Assembly: GCA_964016885.1 (NCBI GenBank)
Contig: OZ024741.1
Coordinates: 364,374,001-364,438,000, forward strand
DNA length: 64,000 nucleotides
From: Eledone cirrhosa
Lineage: Eukaryota
Direction: 5' to 3'
The position numbers and the translations under genes are program-made. Shown here piece after piece: positions 1-64,000 of the stretch. Numbering within the stretch: the first letter of the stretch is position 1; each line of letters begins with the position of its first letter. The notes below the pieces were generated by a model. The model did not search any database and was not told where the DNA came from. It saw only the letters and a program-made list of their open reading frames with translations.

Positions 1-115
1 TTTTGATATTAATAGATTTGTGCTGTTAATAATGATGGTAATAGCCTTGAATGTGTTTAATCTTTAGTGTCCAGGATTGGTATGCCATATACACCTAGAT
101 TACTGGATATATGAA

Positions 116-772
116 CCATCTTCATCATTTTACATTGGCTTTTTCATGCCTGCATGGGTTGGATGAGTCTTTTCCAGCACAGCATTCCTCCACCCATTAC
201 AGTCCTTTGTCATCTCCTCTGTGAGCTTCAGCAATTTGAGGTTAGCTCTTATAACTTCTGCCCAGATTTCTCCTACCATAGCTTTCTTATACTGGGATTT
301 CTTGGCACATCTTCACCCAATGATCATTATCAATAAGAATCACATGTCCATACCAGCACAATCTCTCTCCTGTACAGTACATCTGATTCCTCTTAGGCCC
401 AACTTATCTCTTAGCTCAACCATGTTTTATGTCATTCACACATATTAATAATGTACATCCATCAAATCATGCTCTCTTCATTTCTCTCCAGCTTTAGCAT
501 ATCCTCTGCATTTATTGCCCATGTCTTACTACCATGCAATATCACATATTGCATGGTATACATCACATACAGCTGGCTCTTCATTCATAGAGGCCATAAT
601 GGAGGAGATTATAACTAGCTGTTCATGGGAACTTCTATATGCTGATGACCTGGTTCTTATAACCAAATTGGTGGAAGAGCTAAAGAAGTATGGAAACTAA
701 AAGACAATGATAAAAAGATTTGTGTTTTGATAAAGTAAGGGTTTACATGAGAGCGACCCTATAGTTTATGTT
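116..772 (-). mobile_element. Decayed RTE-like LINE: 3' part on - strand (116-~577) joined to an inverted RT piece on + strand (~578-700)
   Basis: The + strand reads EAIMEEIITSCSWELLYADDLVL (YADD RT motif). The - strand carries C-terminal LINE sequence resembling 2140-2400 and a (GAT)-type tail near 116-127. Possible degenerate TSD at 98-115 / 773-790. Confidence 0.7.
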
Positions 773-1084
773 GATTACTGATATGTGGAAGTGATTAAAG
801 ATAAAACTGTTAATTTGATAATTTATCTCTAGGATATATTTACATAAATATTCAGCATGTATGTAAAAATGACATACAGATTAACTGTATGAATAATGTT
901 GGAAAAAGTATTTACAGGGACAAATGTAAGGTTAGAACCCAGGAGCTTGTGACTGGAAAGCAAAGTTCTTATTATAGTAACATGACTGAAATAGGAATTG
1001 CATTGTATGTGTACATTTCAGGGTACATTTCAGAGTGTTATAAAACAGATATATATATATTGTAAACTAAGTAATACTAAATAG

Positions 1085-3003
1085 TGTCATACTGAATGAT
1101 TGGTGCAGCAGCATCATTGTCAACTGCTACAAGGTTAAAGGAGATGCACTAGATAGAGGAAACTATAGAGACATCAAGCTGATGGACTAGGTCATGAAAG
1201 TAACAGAAAGAGTTATAGTACAGCTGATTAGAGACTGGGTTTATCTAGATGAGATGCAGTTCAAATTTGTGCCAGGTAAAAGCACCACAGATGCTTTCTT
1301 ACTTGTGAAGCAGCTACAGAAGAATTACGTAGCTAAAAGTAAGCCGCTCTACCTGGCATTTGTTGATCTGGAGAAAGCTTTCAACAGAGTTACCCATGCT
1401 TAGAAAACTAGGAGTAGATGAGTGGCTTGTGAAGGCTGTACAAGCTATGAATAGGGGAGCAGTCAGCAAAGTTAGGATTAACAACAACTATAGCGAGGAA
1501 TTTAGTGTTCAGGATGGCATCTACCAGGTTCTTAGCCCTCTCCTGTTTATTATTGTACTGCTGGCTATAACAGAGGAGTTTAAGATTGGCTACCCATGGG
1601 AACTTCTCTACAAAGAGGATCTTACACTCATAACTGAGTCTATGGCAGAACTAGAGAACAAATTCTAAATCTGGAAGCATGGCCTAGAAAAAATGGGTCT
1701 TAAATTTAACCTGACAAAGACTAAGGTCCTTGTAAGTAGAAGGGAAAACAGAGCCCTGATTCCCTCGGAGAAATGACCTTGCTCAATGTGTTAGTAGAAA
1801 TTCTACTAGGTGTTAGTAGAAATTCTATCCTCTGTCTCAAATGCAAACTATGGGTACACAACAGATGTAGTGGGATCTCAGGTAGTTTAGCTAAAAACGT
1901 AGGCTTTACACGTAGCCATTGCACCGGAGCAGTAAGCAGTAAACGATCACAGAAGACAAGCACTATCAAATTCTGGGAAGGTTCAGTAGAAGCAGTAGAC
2001 AGCTTCTGCTACCTGGATGACCAAATTAGCAGAGGGGGTGGATGTTCCGAAAGTACAATAGTCAGGGTGAGAACGGAATGGAAAAAGTTTGGGGAGCTAC
2101 TGCCACTGCTAGCTACAAAAGGCTTTTCCCTCAAAATGAAAGACAGACTATACGATGTGTGCATACGAACAGCAATGTTGCACTGTAGTGAAACCTGGGT
2201 GCTGTGTGCAGAGGACCTGTGAAGATTAGAAAGAAATGAAGCTTGCATGCTCCGATGGATCTGTAATAGTAATGTACATGAACTGCAAACCATAAACGAA
2301 CTGAAAGAGAAACTAGGCATGAGAGGAGATTGTGTTGGTATGGACATATGGTGTGTATGAAGAATAAAAGCTGCATAGAAAGATGTAGAGCACTCAAAGT
2401 TGATGAAAGCTATGGAGTGGGTGACCCAGGAAGACTTGCGACGAGTCGATAAAAGCTGACCGTGCACAATTGCACCTCTTAAAGGCAATGACACAGGACC
2501 AAGATCTCTGGTGTTATGCAGTAATACAGAAGATCCACCTTCCTTTGAGCACAGGCTGAAGCATACATACAGTATGTATCACCTTCACTTCCACCCGACC
2601 CCCTTCCATACACTTTCCATGATCACAGGCTAAAGCATACATCTAGTGTGCACCACCTTCACCTCTACCTCCTTCCATTTTCCTCCCATGTCCTAACACT
2701 TTGCCCTTCAACACACCCAAATACCCACCTCCCCAATACCCACACAGCTCTCCCATCAAAGTCTCCAGGTCACACTGTAAAGTGGTCATGTAGGCATCAC
2801 AACAAAAGGCATCCAGCCCACACTGTAAAGTGGTCATGTAGGTGTCACGACAAAAAGCACCCAGTACTCACTGGGTTAGTGTCAGGAAGGGCATCAAGCT
2901 GTAGAAACCAAGCCAAAATCAGTTCTGTATGAGCAAGACATGGTCATCTGGACAACCCATGCTAATGTGGAAAAATGGATGTTAAATGGTGATGATGATG
3001 ATG
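1085..3003 (+). mobile_element. 5'-truncated, frameshifted RTE-clade LINE (RT pseudogene) with 3' region and (GAT)n tail
   Basis: Fragments MQFKFVPGKSTTDAFL, YLAFVDLEKAFNRV, LSPLLFIIVL, PWELLY, FCYL, RLYDVCIRTAMLHCSETW are broken by stops and frameshifts; ends in gatgatgatgatg at ~2990-3003. Confidence 0.85.
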
Positions 3004-3754
3004 TATATATATATATATATATATATGAGAGTGAGAGAGAGAGAAAGTTAGACACACATAGCATATTGTTATGGTTGGTTTATAACATTTCCACCAGGCT
3101 GGTACTTTATTTATCAACGCCAGAAAGATGAAAGGCTGACATGAGTATGATTTAAACTCAGAATGCAAAGTGCTTAAATAAATACTGCAAAGCATTTTGT
3201 CTGGTGCTCTAATGTTTCTGCTAATTAGAGTCAAATCTCTAATGTTTAATTTGATTTTATCATGTTTAATATCCTTATCTATCCACTGAAAATGAATGAC
3301 ACTTTCCCATTATAAATGTATGAAGTAAGATAAGGTGTGGTTATACTAAATAAGCTGCTATTGTTTAGATTGTCATTTGAAATTATTCTTTTATTCTTTT
3401 ACTTGTTTAGTCTTTAGACAGTGGCTATACTGAGACATCACTATTATTTTTAATTGAACTGAAAGTTTAAAAACTCTAGCTGTGTATAAAAAAGCATGTT
3501 AAATGACTTGGCTGTTTGGTTTAGGAGTTTGATTCTCAACCATGTGGTTTCAGGTTCAGTATCACCACAGAGTATTTTGGGTGTTTTCTTAGCATGCAGT
3601 ATTTTCTCCTATACTCTTATGGCTCAGTCAATTCACTTCTTGGAACATAACAAAATGTTATTAAATAAAATTACAGTGGAAAATCTTAATTCAAATATGG
3701 TAATGCTTAAACAAGAAGTTTTATATCATAGAACTAGAGGTGATCTCAAGAGGG

Positions 3755-4197
3755 TTAACCCTTTCATGAACACATTAACGAAACATTTTGTGGTATTTAC
3801 TAAAATTGTTTATTTCCTTATTAAGATAGTATTTGTATAGTAAAGAAAAAGTTTTTATATCCAATTCTGTTGGAATATTTTAATTTAAACAGGAATCTTT
3901 AAAAATGGGTGATTTTATTTCATAGAACCAGAGGCAGTTTTGTGCAAGTTGGTGTCAAAAGGGTTTTATTACCAAATTGCTTGAAATTGCCCTGGTTCTA
4001 TGAAATAAAACTCTTTATTTCAAAGTATTTATATTTATCTAAACATCTTTCATCATGATTTTATGTAAGAACCTTTATTAAGTTATGTTACAAACACAAG
4101 CTTGACCATGAGAAAGTTATTCTGTTAAATTCTGTTAAATTCTTGATTATTTTCAAATTATTTGAAAATTCATGAGAAATATGGTAACAAGGGTTAA
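3755..4197. mobile_element. Two adjacent degenerate AT-rich MITE copies with TTAACCCTT / AAGGGTTAA ends
   Basis: ttaaccctttc at 3755 and aagggttaa ending at 4197. Related sequence recurs at ~28519-28932, 29129-29338, 32880-33593, 38315-38700 and 50870-51030. Confidence 0.55.
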
Positions 4198-4225
4198 ATA
4201 ATATTGCATTGGAAGATTTCAATAT

Positions 4226-5714
4226 TGTAGGGCGGGTAAAATTCCCGAGATCCATGGATGAGTTCTCTCCAGCGGTCTCTGTCCCTCATTATTGCTGCCA
4301 TGTCCTGCATCTCCAATATACCAGTGTCTGTCCTTAGGGCATCAACATACGTTAACCTTGGTCTTCCTCTTCCAGTGTGTCCATGTAGGGGCTCCCTCAG
4401 GAGCACTGAGTGCAATGTCAACTCTGGATATCGGTGAGCATGTCCAGCTAACCTCAGTCTCCTCTGTGTCACTTTTAAGCTGACCTTTGGGAGGCTCCCA
4501 TACAGCTCTGAGTTTTTCATCCTCAGTGTATACTGATTAATGTTCAGAGCCATCCTCAGCAATCTCGTGTAGCACCCATCCACCATCTGAGTGAGTTTCT
4601 TGGTCAGTGTCCAAGTCTCAGACCCGTACAGCAGCACAGACTCCACTACAGCAATGAAGAGGCGGATCTTCAGGATTTACGAAGGTCCGACTTCCACACC
4701 GATCTCAAGCTGTGGCACGCCGCCCAGGCTTTGCTCTTCCTCTCAACCACATCATCTTCCATATTCCCAGTCTTTACTCCCAAATACAGGAAGTCCTCAA
4801 CCAATTCTAGTGGCTTCCCACCTACATTAGTGATCCCCCCCTGGCTTTTCAACATTCTCTACCAGATATTTTGTTTTAGTCTCATTCATTCTCAGCCCCA
4901 CACTCATCGACACCGTCTCAACCTCCTGCATCAAATCCTCTGCCTCCTTCACTGTATTTGTCACCAAAACTATGTCGTCGGCAAATTCAGCATCTGATAT
5001 CTTTTTCGCCTTAACTCTCCTGCTCTGAGCCGGTACTACAGTAAAGCCAGAGTCCTGAGGAGATTAGGCGGCTGTTTGAAGAACTGGATATTGAGACAGA
5101 GCCCTTCACCAGAGAGGAGCTTCAGAGAGCCAATAAGAAAATCAAGGAAGGCAAGTCTCATGGAGAAGATGGAGTGGCATCAGAGGTGATGAAGAGGTGT
5201 GATTTTGATGATATCATCCTGGGGTTCTGTAACCAGGCACTGGAGAAAGGAGTTGCCCCGAATCAGTGGAGGATCAGTAACATCGTCCCAGTGCCAAAGA
5301 AGGGAGATCTCTCTAGCACCAACAACTACAGGGGATCTCACTGACGTCACTTGTGGCAAAGACCCGCAACAGAATGATTCTTAACAGGATCCAGCCTGAG
5401 ATGGAGAAGAAGCTCAGGGACAACCAGAACGGCTTCAGAGAGGGAAGATCAACCACCAGTCACATCCTGATGCTGAGGAGGATATTAGAGGGAGCTAGAG
5501 CAAAGTGCCTTCCTGCGGTCATGGTTTTCATTGACTTTAGGAAGGCCTTTGATTCTGTGGACCGTCACTGCCTGATGAAGATCTTACAGGCTTATGGAAT
5601 CCCCAAGAAGATAGTGGACCTGATATCACTTCTCTACACCAACACCAAAGCCCAAGTCATTACACCTGATGGGATGATACATTGGCTCCCTACCTTTTTA
5701 TCATCGTATGTGCC
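4226..5714 (-). mobile_element. RTE-like LINE with inverted 5' segment (3' half on -, 4226-~5060; 5' half on +, ~5070-5710) and ~21-bp TSD
   Basis: The + half has NYRGIS, QNGFREGRSTT and FIDFRKAFDSV. The - half has EFADDIVL, FLYLG, SVLLYGSETWTLT and GRGRPRLTY. Flanks are ttgcattggaagatttcaatat (4204-4225) and ttgcactggagatttcaatat (5715-5735). Confidence 0.85.
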
Positions 5715-6463
5715 TTGCACTGGAGATTTCAATATAAACATGTTAAAACAGTAAGTTTTGTATCAGAGGACCAAAGTTGGTCTCATGATGGTTAATTCTC
5801 ATTTGTCATCATCATCATCATCTGTATCAAATAAGAATGGTAATTTATTGTGAGATCTCTGTTAGAAAAATTCTCTTAATTGATAAGACTAGTTCTTGAG
5901 CTTATTTCAAATCTGCCTTCTATTAAAGTATGTCAATTCTAATTCATTGCAAATGTAATCGTATATTTTGAGTTTTGAATTGGTCATATCTAACATAATT
6001 TGATTAATTGGTTTTTGAAAATTTATTTCTATGAAAAATAAAAAAATTGCTGTTACTGTTTTTTCTTTTTGAAGAAGTCAAACTGAAACTTATCTTGTTC
6101 ATGAGGTTAATGCTTCAACTTGTGATTTACTTTGTTAATTTTATGAGTAAATCTTAATTAGGGATTCCAGACCATATAAATGAGTTTTCCACAAGTCAGT
6201 ACCACATCAACAACCCACAGGGTACCCATTCTTTTAACACTCCTCAAGTACATTCCCTCTTTTTTTCTAAAATTTTGAAAACCTAGGATTATTTCTAAGT
6301 TGACAGTATTTTTCAACTGCTAAAAAGTCTTTGATTCCAAAACACAAATGAATGTACTAGAGTTACTTCCAGACAAAAGAGAAATTATACATCATTGTGA
6401 CAATATTTCACAAATTAATAGTCTTCCTACCTTCTATTACATTGGTTCCTAAATATATTTTAG

Positions 6464-6590
6464 GTGGCACATTGGCAGAATTGTTAGAATGCCAGATAGA
6501 TTGCTTTGCGATATTTGTTCTGGCTTTCTGTAGTCTGAGTTCAAATCCCATCAAGGTTAACTTTGCCTTTCACCCTTTAGAAGTCAATAA
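6464..6590 (+). mobile_element. tRNA-derived SINE fragment with Nin/Deu-like core
   Basis: A-box-like tggcagaattgtta, B-box gagttcaaatcc, then aggttaactttgcctttcaccc. Confidence 0.55.
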
Positions 6591-6980
6591 CTATATTTTT
6601 TCCTCTCCCTCTCTATATCTTTGGAAGAAATCATCTGTGTTCAAACCTGGAGATAGATGGTCTCCACCAGATTTAAAATACCCAAGACATGTCATATATT
6701 CCTATAGCGACCCTACAACTCAATCAGGTGTTAAGTGCATGCACACAGACTTATTTTGTGATGGAACCTTTATATACTTTTCCAAAAACCATGGAATCTA
6801 TACCTATATTATGCTGAGTCCCCCACCATAATTTTAATAAGACATACAATAACACCAAAATTGTTTCATTTACTGTTGGTTGTGTTTGAGTAATTTATTT
6901 TTAACAAGTTCCTTTATTCTAAATTTCTCTTTGAGCTCTTTTGGATTCCTGTATGTTTTTTTGATGTCAATAGGTAGTGA

Positions 6981-7290
6981 AAGCATATAGCTTCATGCTT
7001 AGTGTGTTCAGCTCATAATTGTAAGGTCACAAATTTGATTCTCAGTGGTGTGTTGTGTTCTTTAGCAAGACATTTTATTTTACATTGCTCCAGTTCACTT
7101 GACTAGGAAAAATCGTGTTGTACCTGTAATTCACAGGGTTAGCCTTGTCAAACACTATTTCATGCTGAATCTCCCTGTTAAGGATACATATGTCAGCCAC
7201 TTGGATGTTAATTTCACAAGTGGACTGTTTTGTTGATTGAACAACTGGAGCACTCACCATCAGAACTGACAAAGGTCCAATGCACAATCA
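6981..7290 (+). mobile_element. tRNA-derived SINE, diverged but uninterrupted copy
   Basis: tRNA-like head, then agcaagacattttattt core; homologous to the - strand copies at 60020-60645 and ~46390-46540. Confidence 0.6.
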
Positions 7291-7320
7291 CTAATATGAT
7301 TCCACATGTATTTTATCTGT

Positions 7321-7520
7321 GCATGGCTGAGTGGTTAGAGAATTGGATTTGCAATTGTGAGGTTGTGAGTTTGATTCCCAGACTGGGTGATGCGTTATGT
7401 CCTTGAGCAAGACACTTTATTTCACGTTGCTCCTTCTACTTGGAGTTGCAACCGATAGATATTATTAGCAATTGGAAAGACCTATAGAAACATTGTTTCC
7501 TCGGTCCGATTTGACGAAAG
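7321..7520 (+). mobile_element. tRNA-derived SINE
   Basis: A box tggctgagtggt, B-box-like gagtttgattcc, core tgtccttgagcaagacactt; close copy at 39017-39215. Confidence 0.7.
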
Positions 7521-8176
7521 TCAATCGACCTGTTATGCTCTAAATTAAAATCCTGCCAAGGTTAACTTTGCTTTTCATATTTCCAGTATTGATAAAATAT
7601 ATTACCACTACCAGTCAAGTACTGAGGTCAATTTCATCAACTAAACTCTCCTACAAATATATGTGGCCTTGATACAATGTTAGAAATTTATATATTTATG
7701 AAAGTAACTGTTGGCACCAGGAAGAGCATTCAGTCATAAAACATTGTCTCAAAAAGGATCCTGTGATGAGTATTGAGCTTATCATGAGACCTGCAAGGTT
7801 AATCTATATTTTAGCAGGGAAAAATGGCCTTAAAATGGTTTTGGAATGAAGGTTCTACCACTATATAATGTTACCCTTTAAAGTTGGCCAGATCAGAGGA
7901 GTGTGCACAATATATTTTGAGGGAACCTAATCACATCAAGTTCTCATCCTTTTATTCTGTTTTGTTACTTGTAGGTATATCATATATTCTGCATGTACAT
8001 ATATAAATCTATAACCCATACATACATCATATGTATTTAGCACTGATTACTAAAACACTTAATCAACTGCTTGAAATAGGGTGACAGTGCATTTGGAACC
8101 TACAATTTACAAACATCTGAAAAATGTCACAATAAACTGCACTGCTGCACAAATGTAGAAAAGAAAATGGAGCGTA

Positions 8177-11100
8177 CCTTACCTGAGAAGTGAAAACATG
8201 CCTTTGGGCTTTAGCATCTACTGTGTACTAGTCACTGTCTCCTTACCTGAGAAGTGAAAACATGCCTTTGGTCTGTAGCATCTACTGTCTACTAGTCACT
8301 GTCACCTTACCTGAGCAGTAAAAACATGCCTTTGGTCTTTAGCATCTACTGTCTACTAGTCACTGTCTCCTTACCTGAGCAGTGAAAACATGCCTTTGGT
8401 CTTTAGCATCTACTGTCTACTAGTCACTGTCACCTTACCTGAGCAGTAAAAACATGCCTTTGGTCTTTAGCATCTACTGTCTACTAGTCACTGTCACCTT
8501 ACCTGAGCAGTAAAAACATGCCTTTGGTCTTTAGCATCTACTGTCTACTAGTCACTGTCACCTTACCTGAGCAGTGAAAACATGCCTTTGGTCTTTAGCA
8601 TCTACTGTCTACTAGTCACTGTCACCTTACCTGAGCAGTGAAAACATGCCTTTGGTCTTTAGCATCTACTGTCTACTAGTCACTGTCAACTTACCTGAGC
8701 AGTAAAAACATGCCTTTGGTCTTTAGCATCTACTGTCTACTAGTCACTGTCAACTTACCTGAGCTGTAAAAACATGCCTTTGGGCTTTAGCATCTACTGT
8801 CTACTAGTCACTGTCAACTTACCTGAGCAGTAAAAACATGCTTTTGGTCTTTAGCATCTACTGTCTACTAGTCACTGTCAACTTACCTGAGCAGTAAAAA
8901 CATGTCTTTGGTCTTTAGCATCTACTGTCTACTAGTCACTGTCTCCTTACCTGAGCAGTAAAAACATGCCTTTGGTCTTTAGCATCTACTGTCTACTAGT
9001 CACTGTCACCTTACCTGTGCAGTGAAAACATGCCTTTGGTCTTTAGCATCTACTGTCTACTAGTCACTGTCACCTTACCTGAGCAGTAAAAACATGCCTT
9101 TGGGCTTTAGCATCTACTGTCTACTAGTCACTGTCACCTTACCTGTGCAGTGAAAACATGCCTTTGGTCTTTAGCATCTACTGTCTACTAGTCACTGTCT
9201 CCTTACCTGAGCAGTAAAAACATGCCTTTGGTCTTTAGCATCTACTGTCTCCTAGTCACTGTCACCTTACCTGTGCAGTGAAAACATGCCTTTGGTCTTT
9301 AGCATCTACTGTCTACTAGTCACTGTCTCCTTATCTGAGCAGTGAAAACATGCCTTTGGTCTTTAGCATCTACTGTCTACTAGTCACTGTCACCTTATCT
9401 GAGCAGTAAAAACATGCCTTTGGGCTTTAGCATCTACTGTCTACTAGTCACTGTCACCTTACCTGAGCAGTGAAAACATGCCTTTGGTCTTTAGCATCTA
9501 CTGTCTACTAGTCACTGTCACCTTATCTGAGCAGTAAAAACATGCCTTTGGTCTTTAGCATCTACTGTCTACTAGTCACTGTCACCTTATCTGAGCAGTG
9601 AAAACATGCCTTTGGTCTTTAGCATCTACTGTCTACTAGTCACTGTCTCCTTACCTGAGCAGTGAAAACATGACTTTGGTCTTTAGCATCTACTGTCTAC
9701 TAGTCACTGTCACCTTACCTGAGCAGTAAAAACATGCCTTTGGTCTTTAGCATCTACTGTCTACTAGTCACTGTCACCTTATCTGAGCAGTGAAAACATG
9801 CCTTTGGTCTTTAGCATCTACTGTCTATTAGTCACTGTCACCTTACCTGAGCAGTGAAAACATGCCTTTGGTCTTTAGCATCTACTGTCTACTAGTCACT
9901 GTCACCTTACCTGAGTAGTGAAAACATGCCTTTGGTCTTTAGCATCTACTGTCTACTAGTCACTGTCTCCTTACCTGAGCAGTGAAAACATGCCTTTGGT
10001 CTTTAGCATCTACTGTCTATTAGTCACTGTAACCTTACCTGAGCAGTGAAAACATGCCTTTGGTCTTTAGCATCTACTGTCTATTAGTCACTGTCACCTT
10101 ACCTGAGCAGTGAAAACATGCCTTTGGTCTTTAGCATCTACTGTCTATTAGTCACTGTCACCTTACCTGAGCAGTAAAAACATGCCTTTGGTCTTTAGCA
10201 TCTACTGTCTCCTAGTCACTGTCTCCTTACCTGAGCAGTGAAAACATGCCTTTGGTCTGTAGCATCTACTGTCTACTAGTCACTGTCACCTTACCTGAGC
10301 AGTAAAAACATGCCTTTGGTCTTTAGCATCTACTGTCTCCTAGTCACTGTCTCTTTACCTGAGCAGTGAAAACATGCCTTTGGTCTTTAGCATCTACTGT
10401 CTACTAGTCACTGTCACCTTACCAGAGCAGTAAAAACATGCCTTTGGTCTTTAGCATCTACTGTCTACTAGTCACTGTCACCTTACCTGAGCAGTGAAAA
10501 CATGCCTTTGGTCTTTAGCATCTACTGTCTACTAGTCACTGTCAACTTACCTGAGCAGTAAAAACATGCCTTTGGTCTTTAGCATCTACTGTCTACTAGT
10601 CACTGTCAACTTACCTGAGCAGTAAAAACATGCCTTTGGGCTTTAGCATCTACTGTCTACTAGTCACTGTCAACTTACCTGAGCAGTAAAAACATGCCTT
10701 TGGTCTTTAGCATCTACTGTCTACTAGTCACTGTCAACTTACCTGAGCAGTAAAAACATGTCTTTGGTCTTTAGCATCTACTGTCTACTAGTCACTGTTA
10801 CCTTACCTGAGCAGTGAAAACATGCCTTTGGTCTTTAGCATCTACTGTCTACTAGTCACTGTCACCTTACCTGAGCAGTGAATACATGCCTTTGGTCTTT
10901 AGCATCTACTGTCTACTAGTCACTGTCACCTTACCTGAGAAGTGAAAACATGCCTTTGGTCTTTAGCATCTACTGTCTACTAGTCACTGTCTCCTTACCT
11001 GAGCAGTGAAAACATGCCTTTGGTCTTTAGCATCTACTGTCTACTAGTCACTGTCACCTTACCTGAGCAGTGAAAACATGCCTTTGGGCTTTAGCATCTA

Positions 11101-14100
11101 CTGTCTACTAGTCACTGTCAACTTACCTGAGCAGTAAAAACATGCCTTTGGTCTTTAGCATCTACTGCCTACTAGTCACTGTCAACTTACCTGAGCAGTA
11201 AAAACATGTCTTTGGTCTTTAGCATCTACTGTCTACTAGTCACTGTTACCTTACCTGAGCAGTGAAAACATGCCTTTGGTCTTTAGCACCTACTGTCTAC
11301 TAGTCACTGTCACCTTACCTGAGCAGTGAAAACATGCCTTTGGTCTTTAGCATCTTCTGTCTACTAGTCACTGTCACCTTACCTGAGAAGTGAAAACATG
11401 CCTTTGGTCTTTAGCATCTACTGTCTACTAGTCACTGTCTCCTTACCTGAGCAGTGAAAACATGCCTTTGGTCTTTAGCATCTACTGTCTACTAGTCACT
11501 GTCACCTTACCTGAGCAGTAAAAACATGCCTTTGGGCTTTAGCATCTACTGTCTACTAGTCACTGTCACCTTACCTGTGCAGTGAAAACATGCCTTTGGT
11601 CTTTAGCATCTACTGTCTACTAGTCACTGTCTCCTTACCTGAGCAGTAAAAACATGCCTTTGGTCTTTAGCATCTACTGTCTACTAGTCACTGTCACCTT
11701 ACCTGTGCAGTAAAAACATGCCTTTGGTCTTTAGCATCTACTGTCTACTAGTCACTGTCACCTTATCTGAGCAGTGAAAACATGCCTTTGGGCTTTAGCA
11801 TCTACTGTCTACTAGTCAATGTCACCTTACCCGAGCAGTAAAAACATGCCTTTGGGCTTTAGCATCTACTGTCTACTAGTCACTGTCACCTTATCTGAGC
11901 AGTGAAAACATGCCTTTGGTCTTTAGCATCTACTGTCTACTAGTCACTGTCACCTTATCTGAGCAGTAAAAACATGCCTTTGGGCTTTAGCATCTACTGT
12001 CTACTAGTCACTGTCACCTTATCTGAGCAGTGAAAACATGCCTTTGGTCTTTAGCATCTACTGTCTACTAGTCACTGTCACCTTATCTGAGCAGTAAAAA
12101 CATGCCTTTGGTCTTTAGCATCTACTGTCTACTAGTCACTGTCTCCTTACCTGAGCAGTGAAAACATGACTTTGGTCTTTAGCATCTACTGTCTACTAGT
12201 CACTGTCACCTTACCTGAGCAGTGAAAACATGCCTTTGGTCTTTAGCATCTACTGTCTACTAGTCACTGTCACCTTATCTGAGCAGTGAAAACATGCCTT
12301 TGGTCTTTAGCATCTACTGTCTACTAGTCACTGTCTCCTTACCTGAGCAGTGAAAACATGACTTTGGTCTTTAGCATCTACTGTCTACTAGTCACTGTCA
12401 CCTTACCTGAGCAGTAAAAACATGCCTTTGGTCTTTAGCATCTACTGTCTACTAGTCACTGTCACCTTATCTGAGCAGTGAAAACATGCCTTTGGTCTTT
12501 AGCATCTACTGTCTATTAGTCACTGTCACCTTACCTGAGCAGTGAAAACATGCCTTTGGTCTTTAGCATCTACTGTCTACTAGTCACTGTCACCTTATCT
12601 GAGCAGTGAAAACATGCCTTTGGTCTTTAGCATCTACTGTCTACTAGTCACTGTCACCTTACCTGAGCAGTGAAAACATGCCTTTGGTCTTTAGCATCTA
12701 CTGTCTACTAGTCACTGTCACCTTATCTGAGCAGTGAAAACATGCCTTTGGTCTTTAGCATCTACTGTCTACTAGTCACTGTCTCCTTACCTGAGCAGTG
12801 AAAACATGACTTTGGTCTTTAGCATCTACTGTCTACTAGTCACTCTCACCTTACCTGAGCAGTAAAAACATGCCTTTGGTCTTTAGCATCTACTGTCTAC
12901 TAGTCACTGTCACCTTATCTGAGCAGTGAAAACATGCATTTGGTCTTTAGCATCTACTGTCTATTAGTCACTGTCACCTTACCTGAGAAGTGAAAACATG
13001 CCTTTGGTCTTTAGCATCTACTGTCTATTAGTCACTGTCACCTTACCTGAGCAGTGAAAACATGCCTTTGGTCTTTAGCATCTACTGTCTACTAGTCACT
13101 GTCACCTTATCTGAGCAGTAAAAACATGCCTTTGGGCTTTAGCATCTACTGTCTACTAGTCACTGTCACCTTACCTGAGCAGTGAAAACATGCCTTTGGT
13201 CTTTAGCATCTACTGTCTACTAGTCACTGTCACCTTACCTGAGTAGTGAAAACATGCCTTTGGTCTTTACCATCTACTGTCTACTAGTCACTGTCTCCTT
13301 ACCTGAGCAGTAAAAACATGCCTTTGGTCTTTAGCATCTACTGTCTACTAGTCACTGTCACCTTACCTGTGCAGTGAAAACATGCCTTTGGTCTTTAGCA
13401 TCTACTGTCTACTAGTCACTGTCTCCTTATCTGAGCAGTGAAAACATGCCTTTGGTCTTTAGCATCTACTGTCTACTAGTCACTGTCACCTTATCTGAGC
13501 AGTAAAAACATGCCTTTGGGCTTTAGCATCTACTGTCTACTAGTCACTGTCACCTTACCTGAGCAGTGAAAACATGCCTTTGGTCTTTAGCATCTACTGT
13601 CTACTAGTCACTGTCACCTTATCTGAGCAGTAAAAACATGCCTTTGGTCTTTAGCATCTACTGTCTACTAGTCACTGTCACCTTATCTGAGCAGTGAAAA
13701 CATGCCTTTGTTCTTTAGCATCTACTGTCTACTAGTCACTGTCTCCTTACCTGAGCAGTGAAAACATGACTTTGGTCTTTAGCATCTACTGTCTACTAGT
13801 CACTGTCACCTTACCTGAGCAGTAAAAACATGCCTTTGGTCTTTAGCATCTACTGTCTACTAGTCACTGTCACCTTATCTGAGCAGTGAAAACATGCCTT
13901 TGGTCTTTAGCATCTACTGTCTATTAGTCACTGTCACCTTACCTGAGCAGTGAAAACATGCCTTTGGTCTTTAGCATCTACTGTCTACTAGTCACTGTCA
14001 CCTTACCTGAGTAGTGAAAACATGCCTTTGGTCTTTAGCATCTACTGTCTACTAGTCACTGTCTCCTTACCTGAGCAGTGAAAACATGCCTTTGGTCTTT

Positions 14101-17100
14101 AGCATCTACTGTCTATTAGTCACTGTAACCTTACCTGAGCAGTGAAAACATGCCTTTGGTCTTTAGCATCTACTGTCTATTAGTCACTGTCACCTTACCT
14201 GAGCAGTGAAAACATGCCTTTGGTCTTTAGCATCTACTGTCTATTAGTCACTGTCACCTTACCTGAGCAGTAAAAACATGCCTTTGGTCTTTAGCATCTA
14301 CTGTCTCCTAGTCACTGTCTCCTTACCTGAGCAGTGAAAACATGCCTTTGGTCTGTAGCATCTACTGTCTACTAGTCACTGTCACCTTACCTGAGCAGTA
14401 AAAACATGCCTTTGGTCTTTAGCATCTACTGTCTCCTAGTCACTGTCTCTTTACCTGAGCAGTGAAAACATGCCTTTGGTCTTTAGCATCTACTGTCTAC
14501 TAGTCACTGTCACCTTACCAGAGCAGTAAAAACATGCCTTTGGTCTTTAGCATCTACTGTCTACTAGTCACTGTCACCTTACCTGAGCAGTAAAAACATG
14601 CCTTTGGTCTTTAGCATCTACTGTCTACTAGTCTCTGTCACCTTACCTGAGCAGTGAAAACATGCCTTTGGTCTTTAGCATCTACTGTCTACTAGTCACT
14701 GTCACCTTACCTGAGCAGTGAAAACATGCCTTTGGTCTTTAGCATCTACTGTCTACTAGTCACTGTCAACTTACCTGAGCAGTAAAAACATGCCTTTGGT
14801 CTTTAGCATCTACTGTCTACTAGTCACTGTCAACTTACCTGAGCAGTAAAAACATGCCTTTGGGCTTTAGCATCTACTGTCTACTAGTCACTGTCAACTT
14901 ACCTGAGCAGTAAAAACATGCCTTTGGTCTTTAGCATCTACTGTCTACTAGTCACTGTCAACTTACCTGAGCAGTAAAAACATGTCTTTGGTCTTTAGCA
15001 TCTACTGTCTACTAGTCACTGTTACCTTACCTGAGCAGTGAAAACATGCCTTTGGTCTTTAGCATCTACTGTCTACTAGTCACTGTCACCTTACCTGAGC
15101 AGTGAAAACATGCCTTTGGTCTTTAGCATCTACTGTCTACTAGTCACTGTCACCTTACCTGAGAAGTGAAAACATGCCTTTGGTCTTTAGCATCTACTGT
15201 CTACTAGTCACTGTCTCCTTACCTGAGCAGTGAAAACATGCCTTTGGTCTTTAGCATCTACTGTCTACTAGTCACTGTCACCTTACCTGAGCAGTGAAAA
15301 CATGCCTTTGGGCTTTAGCATCTACTGTCTACTAGTCACTGTCAACTTACCTGAGCAGTAAAAACATGCCTTTGGTCTTTAGCATCTACTGCCTACTAGT
15401 CACTGTCAACTTACCTGAGCAGTAAAAACATGTCTTTGGTCTTTAGCATCTACTGTCTACTAGTCACTGTTACCTTACCTGAGCAGTGAAAACATGCCTT
15501 TGGTCTTTAGCACCTACTGTCTACTAGTCACTGTCACCTTACCTGAGCAGTGAAAACATGCCTTTGGTCTTTAGCATCTTCTGTCTACTAGTCACTGTCA
15601 CCTTACCTGAGAAGTGAAAACATGCCTTTGGTCTTTAGCATCTACTGTCTACTAGTCACTGTCTCCTTACCTGAGCAGTGAAAACATGCCTTTGGTCTTT
15701 AGCATCTACTGTCTACTAGTCACTGTCACCTTACCTGAGCTGTAAAAACATGCCTTTGGGCTTTAGCATCTACTGTCTACTAGTCACTGTCACCTTACCT
15801 GTGCAGTGAAAACATGCCTTTGGTCTTTAGCATCTACTGTCTACTAGTCACTGTCTCCTTACCTGAGAAGTAAAAACATGCCTTTGGTCTTTAGCATCTA
15901 CTGTCTACTAGTCACTGTCACCTTACCTGTGCAGTGAAAACATGCCTTTGGTCTTTAGCATCTACTGTCTACTAGTCAATGTCACCTTACCCGAGCAGTA
16001 AAAACATGCCTTTGGGCTTTAGCATCTACTGTCTACTAGTCACTGTCACCTTACCTGAGCAGTGAAAACATGCCTTTGGTCTTTAGCATCTACTGTCTAC
16101 TAGTCACTGTCACCTTATCTGAGCAGTGAAAACATGCCTTTGGTCTTTAGCATCTACTGTCTACTAGTCACTGTCACCTTATCTGAGCAGTAAAAACATG
16201 CCTTTGGGCTTTAGCATCTACTGTCTACTAGTCACTGTCACCTTACCTGAGCAGTGAAAACATGCCTTTGGTCTTTAGCATCTACTGTCTACTAGTCACT
16301 GTCACCTTATCTGAGCAGTAAAAACATGCCTTTGGTCTTTAGCATCTACTGTCTACTAGTCACTGTCTCCTTACCTGAGCAGTGAAAACATGACTTTGGT
16401 CTTTAGCATCTACTGTCTACTAGTCACTGTCACCTTATCTGAGCAGTGAAAACATGCCTTTGGTCTTTAGCATCTACTGTCTATTAGTCACTGTCACCTT
16501 ACCTGAGCAGTGAAAACATGCCTTTGGTCTTTAGCATCTACTGTCTACTAGTCACTGTCACCTTATCTGAGCAGTGAAAACATGCCTTTGGTCTTTAGCA
16601 TCTACTGTCTATTAGTCATTGTCACCTTACCTGAGCAGTGAAAACATGCCTTTGGTCTTTAGCATCTACTGTCTACTAGTCACTGTCACCTTATCTGAGC
16701 AGTGAAAACATGCCTTTGGTCTTTAGCATCTACTGTCTACTAGTCACTGTCACCTTACCTGAGCAGTGACAACATGCCTTTGGTCTTTAGCATCTACTGT
16801 CTACTAGTCACTGTCTCCTTACCTGAGCAGTGAAAACATGCCTTTGGTCTTTAGCATCTACTGTCTACTAGTCACTGTCACCTTATCTGAGCAGTGAAAA
16901 CATGCCTTTGGTCTTTAGCATCTACTGTCTATTAGTCACTGTCACCTTACCTGAGCAGTGAAAACATGCCTTTGGTCTTTAGCATCTACTGTCTACTAGT
17001 CACTGTCACCTTATCTGAGCAGTGAAAACATACCTTTGGTCTTTAGCATCTACTGTCTACTAGTCACTGTCACCTTACCTGAGCAGTGAAAACATGCCTT

Positions 17101-20100
17101 TGGTCTTTAGCATCTACTCTCTACTAGTCCCTGTCTCCTTACCTGAGCAGTGAAAACATGCCTTTGGTCTTTAGCATCTACTGTCTACTAGTCACTGTCT
17201 CCTTACCTGAGCAGTGAAAACATGACTTTGGTCTTTAGCATCTACTGTCTACTAGTCACTCTCACCTTACCTGAGCAGTAAAAACATGCCTTTGGTCTTT
17301 AGCATCTACTGTCTACTAGTCACTGTCACCTTATCTGAGCAGTGAAAACATGCCTTTGGTCTTTAGCATCTACTGTCTATTAGTCACTGTCACCTTACCT
17401 GAGAAGTGAAAACATGCCTTTGGTCTTTAGCATCTACTGTCTACTAGTCACTGTCACCTTACCTGAGCAGTGAAAACATGCCTTTGGTCTTTAGCATCTA
17501 CTGTCTACTAGTCACTGTCACCTTACCTGAGCAGTAAAAACATGCCTTTGGTCTTTAGCATCTACTGTCTACTAGTCACTGTCTCCTTACCTGAGCAGTG
17601 AAAACATGCCTTTGGTCTTTAGCATCTACTGTCTACTAGTCACTGTCACCTTACCTGAGCAGTAAAAACATGCCTTTGGGCTTAAGCATCTACTGTCTAC
17701 TAGTCACTGTCACCTTATCTGAGCAGTGAAAACATGCCTTTGGTCTTTAGCATCTACTGTCTACTAGTCACTGTCTCCTTACCTGAGCAGTGAAAACATG
17801 CCTTTGGTGTTTAGCATCTACTGTCTACTCGTCACTGTCACCTTATCTGAGCAGTAAAAACATGCCTTTGGGCTTTAGCATCTACTGTCTACTAGTCACT
17901 GTCACCTTATCTGAGCAGTAAAAACATGCCTTTGGGCTTTAGCATCTACTGTCTACTAGTCACTGTCACCTTATCTGAGCAGTGAAAACATGCCTTTGGT
18001 CTTTAGCATCTACTGTCTACTAGTCACTGTCTCCTTACCTGAGCAGTGAAAACATGACTTTGGTCTTTAGCATCTACTGTCTACTAGTCACTGTCACCTT
18101 ACCTGAGCAGTAAAAACATGCCTTTGGTCTTTAGCATCTACTGTCTACTAGTCACTGTCACCTTATCTGAGCAGTGAAAACATGCCTTTGGTCTTTAGCA
18201 TCTACTGTCTATTAGTCACTGTCACCTTACCTGAGCAGTGAAAACATGCCTTTGGTCTTTAGCATCTACTGTCTACTAGTCACTGTCACCTTACCTGAGT
18301 AGTGAAAACATGCCTTTGGTCTTTAGCATCTACTGTCTACTAGTCACTGTCTCCTTACCTGAGCAGTGAAAACATGCCTTTGGTCTTTAGCATCTACTGT
18401 CTATTAGTCACTGTAACCTTACCTGAGCAGTGAAAACATGCCTTTGGTCTTTAGCATCTACTGTCTATTAGTCACTGTCACCTTACCTGAGCAGTGAAAA
18501 CATGCCTTTGGTCTTTAGCATCTACTGTCTATTAGTCACTGTCACCTTACCTGAGCAGTAAAAACATGCCTTTGGTCTTTAGCATCTACTGTCTCCTAGT
18601 CACTGTCTCCTTACCTGAGCAGTGAAAACATGCCTTTGGTCTGTAGCATCTACTGTCTACTAGTCACTGTCACCTTACCTGAGCAGTAAAAACATGCCTT
18701 TGGTCTTTAGCATCTACTGTCTCCTAGTCACTGTCTCTTTACCTGAGCAGTGAAAACATGCCTTTGGTCTTTAGCATCTACTGTCTACTAGTCACTGTCA
18801 CCTTACCAGAGCAGTAAAAACATGCCTTTGGTCTTTAGCATCTACTGTCTACTAGTCACTGTCACCTTACCTGAGCAGTAAAAACATGCCTTTGGTCTTT
18901 AGCATCTACTGTCTACTAGTCTCTGTCACCTTACCTGAGCAGTGAAAACATGCCTTTGGTCTTTAGCATCTACTGTCTACTAGTCACTCACCTTACCTGA
19001 GCAGTGAAAACATGCCTTTGGTCTTTAGCATCTACTGTCTACTAGTCACTGTCAACTTACCTGAGCAGTAAAAACATGCCTTTGGTCTTTAGCATCTACT
19101 GTCTACTAGTCACTGTCAACTTACCTGAGCAGTAAAAACATGCCTTTGGGCTTTAGCATCTACTGTCTACTAGTCACTGTCAACTTACCTGAGCAGTAAA
19201 AACATGCCTTTGGTCTTTAGCATCTACTGTCTACTAGTCACTGTCAACTTACCTGAGCAGTAAAAACATGTCTTTGGTCTTTAGCATCTACTGTCTACTA
19301 GTCACTGTTACCTTACCTGAGCAGTGAAAACATGCCTTTGGTCTTTAGCATCTACTGTCTACTAGTCACTGTCACCTTACCTGAGCAGTGAAAACATGCC
19401 TTTGGTCTTTAGCATCTACTGTCTACTAGTCACTGTCACCTTACCTGAGAAGTGAAAACATGCCTTTGGTCTTTAGCATCTACTGTCTACTAGTCACTGT
19501 CTCCTTACCTGAGCAGTGAAAACATGCCTTTGGTCTTTAGCATCTACTGTCTACTAGTCACTGTCACCTTACCTGAGCAGTGAAAACATGCCTTTGGACT
19601 TTAGCATCTACTGTCTACTAGTCACTGTCAACTTACCTGAGCAGTAAAAACATGCCTTTGGTCTTTAGCATCTACTGCCTACTAGTCACTGTCAACTTAC
19701 CTGAGCAGTAAAAACATGTCTTTGGTCTTTAGCATCTACTGTCTACTAGTCACTGTTACCTTACCTGAGCAGTGAAAACATGCCTTTGGTCTTTAGCATC
19801 TTCTGTCTACTAGTCACTGTCACCTTACCTGAGAAGTGAAAACATGCCTTTGGTCTTTAGCATCTACTGTCTACTAGTCACTGTCTCCTTACCTGAGCAG
19901 TGAAAACATGCCTTTGGTCTTTAGCATTTACTGTCTACTAGTCACTGTCACCTTACCTGAGCAGTAAAAACATGCCTTTGGGCTTTAGCATCTACTGTCT
20001 ACTAGTCACTGTCACCTTACCTGTGCAGTGAAAACATGCCTTTGGTCTTTAGCATCTACTGTCTACTAGTCACTGTCTCCTTACCTGAGAAGTAAAAACA

Positions 20101-23100
20101 TGCCTTTGGTCTTTAGCATCTTCTGTCTACTAGTCACTGTCACCTTACCTGAGAAGTGAAAACATGCCTTTGGTCTTTAGCATCTACTGTCTACTAGTCA
20201 CTGTCACCTTACCTGTGCAGTGAAAACATGCCTTTGGTCTTTAGCATCTACTGTCTACTAGTCAATGTCACCTTACCCGAGCAGTAAAAACATGCCTTTG
20301 GGCTTTAGCATCTACTGTCTACTAGTCACTGTCACCTTACCTGAGCAGTGAAAACATGCCTTTGGTCTTTAGCATCTACTGTCTACTAGTCACTGTCACC
20401 TTATCTGAGCAGTGAAAACATGCCTTTGGTCTTTAGCATCTACTGTCTACTAGTCACTGTCACCTTATCTGAGCAGTAAAAACATGCCTTTGGGCTTTAG
20501 CATCTACTGTCTACTAGTCACTGTCACCTTACCTGAGCAGTGAAAACATGCCTTTGGTCTTTAGCATCTACTGTCTACTAGTCACTGTCACCTTATCTGA
20601 GCAGTAAAAACATGCCTTTGGTCTTTAGCATCTACTGTCTACTAGTCACTGTCTCCTTACCTGAGCAGTGAAAACATGACTTTGGTCTTTAGCATCTACT
20701 GTCTACTAGTCACTGTCACCTTATCTGAGCAGTGAAAACATGCCTTTGGTCTTTAGCATCTACTGTCTATTAGTCACTGTCACCTTACCTGAGCAGTGAA
20801 AACATGCCTTTGGTCTTTAGCATCTACTGTCTACTAGTCACTGTCACCTTATCTGAGCAGTGAAAACATGCCTTTGGTCTTTAGCATCTACTGTCTATTA
20901 GTCACTGTCACCTTACCTGAGCAGTGAAAACATGCCTTTGGTCTTTAGCATCTACTGTCTACTAGTCACTGTCACCTTATCTAAGCAGTGAAAACATGCC
21001 TTTGGTCTTTAGCATCTACTGTCTACTAGTCACTGTCACCTTACCTGAGCAGTGACAACATGCCTTTGGTCTTTAGCATCTACTGTCTACTAGTCACTGT
21101 CTCCTTACCTGAGCAGTGAAAACATGCCTTTGGTCTTTAGCATCTACTGTCTACTAGTCACTGTCACCTTATCTGAGCAGTGAAAACATGCCTTTGGTCT
21201 TTAGCATCTACTGTCTATTAGTCACTGTCACCTTACCTGAGCAGTGAAAACATGCCTTTGGTCTTTAGCATCTACTGTCTACTAGTCACTGTCACCTTAT
21301 CTGAGCAGTGAAAACATACCTTTGGTCTTTAGCATCTACTGTCTACTAGTCACTGTCACCTTACCTGAGCAGTGAAAACATGCCTTTGGTCTTTAGCATC
21401 TACTGTCTACTAGTCCCTGTCTCCTTACCTGAGCAGTGAAAACATGCCTTTGGTCTTTAGCATCTACTGTCTACTAGTCACTGTCTCCTTACCTGAGCAG
21501 TGAAAACATGACTTTGGTCTTTAGCATCTACTGTCTACTAGTCACTCTCACCTTACCTGAGCAGTAAAAACATGCCTTTGGTCTTTAGCATCTACTGTCT
21601 ACTAGTCACTGTCACCTTATCTGAGCAGTGAAAACATGCCTTTGGTCTTTAGCATCTACTGTCTATTAGTCACTGTCACCTTACCTGAGAAGTGAAAACA
21701 TGCCTTTGGTCTTTAGCATCTACTGTCTACTAGTCACTGTCACCTTACCTGAGCAGTGAAAACATGCCTTTGGTCTTTAGCATCTACTGTCTACTAGTCA
21801 CTGTCACCTTACCTGAGCAGTAAAAACATGCCTTTGGTCTTTAGCATCTACTGTCTACTAGTCACTGTCTCCTTACCTGAGCAGTGAAAACATGCCTTTG
21901 GTCTTTAGCATCTACTGTCTACTAGTCACTGTCACCTTACCTGAGCAGTAAAAACATGCCTTTGGGCTTAAGCATCTACTGTCTACTAGTCACTGTCACC
22001 TTATCTGAGCAGTGAAAACATGCCTTTGGTCTTTAGCATCTACTGTCTACTAGTCACTGTCTCCTTACCTGAGCAGTGAAAACATGCCTTTGGTGTTTAG
22101 CATCTACTGTCTACTCGTCACTGTCACCTTATCTGAGCAGTAAAAACATGCCTTTGGGCTTTAGCATCTACTGTCTACTAGTCACTGTCACCTTATCTGA
22201 GCAGTAAAAACATGCCTTTGGGCTTTAGCATCTACTGTCTACTAGTCACTGTCACCTTATCTGAGCAGTGAAAACATGCCTTTGGTCTTTAGCATCTACT
22301 GTCTACTAGTCACTGTCTCCTTACCTGAGCAGTGAAAACATGCCTTTGGTCTTTAGCATCTACTGTCTACTAGTCACTGTCACCTTATCTGAGCAGTAAA
22401 AACATGCCTTTGGGCTTTAGCATCTACTGTCTACTAGTCACTGTCACCTTATCTGAGCAGTAAAAACATGCCTTTGGGCTTTAGCATCTACTGTCTACTA
22501 GTCACTGTCACCTTATCTGAGCAGTGAAAACATGCCTTTGGTCTTTAGCATCTACTGTCTACTAGTCACTGTCACCTTATCTGAGCAGTAAAAACATGCC
22601 TTTGGGCTTTAGCATCTACTGTCTACTAGTCACTGTCACCTTATCTGAGCAGTAAAAACATGCCTTTGGGCTTTAGCATCTACTGTCTACTAGTCACTGT
22701 CACCTTATCTGAGCAGTGAAAACATGCCTTTGGTCTTTAGCATCTACTGTCTACTAGTCACTGTCACCTTATCTGAGCAGTAAAAACATGCCTTTGGGCT
22801 TTAGCATCTACTGTCTACTAGTCACTGTCACCTTATCTGAGCAGTAAAAACATGCCTTTGGGCTTTAGCATCTACTGTCTACTAGTCAATGTCACCTTAT
22901 CTGAGCAGTGAAAACATGCCTTTGGTCTTTAGCATCTACTGTCTACTAGTCACTGTCACCTTATCTGAGCAGTAAAAACATGCCTTTGGGCTTTAGCATC
23001 TACTGTCTACTAGTTACTGTCACCTTATCTGAGCAGTAAAAACATGCCTTTGGGCTTTAGCATCTACTGTCTACTAGTCACTGTCACCTTATCTGAGCAG

Positions 23101-26100
23101 TGAAAACATGCCTTTGGTCTTTAGCATCTACTGTCTACTAGTCACTGTCACCTTATCTGAGCAGTAAACACATGCCTTTGGGCTTTAGCATCTACTGTCT
23201 ACTAGTCACTGTCACCTTATCTGAGCATTGAAAACATGCCTTTGGTCTTTAGCATCTACTGTCTACTAGTCACTGTCACCTTATCTGAGCAGTAAAAACA
23301 TGCCTTTGGGCTTTAGCATCTACTGTCTACTAGTCACTGTCACCTTATCTGAGCAGTAAAAACATGCCTTTGGGCTTTAGCATCTACTGTCTACTAGTCA
23401 CTGTAACCTTATCTGAGCAGTGAAAACATGCCTTTGGTCTTTAGCATCTACTGTCTACTAGTCACTGTCACCTTATCTGAGCAGTAAAAACATGCCTTTG
23501 GGCTTTAGCATCTACTGTCTACTAGCCACTGTCACCTTATCTGAGCAGTAAAAACATGCCTTTGGGCTTTAGCATCTACTGTCTACTAGTCACTGTCACC
23601 TTATCTGAGCAGTGAAAACATGCCTTTGGTCTTTAGCATCTACTGTCTACTAGTCACTGTCACCTTATCTGAGCTGTAAAAACATGCCTTTGGGCTTTAG
23701 CATCTGCTGTCTACTAGTCACTGTCACCTTATCTGAGCAGTAAAAACATGCCTTTTGGCTTTGGCATCTACTGTCTACTAGTCACTGTCACCTTATCTGA
23801 GCAGTGAAAACATGCCTTTGGTCTTTAGCATCTACTGTCTACTAGTCACTGTCACCTTATCTGAGCAGTAAAAACATGCCTTTCGTCTTTAGCATCTACT
23901 GTCTACTAGTCACTGTCACCTTACCTGAGCAGTGAAAACATGCCTTTGGTCTTTAGCATCTACTGTCTACTAGTCACTGTCACCTTATCTGAGCAGTAAA
24001 AACATGCCTTTGGTCTTTAGCATCTACTGTCTACTAGTCACTGTCACCTTATCTGAGCAATGAAAACATGCCTTTGGTCTTTAGCATCTACTGTCTACTA
24101 GTCACTGTCACCTTACCTGAGCAGTGAAAACATGCCTTTGGTCTTTAGCATCTACTGTCTACTAGTCACTGTCACCTTATCTGAGCACTGAAAACATGCC
24201 TTTGGTCTTTAGCATCTACTGTCTACTAGTCACTGTCTCCTTACCTGAGCAGTGAAAACATGCCTTTGGTCTTTAGCATCTACTGTCTACTAGTCACTGT
24301 CTCCTTACCTGAGCAGTGAAAACATGCCTTTGGTCTTTAGCATCTACTGTCTACTAGTCACTGTCACCTTATCTGAGCAGTAAAAACATGACTTTGGTCT
24401 TTAGCATCTACTGTCTACTAGTCACTCTCACCTTACCTGAGTAGTAAAAACATGCCTTTGGTCTTTAGCATCTACTGTCTACTAGTCACTGTCACCTTAT
24501 CTGAGTAGTGAAAACATGCCTTTGGTCTTTAGCATCTACTGTCTATTAGTCACTGTCACCTTACCTGAGCAGTGAAAACATGCCTTTGGTCTTTAGCATC
24601 TACTGTCTATTAGTCACTGTCACCTTACCTGAGCAGTGAAAACATGCCTTTGGTCTTTAGCATCTACTGTCTACTAGTTACTGTCACCTTACCTGAGCAG
24701 TAAAAACATGCCTTTGGTCTTTAGCATCTACTGTCTCCTAGTCACTGTCTCCTTACCTGAGCAGTGAAAACATGCCTTTGGTCTTTAGCATCTACTGTCT
24801 ACTAGTCACTGTTACCTTACCTGAGCAGTGAAAACATGCCTTTGGTCTTTAGCATCTACTGTCTACTAGTCACTGTCACCTTACCTGAGCAGTGAAAACA
24901 TGCCTTTGGTCTTTAGCATCTACTGTCTACTAGTCACTGTCTCCTTACCTGAGCAGTGAAAACATGCCTTTGGTCTTTAGCATCTACTGTCTACTAGTCA
25001 CTGTCACCTTACCTGAGCAGTAAAAACATGCCTTTGGGCTTTAGCATCTACTGTCTACTAGTCACTGTCACCTTACCTGTGCAGTGAAAACATGCCTTTG
25101 GTCTTTAGCATCTACTATCTACTAGTCACTGTCTCCTTACCTGAGCAGTAAAAACATGCCTTTGGGCTTTAGCATCTACTGTCTACTAGTCACTGTCACC
25201 TTACCTGAGCAGTGAAAACATGCCTTTGGTCTTTAGCATCTACTGTCTACTAGTCACTGTCACCTTACCTGAGCAGTAAAAACATGCCTTTGGGCTTTAG
25301 CATCTATTGTCTACTAGTCACTGTCACCTTATCTGAGCAGTGAAAACATGCCTTTGGTCTTTAGCATCTACTGTCTACTAGTCACTGTCACCTTATCTGA
25401 GCAGTGAAAACATGCCTTTGGTCTTTAGCATCTACTGTCTACTAGTCACTGTCACCTTATCTGAGCAGTAAAAACATGCCTTTGGGCTTTAGCATCTACT
25501 GTCTACTAGTCACTGTTACCTTACCTGAGCAGTGAAAACATGCCTTTGGTCTTTAGCATCTACTGTCTACTAGTCACTGTCACCTTATCTGAGCAGTAAA
25601 AACATGCCTTTGGTCTTTAGCATCTACTGTCTACTAGTCACTGTCACCTTATCTGAGCAGAGAAAACATGCCTTTGGTCTTTAGCATCTACTGTCTACTA
25701 GTCACTGTCACCTTATCTGAGCAGTGAAAACATGCCTTTGGTCTTTAGCATCTACTGTCTACTAGTCACTGTCTCCTTACCTGAGCAGTGAAAACATGCC
25801 TTTGGTCTTTAGCATCTACTGTCTACTAGTCACTGTCTCCTTACCTGAGCAGTGAAAACATGCCTTTGGTCTTTAGCATCTACTGTCTATTAGTCACTGT
25901 CACCTTACCTGAGCAGTGAAAACATGCCTTTGGTCTTTAGCATCTACTGTCTACTAGTCACTGTCACCTTATCTGAGCAGTAAAAACATGCCTTTGGTCT
26001 TTAGCATCTACTGTCTACTAGTCACTGTCACCTTACCTGAGCAGTAAAAACATGCCTTTGGTCTTTAGCATCTACTGTCTACTAGTCACTGTCACCTTAT

Positions 26101-27524
26101 CTGAGCAGTGAAAACATGCCTTTGGTCTTTAGCATCTACTGTCTATTAGTCACTGTCACCTTACCTGAGCAGTGAAAACATGCCTTTGGTCTTTAGCATC
26201 TACTGTCTACTAGTCACTGTCACCTTACCTGAGCAGTAAAAACATGCCTTTGGTCTTTAGCATCTACTGTCTACTAGTCACTGTCACCTTATCTGAGCAG
26301 TGAAAACATGCCTTTGGTCTTTAGCATCTACTGTCTATTAGTCACTGTCACCTTACCTGAGCAGTGAAAACATGCCTTTGGTCTTTAGCATCTACTGTCT
26401 ACTAGTCACTGTCACCTTATCTGAGCAGTAAAAACATGCCTTTGGTCTTTAGCATCTACTGTCTACTAGTTACTGTCACCTTACCTGAGCAGTAAAAACA
26501 TGCCTTTGGTCTTTAGCATCTACTGTCTACTAGTCACTGTCACCTTATCTGAGCAGTGAAAACATGCCTTTGGTCTTTAGCATCTACTGTCTATTAGTCA
26601 CTGTCACCTTACCTGAGCAGTGAAAACATGCCTTTGGTCTTTAGCATCTACTGTCTATTAGTCACTGTCACCTTACCTGAGCAGTGAAAACATGCCTTTG
26701 GTCTTTAGCATCTACTGTCTACTAGTCACTGTCACCTTACCTGAGAAGTGAAAACATGCCTTTGGTCTTTAGCATCTACTGTCTACTAGTCACTGTCAAC
26801 TTACCTGAGCAGTGAAAACATGCCTTTGGTTTTTAGCATCTACTGTCTACTAGTCACTGTCACCTTATCTGAGCAGTGAAAACATGCCTTTGGTCTTTAG
26901 CATCTACTGTCTACTAGTCACTGTCACCTTACCTGATCAGTGAAAACATGCCTTTGGTTTTTAGCATCTACTGTCTACCAGTCACTGTCACCTTATCTGA
27001 GCAGTGAAAACATGCCTTTGGTCTTTAGCATCTACTGTCTACTAGTCACTGTCACCTTACCTGAGCAGTGAAAACATGCCTTTGGTCTTTAGCATCTACT
27101 GTCTATTAGTCACTGTCACCTTACCTGAGCAGTGAAAACATGCCTTTGGGCTTTAGCATCTACTGTCTACTAGTCACTGTCACCTTACCTGAGCAGTAAA
27201 AACATGCCTTTGGTCTTTAGCATCTACTGTCTACTAGTCACTGTCACCTTACCTGAGCAGTAAAAACATGCCTTTGGTCTTTAGCATCTACTGTCTACTA
27301 GTCACTGTCACCTTACCTGAGCAGTAAAAACATGCCTTTGGTCTTTAGCATTTACTGTCTACTAGTCACTGTCACCTTACCTGAGCAGTGAAAACATGCC
27401 TTTGGTCTTTAGCATTTACTGTCTACTAGTCACTGTCACCTTACCTGAGCAGTAAAAACATGCCTTTGGTCTTTAGCATTTACTGTATACTAGTCACTGT
27501 CACCTTACCTGAGCAGTGAAAACA
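8177..27524. repeat. 64-bp tandem satellite array, ~302 copies, very homogeneous
   Basis: Unit ccttacctgagcagtgaaaacatgcctttggtctttagcatctactgtctactagtcactgtca; starts at 8177, 8241, 8305 and so on; no unique spacers. Confidence 0.98.
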
Positions 27525-27870
27525 CCTCTGGCCCTCAGCAATCACCAGTCTGTTATTCAGTGTCACCTTAGCTGAGCAGTGAAAACACTTCTTTGGCCCT
27601 CAGCAGTCTGATATTCTGTATTGCCTTAGCTGAGTGATGAAAACAGACCTCTGGATCTCAGCAATCTGCAGTCTGTTTTTCAGTGTCACCTTAGCTAAGC
27701 AGTAAAAACACACCTCTAGCTCTCAACAGTCTGTTATTCAGTGTCATCTTAGCTGAGCAGTGAAAACACACTTCTGGCTCTCAGTAGTCTGTTATTCAGT
27801 GTCACCTTAGCTGTGCAGTGAAAACACGCCAACGGCCCTCATCAGTCAGTCAGTAGCCTGTTAGTCAGTG
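27525..27870. repeat. Five to six diverged monomers of the 64-bp satellite at its right edge
   Basis: Recurrent gtcaccttagctgagcagtgaaaacac with variable remainder and length. Confidence 0.85.
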
Positions 27871-30010
27871 TTGCACATATACCTAGGTTGGTTTTAATAT
27901 CCAGTCTGGTTCTGCTTCAAAGTAATGATGAGAAAATGTCTGTATATCAGATAACTGAATCAAAGTGCAGCCGAAGGATTACTGTTTTATATTTGATAAA
28001 ATAAACGTAACATTATTTCTTCCATAAATGTTTTTTTATTCATAATTTCTGCATAATTACTCCACTCCACTCACAATGACATTCACTCATTTAATGGAAT
28101 ATGATTTCATCTGAAGTATATTTTTGTTTGATCATTCTGATCTTTGGCTGTATTTATCAGAAATCTTGAAAGCTTCTGTTTCCTCATTTGTTACTTCATT
28201 AACTGAAGCGATCTGAATGGAACATTAGGGATAAAATGATGATTGAGATCTGTTCAGCAATATGAAGTCTGAAACATTGTCTCTTGTTCATATGAATAAC
28301 AACTAATGGAAGGAAATCATCACCACCATCATCATCATCGTCATAATCATCATACATCTAATTTTTCATGCTGGCATAGATTGGATGGGTTATTACAGAC
28401 CAAGTCAGTATTTAATTGGAGCTACTGTCCTCCTAGACAGTGATCATACCTAGCTTGCATATGTCCAAGTTTTGGCATGACCTCTACAGCTTGCTGCCTC
28501 TTTCATATTCTTTGAATTTAACCCTTTTGTTACTGTATTTCTACTTATAGACAATGCATATCATTTTTTTATAATTTTAAAAATAATCAGGAATTTACTA
28601 ATATAACTAACAATCTCATTTTTTAGCTGATGTTTGTGTACAACTTAACAAAGATTCTTTCAATAAAATTAGAAGTTTCTTTTTGATAAATATAAACATT
28701 TTAATCCTTTTAATACCTACCTACCCAAACTGCCCCTGGTTGTATGAAACAAAGCGTCCATTTTCAAGGGTTCCTATGTAAATTAAAACCTTCCAACATG
28801 AGAATCTTTTAAGTTATGCTACAAATACCATCTTAATAAAGAAATAACAATTTTCATAAATCCCTTCAAATTCTTCATTAATTAATTCAAATAAACTGTA
28901 TTTCATTATAAATATGGTAATGGAAGTGTTAAAATCCAACTTTGTTCTAAAGAACCAGGGGTGGTTTCTGGTAGTTGAGAATCAAAACAGTTAATTTGAT
29001 GAGACAGATTTTCTTGGAATCTTTGATATGAGATAATGAAGTCTTCTTCAATTACATTAAACTAGTAATTTGAAATTAACAAAGCTTGAATTTCATATAA
29101 ATATGTTTTGAATTATTTGTTGAGATGCTTAACCCCTTTTATTACCATATTTCTAATGAAAGATACTGCCTATGATTTTCAAACAATTTTGAAAATAATC
29201 AAGAATTATTTAATAATATAACAAATTTCTTATAAAACATGTATTTAGGGCATAACTTAATGGTTCTTATATAAAATCACGACGGAAAGTTTTTAGATTA
29301 ATATAAACAGTTTGAGGCTGTTTGGTATTAAGGGTTAAATTAAGATATGCCACAGTTACAGCTATTGCAAAGCATAAAAGTATTCTGTGATAAGACCAGT
29401 GTTGCATGGCTGTGTAGTTAAGCAGTTTGCTTTGGATTTACATGATTTAGAATTCTATTCCATTGTGCAGTCTCAGATTAACAAAATCCGTATCCAGGAT
29501 TACAATTTCTAATGTTTCTCTCATTTAAGATAACAACAAACATTTTAAGGTTATTTTTGTTACTAAAGGAGGGGTTAGTCTTACAGGCCCCATGACAAAA
29601 CCTCATACTCATCATAAGCTCTTTCCGAGGTAATGCTTTATGACTCTGGAAACAACTCGGGGTGAAATTTGAGGGAGATTTAACTGCTATTTTTAGCAGG
29701 TCAAATTATCCTTTAGAAGCCCCATCAATGGAATTTGGTAGATAGTAACTGTTGAATTTCTTCTTCTTTAGTGATAGACTTAATCCATTGCTCAGATTAA
29801 CACCCACTCAGTTCTTGGGTGCCTTCAGTTGCAAACATTTAGCCCAGATCTCCAATCTAAAGAACTTTGATTCTTACCTCCAGTCTTGATGGTATTTTAA
29901 CCCTTTCATTAAAGTACTTATAATGAAAGACACTATAATTTTCAAATAATTTTGACCATCATACGTTTTTAGAAGTATTTAGGAGTACATTATCTAATTT
30001 AAGAGGATAA

Positions 30011-30175
30011 GCAAAGTTAACCTCGGCGGGATTTGAACTCAGAATGGCCCTTGCCATTCTGAGTTCAAATCCTGCCGAGGTTAACTTTGCCTTTCATCCT
30101 TACGGGGTCGATAAAATAAAGTACCAGTAATGTACTGGGTAATTGCTGGCCTTGTGCCTAAAGTAGAAACAATTA
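30011..30175 (+). mobile_element. 5'-truncated Nin/Deu-type SINE with a foldback 38-bp inverted repeat
   Basis: Arms 30011-30048 and 30053-30090, loop cctt; continues as ctttcatccttacggggtcgataaaataaagtaccag. Confidence 0.85.
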
Positions 30176-30734
30176 TTTAAGAGGATAGGATATGATTTGA
30201 GGGAGATTTGGTTGATATTCCAAGAGGATTTCTCATTAGCATTTTTCTGCAGCAATAATGCCAATGTGAATGTTAGTGCTTCCTGCACAATCTTTATTGA
30301 AATTTAGAGTATCTCAGCAGTTATCTCTATCTCAATGCACCATTCTCTATCTTTATATTCTTAATTGGTTCTCATATGATTTCTGTAGAGCTTTAACCTT
30401 TCATGGCTATATTTCTAATTTGGTTGACTGCCTATCAACTTCATCATTTTTGTCCTCATTGGCGTATTTTAATGTTTGCTTTTTCATTGCTTGTATGGTT
30501 TGAAACAAGACTTTTGGAAGCATCTTTTCCATGGCTAGATGCCCTGTCTGATGCTAACCCATAACTTATTTTATTAAATATAGTATATACATATACCACT
30601 AACAATTGTCAAAACACAATGCTGCAGGATATATTGCTTATTGGGAGATATAAACAATATCACTGCAGCCATTTTAAAAGGGTTTCAATATAACATTTTG
30701 CAGTGACTGCCCACACATTAGCGCTCACTTACAT

Positions 30735-30735
<1 letters not shown>

Positions 30736-30818
<83 letters not shown>
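30736..30818. repeat. (CA)n microsatellite, ~41 units
   Basis: Uninterrupted CA run. Confidence 0.97.
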
Positions 30819-30820
<2 letters not shown>

Positions 30821-30993
30821 AAACACACACATACACAGACTCACATGTGATGGGCTTCATGACAGCTTCTCTCTTCTCGCAAGTCATTGATCAGCACTGG
30901 GCTATAGTAGAAGACACTTACCCAAAGCTTGTGTTTATGTATTTCAATAATTTCCAATATTTCTAGTAAAATATCTATAACTTTATATATTAG

Positions 30994-31480
30994 CTGTTGT
31001 TGTTCTGTAGTCCTAGGTTAACTTTGATCGAGCAGATCTATAGCATGCAGGTAGCTGGTTAAATGAATAGGTGGGCCCAGACTTGTTTTTTCATTTGTAC
31101 TTCCTAGCCAAGGACCATACCAAACACCTTAACACTGAGGGTTGAATCATATTGGAGGCAGTGTGACAAGACTATCTAGTTTATTTTGGTTATAGTGACA
31201 TTTGTTGCTTTATACTCATTGTTGTAGTTATACATGTGTGTGGCCAATGAGGCTATTGAGGTTGCAGCTATTTGTGTGTGTTGCTTGATTGGGAGAGATG
31301 ATGTTTTTAAAATGTTGCTGTAGTAGTAGTGTTTGGAGGGAATCTTTCATGTAGCAATAAGAACTTTGAATGTTGAAGTGTGCTGTGGTAACAAATTGTG
31401 CCCTTAGTATGTCCAGGTGGTCTTTCATTTTTAATATCTTTGTTTCATTGTGTAGGTGGTCTGTATACAACCTGTGCTAT
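30994..31480 (-). mobile_element. Decayed 3' end of a non-LTR retrotransposon
   Basis: The - strand reads DHLHNETKILKMKDHLDILRAQF, resembling LINE ORF2 C-termini; (CAA)n-type tail near 30994-31003. Confidence 0.5.
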
Positions 31481-33410
31481 TTAACTCTTAACATCTTGTA
31501 CTGTATTAGCAAGACATCCTTGAAAAAGTATAAAACAAAACTATGATTACATAACATTAAAAAGTAAAGTCCTTACTAATATTATGTATTCTCCCAATGA
31601 TCTGTCCACTAGCAAAAAGTAAAAAAACATTAAAATTAACAAACCCATTTTTAGAAATATTCTGCTAAATTACTACAGGATGTAGTTGTTGGAGGTCTTA
31701 ATGTATTTTGCTTCTAGACTTTCTCCATTTCTTTCTTGTGTTACAGTTAGACTTCCTTTCAGTTATTCTTGAAATCTTTATTTCACTCTCTTCCATTATT
31801 CTCACTGACTCACTCACTTCATTATTTCTTCTCGTCTTTTCTATCTATATTTCCTTTTTTCTTTCTATCAAATTTTGCTTTACCCATACTCTTCATTTCC
31901 AAGTAGCTCCTCTCTGCTTATCATACACAAATTTCTCTTTCCCTCTCTATCTTTCTCTCTAGTGATCATCCATTCCCTATATCTCTGTTATTTTATCAAG
32001 TCACCTCTCTAATCCTATCTCTTTTGTAGCACTTTATATATCTTTCCCTCCCTACACTCTTACTTGTACTCTCTCCCTTCTCTCTTTTTTTTTCCATACT
32101 TCACTACATATATAGTTATCTGGACCTGACAGCCTGTCTTAGAAGCTGGTGATTCCTTCCCTGTTAATCTTAAACCTATTTATTTATCTATCTAATCTAG
32201 AACTTAATACTTTTTCTCTCTCTCTCTTTCACTGCTCTTACCACAGCTCCATTTTGCTTGACAGAAACAGGGAAATCAACCCACATAAAAATCTTAACAT
32301 GTGACTTAGTGTTTTATGTATTTTATATTACATAGTTATGTATGATTTTTCAAATGATTTTGAAAATAATCAAGAATTTGAAGAAGTTTCATGATACAAC
32401 TAACTTACTTATTATTAGGCTGGTGTTTCAAACATAACTTAAGGATTTTACATAAAATTATAATGGAATGTTTTTCGATAAATATAAACATTTAAAAATA
32501 GTTTGTGTCTTTGAACCAGGGACAGTTTTAGGCATTAAAAAGGTTAAAATGTATCTTAAGTATTTCCTTGGCATGTATTGGGTTGGTAATATCTCAGCTG
32601 CTTATTTAGTATTCATTTTATCATTGTCAATGATATTTTTGCAGCTGTATCATTATGTCTTATCATAAAGGCTTATATTTTCCCAATATGATGCTAAGAT
32701 AAAGACCGTTTTTGTCCCGAGAATATGATGCTAAATAGTTTAACTGATAGTATTCAATGAAAGCTATTAAAAGAATGTATGACCTAGTGTTATCTTATCT
32801 ATAGAATTTTTCACAAATTGTTCAGCTCAAAACAAAATGCTGCCATTCATTGTAAATATTTTTCTAGAGATGAACAAGCTTAACCCTCTTGATACTAAAC
32901 CTGCCTGAAACTGCCCCCTTCTCCACTTTTATGATGCAAAACTTATATTTATTGTTTATAAAACTTGTTTAAAACCCTTCTATCATAATTTCATGTAACA
33001 ACCTTTGTTAATCCTTTTGATATCGAATTACTCCTAGTTCTACAATTCAAAACTGTTTGTCTTAAAAATGCTTACATTTATAAAACACTTTGCCATCATA
33101 ATTTCATGTAAGATTCTTTGTTAACCCTTTTAATACTAAATCCTCTGAAACTGTCCTTGGTTCTACAATATAAAGCTTCATTTTTTAAAGGTGTTTACAG
33201 TTATATAAACATTTTCCATAATAATTTTATGTAAGAACCTTCGTTAAGTTATGTTTTGAACACCGGCTTAATAATAAAAAAAGTTAATTGTATCACTAAA
33301 TCTCCCTAAATTTGTGATTATTTTCGAAATTAATTGAAAACCATAGGCAATGTTTTTCTATTATCTTAAAATGTTGAATATTTTTTTGTAAGAACATTTG
33401 TTAAGTCATG

Positions 33411-33834
33411 CCCCAAACTCCAGATAAATAATGAGAAAAAGTTAGTTATATTAGTGAAAGTTAGTTATATTAGTGAAATTTTAGTTATATTAGTGAAAAG
33501 TTAGTTATATTAGTGAAATTTTTGATTATTTTCAAAATTATTTGAAACACATAGACTGAGGATTTTATTAGAAATATGATAAGGAAAGAGTTAAAATATA
33601 GAATTAAGTAAAAAAATTTAATCCCCAAACTCCAGATAAATAATGAGAAAAAGTTAGTTATATTAGTGAAAGTTAGTTATATTAGTGAAATTTTAGTTAT
33701 ATTAGTGAAAAGTTAGTTATATTAGTGAAATTTTTGATTATTTTCAAAATTATTTGAAACACATAGACTGAGGATTTTATTAGAAATATGATAAGGAAAG
33801 AGTTAAAATATAGAATTAAGTAAAAAAATTTAAT
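33411..33834. repeat. Apparently perfect 212-bp tandem duplication, each copy holding four 19-20-bp subrepeats
   Basis: 33411-33622 matches 33623-33834; subunit ttagttatattagtgaaa. Confidence 0.92.
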
Positions 33835-34583
33835 CTGTTGTTTTGGAAATAAATTGATATCCCCCCTCCGCCAGTAAAACTGAAGGAAAATATAAGCTTA
33901 GCAGGTGCTTCAGTTCTTAGAATATGAAACTTTGAGTCTTGAAGACTTTGCTGTTGACTGATGTAAATAGATATCCAATTAATCTATTTTGATTTTATCC
34001 CACTGATGAGGTTTTTTTTTTCATGGTACATTATCTGATTGTGTAAAGAACATTGTCATCATCATTTAACTTTCGTTTTCCTTGCTAGAATTAGTTGGAC
34101 AGGTTGTCACAGACTTCATCAATATTCAAGCAGGAATACTAACCTCTCAGATGGGATGGGGGCTTACGTTTAGCTTACATATATTCCCGCATTCTACTGA
34201 GTGCTCGGATGAGCTGAGGGCACACATCTTGCTTACATATGGGTGAATGACTTACCCCAAAGGATAGCAAGGGAGATATGTTAAAAACCTGTCTAACTTC
34301 TGGAGCTCATTCTTGCAGATGACGATCTTCATCGTCATGGCAGTATATAGGGGAGTGGTTTGAAGACCCAGGGCACAAGATGTTTCCATCACTATGGGCT
34401 CAACTATAAAATTAATACAGAGCAATAAGTATTTTGACAGCTTGTAGTATCAGCCCATCAGGCAAGCAGCTTGGGTTTCACACTAATATTACCAGGTTGC
34501 TACTGGGGAAAGTATACCTTTCTTTGTTGTTTTGTGACAGTATTTACTAAATGTTTTACTGATTTCAAATGCTATAATTTAAT

Positions 34584-34749
34584 CATTGCCAGATTAACTA
34601 TTATGCTTAGGTGTGCTTAAACACAGGGTCCCGTTGGCCAGAGGGCCCATCTTTCTGCCCCCCCCCCCTTTTTACGATGAATTCTTAATGAGTAAGGGGC
34701 CTCATAACTTAAGTAGCACAGGACCATTTGTCCTAAATCCGGCACACTG
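34584..34749. mobile_element. Possible degenerate GC-rich MITE
   Basis: Imperfect terminal inverted repeats cattgccagattaa ... taaatccggcacactg, with internal gggcc motifs. Confidence 0.35.
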
Positions 34750-35178
34750 AATTTTAGAATGAGATTACGGGTTTGATTTCACTTCACAACATCATTGGCA
34801 TGTGTCTTTTACCACATAACCTTTTTGCTAAAAAAAAACTTTTACAACAGACCTTTGTTTATTCCTTAAAAGCACATTATGCAGGTGAAAACACTCTCCT
34901 TAACTATAATTCTTTCTAACATTACCACAAGGTCAGCAATTTTGGGGAAGAGTAAACTCGTTTATATCAACCCCAGTACTTAACTGATACTTTATTTTAT
35001 CAAGTCAAAGTTGCCTTTGGTGGGTTTTGAACTCAGAACTTAGAAATTCATAACCAACTACCACAAAGCCTTTTGTTTCATGCTCTACAGGTACTGCCAA
35101 TCTATCGCCCTCACCTTAATTATAATAATATAAAAGTGCAAATGTTTTGACACACATATTGTGCTTAGAAATCATAAC

Positions 35179-35394
35179 TTAACCCTTTAGCATTTAAACT
35201 GGCCATATCCGGCCAGGATTCTCTCACCTCTGTCTGTTCAAACCAGCTGTAACCAGCCACCCATACTGATATTAAGGTATTTTTCTCAATATAAATAATA
35301 TCAAAATCTTATAGATTCGATATTATGTGAGGTAAAGCCTTTACCATGAAAATGTAATAGATAATATAGAGTAATGTAAATGCTAAAGGGTTAG
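35179..35394 (+). mobile_element. piggyBac-type non-autonomous MITE (~210 bp)
   Basis: TTAA-CCCTTTAGCATTTA ... TAAATGCTAAAGGG-TTAG: 14-bp TIRs starting CCC, TTAA-type target. Confidence 0.8.
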
Positions 35395-35960
35395 AATTTC
35401 TCCAACTCACCACAGCAGCACCAGCTACTAATATCTAGATATCCTAGATGATTGCAAATTACACGCATTGCTGCAGTGTTTGGTTGTAGGCAGGGCTGAA
35501 TTAAAGCAACTAGTGGGCTAAAGAACATACATGTAGGCCTATACATAGGTTGATACTGAGATTCTAGAATTGATTCATGCAATCTATAAAACAGATGACA
35601 CTAAAAGAAAAAAAAAATTTATTAAATTAAATTCATAACATTTTCAATTTTGACTAAAATGTGTTTCACAGTTATATGGTTTTACTATATACTTTTACAC
35701 ACAGAGCAATGTTGAGATTCCAGCATCTATCTATCCCAACTCCCAAAAGAAAAGAAATTTATTTAATAACAATAATGATATTCTAAATTTTCAGAAAAAT
35801 GTTGCATTTCATAGCTATATTTTAATATATATTTTAATATATATTAAAAATTGGACAATAAGGTGCTGTATTGCAGTCGATTAGCCCATGTGTAAATCTA
35901 GTACTAGTCACAGGAAATCACTAGGCCTAATTAGTTATGTTGAGAATAAATAAATTGCTT

Positions 35961-36915
35961 GACTATCAGTTGTCAGACTATCAGTTGTCAGACTACCAGT
36001 TGTCAGACTACCGGTTGTCAGACTATCAGTTACCAGACTACCATTTACCGGACTACCATTTACCGGACTACCATTTACCAGACTACCAGTTACCAGACTA
36101 CCATTTACCGGACTACCATTTACCAGACTACCAGTAACCAGACTATCAGTTACCAGACTATCAGTTACCAGACTACCAGTAACCAGACTACCATTTACCA
36201 GACTACCAGTAACCAGACTATCAGTTACCAGACTATCAGTTACCAGACTACCAGTAACCAGACTACCATTTACCAGACTATCAGTTACCAGACTATCAGT
36301 TACCAGACTATCAGTTACCAGACTATCAGTTACCAGACTATCAGTTACCAGACTACCAGTTACCAGACTATCAGTTACCAGACTACCATTTACCAGACTA
36401 CCAGTAACCAGACTACCATTTACCAGACTACCATTTACCAGACTACCATTTACCAGACTACCATTTACCAGACTACCAGTTACCAGACTACCATTTACCA
36501 AACTACCAGTAACCAGACTACCAGTTACCAGACTACCAGTAACCAGACTACCAGTAACCAGACTACCAGTAACCAGACTACCATTTACCAGACTATCAGT
36601 AACCAGACTACCAGTAACCAGACTATCAGTTACCAGACTACCATTTACCAGACTACCATTTACCAGACTACCAGTAACCAGATTACCAGTTACCATACTA
36701 CCAGTTACCAGTCTACCATTTACCAGACTACCACTAACCAGACTACCAGTTACCATACTACCAGTTACCAGTCTACCATTTACCAGACTACCATTTACCA
36801 GACTGCCATTTACTAGACTACCATTTACCAGACTACCATTTACTAGACTACCATTTACCAGACTACCATTTACCAGACTACCATTTACCAGACTATCAGT
36901 TACCAGACTATCAGT
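35961..36915. repeat. 15-bp minisatellite, ~63 copies
   Basis: Unit ccagactaycakt(t/a)a; ends ~70 nt before the kinase exon at 36986. Confidence 0.96.
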
Positions 36916-36985
36916 GTTGTATCTATATTACTTGATTGAGTTTGTATGTTGATTGTTTATTCTTTTTTTCCTTTTTCAATTTTAG

Positions 36986-37071
36986 GTTGAAAGAGAAATT
37001 GCAATTATGAAGTTAATAGAACATCCTCATGTTTTGGGATTGTATGATGTATATGAAAATAAAAAATATTT
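36986..37071 (+). CDS. BRSK: BRSK/SAD-1 family Ser/Thr kinase, internal exon (86 nt)
   Basis: Polypyrimidine tract plus tttag acceptor and gtaagt donor; encodes VEREIAIMKLIEHPHVLGLYDVYENKKY(L); phase fits the next exon. Confidence 0.95.
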
Positions 37072-37924
37072 GTAAGTACATAACATTACTGTCTTTGAAA
37101 CAAAACGTGTTTTCCAATATTTTGCACCCACTTTCCAGGCTGGCATATGTTGGAGAGGTTGTCACAGTCCAAGTCAGAGATTATTTGGAGTTATTGTCTA
37201 TTTATATGAATTGAGGGACCATGTCTCACTTCTATGTTTTGGCATGGTTTTCAGGGTGTATTTTGAGGGAGATTTAGGTACTATTTTTGGCAGATTTGGT
37301 GACCACGATTTTTGCTTTGGCTTATGTGAAATTGTATTTGTATTATGTGGTTTCAATATTTTGTATCACTCTTCTACAAACCCATACAAACCACTCAGCT
37401 GAAAAAAATGAATACAAGCTGTAGCAGCAGCTGGGGATTAACCCTTGCAATGGACTCGATGCCAGTCCAGAAGGAAATCTTTTCATGATAGGGCTGGGGC
37501 CCTTACTTAAAAAAAAAAAACTCTTATGAGATGAAAACTCATAGGAGGCCAGCTACATCCACATTTGTTTGAGCTGTAACAACACTACAATTGGCCAGAT
37601 ATATATCATTTGTAGCACAATGAGAAAAACTCAATGCAAGGATAGCTATCAAAACAGCAAAATGCTGCTAATGACGGCATCAGGTAAAATCTTACCTCAA
37701 ATGAAAGGAAATGATCAGCTAGAAGTGTGTTGGTCCAGAAAAGTGATAGGTAGAGAGGAACAAAGGAAGAAAATGGAAAAATGAAAATGAATGAGACAAA
37801 ATCACACAAACACATGTTATGTCATCAGCCCTCGTAATGGAATGTAGTTTCACACGATTTAAAATGGAAGGTACTACATATAATTGCCAGCTCGTGCAAC
37901 AGAAATTAAGTATTTCTGCTCATA

Positions 37925-38260
37925 TGATGTCATCATCATCATCACCATTATACGTCCGCTTTTCCCTGCTTGCAAGGGTTGAATGGGTCCTATTCAGCAC
38001 AGCATTTCTCCACTTGTCATGGTCCTTCGTCAACTCCTCGGTGAGTTTCAGCGATCTGAGGTCTGCTCTCACCACCTCCGCCCATGAATTTTGTGGTCTA
38101 CCTCTACTGCGTCTTCCTTCTACTGGGATTTCTTGGCACTTCTTTACCCAGCGGTCATCCTCCATGCGCATCACATGTCCATACCATCTCAACCTTCTCT
38201 CCTGCACACCACAACTTATCCCTCTTATATCAAGTTTCTTTCTCAACTCGCCCATGCTTG
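37925..38260 (-). mobile_element. RTE LINE 3' end fragment
   Basis: GVQERRLRWYGHVMRMEDDRWVKKC...RSRGRPQNSW followed by a (GAT)n tail. Confidence 0.85.
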
Positions 38261-39016
38261 ACAAAACGAACAAATTAGATAGACAGATAGATATATTGGA
38301 GGGAATATCAATTTTTAACCCTTTTGTTACCATATTTCTAATGAAATACACTTCCTATGTATTTCAGTTTATTTTGAAAATAATAAAAAAAAATTAGAGG
38401 AATTTGATAAAATAACTAAAATTTTCATGAGTAAGCTGATGTTTAGAACATTACTAATAATAAGAAAGTTAATCATATTACTAAATTCCTTCAAAAGCTT
38501 GATTATTTTCAAGATTGTTTGTCTTTCACTTACAATGCAAAGCTGTTTATTTTAAAGCATTCATATTTATCTAAAAACCTTGTATAATAATTTTAAGAAC
38601 CTTTGTTAAGGTTAGTTATATTATAAAACCCGTCTAAAATCTTAATTATTTCCAAAATTATAATTGCAAATTATAGGAACTATCTTTCATTAAAAATATA
38701 TGAAAAAATTGATTAGGTATCTAAATTCATTTAAGTAAGGTTAAGTTTGAGCTAGGCATACTAATCGAGTTCACAGCACTATATGCAATATTTCCTTGAT
38801 TTTCTTTTGTTTCATCTTTAGTTCTTTGTACCAGAAATTTTATTCAATAATGGCTTGGTCAATGTATGATGATTTTCAATTTTTGTTCCTTGTATTCTCT
38901 CTTCACCTATCTTTGATTCACCTCTCATTTAAACTTTCGAACCTACTCCATTTTAATCTTTATTGATTCCTTCTTTGTTAGTTCTTCCATATATAGGAAC
39001 AATCATGGCTATGTGA

Positions 39017-39215
39017 AGGCGTGTGGCTGAGTGCTTAGAGAATTGGATTCACAATCGTGAGGTTGTGAGTTTGATTCTCGGATCGGGTGATGCATTATGT
39101 CCTTGAACAAGACACTTTATTTCATGTTGCTCCTTCTACCTGGAGTTGTGACTGATAAATAGTATTAACAATGGAAAGACGAATGGAAATATTGTTTCCT
39201 TGGTCCGATTTGACG
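39017..39215 (+). mobile_element. tRNA-derived SINE, same family as 7321-7520
   Basis: Shared head, core and tail ending ggtccgatttgacg. Confidence 0.7.
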
Positions 39216-40233
39216 CTATGCAGTTAAAGAGTTTGTTTCACAGCCACAGGGGTTTCAGGTCCTACTCTATATCTCCTTGGGAAAGCACTTTCTACTATAG
39301 TCACAGATTGCCCATTGTGTACGTGTGTGCGTGTGTGTATATCTGTGTTAACATTTATGTCTGTACCTATGTCCTGTAATTTAGCAGTTTGACAAAAGGT
39401 GATTGATAAAATAAGTAACTGGGGTTGATATGATTTACTAAATCACTTTAAGGCAATATCCCAGCCTGGCTTTAGTTTAATGAACTGAAACAAATAAAAG
39501 ATTAAAAGCATATCTATGGGCCATAAAATCGCTTGGCATGCAAATAAGGCTAATCAGATGATGTATACTTTAGAAAATATTATATATTTTCAACAGTTCA
39601 AGTGAGTGGCAGACAGAGATACAGTCTTGACAAAAGGCAATAACCCAGAAACATGTTGACTGTTTCTCTATGCCACTGCGAGAACAAACGAATGATGGTG
39701 GCCATCTAAAAAAAACATAGTATAATGAGGCTGTTTGCTTGCAAACAAATTGAAAATTATTATTATTCGATATAAAACTCATAAATGCATTTATGTAACC
39801 AGCTCTATGAGAATGAGAAACCAAACTAACTTTCAACATAAATTGAGATGAAAATGTTTGTTGTGTTACAAATACCATCAAATACCATCGTAATAAAATA
39901 ATCAATACTATTATTAAAACCATCCAAATCCTTTATTAATTAATTCAAATAGAGTGTATTTCATTCGAAATATGGTAATGAAAATGTTAAATCACTTGTT
40001 GTATTCTATAACTCATACTTGTGAAGAAATAGAAATTTCTAGTAATGTAGGTAGCAGGATATTTGTTCCTAGAAAAGTATTCTTTTAAGATTATATTTAC
40101 TGTGAAATAGTGTGGAATACACAACAATAACCAGTGTTATAAAGTGGTTTTCCCTTGTTAAATCAGGGGCGCTTTTTGTGGGTCCCATGATAAAGCAATA
40201 TACTCATCAACTGGTCCTTTTTGAGATAATATT

Positions 40234-40460
40234 TTAACCCTTTAGCATTTATATTACTCTATATTTACTATTGTATTTTCACAGAAAGGCTTTATCTCAC
40301 ATACTTATCTCATATAATATTGAATCTATGAGATTTTTATATCATTTATTTTTAGAACAATACCTTAATGTCAGTATGAGTGGCTGGTTATGGCTGGTTT
40401 GAACAGAAAGAGGTGAGAAAATCTGGCTGGATATGACCAGCTGAAATGCTAAAGGGTTAA
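40234..40460 (-). mobile_element. piggyBac-type MITE, opposite orientation to 35179
   Basis: TTAA-CCCTTTAGCATTT ... AAATGCTAAAGGG-TTAA. Confidence 0.85.
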
Positions 40461-40544
40461 AGCCAGATGCAGGGATACACTGTACTTATTCTAAACTGGA
40501 TATTTACGGAAACTCAAACACATACAATGTGTGGAATAACACAG

Positions 40545-40710
40545 TTATAAATACTGTAGAGAACTACAGATATAAATTCTGTAGAATATTACAGATATAA
40601 ATACTGTGGACTACTGTAGAATATTACAGATATAAATTCTGTGGAATATTACAGATATAAACATTGGAATCTTGTGGAATATTACAGTTTTAAATATTGT
40701 GGAATATTGT
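40545..40710. repeat. Degenerate ~21-bp tandem repeat
   Basis: Units like gaatattacagatataaattctgt. Confidence 0.7.
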
Positions 40711-40743
40711 TTCCACCACTATGGGTTGAGGTGCAGTTTAAAT

Positions 40744-40925
40744 AATTGTTTCTACTTTAGGCACAAGGCCAGCAAATGCCCAGTGCATTACTGGTACTTT
40801 ATTTTATCGACCCCGTAAGGATGAAAGGCAAAGTCAACCTCGGCGGGATTTGAACTCAGATCGTAAAGGGACGTAACTATGCTGGAAAGCAGGGCGTCCG
40901 ACCCTCTACCGATACTGCCAATCCA
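40744..40925 (-). mobile_element. Young Nin/Deu-type tRNA SINE
   Basis: Reverse complement of the 30053 / 58648 family, CpGs retained. Confidence 0.75.
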
Positions 40926-41439
40926 CAAATAATGCAGCTAGATTTTAATAGATATTGATATAACGTTTTTGGTGTTTGTGCATAATTAAGAGATGAACAG
41001 TGTTAGGATCTTTATCAGAGGTTGACATATTTAGCCACCACAACTAAAACATGTCATACATAATTATATGAGATGTTTGTAAATCATAGTTCTATTAAAA
41101 GCTTGACAACTTGCTCTTTGTTGTGAAGAACCTTTCTCTTGTTGCTTTCTTTAGTCACCATCCAGTTATCATTATCATCACCAGCACAGGTTTTGGCTGG
41201 TTTGGTATCAAAAGGATTTATATTCTATCATCAACTAATTTGTAAATTTGAGCATGTTATGTTCTTGAAATTTATATAATTTTCTACTACCTGTGGTGGT
41301 TTGCGATTTGTTTCCTAATCCATACAAATAGAAAGGAAGCTTTGCTCTTGGGTCTTGGACTATGTCTGTATCTGAATGTGTCGAAGCAGGCAAGTGTAGG
41401 TGCCATCAAGGTGCTTTTGTTGTTTGGATGAAAGCGTCC

Positions 41440-41725
41440 ATGTTTCACTTCCATATAGCAAGATTGGTTGAATTGTTACTTGGAAAGTCTGATTTTAGTG
41501 TGGTTGGAAAGATTTGAGTGTCAAACTTGATCCATCTTGTTGCAAGCTGACCATACTTGGGCCTTTCTAGTGGCAAAATTCTTCTCAGAGTCCATGATCC
41601 CGATGTCATCTCCAGAGATTTTGGTATTGAAATCCAGGATTTGGCAGTGGCAATGAACGACAGACCCATATGGAGATCAATTGTTGAGTCGCTTTCGGCT
41701 GAGGCTGCCAGATGATGATGATGTC
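41440..41725 (+). mobile_element. RTE-like LINE 3' end fragment
   Basis: PDVISRDFGIEIQDLAVAMNDRPIWRSIV..., then stop and (GAT)n tail. Confidence 0.6.
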
Positions 41726-42009
41726 TGTATGAAGATGTAAACTCATGAGCAGCTAAATTATTAAGTATCCCTCAAGTTGTTTCAGGCTATTTCTCCTGCT
41801 AAAACAAGATTTAGCCTTACAATTATGGGATCCTTTTTGAAGAAATCTTTTACAACCAGATATTCTTCCTGGCACCAACCATTTTAGATGTCTCATACTG
41901 CATGCAAGGATATGATGTATTTGTTTTAAACATGCAGATGAAGTATCTTGACATCTATTACTAACTGTATGTGAAAATCTTCTTCTCAATTTGGAGAAGT
42001 AGCAGCTCT

Positions 42010-42745
42010 ACCTGGAGTGACTCTGATCTCAAAGATATGCACTCTATTGAGTTACATTGCTCCAAAGACACTTCATTTTGGCTATTTGTATTTGTGATCG
42101 CATTGTTTCAGTCATTACCCAAGATGCATGACCATAGGTAAGGGCTGGCATGGATACTGAATTGAAGATAGCGAGTTTGGCTTTTACAATACTTCCTTTC
42201 TTCTGATGACCGGATATTGAAGCTGATGCATTACTGCACTGGCTCCTGCAATTCCTGCCCTTAATTCAGCTTCCTGCTTTCCATCACTCAAGAAAATAGC
42301 CCCGAGATACATGAACCATGTCTCTCATATGTAGAGTGCACAGGTTCCTTGAGAGTATCAGTGTCTCAGTCTTTGCAGAAGTGATTTTGATTCCAGCCAT
42401 CCAGCACTTGGCAGCAAACCTATCAAATGCATGTTGGAGATCAGCTTCTGATGAGTTAAGTAGTACCGTGTCGTCTGCAAATTCTAGCCAACTTATCCTA
42501 CACTTGCCAGTCCTGATGCCACTTCCAACCTCGCTGTGCATGTCAATTCTGTCCATGAAGATTATGAACAGGAGAGATTATAGACTCTTGGTGGAGTTCC
42601 AACACTCACATTGAATGGTTTTGGCTTAGCACGATTTATCTGAACACAAATACATTCATAGAAAGACTTCAAGACAACAAGAAGCTGTCCATCGATCCCA
42701 TAGTCCTACATTATCTTCCACAACAGGTCCCATAGAATGCAGTTG
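42010..42745 (-). mobile_element. RTE LINE RT fragment
   Basis: ISWLEFADDTVLL and KTETLIL; same family as 48330-49270 in opposite orientation. Confidence 0.8.
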
Positions 42746-43088
42746 CATGTGAAAGTGAATGATTATATAGTTTCAATATGGTTATTATCCTTCCTTTTAT
42801 TTTAATAACTATTGTTCAGGCATGGTTGTATGGTTACAAGTTTGCTTTGCCATCTTGTAGTTACAGGCTGGATTCCTCTGCAGGACACCTTGGGAAAGTG
42901 TCTTATATGAAATATAAGGAAATGTATGATGGCATTGATGTGGGTTTTATTTTTAACACATAGTCAGGATAAAGGGCAATACCCAAGACATTTGTCAGGG
43001 CCCCCGGTATTGATAGGATGGAGGGTTGAAGGTACCCTTAAAATAGAGATTTTACTCAAATAGTTACAACAGAATAGACGCTGTTATT

Positions 43089-43335
43089 GGCACCAAGGGG
43101 CCAGAAGTTGGTGTTAAACTGAGCAACAGATTAAGTATACTGCTAGAAATCCTGTCTAAGAGTCATGTGGTGGTGTTAAACTGTGTAACAGATTAAGTCT
43201 ATGACTAGAAATCCTGTTGAAGAGCCAGGTGGTGGTGTTAAACTGAGCATCAGATTAAGTCTATGGCTAAAAATCCTGTTAAAGAGTGATGTGGTGCTGT
43301 GAGACAGATTAAGTCTATGGTTAGAAATCCTGTCC
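43089..43335. repeat. ~60-bp tandem repeat, about four degenerate copies
   Basis: ggtgttaaactgagcaacagattaagtctatgactagaaatcctgt recurs. Confidence 0.8.
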
Positions 43336-44444
43336 AGTGATTGAACAATTCTGCCTGTTTATTGCTCTAAACTGATACTTTAAGTCAGAATTGACATTGG
43401 CAGGATTGGAACTCAGAACACAAGGAGCTAGTAGAAATACTACAAAACTTTTTGTATGATCATCAATAGTGATTAGATTTTTTGAAGACGTATATAGACA
43501 AAATAGTTAAAGTATTAACCGATTTGATAGTAAATTGTCTGAAACCACGCTGGTTCCCAAACTTTATTTTAGTGTTTCTCATAATCATCACTATCATTAT
43601 CATTTTATCTCCATTTTCCATACTGCCATGGGCTGACACTAGTAAGTTCAGATAACCACATCATACTCATACATTCCATTTTGGCATGGTTTTTATGGCT
43701 GGGTGCTCTTCCTACTGCCAACCACTTTACATAGTGCACTGAGTGAATTTTATCATGGCACCAGTATTGCCACTTGACAGATTTTACTGTGTGCATTTTA
43801 TTGTGGCATCAACATTATCGCTTTCCAGTCTGAAAAACGAACTTGATAATGAGTTAGTTATGTTGCTAAATCTCACCAAATACTTATTTTCAGAATGATT
43901 TGAAGGTAATAAAAGTACTAAAATATAAATTTCTTATATGTTTCTCCAAAATAATAAGATAATGTATATCTAAAATATATTGGTGACATGATAAAACACA
44001 CAGAGTACTTTTTGTAAAGTGTTTGGTGATAGGAGGGGCATTCATTTGTAGAAAACATGCCAAACAAAAGGTTGAGTGGCCACTTCAGTTGCATCAAAAA
44101 CATAGCAGCCTTCTTAGCGTTGGTATCATGATAAAATGCATCCAGTGCACTCTGTATAGTGCAAGAGTGTATGTAAGCAAGAGGTGTCCCTCTTCTGTCA
44201 GAGAGGTCAGTAACTCCAATTAAGTACCGACTTAGTCTAAGATGACCCATCCAAACCTAGCTAACAACTAAAGTAGATGTTAAATGACGACGATGATGAT
44301 GATGATAACATTCTTTGATTAATTAATTTTGTGTAGTGTATTTGAAATTTTTTGTTTCTAGCTTGAATTTTGAAATTTTGATAAATATTTCCCAGTTATT
44401 AACTGTTATGAAATGATCTAAATGCTTTTATTTTGATATTTTAA

Positions 44445-44600
<156 letters not shown>

Positions 44601-44764
44601 TAAGTTTCAGCTTAGAACATTTTTTTTTATTATTTTCTTATTTTATTCTTTTATTGGCATGGGCTGAACCTGACTTTTTGAGGCAGTGTTTCACTGTTGT
44701 CCTTGATGCCAATGTTACTAGCTGCCTTTCACAACATGCACAGATATGGTGTATCCATTCTAAA

Positions 44765-45500
44765 AACTGGGATACATATAAATAAACACAGATATATATA
44801 TATAAACACATGGATGAACTGGATTATACATGGATAAACTGGATATACATGGATAGATTGGGATATTCATGGATAAACTAAATATATATGGATAAATTGG
44901 GATGTTCATGGATAAACCAGGACATACATGAATAAATTGGGATATACATTCATAAACACTGATATACATGGGTAAACAGAGATATCCATGGATATATCAG
45001 GATACACATGGATAAACTGGGATATACATGGATGAACTGGGGTAGACATGGGTATACATGGATAAACACAAATATACATGGATATACATGGATGAACATG
45101 GATATACAAGGATATATATTGATGTACATGGATAAACATGGATAAACTGGGATACACATGGATGAACTGGGATAAACATGGATATACATGGATGAACTGG
45201 GATAAACATGGAGATTTATTGATAAATTGGGATATACATGGATATACACAGATGTAAAAACAACGATGATGCTGCAATATGGAGGGACTGGGATATACAT
45301 TGTTAAACCAGATTATACATGGATAAACTGGGATACACATGAATAAACTAGGATATACATGGATAAACTGGGATAAACATGGATAAACTGGGATAAACAT
45401 GGATAAACTGGGATATACATGAATAAATTGGGAAAAACATGGATAAACTGGTTTATATATGGATATACATGGATGAATTGGGATATACATGGATAGATAT
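44765..45500. repeat. Degenerate 10/11-bp minisatellite (ggataaact / ggatatacat units)
   Basis: Alternating gataaactgg and gatatacatg units beginning ~165 nt after the exon donor. Confidence 0.9.
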
Positions 45501-46711
45501 GTATAATATTTTATTCTTTTAATCTATTATTGGCTCAGTAACAATTCTAGCAATCTATTGCCCCTAAAATGGTATATTTATGAACACTAAAAAGATGAAA
45601 AGCACATAGAACCTCTGTGGGATTTGAATCCCAAGCACAGAGATCTGAAACAAACCCCGAGGTATTTACTATAATACCCCAATGACTTTGCCAATTTGAT
45701 GTCTTTTTCCAAACAAATTGAATAACACAATCACAATACTGAGAGATTAGGTTACATAAATCTAGTTTAGTGTTAGTTATAGTGAATTTTTTATGTTGTT
45801 TTGCTCTCTATAAATGTTCATATTGCCATATTTATGGTTGCTTTACTTCCTTTCGGGGTTGGTAAATATATCAATATAGTACCAGTCCCAGGATAATGGT
45901 TTAGCAGAATTGTTAAAGAGTTGATGGGATGCTTTTCAGTATCTGTTTGTTCTGAGTTCAAATTTTGCCTCCTTCTGCCAGAGTTGGGACTATCAGATGA
46001 TATCAGCAATGGAAGCATCATTTCCTTGGTTTGATCTGATGACCAGTACCTTTACATTTTTGTCATTTCATCCTTTTGGGGGTTGATAAAATAAAGTACT
46101 AGTCCAGGGGCACTATTGTTAAAGAGCCAGACAGGATGATTTATGGTATCTGAGCTGACTCTGTGAGTTCTGAGTTCAAATCCTGTCTGTTTCCTGCAGG
46201 AGATAGTATCAGCAATGGAAAGAATAACAGAAAAATTGTTTCCTTATTCCAATGTAACAATCGCATCCTTTCTTTTTATTATCATTATAGGTTTTATTTA
46301 TTCTGTTATTCCTTTTCTCTATTGCTCTTCAACATAAATTCATTTTCAAATCCTGACTTGGATACATATATCTATGAAATGGAATGAACTGCTGTTATTT
46401 CCAATGATGACTCTTTCAGTTCAGTCAATGGCACAGCCTGCTTGTGAAATTAACATGTATGTGGCCAAGCATTTCATAGACAGGGAGATTTATTGTGACA
46501 TAGTGTGTGACAAAGCTGGCCTTTTGAATTAAAAGTACAGCAGTCCATCTGACAGGCTCTGAAACAGCTTCCATTTACTCCATTTCATGCATAAAACTTG
46601 GAGAGATTCACCATTACACAGTGTGTAACAAGACTAACTTTTTGAATTATAGACACAGCCCATCCAACAGGCTTCTAAGCAGATTCCATTTACTCTATTT
46701 CATGCACAAGG

Positions 46712-46892
46712 TTAACCCTTTAGCATTTACATTATTCTATATTTGCTATTATATTTTCATGGTGAAGGCTTTATCTCACATAATTATCTCACATAATATC
46801 AAATTTATGAGATTTTGATATTATTTATTTTGAGAACATTACCTTAATGTCAGTATGAGTGGCCAGTTATGGCTAGTTAGAAGAGAAAGAGG
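46712..46892 (-). mobile_element. piggyBac-type MITE, one end lost
   Basis: TTAACCCTTTAGCATTTAC, body matches the 40234 copy. Confidence 0.75.
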
Positions 46893-48329
46893 CTATGCTG
46901 TCAGATCGAATCTGGCATCTTTAGAAATATACTTATTAATTTAATTAAAAAAGTTTATTTTTATTCATTTATAATTTGATATCATAATGACTTTTTCAAA
47001 GGAGATATGGAGGTAGAGAGAGACTTGTGGCATCTTGTTGCATCTCTTTATTTTGAATTTGGCTATGCTGTGTCCACATATATTTATGGTGAATTTTCAA
47101 AAGGAAGGAAAATAAGACCTAGTGAAGCCTAAGTATGTCTTCTAGTACATTCAGCAATTTATTCAAAGCCTAACAACAATCCAACAATCTAATAAATATT
47201 AAAATAACCCAACTATTTCTCATGTAATTTTGTTTCATCAGTTTCTGACTGCATAGTCTGCTATTTTGGATTCCAATTTCCTTTACGTAAAATATTCAAA
47301 TTACACATTGCTAAAACTCTTTGGTGCACTCAGTTTTGAAGTTGGTTAATTTCTATTTTATTAATCATTTAATTACTACACTATCCAAGAAGGCTTTAAT
47401 GATACCAAAATAATTCCACTATTTTAAATATGTTGAATGTATTTATTTCTTCTTCTACATAATTCTTCTTAATAATGAGAGGAAAGAAAAGATCTTTTAA
47501 TATTCTTTGGTATAATTCTTTTATTGTTTTACTGGTTTCAGTCATTAGACTGTGACCATGCTTGGGCACCTCCTTCAGGGGACTGAATTGGTCATATCGG
47601 CTCCAGAACATATTTTTCAAGACACCTGTTTATTTTATCGATTTCGTTTTGTTGAGTCAGAAAAGTATGGGACATAAACAAACACAAACAAAAAAAAAAA
47701 ATGATGGGTTTCTACACACTTTCTGTCTACCAAATTTCACTTACAAGGCATTGCTTAACCTATGGCTACAGCAGAAGACACATACCCAAGGTGCCATGCA
47801 GTTGGACTAAACCTGAAACCACATGGTTACAAAGGGAACTCTTTAACTACACATGTATGCCTCTGCCTACATTTAATAAATTCTCTCTGTTGGAGAATTA
47901 TAATTCTTCTTAAAAATGAGGGAAAAGAAAAGATATTTTAATATTATTCTTTGGTGTAATGTATAGAGTAGCAAAGATTATGCTTTGCATCCCTTTATAT
48001 TCTGAGTTCAAAACCTTCGAGATTTAATTTTATTACTCATCCTTAAGGAGTTAATAAAACAAGTGAGGTGGCTGGCAGCTATTTAATCATTTGTATCTAC
48101 CCTTCTGATAGAAGAAATCAGTATTGTTTTTAAGAATTAGAAATGATAATTTAGTGTTTTAATTATTGTAAGGCGGTAGTCACATTGAACCAAGGACGTT
48201 ACATTTTCATTGGTCTTACTGTTACTGCTATATATCTAGTTGCAAATTGTGGAAGAAGGAGGTGGAATTGGAACTTTTTCAAGGGGGGTGTATTTAATTT
48301 GTACATGTAATTAAAATGTTAGTGTGTCT

Positions 48330-49270
48330 TCAAGAAATTGTAGAAGTATTGCCAAAAGGTATATGCTTGTTTTGCAGACTTGGGAAAAGGCATATGACTG
48401 CATTCCACACAACTTATTGTGGAAGGTTTTGTGGGACTATGGCATTGATGGACAGCTTCTTGTTGCCTTGAAGTTTTTATATGAACATCCTAGTATTTGT
48501 GTTTGGATAAATAGTGCTAAGTCAAAACCATTTAGTGTAGATATCTAACTCCAACAACGGTGTATACTGCCACCTCTACTATTCATAATATTCATGAATA
48601 GGATTGACATGTACAGCTGGGTTAGAAGTGGTGTCAAAACTGGTTGGTGTAGGATCAGTCAGCAGGAATTTGTAGACAACATGCTGCTGCTTAACATGTC
48701 AGAACCTGATCTCGAACATGCACTGAGTAGGTTAGATGCCAAGTGTTGCATGGCAGGAAGGAAAATCATTGCTGCAAAGACAGACATTCGTCCTCTCAAG
48801 AAAACCTGTGCAGTGCACTCTGCATGTGAATGGAGTTCCACTAAAGCAGGTGAAGTCCAAATATATTCATGAATGATTGAAGGCATGAGGCTGAATTAAA
48901 TGCAAGAATTGCTGGCGCTGGTGTAGTAATGCATCAGCTTCAGCATTCAGTTGTCAGAAGAAGGGATGTAGTTGTAAAAGCCAAATTTGCTACCTTCAAT
49001 TTAATGTTCATACCTACACTTACCTACTACAGTCATGAATCTTGGATAAGGACTGAAAGAATAGAATTTCAAATACAAGGGCTTCAAATGGGGTTCCTCT
49101 AATGGGTCTTTGGAGTTACATTACTCGATAGGATACACAGCACAAAGATCAAAAAGTCTCCCCAGGTGGTGCTGCTACATCTTTGAATTAAGAGATCACA
49201 TCTCCGGTACTACAGACGTAGTTAGAATGCCTAAGGAAAGAATCGCTAGACAGATTTTACAGGTGAAGAT
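48330..49270 (+). mobile_element. RTE LINE RT fragment (pseudogenised)
   Basis: EKAYDCIP, LWKVLWDYGIDGQLL, EFVDNMLLL, VVRMPKERIARQIL, broken by stops and frameshifts. Confidence 0.8.
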
Positions 49271-50238
49271 GAAGATAAAGTGGAAAGAGGAGGAGGAAAA
49301 TAAGATAATGAGCAGGATGAGGAGAAGAAGATGATTAATTCTAAGACAGTGTATTTTATTCAAAATATGGTAATGAAAGTGTTAAATGCATTATTTAGTT
49401 CAACTTTAGAAATAAATTAGACAGATGATTCCACTGGAGAAGTGAGCTTTCTTTTATTTGTTTCTCCAAGTATTCTTCAAATATATAACAACATTATATA
49501 GTTTGTAAAGAAACTGTTTTCCTTCATGATATGATTGCTTTCTTCATGGGGAGCCACACTATATCTAGTTGTAGATAATATATATACTCTGACTCACAAG
49601 AATGGAAGCTATTAAGTTCACACTTAGTGGTTTTCTGTAGCTTCTTCTGTTGTTGATGCTATCATATGCTATCATATGCTTGTGGCTGATTAACTGAGAG
49701 AGAGAGAAAGAGGGGGAGAGATTTAACAGTACAGCTCATATTCCATTTGTGGCAGAAGAGTGTTTACATAGTAATAATAGTAAAGAAGGAACAAAATATA
49801 AAAAATAAATGAAACAATACTAAATATTAATATTTTTGAAATTAAACAATGGAAGGCTTAAGAAGCTTGGAGTATGAGTGAAATTTAAGTGTATCTTCTG
49901 CATTTTGCAAAAGCTGCTATAATACATATTAACTATAATATAGCTGAATGAAATTAAAAAGTGAACAGAATTGCTTGTGGGAAATAAACCACATCGCTTC
50001 ATATGCTGGGAGGCTGCTTTTCCATCATAAAGGGTTATATCCCTGATTTTAACCAACTGTATGAAATGTAAAACTAATGAAAAGTATAAAAGATGGTAAT
50101 TATTTAACCCTATAACAGCTATGCTCTTATGGGAAGGAAATAATAAAATATATGGTCTATAAAATCACCTGTAAAAAAATGTAGCTCCCCATACATAGGA
50201 AGTACTGATCAAGGAGCACATAAAAACGAGAATTTCTG

Positions 50239-50451
50239 TTATCCCTTTAGCTTTTAAACTGGCCATATCCGGCCAGAATTCTCTCATGTTTCTGTTCAAA
50301 CTGGCTGTAATCAGCCGCTCATACTGATGTTAAAGTATTGTTCTCAAAATAAATAATATCAAAATCTCATAGATTCGAAATTATGTGAGATAAATGTTTA
50401 CTGTGAAAATACAATAGTATATATCGAGTAATGTAAATGCTAAAGGGTTGA
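50239..50451 (+). mobile_element. piggyBac-type MITE
   Basis: ccctttagcttttaa ... taaatgctaaaggg; body matches the 35179 copy. Confidence 0.8.
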
Positions 50452-51249
50452 AAAACATCTTGACATATGCTGCAGCCAAGACATTGAGGTCATTGTAGAG
50501 GCAACAGAAAGGAATATAGGTAATTTAAGAATCAAAGAGGCCATTATCATCAACCGGAAAAAAAACTACATATAAATAATTGATTAGAAATACACGAGGC
50601 AGACTGGTTACTATAACAACCTCTCACATGTGTATTTCAGACATGCAGGTCAGTTAAAGAAGAACACATCAATTGTTTGTTTTGTTTTTAACTGTTTCAG
50701 CTCCACATTTGAAAAGAGGGTACTAACCCTGAAATATTATGTTGCAATATATTGGGTAAAACATTACTTTCTTTTGTTTTATTTGTCATCATTTGCCCAT
50801 TGTATTTTTCTACCACATTGTAAATATATATATTGAAAAATATTGGTCTTTTATTAAACAAAATATACATTTTTGTTACCAGACATCAATTACTATTTTC
50901 AAATCATTTTGGAAATAATAAAGAATTTGGAAAACTTTAGTAACATAACTAATGTTTACATTATCAAGCTGGTGTTAAAAGCATAACTTAACAAAGGTTC
51001 TTACATAAAATTGTGATGGAAGGTTTCAGGGGCAGTGGATTGGCAGATTGTTAGGTATTTCTATATACAGAAAAATATTGATAATGATGTATTTAGTATT
51101 ATGCTAGAACATTGTATATTTTGAAGATTTCAAGGTAAACTAAGGGTAAATACAATTACTGCTTTTGAATTTGAAGCCTTCATTTATAAAAGAATGAAGC
51201 AGAAAGTGAAAACATTTTCATCTATTTCCTTGTACACAGAAAAACGTGT

Positions 51250-51418
51250 TTAACCCTTTAGCATTTAAACCGGCTGTAACCGGTTGCTCATATGGATGCT
51301 AAGGTATTGTTCTCAAAATAAATAATATCAAAATCTCATAGATTCGATATGTAAGGTAAAGAATTTACCATGGAAATATAATAGTAAATATAGAGTAATG
51401 CAAATGCTAAAGGGTTAA
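51250..51418 (+). mobile_element. piggyBac-type MITE with internal deletion
   Basis: Both TIRs and both TTAA intact; ~45 bp shorter than full copies. Confidence 0.85.
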
Positions 51419-51792
51419 AACATTATTTTGTCTTCATCAGAGAATGTCTATACCAATATTTCCATATATGGAAGAATATTGTTATGGTATTGCTATGTAT
51501 GTCATACAGTATATAGAAAATATCTTACATGGTCAATATAATTGTCATGACATGTAGACAATTCAATTAAACAGGCAATAAACATTTATGTGAAAACTGT
51601 GCATTTGAAAACTGCAAGGTAAACTTAATACAACAAGCATGTTACGGCCATCTTCCCTACGAAAGCAAGATTGAGCTTTTCGAGCCCCATGACAAGCTTC
51701 ATACTTCTCATGGGGTTCATTTTAAGGTAAACTTAATGATGCATATATTTGTCACTCACTAAGGATTAAAACTTTTCCTTTGTCTTTTTCAG

Positions 51793-51909
51793 TCACAGAG
51801 ATTTAAAACCAGAGAATTTGCTTTTAGATGAAAAGAATAATATTAGAGTTGCAGATTTTGGAATGGCATCTTTACAAGTTGAAGGATCAATGTTAGAAAC
51901 AAGCTGTGG
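51793..51909 (+). CDS. BRSK: BRSK/SAD-1 family kinase, internal exon (117 nt; catalytic loop, DFG, activation loop)
   Basis: ctttttcag acceptor, gtaaga donor; encodes (C)[38 protein letters not shown](G). Confidence 0.97.
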
Positions 51910-52235
51910 GTAAGAAACTCTTTCAGACATTATTTCAGCACTGAAATTCCCCTTAAGTTTCTTCTGGTAATTAGAAGCAAGCGAGCGAGAGAACTCCTAT
52001 AGCCCCTTAGAACAATTCAAGACAATGTAGTGGGAGTGGACAAGATCCACCATATTTGCCATATACAAAAAGTGAGATTCTTTTTGTATGTATACACTTC
52101 ATGCAGTGCTTCCCTCAGACATTTTTGCCTCCACCTTTTTATGACACACATTCTTTATGATAATAGTTGAATAATGGGTTAAATATGTTTTTTTTTTTTT
52201 AAATGTGAAAAATTATATATTATATATATATATAT

Positions 52236-52808
52236 ATCATCATCGTTTAACGTCCATCTTCCACGCTTGCATGGGTTTGGACGGGAATTTTCCCACTTGA
52301 GACAAGATTGGTTGTCTTGCTCGTATAGGACTGCCTGGCGGGTTTTCTATGGCTGGATGCCCTTCCTAACACCAACCACGTTTACAGTGTGGAACTGGGA
52401 GGTTTTTTTTGTTATCTACACGGCCACATTACAGCGTGGACTGTGTGTTTTTTTATCGTGACACCTACATGACCTCATCTATTTAGGACTGGATGTTGTG
52501 GTACCAACATAACTTTACATCGAAAGGGGTGGTGTGGATGGGGTGGGGGTAGTGGGACGGAGGTCTATTTTTGTTAAGAGGTGCCTACTGACTAGGTTTC
52601 GCTTTGTACTTAGGCAAGGCGGGTCTTCTGTATTACTGTGTAGCGCCAAAGATCTCGGTCCAGTGACATTGTCTTGGAGAGGTGTAAGTGTGTGAGGTCG
52701 GAATTTATCAAGTTGTCCCAGATTTTTCTGGGTCTGCCTACTCCGTAGGCTACCATCTATTTTTATCGCCCTGCACTTTTTTATATGGCTGTCGTCTTTC
52801 ACGCACAT
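52236..52808 (-). mobile_element. RTE LINE 3' end, same family as the 2350-3003 segment, between (TA)n runs
   Basis: CVKDDSHIKKCRAIKIDGS, shared ggaagggcatcc 3' motif, (GAT)n tail. Confidence 0.75.
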
Positions 52809-53561
52809 ATATATATATATAAATAAATATACACGGGTGTATATGATTGTGTATAGAAGATTATATTAATAAAAGGAATTCCAACTTTGGTATTATAATG
52901 AAATAGTATGGTAGAATATTAAATATATATATATCTATAATAAAATGGGGAGAAAAATACTGCTGGTAGCACATGGATAACATGTAATAAAATAAGTCCC
53001 TCATCAGTGATTTGCCGACGATCATAGATATTTCATTGCATTAAAAATCATATACCTCACGTCGGTGCAATAATAACTAAATTAAGTTATTAGGACAATT
53101 AAAACGCGTAAAGCGAGTGAGACAAGAAAACAACAAAGAGTAGAGCTAACCGTAGAAGGAAGGAGACAAGCTTCATAGTTATTCTGTTAGCATAAGCTAG
53201 GTGAATATATGAGCGCTTAGAAAAAAGACCTTTCACGAACGAATGCAATGTGAGAAAAGAGAGAAATTGCTTTCTTCGCGAACGGGGTGAAGTGAGGAGA
53301 GGAGAAACAGTGAGTGAGTGAGTGGAAGTGTGAAGGAAGAGTTAACTGACATGACAGAGGGGGCGAAAGAAAGTAGGAGAAACAGAGAGAATGGGGGAGC
53401 AGTATATATATATATATATTTAAAGGTTAAACAAGGTTCAATGAATAAATCAAAGAATAATGTTTTACAATAGATTAGAAGCACTCCACAGTTATGGTTT
53501 TCCGGAGTTATTAATATTAATTCAAAATATTGACAAAAATAGATATTCATGTGATCAAGTA

Positions 53562-53628
53562 TATTTTATTATACATATTTCAGAGGTACTGAGCTATCTT
53601 CAACAGTACGTCCTCATCAGATAAAATA
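53562..53628 (-). ncRNA. Type I hammerhead ribozyme motif
   Basis: The - strand reads TATTTTAT CTGATGA GGACGTACTG ttgaagatagct CAGTACCTCT GAAA TATGTA TA ATAAAATA: intact core, 8-bp helix I, ~9-bp helix II, short near-palindromic helix III. Predicted cut between 53570 and 53569. Confidence 0.8.
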
Positions 53629-53688
53629 AGATGATGCATTGATCACACGAATGTCTATTTTTGTTAATATTTTGAATTTATATATATA

Positions 53689-56142
53689 TAATAGGGTTGT
53701 GGGTGTTACGATGGAGGGCAATAGGGTTGTGGGTGTGACATTGGAGGGTAATAGGGTTGTGGGTGTTACGTTGGAGGGTAATAGGGTTGTGGGTGTGACA
53801 TTGGAGGGTAATAGGGTTGTGGGTGTTACGTTGGAGGGTAATAGGGTTGTGGGTGTGACATTGGAGGGTAATAGGGTTGTGGGTGTGACGTTGGAGGGTA
53901 ATAGGGTTGTGGGTGTGACGTTGGAGGGTAATAGGGTTGTGGGTGTGACGTTGGAGGGTAATAGGGTTGTGGGTGTGACAATGGAGGTTAATAGGGTTGT
54001 GGGTGTTACTTTGGAGGGTAATAGGGTTGTGGGTGTTACGTTGGAGGTTAATAGGGTTGTAGGTGTTACGTTGGAGGGTAATAGGGTTGTGGGTGTTACG
54101 TTAGAGGGTAATAGGGTTGTGGGTGTGACGTTGGAGGGTAATAGGGTTGTGGGTGTGACGTTGGAGGTTAATAGGGTTGTGGGTGTTACGTTGGAGGGTA
54201 ATAGGGTTGTGGGTGTTACTTTGGAGGGTAATAGGGTTGTGGGTGTTATGTTGGAGGTTAATAGGGCTGTGGGTGTTACGTTGGAGGGTAATAGGGTTGT
54301 GGGTGTTACGTTGGAGGGTAATAGGGTTGTGGGTGTTACTTTGGAGGGTAATAGGGTTGTGGGTGTGACGTTGGAGGTTAATAGGGTTGTGGGTGTTACG
54401 TTGGAGGGTAATAGTGTTGTGAGTGTTACGTTGGAGGGTAATAGGGTTGTGGGTGTTACGTTGGAGGGTAATAGGGTTGTGGGTGTGACATTGGAGGGTA
54501 ATAGGGTTGTGGGTGTGACATTGGAGGGTAATAGGGTTGTGGGTGTGACATTGGAGGGTAATAGGGTTGTGGGTGTTACGTTGGAGGGTAATAGGGTTGT
54601 GGGTGTTACGTTGGAGGGTAATAGGGTTGTGGGTGTGACGTTGGAGGGTAATAGGGTTGTGGGTGTTACGTTGGAGGGTAATAGGGTTGTGGGTGTTACG
54701 TTGGAGGGCAATAGGGTTGTGGGTGTTACGTTGGAGAGTAATAGGGTTGTGGGTGTGACGTTGGAGGGTAATAGGGTTGTGGGTGTGACGTTGGAGGGTA
54801 ATAGGGTTGTGGGTGTTACGTTGGAGAGTAATAGGGATGTGGGTGTTACGTTGGAGGGCAATAGGGTTGTGGGTGTTACGTTGGAGGGTAATAGGGTTGT
54901 GGGTGTGACATTGGAGGGTAATAGGGTTGTGGGTGTGACATTGGAGGGTAATAGGGTTGTGGGTGTTACGTTGGAGGGTAATAGGGTTGTGGGTGTTACT
55001 TTGGAGGGTAATAGGGTTGTGGGTGTGACATTGGAGGGTAATAGGGTTGTGGGTGTGACATTGGAGGGTAATAGGGTTGTGGGTGTTACGTTGGAGGGTA
55101 ATAGGGTTGTGGGTGTTACGTTGGAGGGCAATAGGGTTGTGGGTGTTACGTTGGAGGGTAATAGGGTTGTGGGTGTTACGTTGGAGGGCAATAGGGTTGT
55201 GGGTGTTACGTTGGAGGGTAATAGGGTTGTGGGTGTTACGTTGGAGGGTAATAGGGTTGTGGGTGTGACATTGGAGGGTAATAGGGTTGTGGGTGTTACG
55301 TTGGAGGGTAATAGGGTTGTGGGTGTTACTTTGGAGGGTAATAGGGTTGTGGGTGTTACGTTGGAGGGTAATAGGGTTGTGGGTGTGACATTGGAGGGTA
55401 ATAGGGTTGTGGGTGTGACATTGGAGGGTAATAGGGTTGTGGGTGTGACATTGGAGGGTAATAGGGTTGTGGGTGTTACGTTGGAGGGTAATAGGGTTGT
55501 GGGTGTTACTTTGGAGGGTAATAGGGTTGTGGGTGTTACGTTGGAGGGTAATAGGGTTGTGGGTGTTACGTTGGAGGGTAATAGGGTTGTGGGTGTGACG
55601 TTGGAGGGTAATAGGGTTGTGGGTGTGACGTTGGAGGGTAATAGGGTTGTGGGTGTTACTTTGGAGGGTAATAGGGTTGTGGGTGTGACATTGGAGGGTA
55701 ATAGGGTTGTGGGTGTTACGTTGGAGGGTAATAGGGTTGTGGGTGTTACTTTGGAGGGCAATAGGGTTGTGGGTGTTACGTTGGAGGGTAATAGGGTTGT
55801 GGGTGTTACTTTGGAGGGTAATAGGGTTGTGGGTGTTACGTTGGAGGGTAATAGGGTTGTGGGTGTTACTTTGGAGGGTAATAGGGTTGTGGGTGTGACA
55901 TTGGAGGGTAATAGGGTTGTGGGTGTTACGTTGGAGGGTAATAGGGTTTTGGGTGTTACGTTGGAGGTTAATAGGGTTGTGGGTGTTACGTTGGAGGGTA
56001 ATAGGGTTCTGGGTGTGACATTGGAGGGTAATAGGGTTGTGGGTGTTACGTTAGAGGGTAATAGGGTTGTGGGTGTTACGTTGGAGGGCAATAGGGTTGT
56101 GGGTGTTACGTTGGACGGTAATAGGGTTGTGGGTGTGACATT
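53689..56142. repeat. 30-bp G-rich minisatellite, ~82 copies, decaying to ~56257
   Basis: Unit taatagggttgtgggtgttacgttggaggg. Confidence 0.98.
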
Positions 56143-56287
56143 GTAGGGTAAAAGGAAGGCAGGTGTGACGTTGGAGGGCTGTAGGGTGATATGTGTGATG
56201 TTGAAAGAAAATAGGGTGATATCTGATGTTGAAGGGAATTAGGGTGGTAGGTGTCACCTTTTTTTAGGTATCAAAAAATAAGATTTT

Positions 56288-56930
56288 GGGCTCTAGCTCC
56301 CACATTTTGCCACCGACTTCGTTCAAATTTTAAAGCAAAATAGAATTCATCATTTCACATCCTGTAATGGCTTTATATTTTGCATTTGCTGTTCAGGGAC
56401 GGCGTGGCAGTCGCTTAAATATTCCGAAATACCACTTTTAGACTCAAATTTCCACTTTTTCGGCTTTAGTTCCCACATTAATCAACCTACTTTGGTCAAA
56501 TTTTACACTACACCAGATCTGATTATTTCACGTCTTAAAGTGGCTTTACATTTTGGATGTTTTGTTCAGGAATGGAGTGGCAGCTGCTTAAATATTCGAA
56601 AATACCACCTTTTCGCTAAAATTTCCGCCTTTTCGGCTCTGGCTCCCACATTTTTCAACTGATTTCGTTCAAATTCGAAACTTCGGCTCCACCTCACACA
56701 TAAATCAATTTATTTGGTTCAACTTTTATACTACGATAGAACCTATCATTGCACATCTTATAGTAGCTTTACACTTTGCATTTTTTGTTCAGGGACGGCG
56801 ACCTACCATTAGCTCCCACATTTTTCAACCGATTTTGTTCAAATTCGAAACTTCGGCTCCACCTCACACACAAATCAATTTATTTGGTTCAACTTTTATA
56901 CTACGATAGAACCTATCATTGCACATCTTG
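56288..56930. repeat. ~175-bp tandem repeat, about four copies, including a near-perfect ~120-bp duplication
   Basis: gctcccacatt recurs at ~56296, 56469, 56642 and 56812; 56642-56760 matches 56812-56930. Confidence 0.8.
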
Positions 56931-58647
56931 TAGATGGTCAAAGGCAAAACGATGGCCACTGACGTCGCCTGAGCTTTTAGTTGTGTACTTGAGAATTCAT
57001 CGGTTTCCAATCAAGCAGTGAGGAAATTTGGCTTAGTGTTAGAGGTCATTACCTCCCTCCCCCAACATTCCCCTTCATCAGTCACCCGCGTTTCTCAGTG
57101 ATAGAGGTCATCACCACCCTCCCCGCATGGCCTGTGTGTGGTCATAGATGAGTCATCGAGAAGCAGTCGCTAAGATCAACACCATTTCATCAAAGCAGAT
57201 ATTATTTTACCTACCCAGGCAACGCTGGGTACTGCTGCTAGTACTTTAATAAAACAGAAAAATCTATATATAAATTTGAGCAACTTCCGTCCGTCACAAT
57301 TTGTGTGTGTAAAAGGAAGGAAGAGGATGATGAAAAAAACTATAGCAAAACAGCAGCTCGCATTCCATTTGCTACACTGTGTGAGTGTGTGTTTTTGTAA
57401 ATGTATGTGGTTGTGTGTGTGAATGTATGTGTGTGTATTTTTGTGTTTCTGTATTTGCGCGTTTATATTTATATACTCATACATATAAATGTATGCATAT
57501 GCATACACACACCCACACATATACACATATGCATCAGCATGTTGAAAAGTATCCTAGTTATTAAAATTCAATGTTGAGTGTATAATTTCCTATGGACTTT
57601 TCAGTAAGAGATACTGGTGCTGTGTTTTCCCTGAAAAAGTTTGTGAAACTTTGCTCTAGCTTTTAGCTGAATCTAAAAGTCTTTTTCGTAGTGTGTAACT
57701 TGATTTAGCAGATTATGACATATCAATACATTGGCATATATCACTGAATAATCCATCTCATTTCACAAATATTGATTATGTATTGATCTCTTACGTTAAT
57801 AATACCATCTGCCCACCAGCCTAATCAGAGTTGTTGTACCAGTGGTTACTAATCCATGGGTAAAAGAGTCATGAAGACAAAATATGTTACTTTTGGAATA
57901 TTTTATAAATCCAATTTATTTTTCTTGCATATTCCCATATCCAGTTGGAGTAGATATAAACTTTATTTAAACTACTGTTATAATATCATAATGACTAAGG
58001 GAAAAAAGAAAGATAAATGAAAAAAGAGGAGGTGAAGTTGAAAGACCATGGCTTGGCAAAATTGTAGAGTGTTCTTATTGGAGTTATCTCTATTATTTAT
58101 TTTTGATTTTAAATACTCATACAGCAGTGTTTGCGTTTTACAGTGAAATTCCGTAATAACAAAATTCAAGGGGTGCAAAAATAAAAATTTTTTGTAATAA
58201 AAAATTCTTTATAATGAGATCGACGAAAACAAATCTAGCGTTTGTTTATTTTTACCTTGGTGGATTGTCAGTATCAGTAGAGTGACAGACACCATACTTT
58301 GCAGCATAGAGTTATGAGGGAATTTTATGTGTAATTGCTTGAATAATCCCAGTTGATCAAACGTTTTCGACTCATATGTGAGACCCAACAATATTAGTAT
58401 TTAATATGTAGAACACTGACATATTTTCTCCCCGACTATATTAGTGTCAAGTATAAAACAAGTCAGTAACAATATAAATATCTTGAATATTATTTACTAA
58501 CCATAATGATGACAGTTTTATTATCATAGAGAATGTGGCATCCCTTCAAAACTACACGGTTAACCACTGATCAAATTCTGGCTTGAAGGCTTAAATATTA
58601 CCAAAATGCATTTTGTTTGTGACACTACAAAGAAAGTACAGCAAAAG

Positions 58648-58826
58648 GATGGCAGTACCAGTAGAGGGTTGGATGCCATACTTTGCAGCATAGTTATGCT
58701 CCTTTATGTTTTGAGTTCAAATCCCGCTGAGGTTAACTTCGCCTTTCATCCTTACAGGGGTCGATAGAATAAAGTACCAGTAATGCACTGGAATAATTGC
58801 TGGCCTTGTGCCAAAAGTAGAAACAA
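58648..58826 (+). mobile_element. Nin/Deu-type tRNA SINE
   Basis: gagttcaaatcccgctgaggttaacttcgcctttcatccttacaggggtcgatag... Confidence 0.75.
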
Positions 58827-59168
58827 TTATTATTATTAATATTATGAGAGGAATCTATCCCTGAAAGGTCAGGAAGAGGTGACAAACATATACATTGCAT
58901 CCGTCATCTACCGACTGACCATTGTGCGTTGTCCTGGTCAATTCCTGACTGCACAGGAGTGTTTGCTCTTTTGCCTTTTCTAGCAGGGATGCATTCCAAT
59001 GGTCAGGCTGTCCATTTTCTGCCAACACCCGCTAAGTGGAGGACTAGCATGCTGTGGCTCATGATACACAAAATATGTGTGTACGTATGTATATATATAT
59101 ATTGAATCATATATGAAATGTTCATGTAAATAAACATTTTTGTAGTCTCGCTATGAAATGCATGTATA

Positions 59169-59378
59169 CTTTAGCATTTAAACGAGCCATATCCGGCCGG
59201 AATTCTCTCACCTCTTTCTGTTCAAACTGGCTGAAAGTAGCTGCTCATACTAATGTTAAGGTATTGTTCTCAAAATAAATAATATCAAAATCTCATAGAT
59301 TCGATTTTATGTGAGATAAAGCCTTTACCATGAAAATACAATAGTAAATATAGAGTAATGTAAATGCTAAAGGGTCAA
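59169..59378 (+). mobile_element. piggyBac-type MITE
   Basis: Body and right TIR match the 35179 copy; left TIR eroded. Confidence 0.8.
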
Positions 59379-60019
59379 TAATAGTTAAGAAAAGTGGTCA
59401 GTGGTGCCTTCTTCTTTCTTTTCCATCTCCAGGAATTTTTCCCAACTATTATTATGGTCATTTGTTTTGGGACATACACATTTCAAACTTTCACAATGCT
59501 TTGTAAGTCAACGTTTTTGTTTTCATTTACACTCACATGTGTACATACACTCTCCCTCACATACACCTTTATAATTTCAAAATTAGATCTAATTATGATC
59601 TTTATTGCCATATTGATGTTTTGATTTTTTATAATTTTATTTGAAACATAATCATGAGACTGAATTATCAAAACAAAAACAGTCACTTTTGTTTTGTACT
59701 ATATATATTCTACTATTTCCATTATCAGGAAATCTCTTAATTTTCTTAAAAAATATTTATATCTAATGTCTTCTCTTACAAACATTTAAACATATCTTTG
59801 TGTTGTATTAATTGGTGGCCTGTATGGTAGTGGTAGAAATAGGTCATGGTAATCTCCTTAACATTTTCCTTGTCTATTTTCTTATTCTTTTGTTTTTCTA
59901 AGATTGCATTCTATAGTATAGACTTTTATTGATATATTTTTTCAGGTTATTATTTACAATCATTTACTTAAAATCATTTAAGTTGGCACAATTCATGTTA
60001 TGTGCTTTATCTTTTATCG

Positions 60020-60645
60020 ATCAACAGAACAACCTATTCATGAAATTAATGTGTTAGTGGCTGAGCATTCCACTGACATGGGCACCCTTAATCCTTTAGC
60101 ATTTAAAGTTGGCTGTCCATCAAAAGAAAAATACCCTCATCTTACCACCTAAGAGACCTTATAGTAAAATGCTATTTATGCCAAGCACAAACCAGAACTT
60201 ACAATTTAAAACTGCATTGAATATATCTTAACCCTTTAGTATTTAAACCGGCCGTATGCGGCCAGACTTCTCGCACCTCTTTCTGTTCAAGCTAGCTGTA
60301 ACTGACCACTCATACCAATGTTATGGTATTGTTCTCAAAATAAATATCAAAATCTCATAGATTCAATATTATGTGAGATAATGCCTTCACCATGAAAATA
60401 CAATAGTAAATATAGAGTAATGAAAATGTTAAAGGGTTAACGTAATTCTCAGGAAAATTTAGTATAACACATGTGACAAGGCTAACCCTTTGAATTACAG
60501 GTACAACTCATTTTTGCCAGGTTAGTGAACTGGAGAAACAAGAAATAAATTGCCTTGCTCAAGGACATAATGTGTCACCATGTATCCAACTGATGACTTT
60601 ACAGTCATGAACTGAACATCCCAACCATTAAGCCACACACTTTCA
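60020..60645 (-). mobile_element. tRNA SINE interrupted at a TTAA by MITE sequence (60088-60440)
   Basis: The SINE halves rejoin as caccc-TTAA-cgtaattctcagg; full MITE at 60228-60440 and a TIR-bearing segment at 60088-60231. Confidence 0.75.
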
Positions 60646-60887
60646 CATATTATTCACTACTTTAAAATCCAATCATTATTTATTGTTCTGGATAAACTAG
60701 TTTCCCTTTTTATCTTTCTTATCAATGATTCATTTACCTCTGATTTTATCTTGAAAATACTTTGGAAAAGACAATGGATCATGATTGGAGACTAAATTAC
60801 TTTGTGATTTTCTTTTTTTCCTAATACAAGTAAAAGAAAATTCATAGAAAATAAAATAAATGTATTTAGAAAATGCCTTTTAAAGTT

Positions 60888-61842
60888 ATTTCCATATTAA
60901 TACTTTGGCAGTAAAAAAATAAAAGTGTTGGGGAGAATAATAGCTGGGATATTTTCTTAGAATAGATAAGTCCATTGATTACCATATTTCTAATGACAAA
61001 CACAGCTTTATGATTTTAAAATCTTTTTGAAAATAATCAAACATTTTGAGGGATTTTGTACTGTAGCAAGCAATGGCACTATTTTATCGCTGTTGAATAA
61101 TTTGGTTGTGCTTTGTCACTCGCCAGCCCTTAGGGTTGGTGGCATATGAATACTTCCACCCAGCCGTTGCTTCGCGCCTTTTTTTCAGTTGTAGCTAACA
61201 GTTGCGCTTTGCATTTCGTCGACACCAGCAGCTCGCAAATGGCTTCCCCGGTTGAGGCACCATCTTTCAAAACTAGCTAGCAGTTGCGCTTTGCATTTTG
61301 TCAACACCAGCAGCTCGTAATGGCTTCCCTACTCCTGTGACTTTGTTCTCTAACAATAAGAGTAGTTTCATTTTACGGCTTTTAAGAAATTTACTGTAAC
61401 CAACAACTTGGTTCCAAAGTACTTGCCTTTAAGAGATTTGCCATTACATGTCAGCTTTGTTACACAAAATCTCTGTACTTCACACACTTTGTACATGCGT
61501 TCACGTCAAGCAAAAATAAATCTTTATTATGTTTAACATGCCTTCTGATCTTTTCCGCAACCATGAAACACGTAACCTTACATCTCTATCTTCTTTAAGG
61601 ATACAATCTCCGCTACCAATATAGAGCCCAGCTAAAGGCTACTCGCTAAAGTGGTGACCCTGATGTGATTTCCATATTAATACTTTGGCAATAAAAAAAT
61701 AAAAGGGTTGGGGGAGAATAATAGCTGGGATATTTTCTTAGAATAGATAAGTCCATTGATTACCATATTTCTAATGACAAACACAGCTTTATGATTTTAA
61801 AATCATTTTGAAAATAATCAAACATTTTGAGGGATTTTATAC
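60888..61842. repeat. 174/175-bp direct repeats (60888-61061 and 61668-61842) flanking the LTR-PBS insert
   Basis: Near-identical copies from atttccatattaatactttggca to gggattttrtac, with a few differences. Confidence 0.93.
61062..61669 (+). mobile_element. Single LTR (61062-61650) plus tRNA-Trp primer-binding site (61652-61669)
   Basis: Ends TGTAGCAAG ... CTCGCTAAA (imperfect inverted termini), AATAAA near 61515, internal ~57-bp repeat. TGGTGACCCTGATGTGAT matches the complement of the tRNA-Trp 3' end as I recall it (TGGTGACCCCGACGTGAT) at 16/18, both differences CpG to TpG. Confidence 0.8.
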
Positions 61843-62023
61843 ATTTACTCATTATGAACCACACTATGTTAGGGCTACTGCTGATTAATCCTAGTTTGCT
61901 TTATATGTAAATAAGCATCTTCAATTGATATTTTATTTGCACTATATGCAAATGAGCATGTCTAACATTCGTTTCATGCACAAAAACATAGATCTAGCCT
62001 ATTTTTGTCTCAGTACCAAGTGA

Positions 62024-62325
62024 AGGTGCATGGCTTAGTGGTTAGAGCATTGGGCTTGCAATCGGAAGGTTGTGAGTTTGATTCTTGGACCGGGTGATTC
62101 ATTGTGTCCTTGAGCAAGACACTTTATTTTCCATGTTGCTCCAGAAATGAGTTGCCACGTCATTGGTGTCAAGCTGTATCGGCCTTTGCCTTTCCCTTGG
62201 TGGTGTGGAGAGGGGAGGCTGGTATGCATTGGAAACTGCTAGTCTTCCACTAACACATTTGCCCGGACTTGTGCCTTGGAGGGAAACCTTCTAGGTGCAA
62301 ATCCCATGGTCATTCGTGACCGAAG
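62024..62325 (+). mobile_element. tRNA-derived SINE, full-length-like
   Basis: tggcttagtggttagagc head, gagtttgattc, tgtccttgagcaagacactt core. Confidence 0.75.
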
Positions 62326-62442
62326 TGAGTAAATGAAATGGAGGAAAGATGAACATTCAGAAACAGCTGATAATCATTCCCACATGCTACTGAGATAGCT
62401 GTGATATATTGATAGCTTAAACATTCATAGTGAGACTCCTGC

Positions 62443-62471
62443 ATGTGTGTGTGTATATATATATATATATA

Positions 62472-62502
<31 letters not shown>

Positions 62503-62542
62503 CATGTGTGTGTGCGTATGTATATATATATATATATATGCA

Positions 62543-62580
<38 letters not shown>
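62443..62580. repeat. Compound (TG)n/(TA)n microsatellite
   Basis: Read directly from the sequence. Confidence 0.95.
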
Positions 62581-63214
62581 GTGCATTCTTTACATCAACT
62601 GACAAAAATGAGAGAGGACGGTGCATGGGTACTTAAGACTTGGGATACCTTTTCATCTAAATTTGTGTAATTCGTCTAAAGGCCTAATTTGTTCTGTCTT
62701 TCTCTCTACCTGTTTTGATATATCCCCATGTGCACTGAAATGAACGGTATCAACATTAATGCACCAAGACAAGAGTGATTTCCAGTGGTTGACTGAGGAG
62801 ATGGAATTGTCCGTCTTTCTGTTATTTTTTCCATTCTTTGTCTGTGCACCTCCTATTTTGAATATATATATTTAAAAGACAACAAAAGGCTGGACTCGAA
62901 ACATTTTTTTATGTTGTAAAACCACAATATACATTTCTAGGACCTTGTTACATCATCAGATCATGACATAATACTTTGGCGATGTCATCAGGTGTAGATT
63001 GCAAAGATTAGGTAATCGATAACAGGGCTACAGCAAACATGAACAATGAATAAACTTGATTCAGAGACGGCCCGCCATTTGGTGTTATTGTTGTGACGAA
63101 CCACCTCCAAATGTGTATGAGAAAGACAAGGTCATCTGACCTGGCTGGACTCACAACAGGACATCTCATCTAACCCATGCCAGCATGGAAAAGTGGACAT
63201 TAATGATGATGATG

Positions 63215-63337
63215 TACATATGTATGTGTGTGTATATATATATATATATATATACTGTATATATATACATATTTAAATGAATTCTTTGTATATATGTATA
63301 TACATGTGTGTGCATATATATATATATATGTGTGTGT

Positions 63338-63415
<78 letters not shown>

Positions 63416-63641
63416 CTATATATATATATACACATATTTGCATATTTGTGTATAAACATAGTTTAACTTATGCCAAAGTCTCCATGGGTTAGAATGCAAG
63501 CAAAACTAATACCAGAGTGCTTTGCTCGCATGTATATATATAAAAACATAAATATATATATATATATATACAAACACATAGATGTACACACACACATATA
63601 TACCCATATAAGCACACACACACACATATACATATATATAT
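63215..63641. repeat. Compound (TA)/(TG)/(TC)/(CA) microsatellite region
   Basis: Read directly from the sequence. Confidence 0.9.
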
Positions 63642-64000
63642 GGTGGCTGCCAACTCGTTTTCGAGTACGGCCACTACTTTATATCCATGTAGGAGAACCC
63701 CTACCGATGCGCTGAACGAGTGTGACTTTTTAGTCCAGCCAGCGACTTGAAAACTCTGGTACAAACACTACACTTGTGACAATTATTGACACATAGTGCT
63801 GGCCCCATGGTACCATGTGATGACAAGTGCAGAGAGATCTCCAGATATAAAGCAATGCCTGTGCCGTGAAGCTTTTATAGTGAGCAAAGGCACTGCACAA
63901 AGCCAGTCCCACTCTCTTAACCGAGATGATATTTACCAAAAAGAAGAACAAGTCAACATCATTGGATACCATCAGGGTTGCAGGTGTTATATCAGAGTTT

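Follow-up and report, generated by a model that had tools for sequence, protein, structure and literature searches.

Introduction

Among the described systems closest to the locus treated here are the Penelope-like elements (PLEs) of the Hydra clade, which are defined by a C-terminal endonuclease without CCHH and by the motifs DKT, RWK, CxCX5C, CxxC and CxH (PMC8557442; this and the other papers below are cited from the sections consulted). Hydra PLEs also carry hammerheads and target (TA)n, and an octopus member, Hydra-1_Obim, has been published (PMC8557442). PLE features reported in the same paper include copies that are inverted and 5'-truncated, a tail confined to one end and a bias towards (TA)n, and the role of the hammerhead in endonuclease-bearing PLEs is stated there as unclear. 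Cleavage by other metazoan PLE hammerheads has been described as weak and as dependent on dimers or protein (PMC4209133). In vitro work on a PLE of Anolis found that both target strands were cut and extended, that two internal reverse transcriptase (RT) starts bound the tail, and that the hammerhead was dispensable, with cleavage assisted by protein (PMC11167929). The non-LTR retrozymes, another class of hammerhead-bearing sequence, are by working definition arrays in which two or more complete hammerhead units follow one another in tandem (bioRxiv 10.64898/2026.07.22.740005).

Here we analyse a 64,000-nt stretch of the Eledone cirrhosa genome (contig OZ024741.1, positions 364,374,001 to 364,438,000), hereafter the window. 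An earlier note, made from the sequence alone, had placed a hammerhead ribozyme on a 160-nt hairpin antisense within a BRSK intron and had proposed that the ~260-bp segment around it was a small, retrozyme-like mobile unit. We conclude that 53419-53678 very probably arose by truncated insertion of a 4.5-kb Penelope-like retrotransposon, likely a member of the Hydra clade. The insertion encodes no protein, and in it a direct copy of the 3' end carrying the hammerhead is joined to an inverted second copy (Table 1).

Table 1. Features of the insertion and its surroundings, in window coordinates
Feature	Position	Strand	Remark
Further kinase exons	36986-37071; 44459-44599	+	
BRSK/SAD kinase exon upstream of the host intron	51793..51909	+	not part of the element
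(TA)n target microsatellite at the element 3' end	53403..53418	.	family copies continue into TA-rich sequence past the same end
PLE tail, 95 nt	53419..53513	-	equals first 95 nt of the next unit
Direct arm, 5'-truncated pLTR end	53514..53639	-	
Type I hammerhead motif	53562..53628	-	predicted cleavage between 53570 and 53569
Helix I 5' strand	53628-53621	-	8 bp with 53569-53562
CUGAUGA core segment	53620-53614	-	
Helix II	53582..53613	-	3 bp, C.C mismatch, 6 bp, 12-nt loop
GAAA	53581-53578	-	shares 53578 with helix III
Helix III palindrome	53571..53578	-	2 bp in the monomer; 8 bp in the dimer, including two G-U pairs
A17	53570	-	AUA cleavage triplet
Helix I 3' strand	53569-53562	-	
Inverted arm, second 5'-truncated copy of the element end	53639..53678	+	starts at the tail-less end site
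(TA)n on the other side of the insertion	53679..53690	.	adjoins a 30-bp minisatellite (53689-56178)

Results

The hammerhead motif and its host intron

The complete type I core described in the earlier note for the - strand, with its 8-bp helix I, palindromic helix III and AUA triplet, is present in the sequence, and CUGANGA, GAAA and UH are all found together with helices I-III. Counted from the core, helix II has the pairs G-U, G-C and A-U, then the C.C mismatch and 6 bp more, for a total of 9 bp. A search of 52500-54700 with the Rfam hammerhead models returned no match at E <= 10. A loose core pattern matched six times in the window against 5.4 expected, which is chance level, and the motif stands above chance because of the covariation across related motifs described below. 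With tertiary contacts ignored, folding put the active fold 6-7 kcal/mol above the predicted minimum, both in the hairpin and in native context, and gave helix I a pairing probability near 0. The helix III dimer was predicted at -2.2 kcal/mol. Self-cleavage is thus predicted to be weak and is likely dependent on a dimer or on protein.

Two of the three kinase exons were searched, and the best PDB match was BRSK2 (E 7e-25 and 3.5e-17). Because exons lie on the + strand at 51793-51909 and, for the next exon, ~6.5 kb past the window end, the element sits antisense in a BRSK intron of ~18.6 kb, as the earlier note had it. The hammerhead in this copy, on the opposite strand, is a passenger that is unable to cut BRSK pre-mRNA in cis.

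Copies of the segment lead to a coding element

We searched the genome with the 262-nt segment and scored the best 40 of 1,687 candidates. These matched with 90-100% identity, and 37 of the 40 were without the first 41 nt (the stem arm). A 19-nt string of the ribozyme core had 6,277 exact matches genome-wide and none when reversed as a control, and the copy-number search proposed in the earlier note thus found the end of the segment in high copy. The copies extend upstream in shared AT-rich sequence, by up to 3.8 kb, and reach an open reading frame (ORF) whose pieces, upstream of the same 3' end, contain YRDD and YIG motifs.

The full unit runs from a 5' UTR of 157 nt through an ORF of ~780 codons (RT, then C-terminal endonuclease) and a 3' UTR to the hammerhead and the end. 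At 20 loci chosen by their RT region, the ORF measured ~2,340 nt from ATG to stop and the 3' UTR ~2,030 nt. Hammerheads in two tandem copies were spaced 4,524 and 4,526 nt apart. In the tandem copies the tail continues directly into the 5' UTR and the ATG follows 63 nt further, ~210 nt downstream of the cleavage site; we identify 53419..53513 as the PLE tail because it is these 95 nt that run into 5' UTR and ATG. The longer copies therefore show what is expected of a PLE, namely a single ORF with RT and GIY-YIG-type endonuclease and a hammerhead that lies in the pLTR in sense orientation to it, and the family has the pLTR partial tandems, inverted 5'-truncated copies and single tailed end of such elements.

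An intact ORF was not found among the 20 RT loci and 30 5'-end loci, where the longest open piece was 477 aa, and three ORF pieces gave no match in Pfam. A homologue search gave 591 sequences at E <= 1e-10 among 7,999 scored, and the best named one came from Argonauta hians (37% identity). One copy (L032:7572-8674) contains a ~530-nt duplication (73% identity) inside its 2-kb 3' UTR, and this duplication accounts for part of the unusual length of the region. In another (L037:2140-4905) a 2.8-kb insertion interrupts the endonuclease region, and we take its transposase-like frames to be piggyBac-like.

Other type I hammerhead families, with distinct palindromic helix III sequences of 6, 8, 9 and 10 nt, flank the fetched loci (for example L008, L012, L014, L026, L027, L030, L034, L044, L047, L064 and L065). 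With so many carried in these flanks, the genome abounds in PLE families that bear hammerheads. Another RT ORF of Hydra type, at L045:9090-8098, looks by eye nearer to Hydra-1_Obim than the present family does.

The hairpin is private to this copy

Window positions 53419-53639 match the element 3' end and depart from the majority base of 21 ungapped copies at four positions, all private. The inverted arm matches the family majority exactly and overlaps the direct arm by 1 nt. The 10x3 internal loop and the 40-bp stem with three differences (53519-53678) were correctly recorded in the earlier note. However, the junction of the two arms was found once in the 3 Gb genome in a search allowing up to 1 mismatch, and the three stem mismatches are all private to the direct arm, with none compensated. 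Stem and loop are therefore accidents of insertion and not ribozyme architecture, and the internal loop, which the earlier note had seen as the place where loop II docks, is no conserved docking site, since loop and 40-bp stem occur in this copy alone. Two other short two-armed copies, L002 and L028, join at different junctions. The z score of the 160-nt fold (-10.2 against 200 shuffles) is due to the inverted repeat. The hairpin was also considered as an amplified mini-element, which the unique junction rules out.

At L126 (G000:C1:63697639-63697899) the inverted-arm junction is filled with 65-bp repeats of the hammerhead 5' half, which suggests repeated template slips while the arms were being joined.

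The ribozyme is conserved and covaries

Across 17 related motifs from fetched loci, core and helix positions are kept while the helices covary, which answers the covariation check put forward in the earlier note. In these motifs 93.5% of cells were paired and 13 of the 19 pairs had changed on both sides, figures that are inflated because the motifs were chosen by a descriptor requiring pairing and are mutually related. None of 500 shuffles scored as high, and slid registers gave 38-55%. The descriptor demanded just three pairs in helix II and five in helix I, so the covariation in distal helix II is unforced. Position 4 of helix II is C in 17/17 motifs and stands opposite C in 13 and U in 4, and the pairs flanking this C-pyrimidine mismatch covary. 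Pair 10.1-11.1 is A-U in ten motifs, G-U in five (and at 53562..53628) and G-C in two. Helix III, which is AUAUAUAU or AUGCGCAU, is palindromic in all 17.

The 13-nt string of core and helix III was unchanged in 83 of the 92 family arms from fetched loci, and ACGU occurred in none of the 92. The earlier note had read helix III as one C-to-U change away from the palindrome AUACGUAU. The arms show that AUAUGUAU is instead the family state, and descent from a decayed CpG palindrome AUACGUAU is not supported. Nor do the homologous copies lack a conserved core, which the earlier note had named, together with a lack of cleavage, as grounds against its reading. The hammerhead is read as a selected structure in the source elements, and one that would likely cut only as a dimer or with the help of protein. 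A literature search under a single wording for the helix II mismatch found no paper with it among the matches listed, and the feature may have been published under another description. The conserved mismatch is a cheap target for mutagenesis.

Copies end at two fixed sites

To describe the ends of the copies we took 39 loci from the core-motif list as they come along the genome, five rows of which were hand-corrected from BLAST output; L120 is doubtful among them, and a 40th, hand-picked locus was left out. Copies end at either of two fixed sites, 56 nt (near) or 151 nt (far) past the cleavage site, and their 5' ends are scattered rather than fixed. The anchored arm ended at the near site in 28 loci and at the far site in 11. 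An inverted arm was present in 21 of the 39, and in 21/21 it ended at the other site. One locus from the RT-selected set, L066, is an exception to this two-end rule, with both arms ending at the near site.

These ends suggest how the insertion may have arisen. The element endonuclease would have cut both strands of the (TA)n tract in the BRSK intron. For one strand RT would have started at the far site, internal to the RNA, and made 221 nt of cDNA across the uncleaved hammerhead; for the other it would have started at the near site and copied ~45 nt. The two cDNAs would then have been joined over a 1-nt overlap, leaving an inverted repeat that by chance closes below helix I. We infer the two primings, one per target strand, from the structure of the insertion and by analogy with the Poseidon-clade protein. 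The two-end rule is a genomic prediction for such twin internal priming.

No pile-up of 5' ends at the predicted cleavage site

Non-native sequence just before the cleavage site was found in 50 of the 3,306 copies that hold the sequence just past it. The first thirty of these 50 rows were inspected; 17 were true junctions, 11 were native with an indel by script and a further two were so by eye. The rate of 5' ends at the cleavage site is therefore ~1%, no more than the rough background. A subfamily variant (1,412 of 6,277) dominated the counts at a control site upstream of the core, where ~5-10 true junctions were seen by eye in the first 100 rows, a similar rate per base in what is a rough comparison. 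With no excess of 5' ends at the cleavage site, linear RNA released by cleavage is an unlikely template for most RT copying, and the template would therefore be uncleaved or re-ligated RNA.

One locus (L156/L157, G000:C184:99510-101280, - strand) is a tandem array of seven units, each starting 0-4 nt ahead of the cleavage site. In six of them the end lies 20 nt beyond the tail, with degenerate (TTAGGG)n of variable length between one unit and the next, and the last reaches the ORF. This array, which is interstitial, lies on an unplaced contig and is the sole such site in the genome, possibly arose by telomerase healing followed by amplification. As a single locus, it was rejected as independent proof of cleavage.

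A more far-reaching reading, which we regard as unlikely, is that the hammerhead of this lineage forms a subtype of its own, marked by a proximal helix II of 3 bp, the invariant C-pyrimidine mismatch and a palindromic helix III of 8 nt. On this reading the RNA would be cut as a dimer and ligated again, RT would copy a circle of unit length, and each insertion would be primed twice, once on each target strand, at the two fixed internal sites. If true, it would explain the partial tandems, the rule that one arm has the tail, and why at least 98% of copies read through the cleavage site, and the > 6,000 young copies would form a direct test bed for PLE hammerhead function in the cell.

Discussion

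Relation to described elements

The family is likely a member of the Hydra clade, an assignment based on motifs. A motif scan of the natural ORF pieces found DKT, CxCX5C, CxxC-E and N-CxH, and CCHH was absent by eye. The endonuclease is C-terminal, DKG is changed to DKT, and there is no N-terminal GxKF/Y. RT4 resembles, by eye, the Hydra rows in the part of Fig. S7 consulted (PMC8557442). With the Hydra PLEs of that paper the family shares the order of RT and C-terminal endonuclease, DKT, the CxCX5C linker, CxxC and CxH, and also a sense-strand hammerhead near the 3' end, (TA)n targets and inverted 5'-truncated copies. The preference for (TA)n seen in the family copies also bears out the view of the earlier note that the hammerhead, of type I and with a short palindrome for helix III, sits in a mobile element inserting into such tracts.

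There are several differences. In place of the RWK of Hydra PLEs, 10 of the 16 copies reaching this position have RWR and none has RWK, a conservative change; the text of Fig. S7 begins past the motif. The unit of 4.5 kb is longer than Hydra-1_Obim of Octopus bimaculoides (2,507 bp) and than published Hydra elements generally (< 3 kb, a general and not a defining feature). Its tail is 95 nt, compared with the 30-40 nt stated for PLEs in PMC8557442, and its 3' UTR is ~2 kb. The Hydra rows of File S2 of that paper, as far as consulted, have another hammerhead sequence and lack the helix II C.C mismatch.

Like the Poseidon PLE of Anolis carolinensis (PAc), the family has two fixed ends bounding the tail, AT-rich targets and read-through of the hammerhead, but PAc belongs to another clade and its ORF starts inside the hammerhead, whereas the ATG here lies downstream of it (PMC11167929, in part). 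The motif resembles the metazoan PLE hammerheads of PMC4209133 (consulted sections) in being type I with a long helix II and a short palindromic helix III expected to dimerise. As there, most motifs are dispersed and single, from truncated PLEs, with some close inverted pairs; pair 10.1-11.1, a conserved G-C in those hammerheads, is G-U here.

The family is therefore apparently an undescribed, high-copy member of a known PLE clade, as set against published Hydra elements by description and against Fig. S7 by eye. A description was not found in the literature searched. The word "undescribed" in the earlier note thus holds for the family but not for the kind, since Hydra PLEs that carry hammerheads and target (TA)n are in print, Hydra-1_Obim among them (PMC8557442). 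Details that appear new are the 2-kb 3' UTR, the 95-nt tail, the invariant helix II C-pyrimidine mismatch, the near-strict rule that the two arms have different ends, and the lack of a 5'-end pile-up at the cleavage site. There is nothing unusual about the locus, whose truncated copy is one among thousands, and the family is of modest importance. It supplies large numbers for the question of what the hammerhead does in endonuclease-bearing PLEs.

Other readings of the insertion

A rival reading, in line with the earlier note, is that the 260-bp hairpin belongs to a small non-autonomous, retrozyme-like family spreading as a unit through circular RNA processed by the hammerhead. The palindromic helix III, the (TA)n on both sides and the shortness of many family copies are in keeping with this, and retrozymes have been proposed to derive from PLE pLTRs (bioRxiv 10.64898/2026.07.22.740005, in part). 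A contig from another study also has a strand-switch joint at nearly the same place, although it may be the same locus from another animal. Non-LTR retrozymes and this family do share a type I hammerhead, an animal genome and a link to the PLE pLTR (bioRxiv 10.64898/2026.07.22.740005; see also PMC7229834). However, the sections of the preprint consulted describe non-coding tandem units, whereas this family encodes an RT and is dispersed with variable 5' truncation. The locus holds a single motif and no tandem array, its hairpin junction is unique, the 5' ends of copies are not fixed, and the first 100 of the 6,277 core matches listed include eight divergent (inverted) pairs within 2 kb against two same-strand clusters. 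One of these clusters is two copies split by (TA)n and the other is 65-bp repeats without the core 3' half. With tandem complete units missing from a mostly dispersed or inverted family, and with a coding 4.5-kb element of variable 5' truncation in place of a fixed-length non-coding unit, we give a retrozyme-like origin almost no credence; the ~260-bp segment is better read as a 5'-truncated and inverted insertion of the 4.5-kb coding PLE.

The inverted arm could also have been made from the same element by fold-back, the first cDNA folding through the helix I complement and priming itself. It is suggestive that the loop between the arms is exactly the hammerhead, and pairing between the helix I strands would place the 3' end of the cDNA close to the junction. 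Yet copying of this kind should reach the far end site, and the inverted arm starts at the near site common to thousands of copies. Neither can it give overlapping arms, which L003, L004 and L019 have, and fold-back is accordingly improbable. A third possibility is co-option of the copy to affect BRSK expression, either as a ribozyme antisense in the intron or as a double-stranded RNA element. Its core is intact, and the 40-bp stem could form in BRSK pre-mRNA too because an inverted repeat folds on either strand. However, the copy is ~98% identical to a young family in which 83/92 arms are intact, so that no selection is needed to explain an intact core. None of the three stem mismatches is compensated, the ribozyme strand is opposite to the pre-mRNA strand, and the active fold lies 6 kcal/mol above the minimum with a helix I pairing probability near 0 (tertiary contacts ignored). 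We think it most improbable that this copy acts on BRSK. Insertion by two primings of a PLE therefore remains the preferred reading.

Other repeats in the window

The 30-bp minisatellite that begins at the (TA)n flank of the insertion has 83 copies (53689-56178), and its unit contains TAGGGTT, which is telomeric-repeat-like. Upstream of the three BRSK exons, a 64-bp minisatellite of ~303 copies (19.4 kb) occupies window positions 8176-27827, and 15-bp (35961-36915) and 20/30-bp (44808-45506) minisatellites lie near the BRSK exons. Decayed ORF pieces at 1190-2360 (+), 4200-5750 and 37900-38350 (-) are presumably LINE (RTE-type) reverse transcriptase-like.

Follow-up and report, generated by a model that had tools for sequence, protein, structure and literature searches.

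A single LTR with a tRNA-Trp-type primer-binding site between long copies of host DNA: a possible solo remnant of one-ended insertion

How does a single long terminal repeat (LTR) come to lie in host DNA with a primer-binding site (PBS) at its right end and no further internal sequence, between two long copies of one host segment? An ordinary solo LTR is defined by the lack of a PBS and by a short target duplication, whereas the locus described here, which lies in a window of 64,000 nucleotides (the whole stretch of DNA that was analysed), has a PBS and a duplication of 174 bp. Its features are the following.

60888..61061, plus strand: host segment, copy 1, 174 nt; its 3' part of about 90 nt lies within a high-copy host repeat that the LTR interrupts
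61062..61650, plus strand: single LTR, 589 nt, with TGT...AAA ends; member of a repeat family, apparently CsRn1-like (termini compared with PMC2582038)
61192..61329, plus strand: internal direct repeat of the LTR, 57 nt, with units 61192-61248 and 61274-61329 that are 91% alike
61515..61520, plus strand: the sole AATAAA in the LTR, a candidate poly(A) signal by motif match
61651, plus strand: 1-nt spacer (G) from LTR end to PBS, as read in the window sequence
61652..61669, plus strand: PBS of tRNA-Trp type, 18 nt, the last 2 nt of which (AT) are common to copy 2
61668..61842, plus strand: host segment, copy 2, 175 nt; the host-repeat match reaches slightly further than after copy 1

The TG at 61062 starts the insert and directly abuts copy 1 of the host segment. 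Copies 1 and 2 are 97.1% identical (BLAST E 6e-81) and differ by four substitutions and one indel of 1 nt, so that the insert is old enough for these changes. The duplicated segment is host DNA: contig depth and comparison within the window place its first half in single-copy sequence and its second half in a high-copy repeat, and for one window copy of this repeat the alignment extends 13 nt more behind copy 2 than behind copy 1, which is what would be expected had the LTR cut into the host repeat. Between the two duplicates the likeness is 97%; to the longer matches at other places of the window it is only about 70–87%. An earlier note on this DNA had described the 174-bp duplication with its shared AT at the second copy and had taken the duplicated segment as host sequence, and both descriptions stand. 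No second copy of the LTR was found within the 64-kb window, and an Rfam search of 58000-64000 gave no match in the insert, the hits being microsatellite look-alikes and a weak snoRNA match in copy 2.

The stretch is present in three public short-read runs of one sample (X1–X3), which may be the source of the window. The right junction lies within an X1 contig that covers 61541-61740 with no differences and at a depth of 9.8, similar to that of the unique flanks, and it is therefore not an assembly error. Among the 24 pieces listed (there are 8773 others) no clean contig runs across the left junction; the only listed piece that crosses it is X3 record 18 (60981-61283, depth 9), which has 26 differences and 3 gaps over the host-repeat/LTR junction and may be a mosaic path, a paralog or another allele. 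No joint of an empty allele was seen in the contigs of X1–X4, which show presence only and cannot be phased across 94 identical bases. Depth holes in X2 and X3 over 61681-61727 were not counted as evidence.

Both edges of the LTR are supported by other copies in the short-read contigs. Summed contig depth is about 140–1280 over 61070-61633, compared with about 7–16 in the unique left flank, and at least 13 contigs in X1 and at least 14 in X2 start at 61062 and have flanks that differ (agreement 0.44 and 0.41). The right edge was examined with the 22 and 20 contigs aligned to 61566-61745 in two runs; one other copy aligns up to 61650 and then differs (two records, probably of one locus), and among the 12 of 27 loose-end rows listed two have the same end motif, one of them over 30 letters only, and one has a canonical CA end. 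The LTR limits that had been proposed from the sequence are thereby supported at both sides. A drop in depth at 61634 had suggested an earlier LTR end followed by an insertion of 14 nt, a candidate that was ruled out by the contigs aligned over 61566-61745. Compared with the 107 metagenome loci listed the LTR gave no meaningful match, with a single 26-nt hit at E 0.007.

To which kind of element does the LTR belong? CsRn1-like gypsy elements are described with TGT...AAA or TGT...ATA ends, a tRNA-Trp PBS and 4-bp target duplications (PMC2582038; PMC3630058). The LTR begins with TGT at 61062 and ends with AAA at 61648-61650, and the adjoining PBS matches the dominant tRNA-Trp motif at 16 of 18 positions, this motif being that of the metagenome loci; the target duplication at this locus is 174 bp and not 4 bp. 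By its LTR ends and PBS, the LTR would fit a CsRn1-like element. The AAA end was also considered as a defect that caused a faulty insertion, and this was ruled out since AAA ends are normal in CsRn1-like elements (PMC2582038). The long frames downstream of the same PBS (26 of 42 scanned) comprise nine with DUF7041, six with DUF1759, one with a retroviral matrix domain, two with an aspartyl protease and eight with none. We take DUF7041 to be a marker of CsRn1-type gag and DUF1759 to be one of BEL/Pao gag. Since the same PBS also precedes DUF1759 and retroviral matrix frames, the PBS by itself is not enough to assign the clade, for which the CHCC Gag motif, the GPY integrase motif and the phylogeny of the reverse transcriptase are further criteria.

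At which point does element sequence stop? The plus strand stops on the primer tRNA at modified base 58. An 18-mer with at most two mismatches to one of about 50 tRNA ends is expected by chance at 0–4 nt from a given point with a probability of about 5e-6. The PBS of the window agrees with the dominant motif at 16 of 18 positions and lies 1 nt after the LTR, which bears out the tRNA-Trp-type PBS of the earlier note; both differences are at CpG-type positions. The dominant form occurs in 89 of the 110 metagenome matches listed and the form of the window in 3 of them, and the dominant motif ends a tRNA-Trp(CCA) in L165 (ARAGORN, relaxed threshold) but a tRNA-Arg in L168. The claim of "exactly 18 nt" appears to hold for the stop at the PBS end; as a count, 18 is the upper reading, because the AT common to the PBS end and copy 2 leaves 16–18 bases as element-derived. 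The homology at the right junction is weak when taken alone: 2 nt are shared, which 10% of random positions would also give, and agreement at 4 of the last 5 bases would occur at 1.4%. In 31 of the 110 relatives listed the PBS is followed by a T, the base that also stands there in the window. Plus-strand synthesis is reported to halt on the primer tRNA at the PBS end (PMC7197481).

A second copy of the LTR-PBS unit is suggested by the depth tables. In both runs a depth residual fits one contig on 61633-61669 almost exactly (depth 3.0 and 5.0), and this fit predicts the matching bin of a separate contig depth table (12.45 vs 12.4 and 4.4 vs 4.4). Since X1 has the contig of the present locus separately, the residual would be a second copy of LTR end and PBS. 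The likeness of this copy to the window appears to end at 61669, base 18 of the PBS, where it may depart from the window or simply end; the loose-end rows listed for these alignments are again 12 of 27.

Relatives that bear the PBS were collected by a metagenome scan that gave at least 107 loci with at least 110 matches. Among the 110 matches listed, 77 have CA at 0–4 nt upstream of the PBS and 5 have AAA at 1–2 nt upstream, and the commonest class, with 32 matches, has a CA end at a distance of 1 nt from the PBS. In 10 of the 107 loci listed the PBS has a copy of the LTR end just behind it, against 2.0 expected, and six of these 10 loci are of one LTR family with mutually unrelated flanks (11–23 of 60 identical) beyond an 8-nt tail, which indicates that PBS-bearing right ends do get integrated. 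These six loci (L158, L169, L171, L180, L187 and L226) consist of the LTR, 1 nt, an 18-nt Trp-type PBS and the 8-nt LTR-end copy before the flanks diverge, with two PBS units each in L169 and L226; it looks like a family whose right end was rebuilt behind a retained PBS and which then spread. Around PBS-ended relatives no 4-bp duplication was found at L187, and L166 gave no start site. Among the 83 of 107 loci with at least 300 nt upstream there was no second locus of LTR, PBS and long duplication; only 36 of the 107 have at least 1000 nt.

Other arrangements of the same parts were seen in the metagenome loci. L222, L201, L166, L135 and L159 have stacked LTR-end/PBS units, three of them in L222, and in several loci of this group a few tRNA-like bases past the PBS are followed by an LTR-end-like stretch. 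L195 (1-2666, minus strand) holds a miniature LTR element with 185-nt LTRs that are 98% alike, a PBS, a 96-nt internal part with a polypurine tract, and a 4-bp target duplication. A scan of viral contigs gave 120 chance-like matches, with neither tRNA nor PBS context.

Which events could have left such a structure? When HIV-1 and ASLV vectors integrate by one end only, host synthesis starts from the free 3' end, which is held by a short homology, and duplications of hundreds of bp result (PMC5041404), and full-length HIV-1 DNA can retain the PBS at its end, also in wild type, and is then a poor substrate for integrase (bioRxiv 2021.08.29.458043). We tentatively read the locus, with somewhat less than even confidence, as the solo-LTR remainder of a full-length DNA whose right end had retained the primer copy and which entered the genome by one-ended integration and host repair. 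Plus-strand synthesis would have halted once 18 nt of the primer tRNA had been copied, so that LTR, spacer and PBS formed the right-hand 3' end, and this PBS-bearing end would have been handled poorly by integrase. Integrase would have joined the left end at 61061/61062, where the exact TG start is observed. With the shared AT that is seen in the sequence, the free 3' end would then have annealed to the host DNA lying 174 bp upstream and primed host synthesis back over the insertion site, giving the observed duplication of 174 bp. Later recombination between the two identical LTR+PBS repeats would have removed the internal part. One-ended integration of PBS-retaining DNA and LTR-LTR recombination predict exactly an LTR and a PBS between long duplications, and we rank this route first because each of its steps has precedent.

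On the model of one-ended integration, one end of the locus is exact, at the first base of the family (the left junction itself being read from the window sequence), and the other end combines a homology of 2 nt with a host duplication of 174 bp; by analogy, the polarity of the locus also fits priming from the free 3' end. The proposal that one end was joined by integrase and the other by host repair therefore agrees with the one-ended model (PMC5041404), with integrase at the left end as its conjectural part. Of two further statements of the earlier note, the premise that solo LTRs lack a PBS fails, and the view that the integrated molecule had to be LTR-only strong-stop DNA is not supported. 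Full-length DNA can retain the PBS at its end (bioRxiv 2021.08.29.458043), and its collapse into a solo LTR would leave an identical structure. Against the favoured route stand the two CpG-type differences of the PBS, since a new copy of the tRNA would be expected to be perfect at first; with 7 of 29 listed family differences CpG-type and 19 CpGs kept, the chance of decay at both PBS sites is roughly 0.07. One locus cannot tell whether internal sequence was once present. Over all routes taken together, it is quite probable that the right junction was made by a plus-strand end that had stopped on the tRNA.

The routes in which internal sequence never entered the genome share this right end. Strong-stop DNA that is free consists of one strand with its 5' end at U3, so integrase could not join it until the complementary strand had been made. 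In the version that uses integrase, which we regard as unlikely, an LTR-only strong-stop intermediate was inserted: its double-stranded left LTR was joined by integrase, while the plus strand, stalled at the PBS after the plus-strand jump, invaded host DNA with its stalled 3' end. The same junctions are predicted and no later recombination is needed, and strong-stop intermediates are reported to accumulate in plant retrotransposon particles (PMC7197481). Among the PBS matches listed, 11 of 110 repeat the 3' part of the PBS directly downstream and 19 of 110 continue tRNA-like (by a loose pattern with no chance control), which suggests that the 3' end of the PBS often mis-primes. The cost of this version is that the left end must be finished by strand displacement with no plus-strand extension and that integrase must use that molecule, for which no precedent was found in the open-access literature. 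If integrase had no part, free strong-stop DNA could have been captured to fill a broken chromosome or a collapsed fork, with both ends joined by microhomology repair and the duplication formed in the same repair event. Ty1 replication intermediates are inserted at yeast breaks, with cDNA-specific bases in 40 of 56 3'-LTR insertions (bioRxiv 2023.12.13.571550). The terminal inverted repeat runs on into the two host bases that precede the TG, and these bases may represent a brief homology to an end left unprocessed, but a match of 2 nt is weak, and the left end is intact to the first base of the family. Break repair often would not preserve an intact element end, and we consider such capture distinctly improbable. 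It is doubtful on the whole that plus-strand strong-stop DNA, made up of the LTR and an 18-nt tRNA copy without internal sequence, became fixed as such in the germ line of an animal, whether through integrase or through break repair; if true, strong-stop inserts would be a countable class that records where reverse transcriptase halts on the primer tRNA in vivo.

The structure could also have been shaped after a regular insertion, which we judge improbable. A normal element with a 4-bp duplication may have suffered a break that was repaired from the empty allele by microhomology, or the element may have lain within one unit of a tandem duplication that was there before it and then been deleted, with the break at the PBS end by chance. 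Models of pseudo-duplication and deletion have been proposed, including one for an LTR with a truncated internal part and a 111-bp duplication (PMC5488345), and the window itself contains at 33411-33835 a tandem duplication of 212 bp, 100% identical and with no insert between its copies, so duplications of such size arise here by other means. The two differences in the PBS would be no difficulty, for they need not postdate the insertion. Both versions demand that the break fall within about 3 nt of the PBS end, and a random break hits this 3-nt stretch with a probability of 0.0006–0.0009 for a normal-sized element with 3.5–5 kb of internal sequence; the coincidence weakens to about 0.03 if the parent had about 100 nt of internal sequence, and since the scan selects odd cases these figures are an upper view of the evidence. 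The older-tandem version requires in addition that the LTR begin exactly at the end of copy 1. There is finally the reading that LTR and PBS are the normal unit of a subfamily, or that the 174-bp segment is derived from the element, and another Trp-primed family does have a PBS fixed near its right end. Contig depth and the right-edge alignments largely refute it: other copies end at 61650 or earlier, and over its first half the duplicated segment is single-copy. The duplicates are also far more alike to each other than to the longer window matches (97% vs about 70–87%), and the right end has no integrase-type terminus, so that this reading is very improbable.

On the favoured reading, the solo remnant of a one-ended insertion, the locus links primer retention at a DNA end and one-ended integration, both laboratory observations, in a natural non-retroviral LTR copy, and it supplies a searchable signature (LTR, 16–18 nt of PBS and a long duplication), which helps to ask how long duplications around some LTRs arise, a question left open in PMC5488345. 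It also warns against taking a PBS next to a lone LTR as proof of a truncated 5' end. The copy itself is most likely inert, one dead locus with no evident function. The window contains other repeats as well. A satellite of 19.4 kb (8176-27587) has a 64-bp unit in about 303 copies with 95% matches; a G-rich 30-bp tandem array of 83 copies (53689-56178) shows an extreme GC skew, and both of its strands contain long open frames; a 15-bp array of about 64 copies (35961-36915) is open in three frames and is possibly a repetitive coding exon; and a SINE-like dispersed repeat at 62020-62142, also present at 7319 and 39013, has a head with a weak likeness to tRNA (Rfam 25.5 bits, below cut-off).

How does the locus compare with known systems? 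Long duplications around single LTRs are already published for HERV-K (HML-2), and the form with LTR and PBS only is without found precedent: no natural copy of this form with a long duplication was found in the open-access literature, subscription papers being outside the scope, and the accessible parts of PMC12471100 and PMC4558846 contain none. In HML-2, 8 of 451 putative duplications exceed 10 bp and six are at least 61 bp (PMC5488345), and five of the eight loci with duplications above 10 bp are solo LTRs (PMC5488345 Table 2). Like the present locus, HML-2 thus has single LTRs with duplications of 61–250 bp, and at 6p25.2 one LTR with a truncated internal part and a duplication of 111 bp; unlike here, the accessible part of that study describes no locus of LTR and PBS only, and it shows empty sites for two HML-2 loci (PMC5488345).

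In the CsRn1 clade we find the same tRNA-Trp PBS and TGT...AAA or TGT...ATA ends (PMC2582038; PMC3630058), but the normal duplication is 4 bp, or 6 bp in one fly element, whereas the locus has 174 bp and lacks gag and pol. Capture of Ty1 in yeast resembles the locus in that reverse-transcription intermediates of the LTR region become chromosomal inserts, but it took place at induced breaks by end joining, and no long flanking duplication is described in the part of the source at hand (bioRxiv 2023.12.13.571550). The junctions of HIV-1 2-LTR circles keep the PBS at the end of full-length DNA, as is proposed here, yet these are unintegrated circles and the locus is an inherited chromosomal copy (bioRxiv 2021.08.29.458043). 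The HIV-1 and ASLV vectors show, as here, one normal end, one end joined by short homology and a long host duplication; they were studied in laboratory infection with drugs or mutants, and their aberrant ends are often truncated (PMC5041404), whereas the present locus is a natural, inherited gypsy-type copy that stops at the PBS end and has one LTR only.
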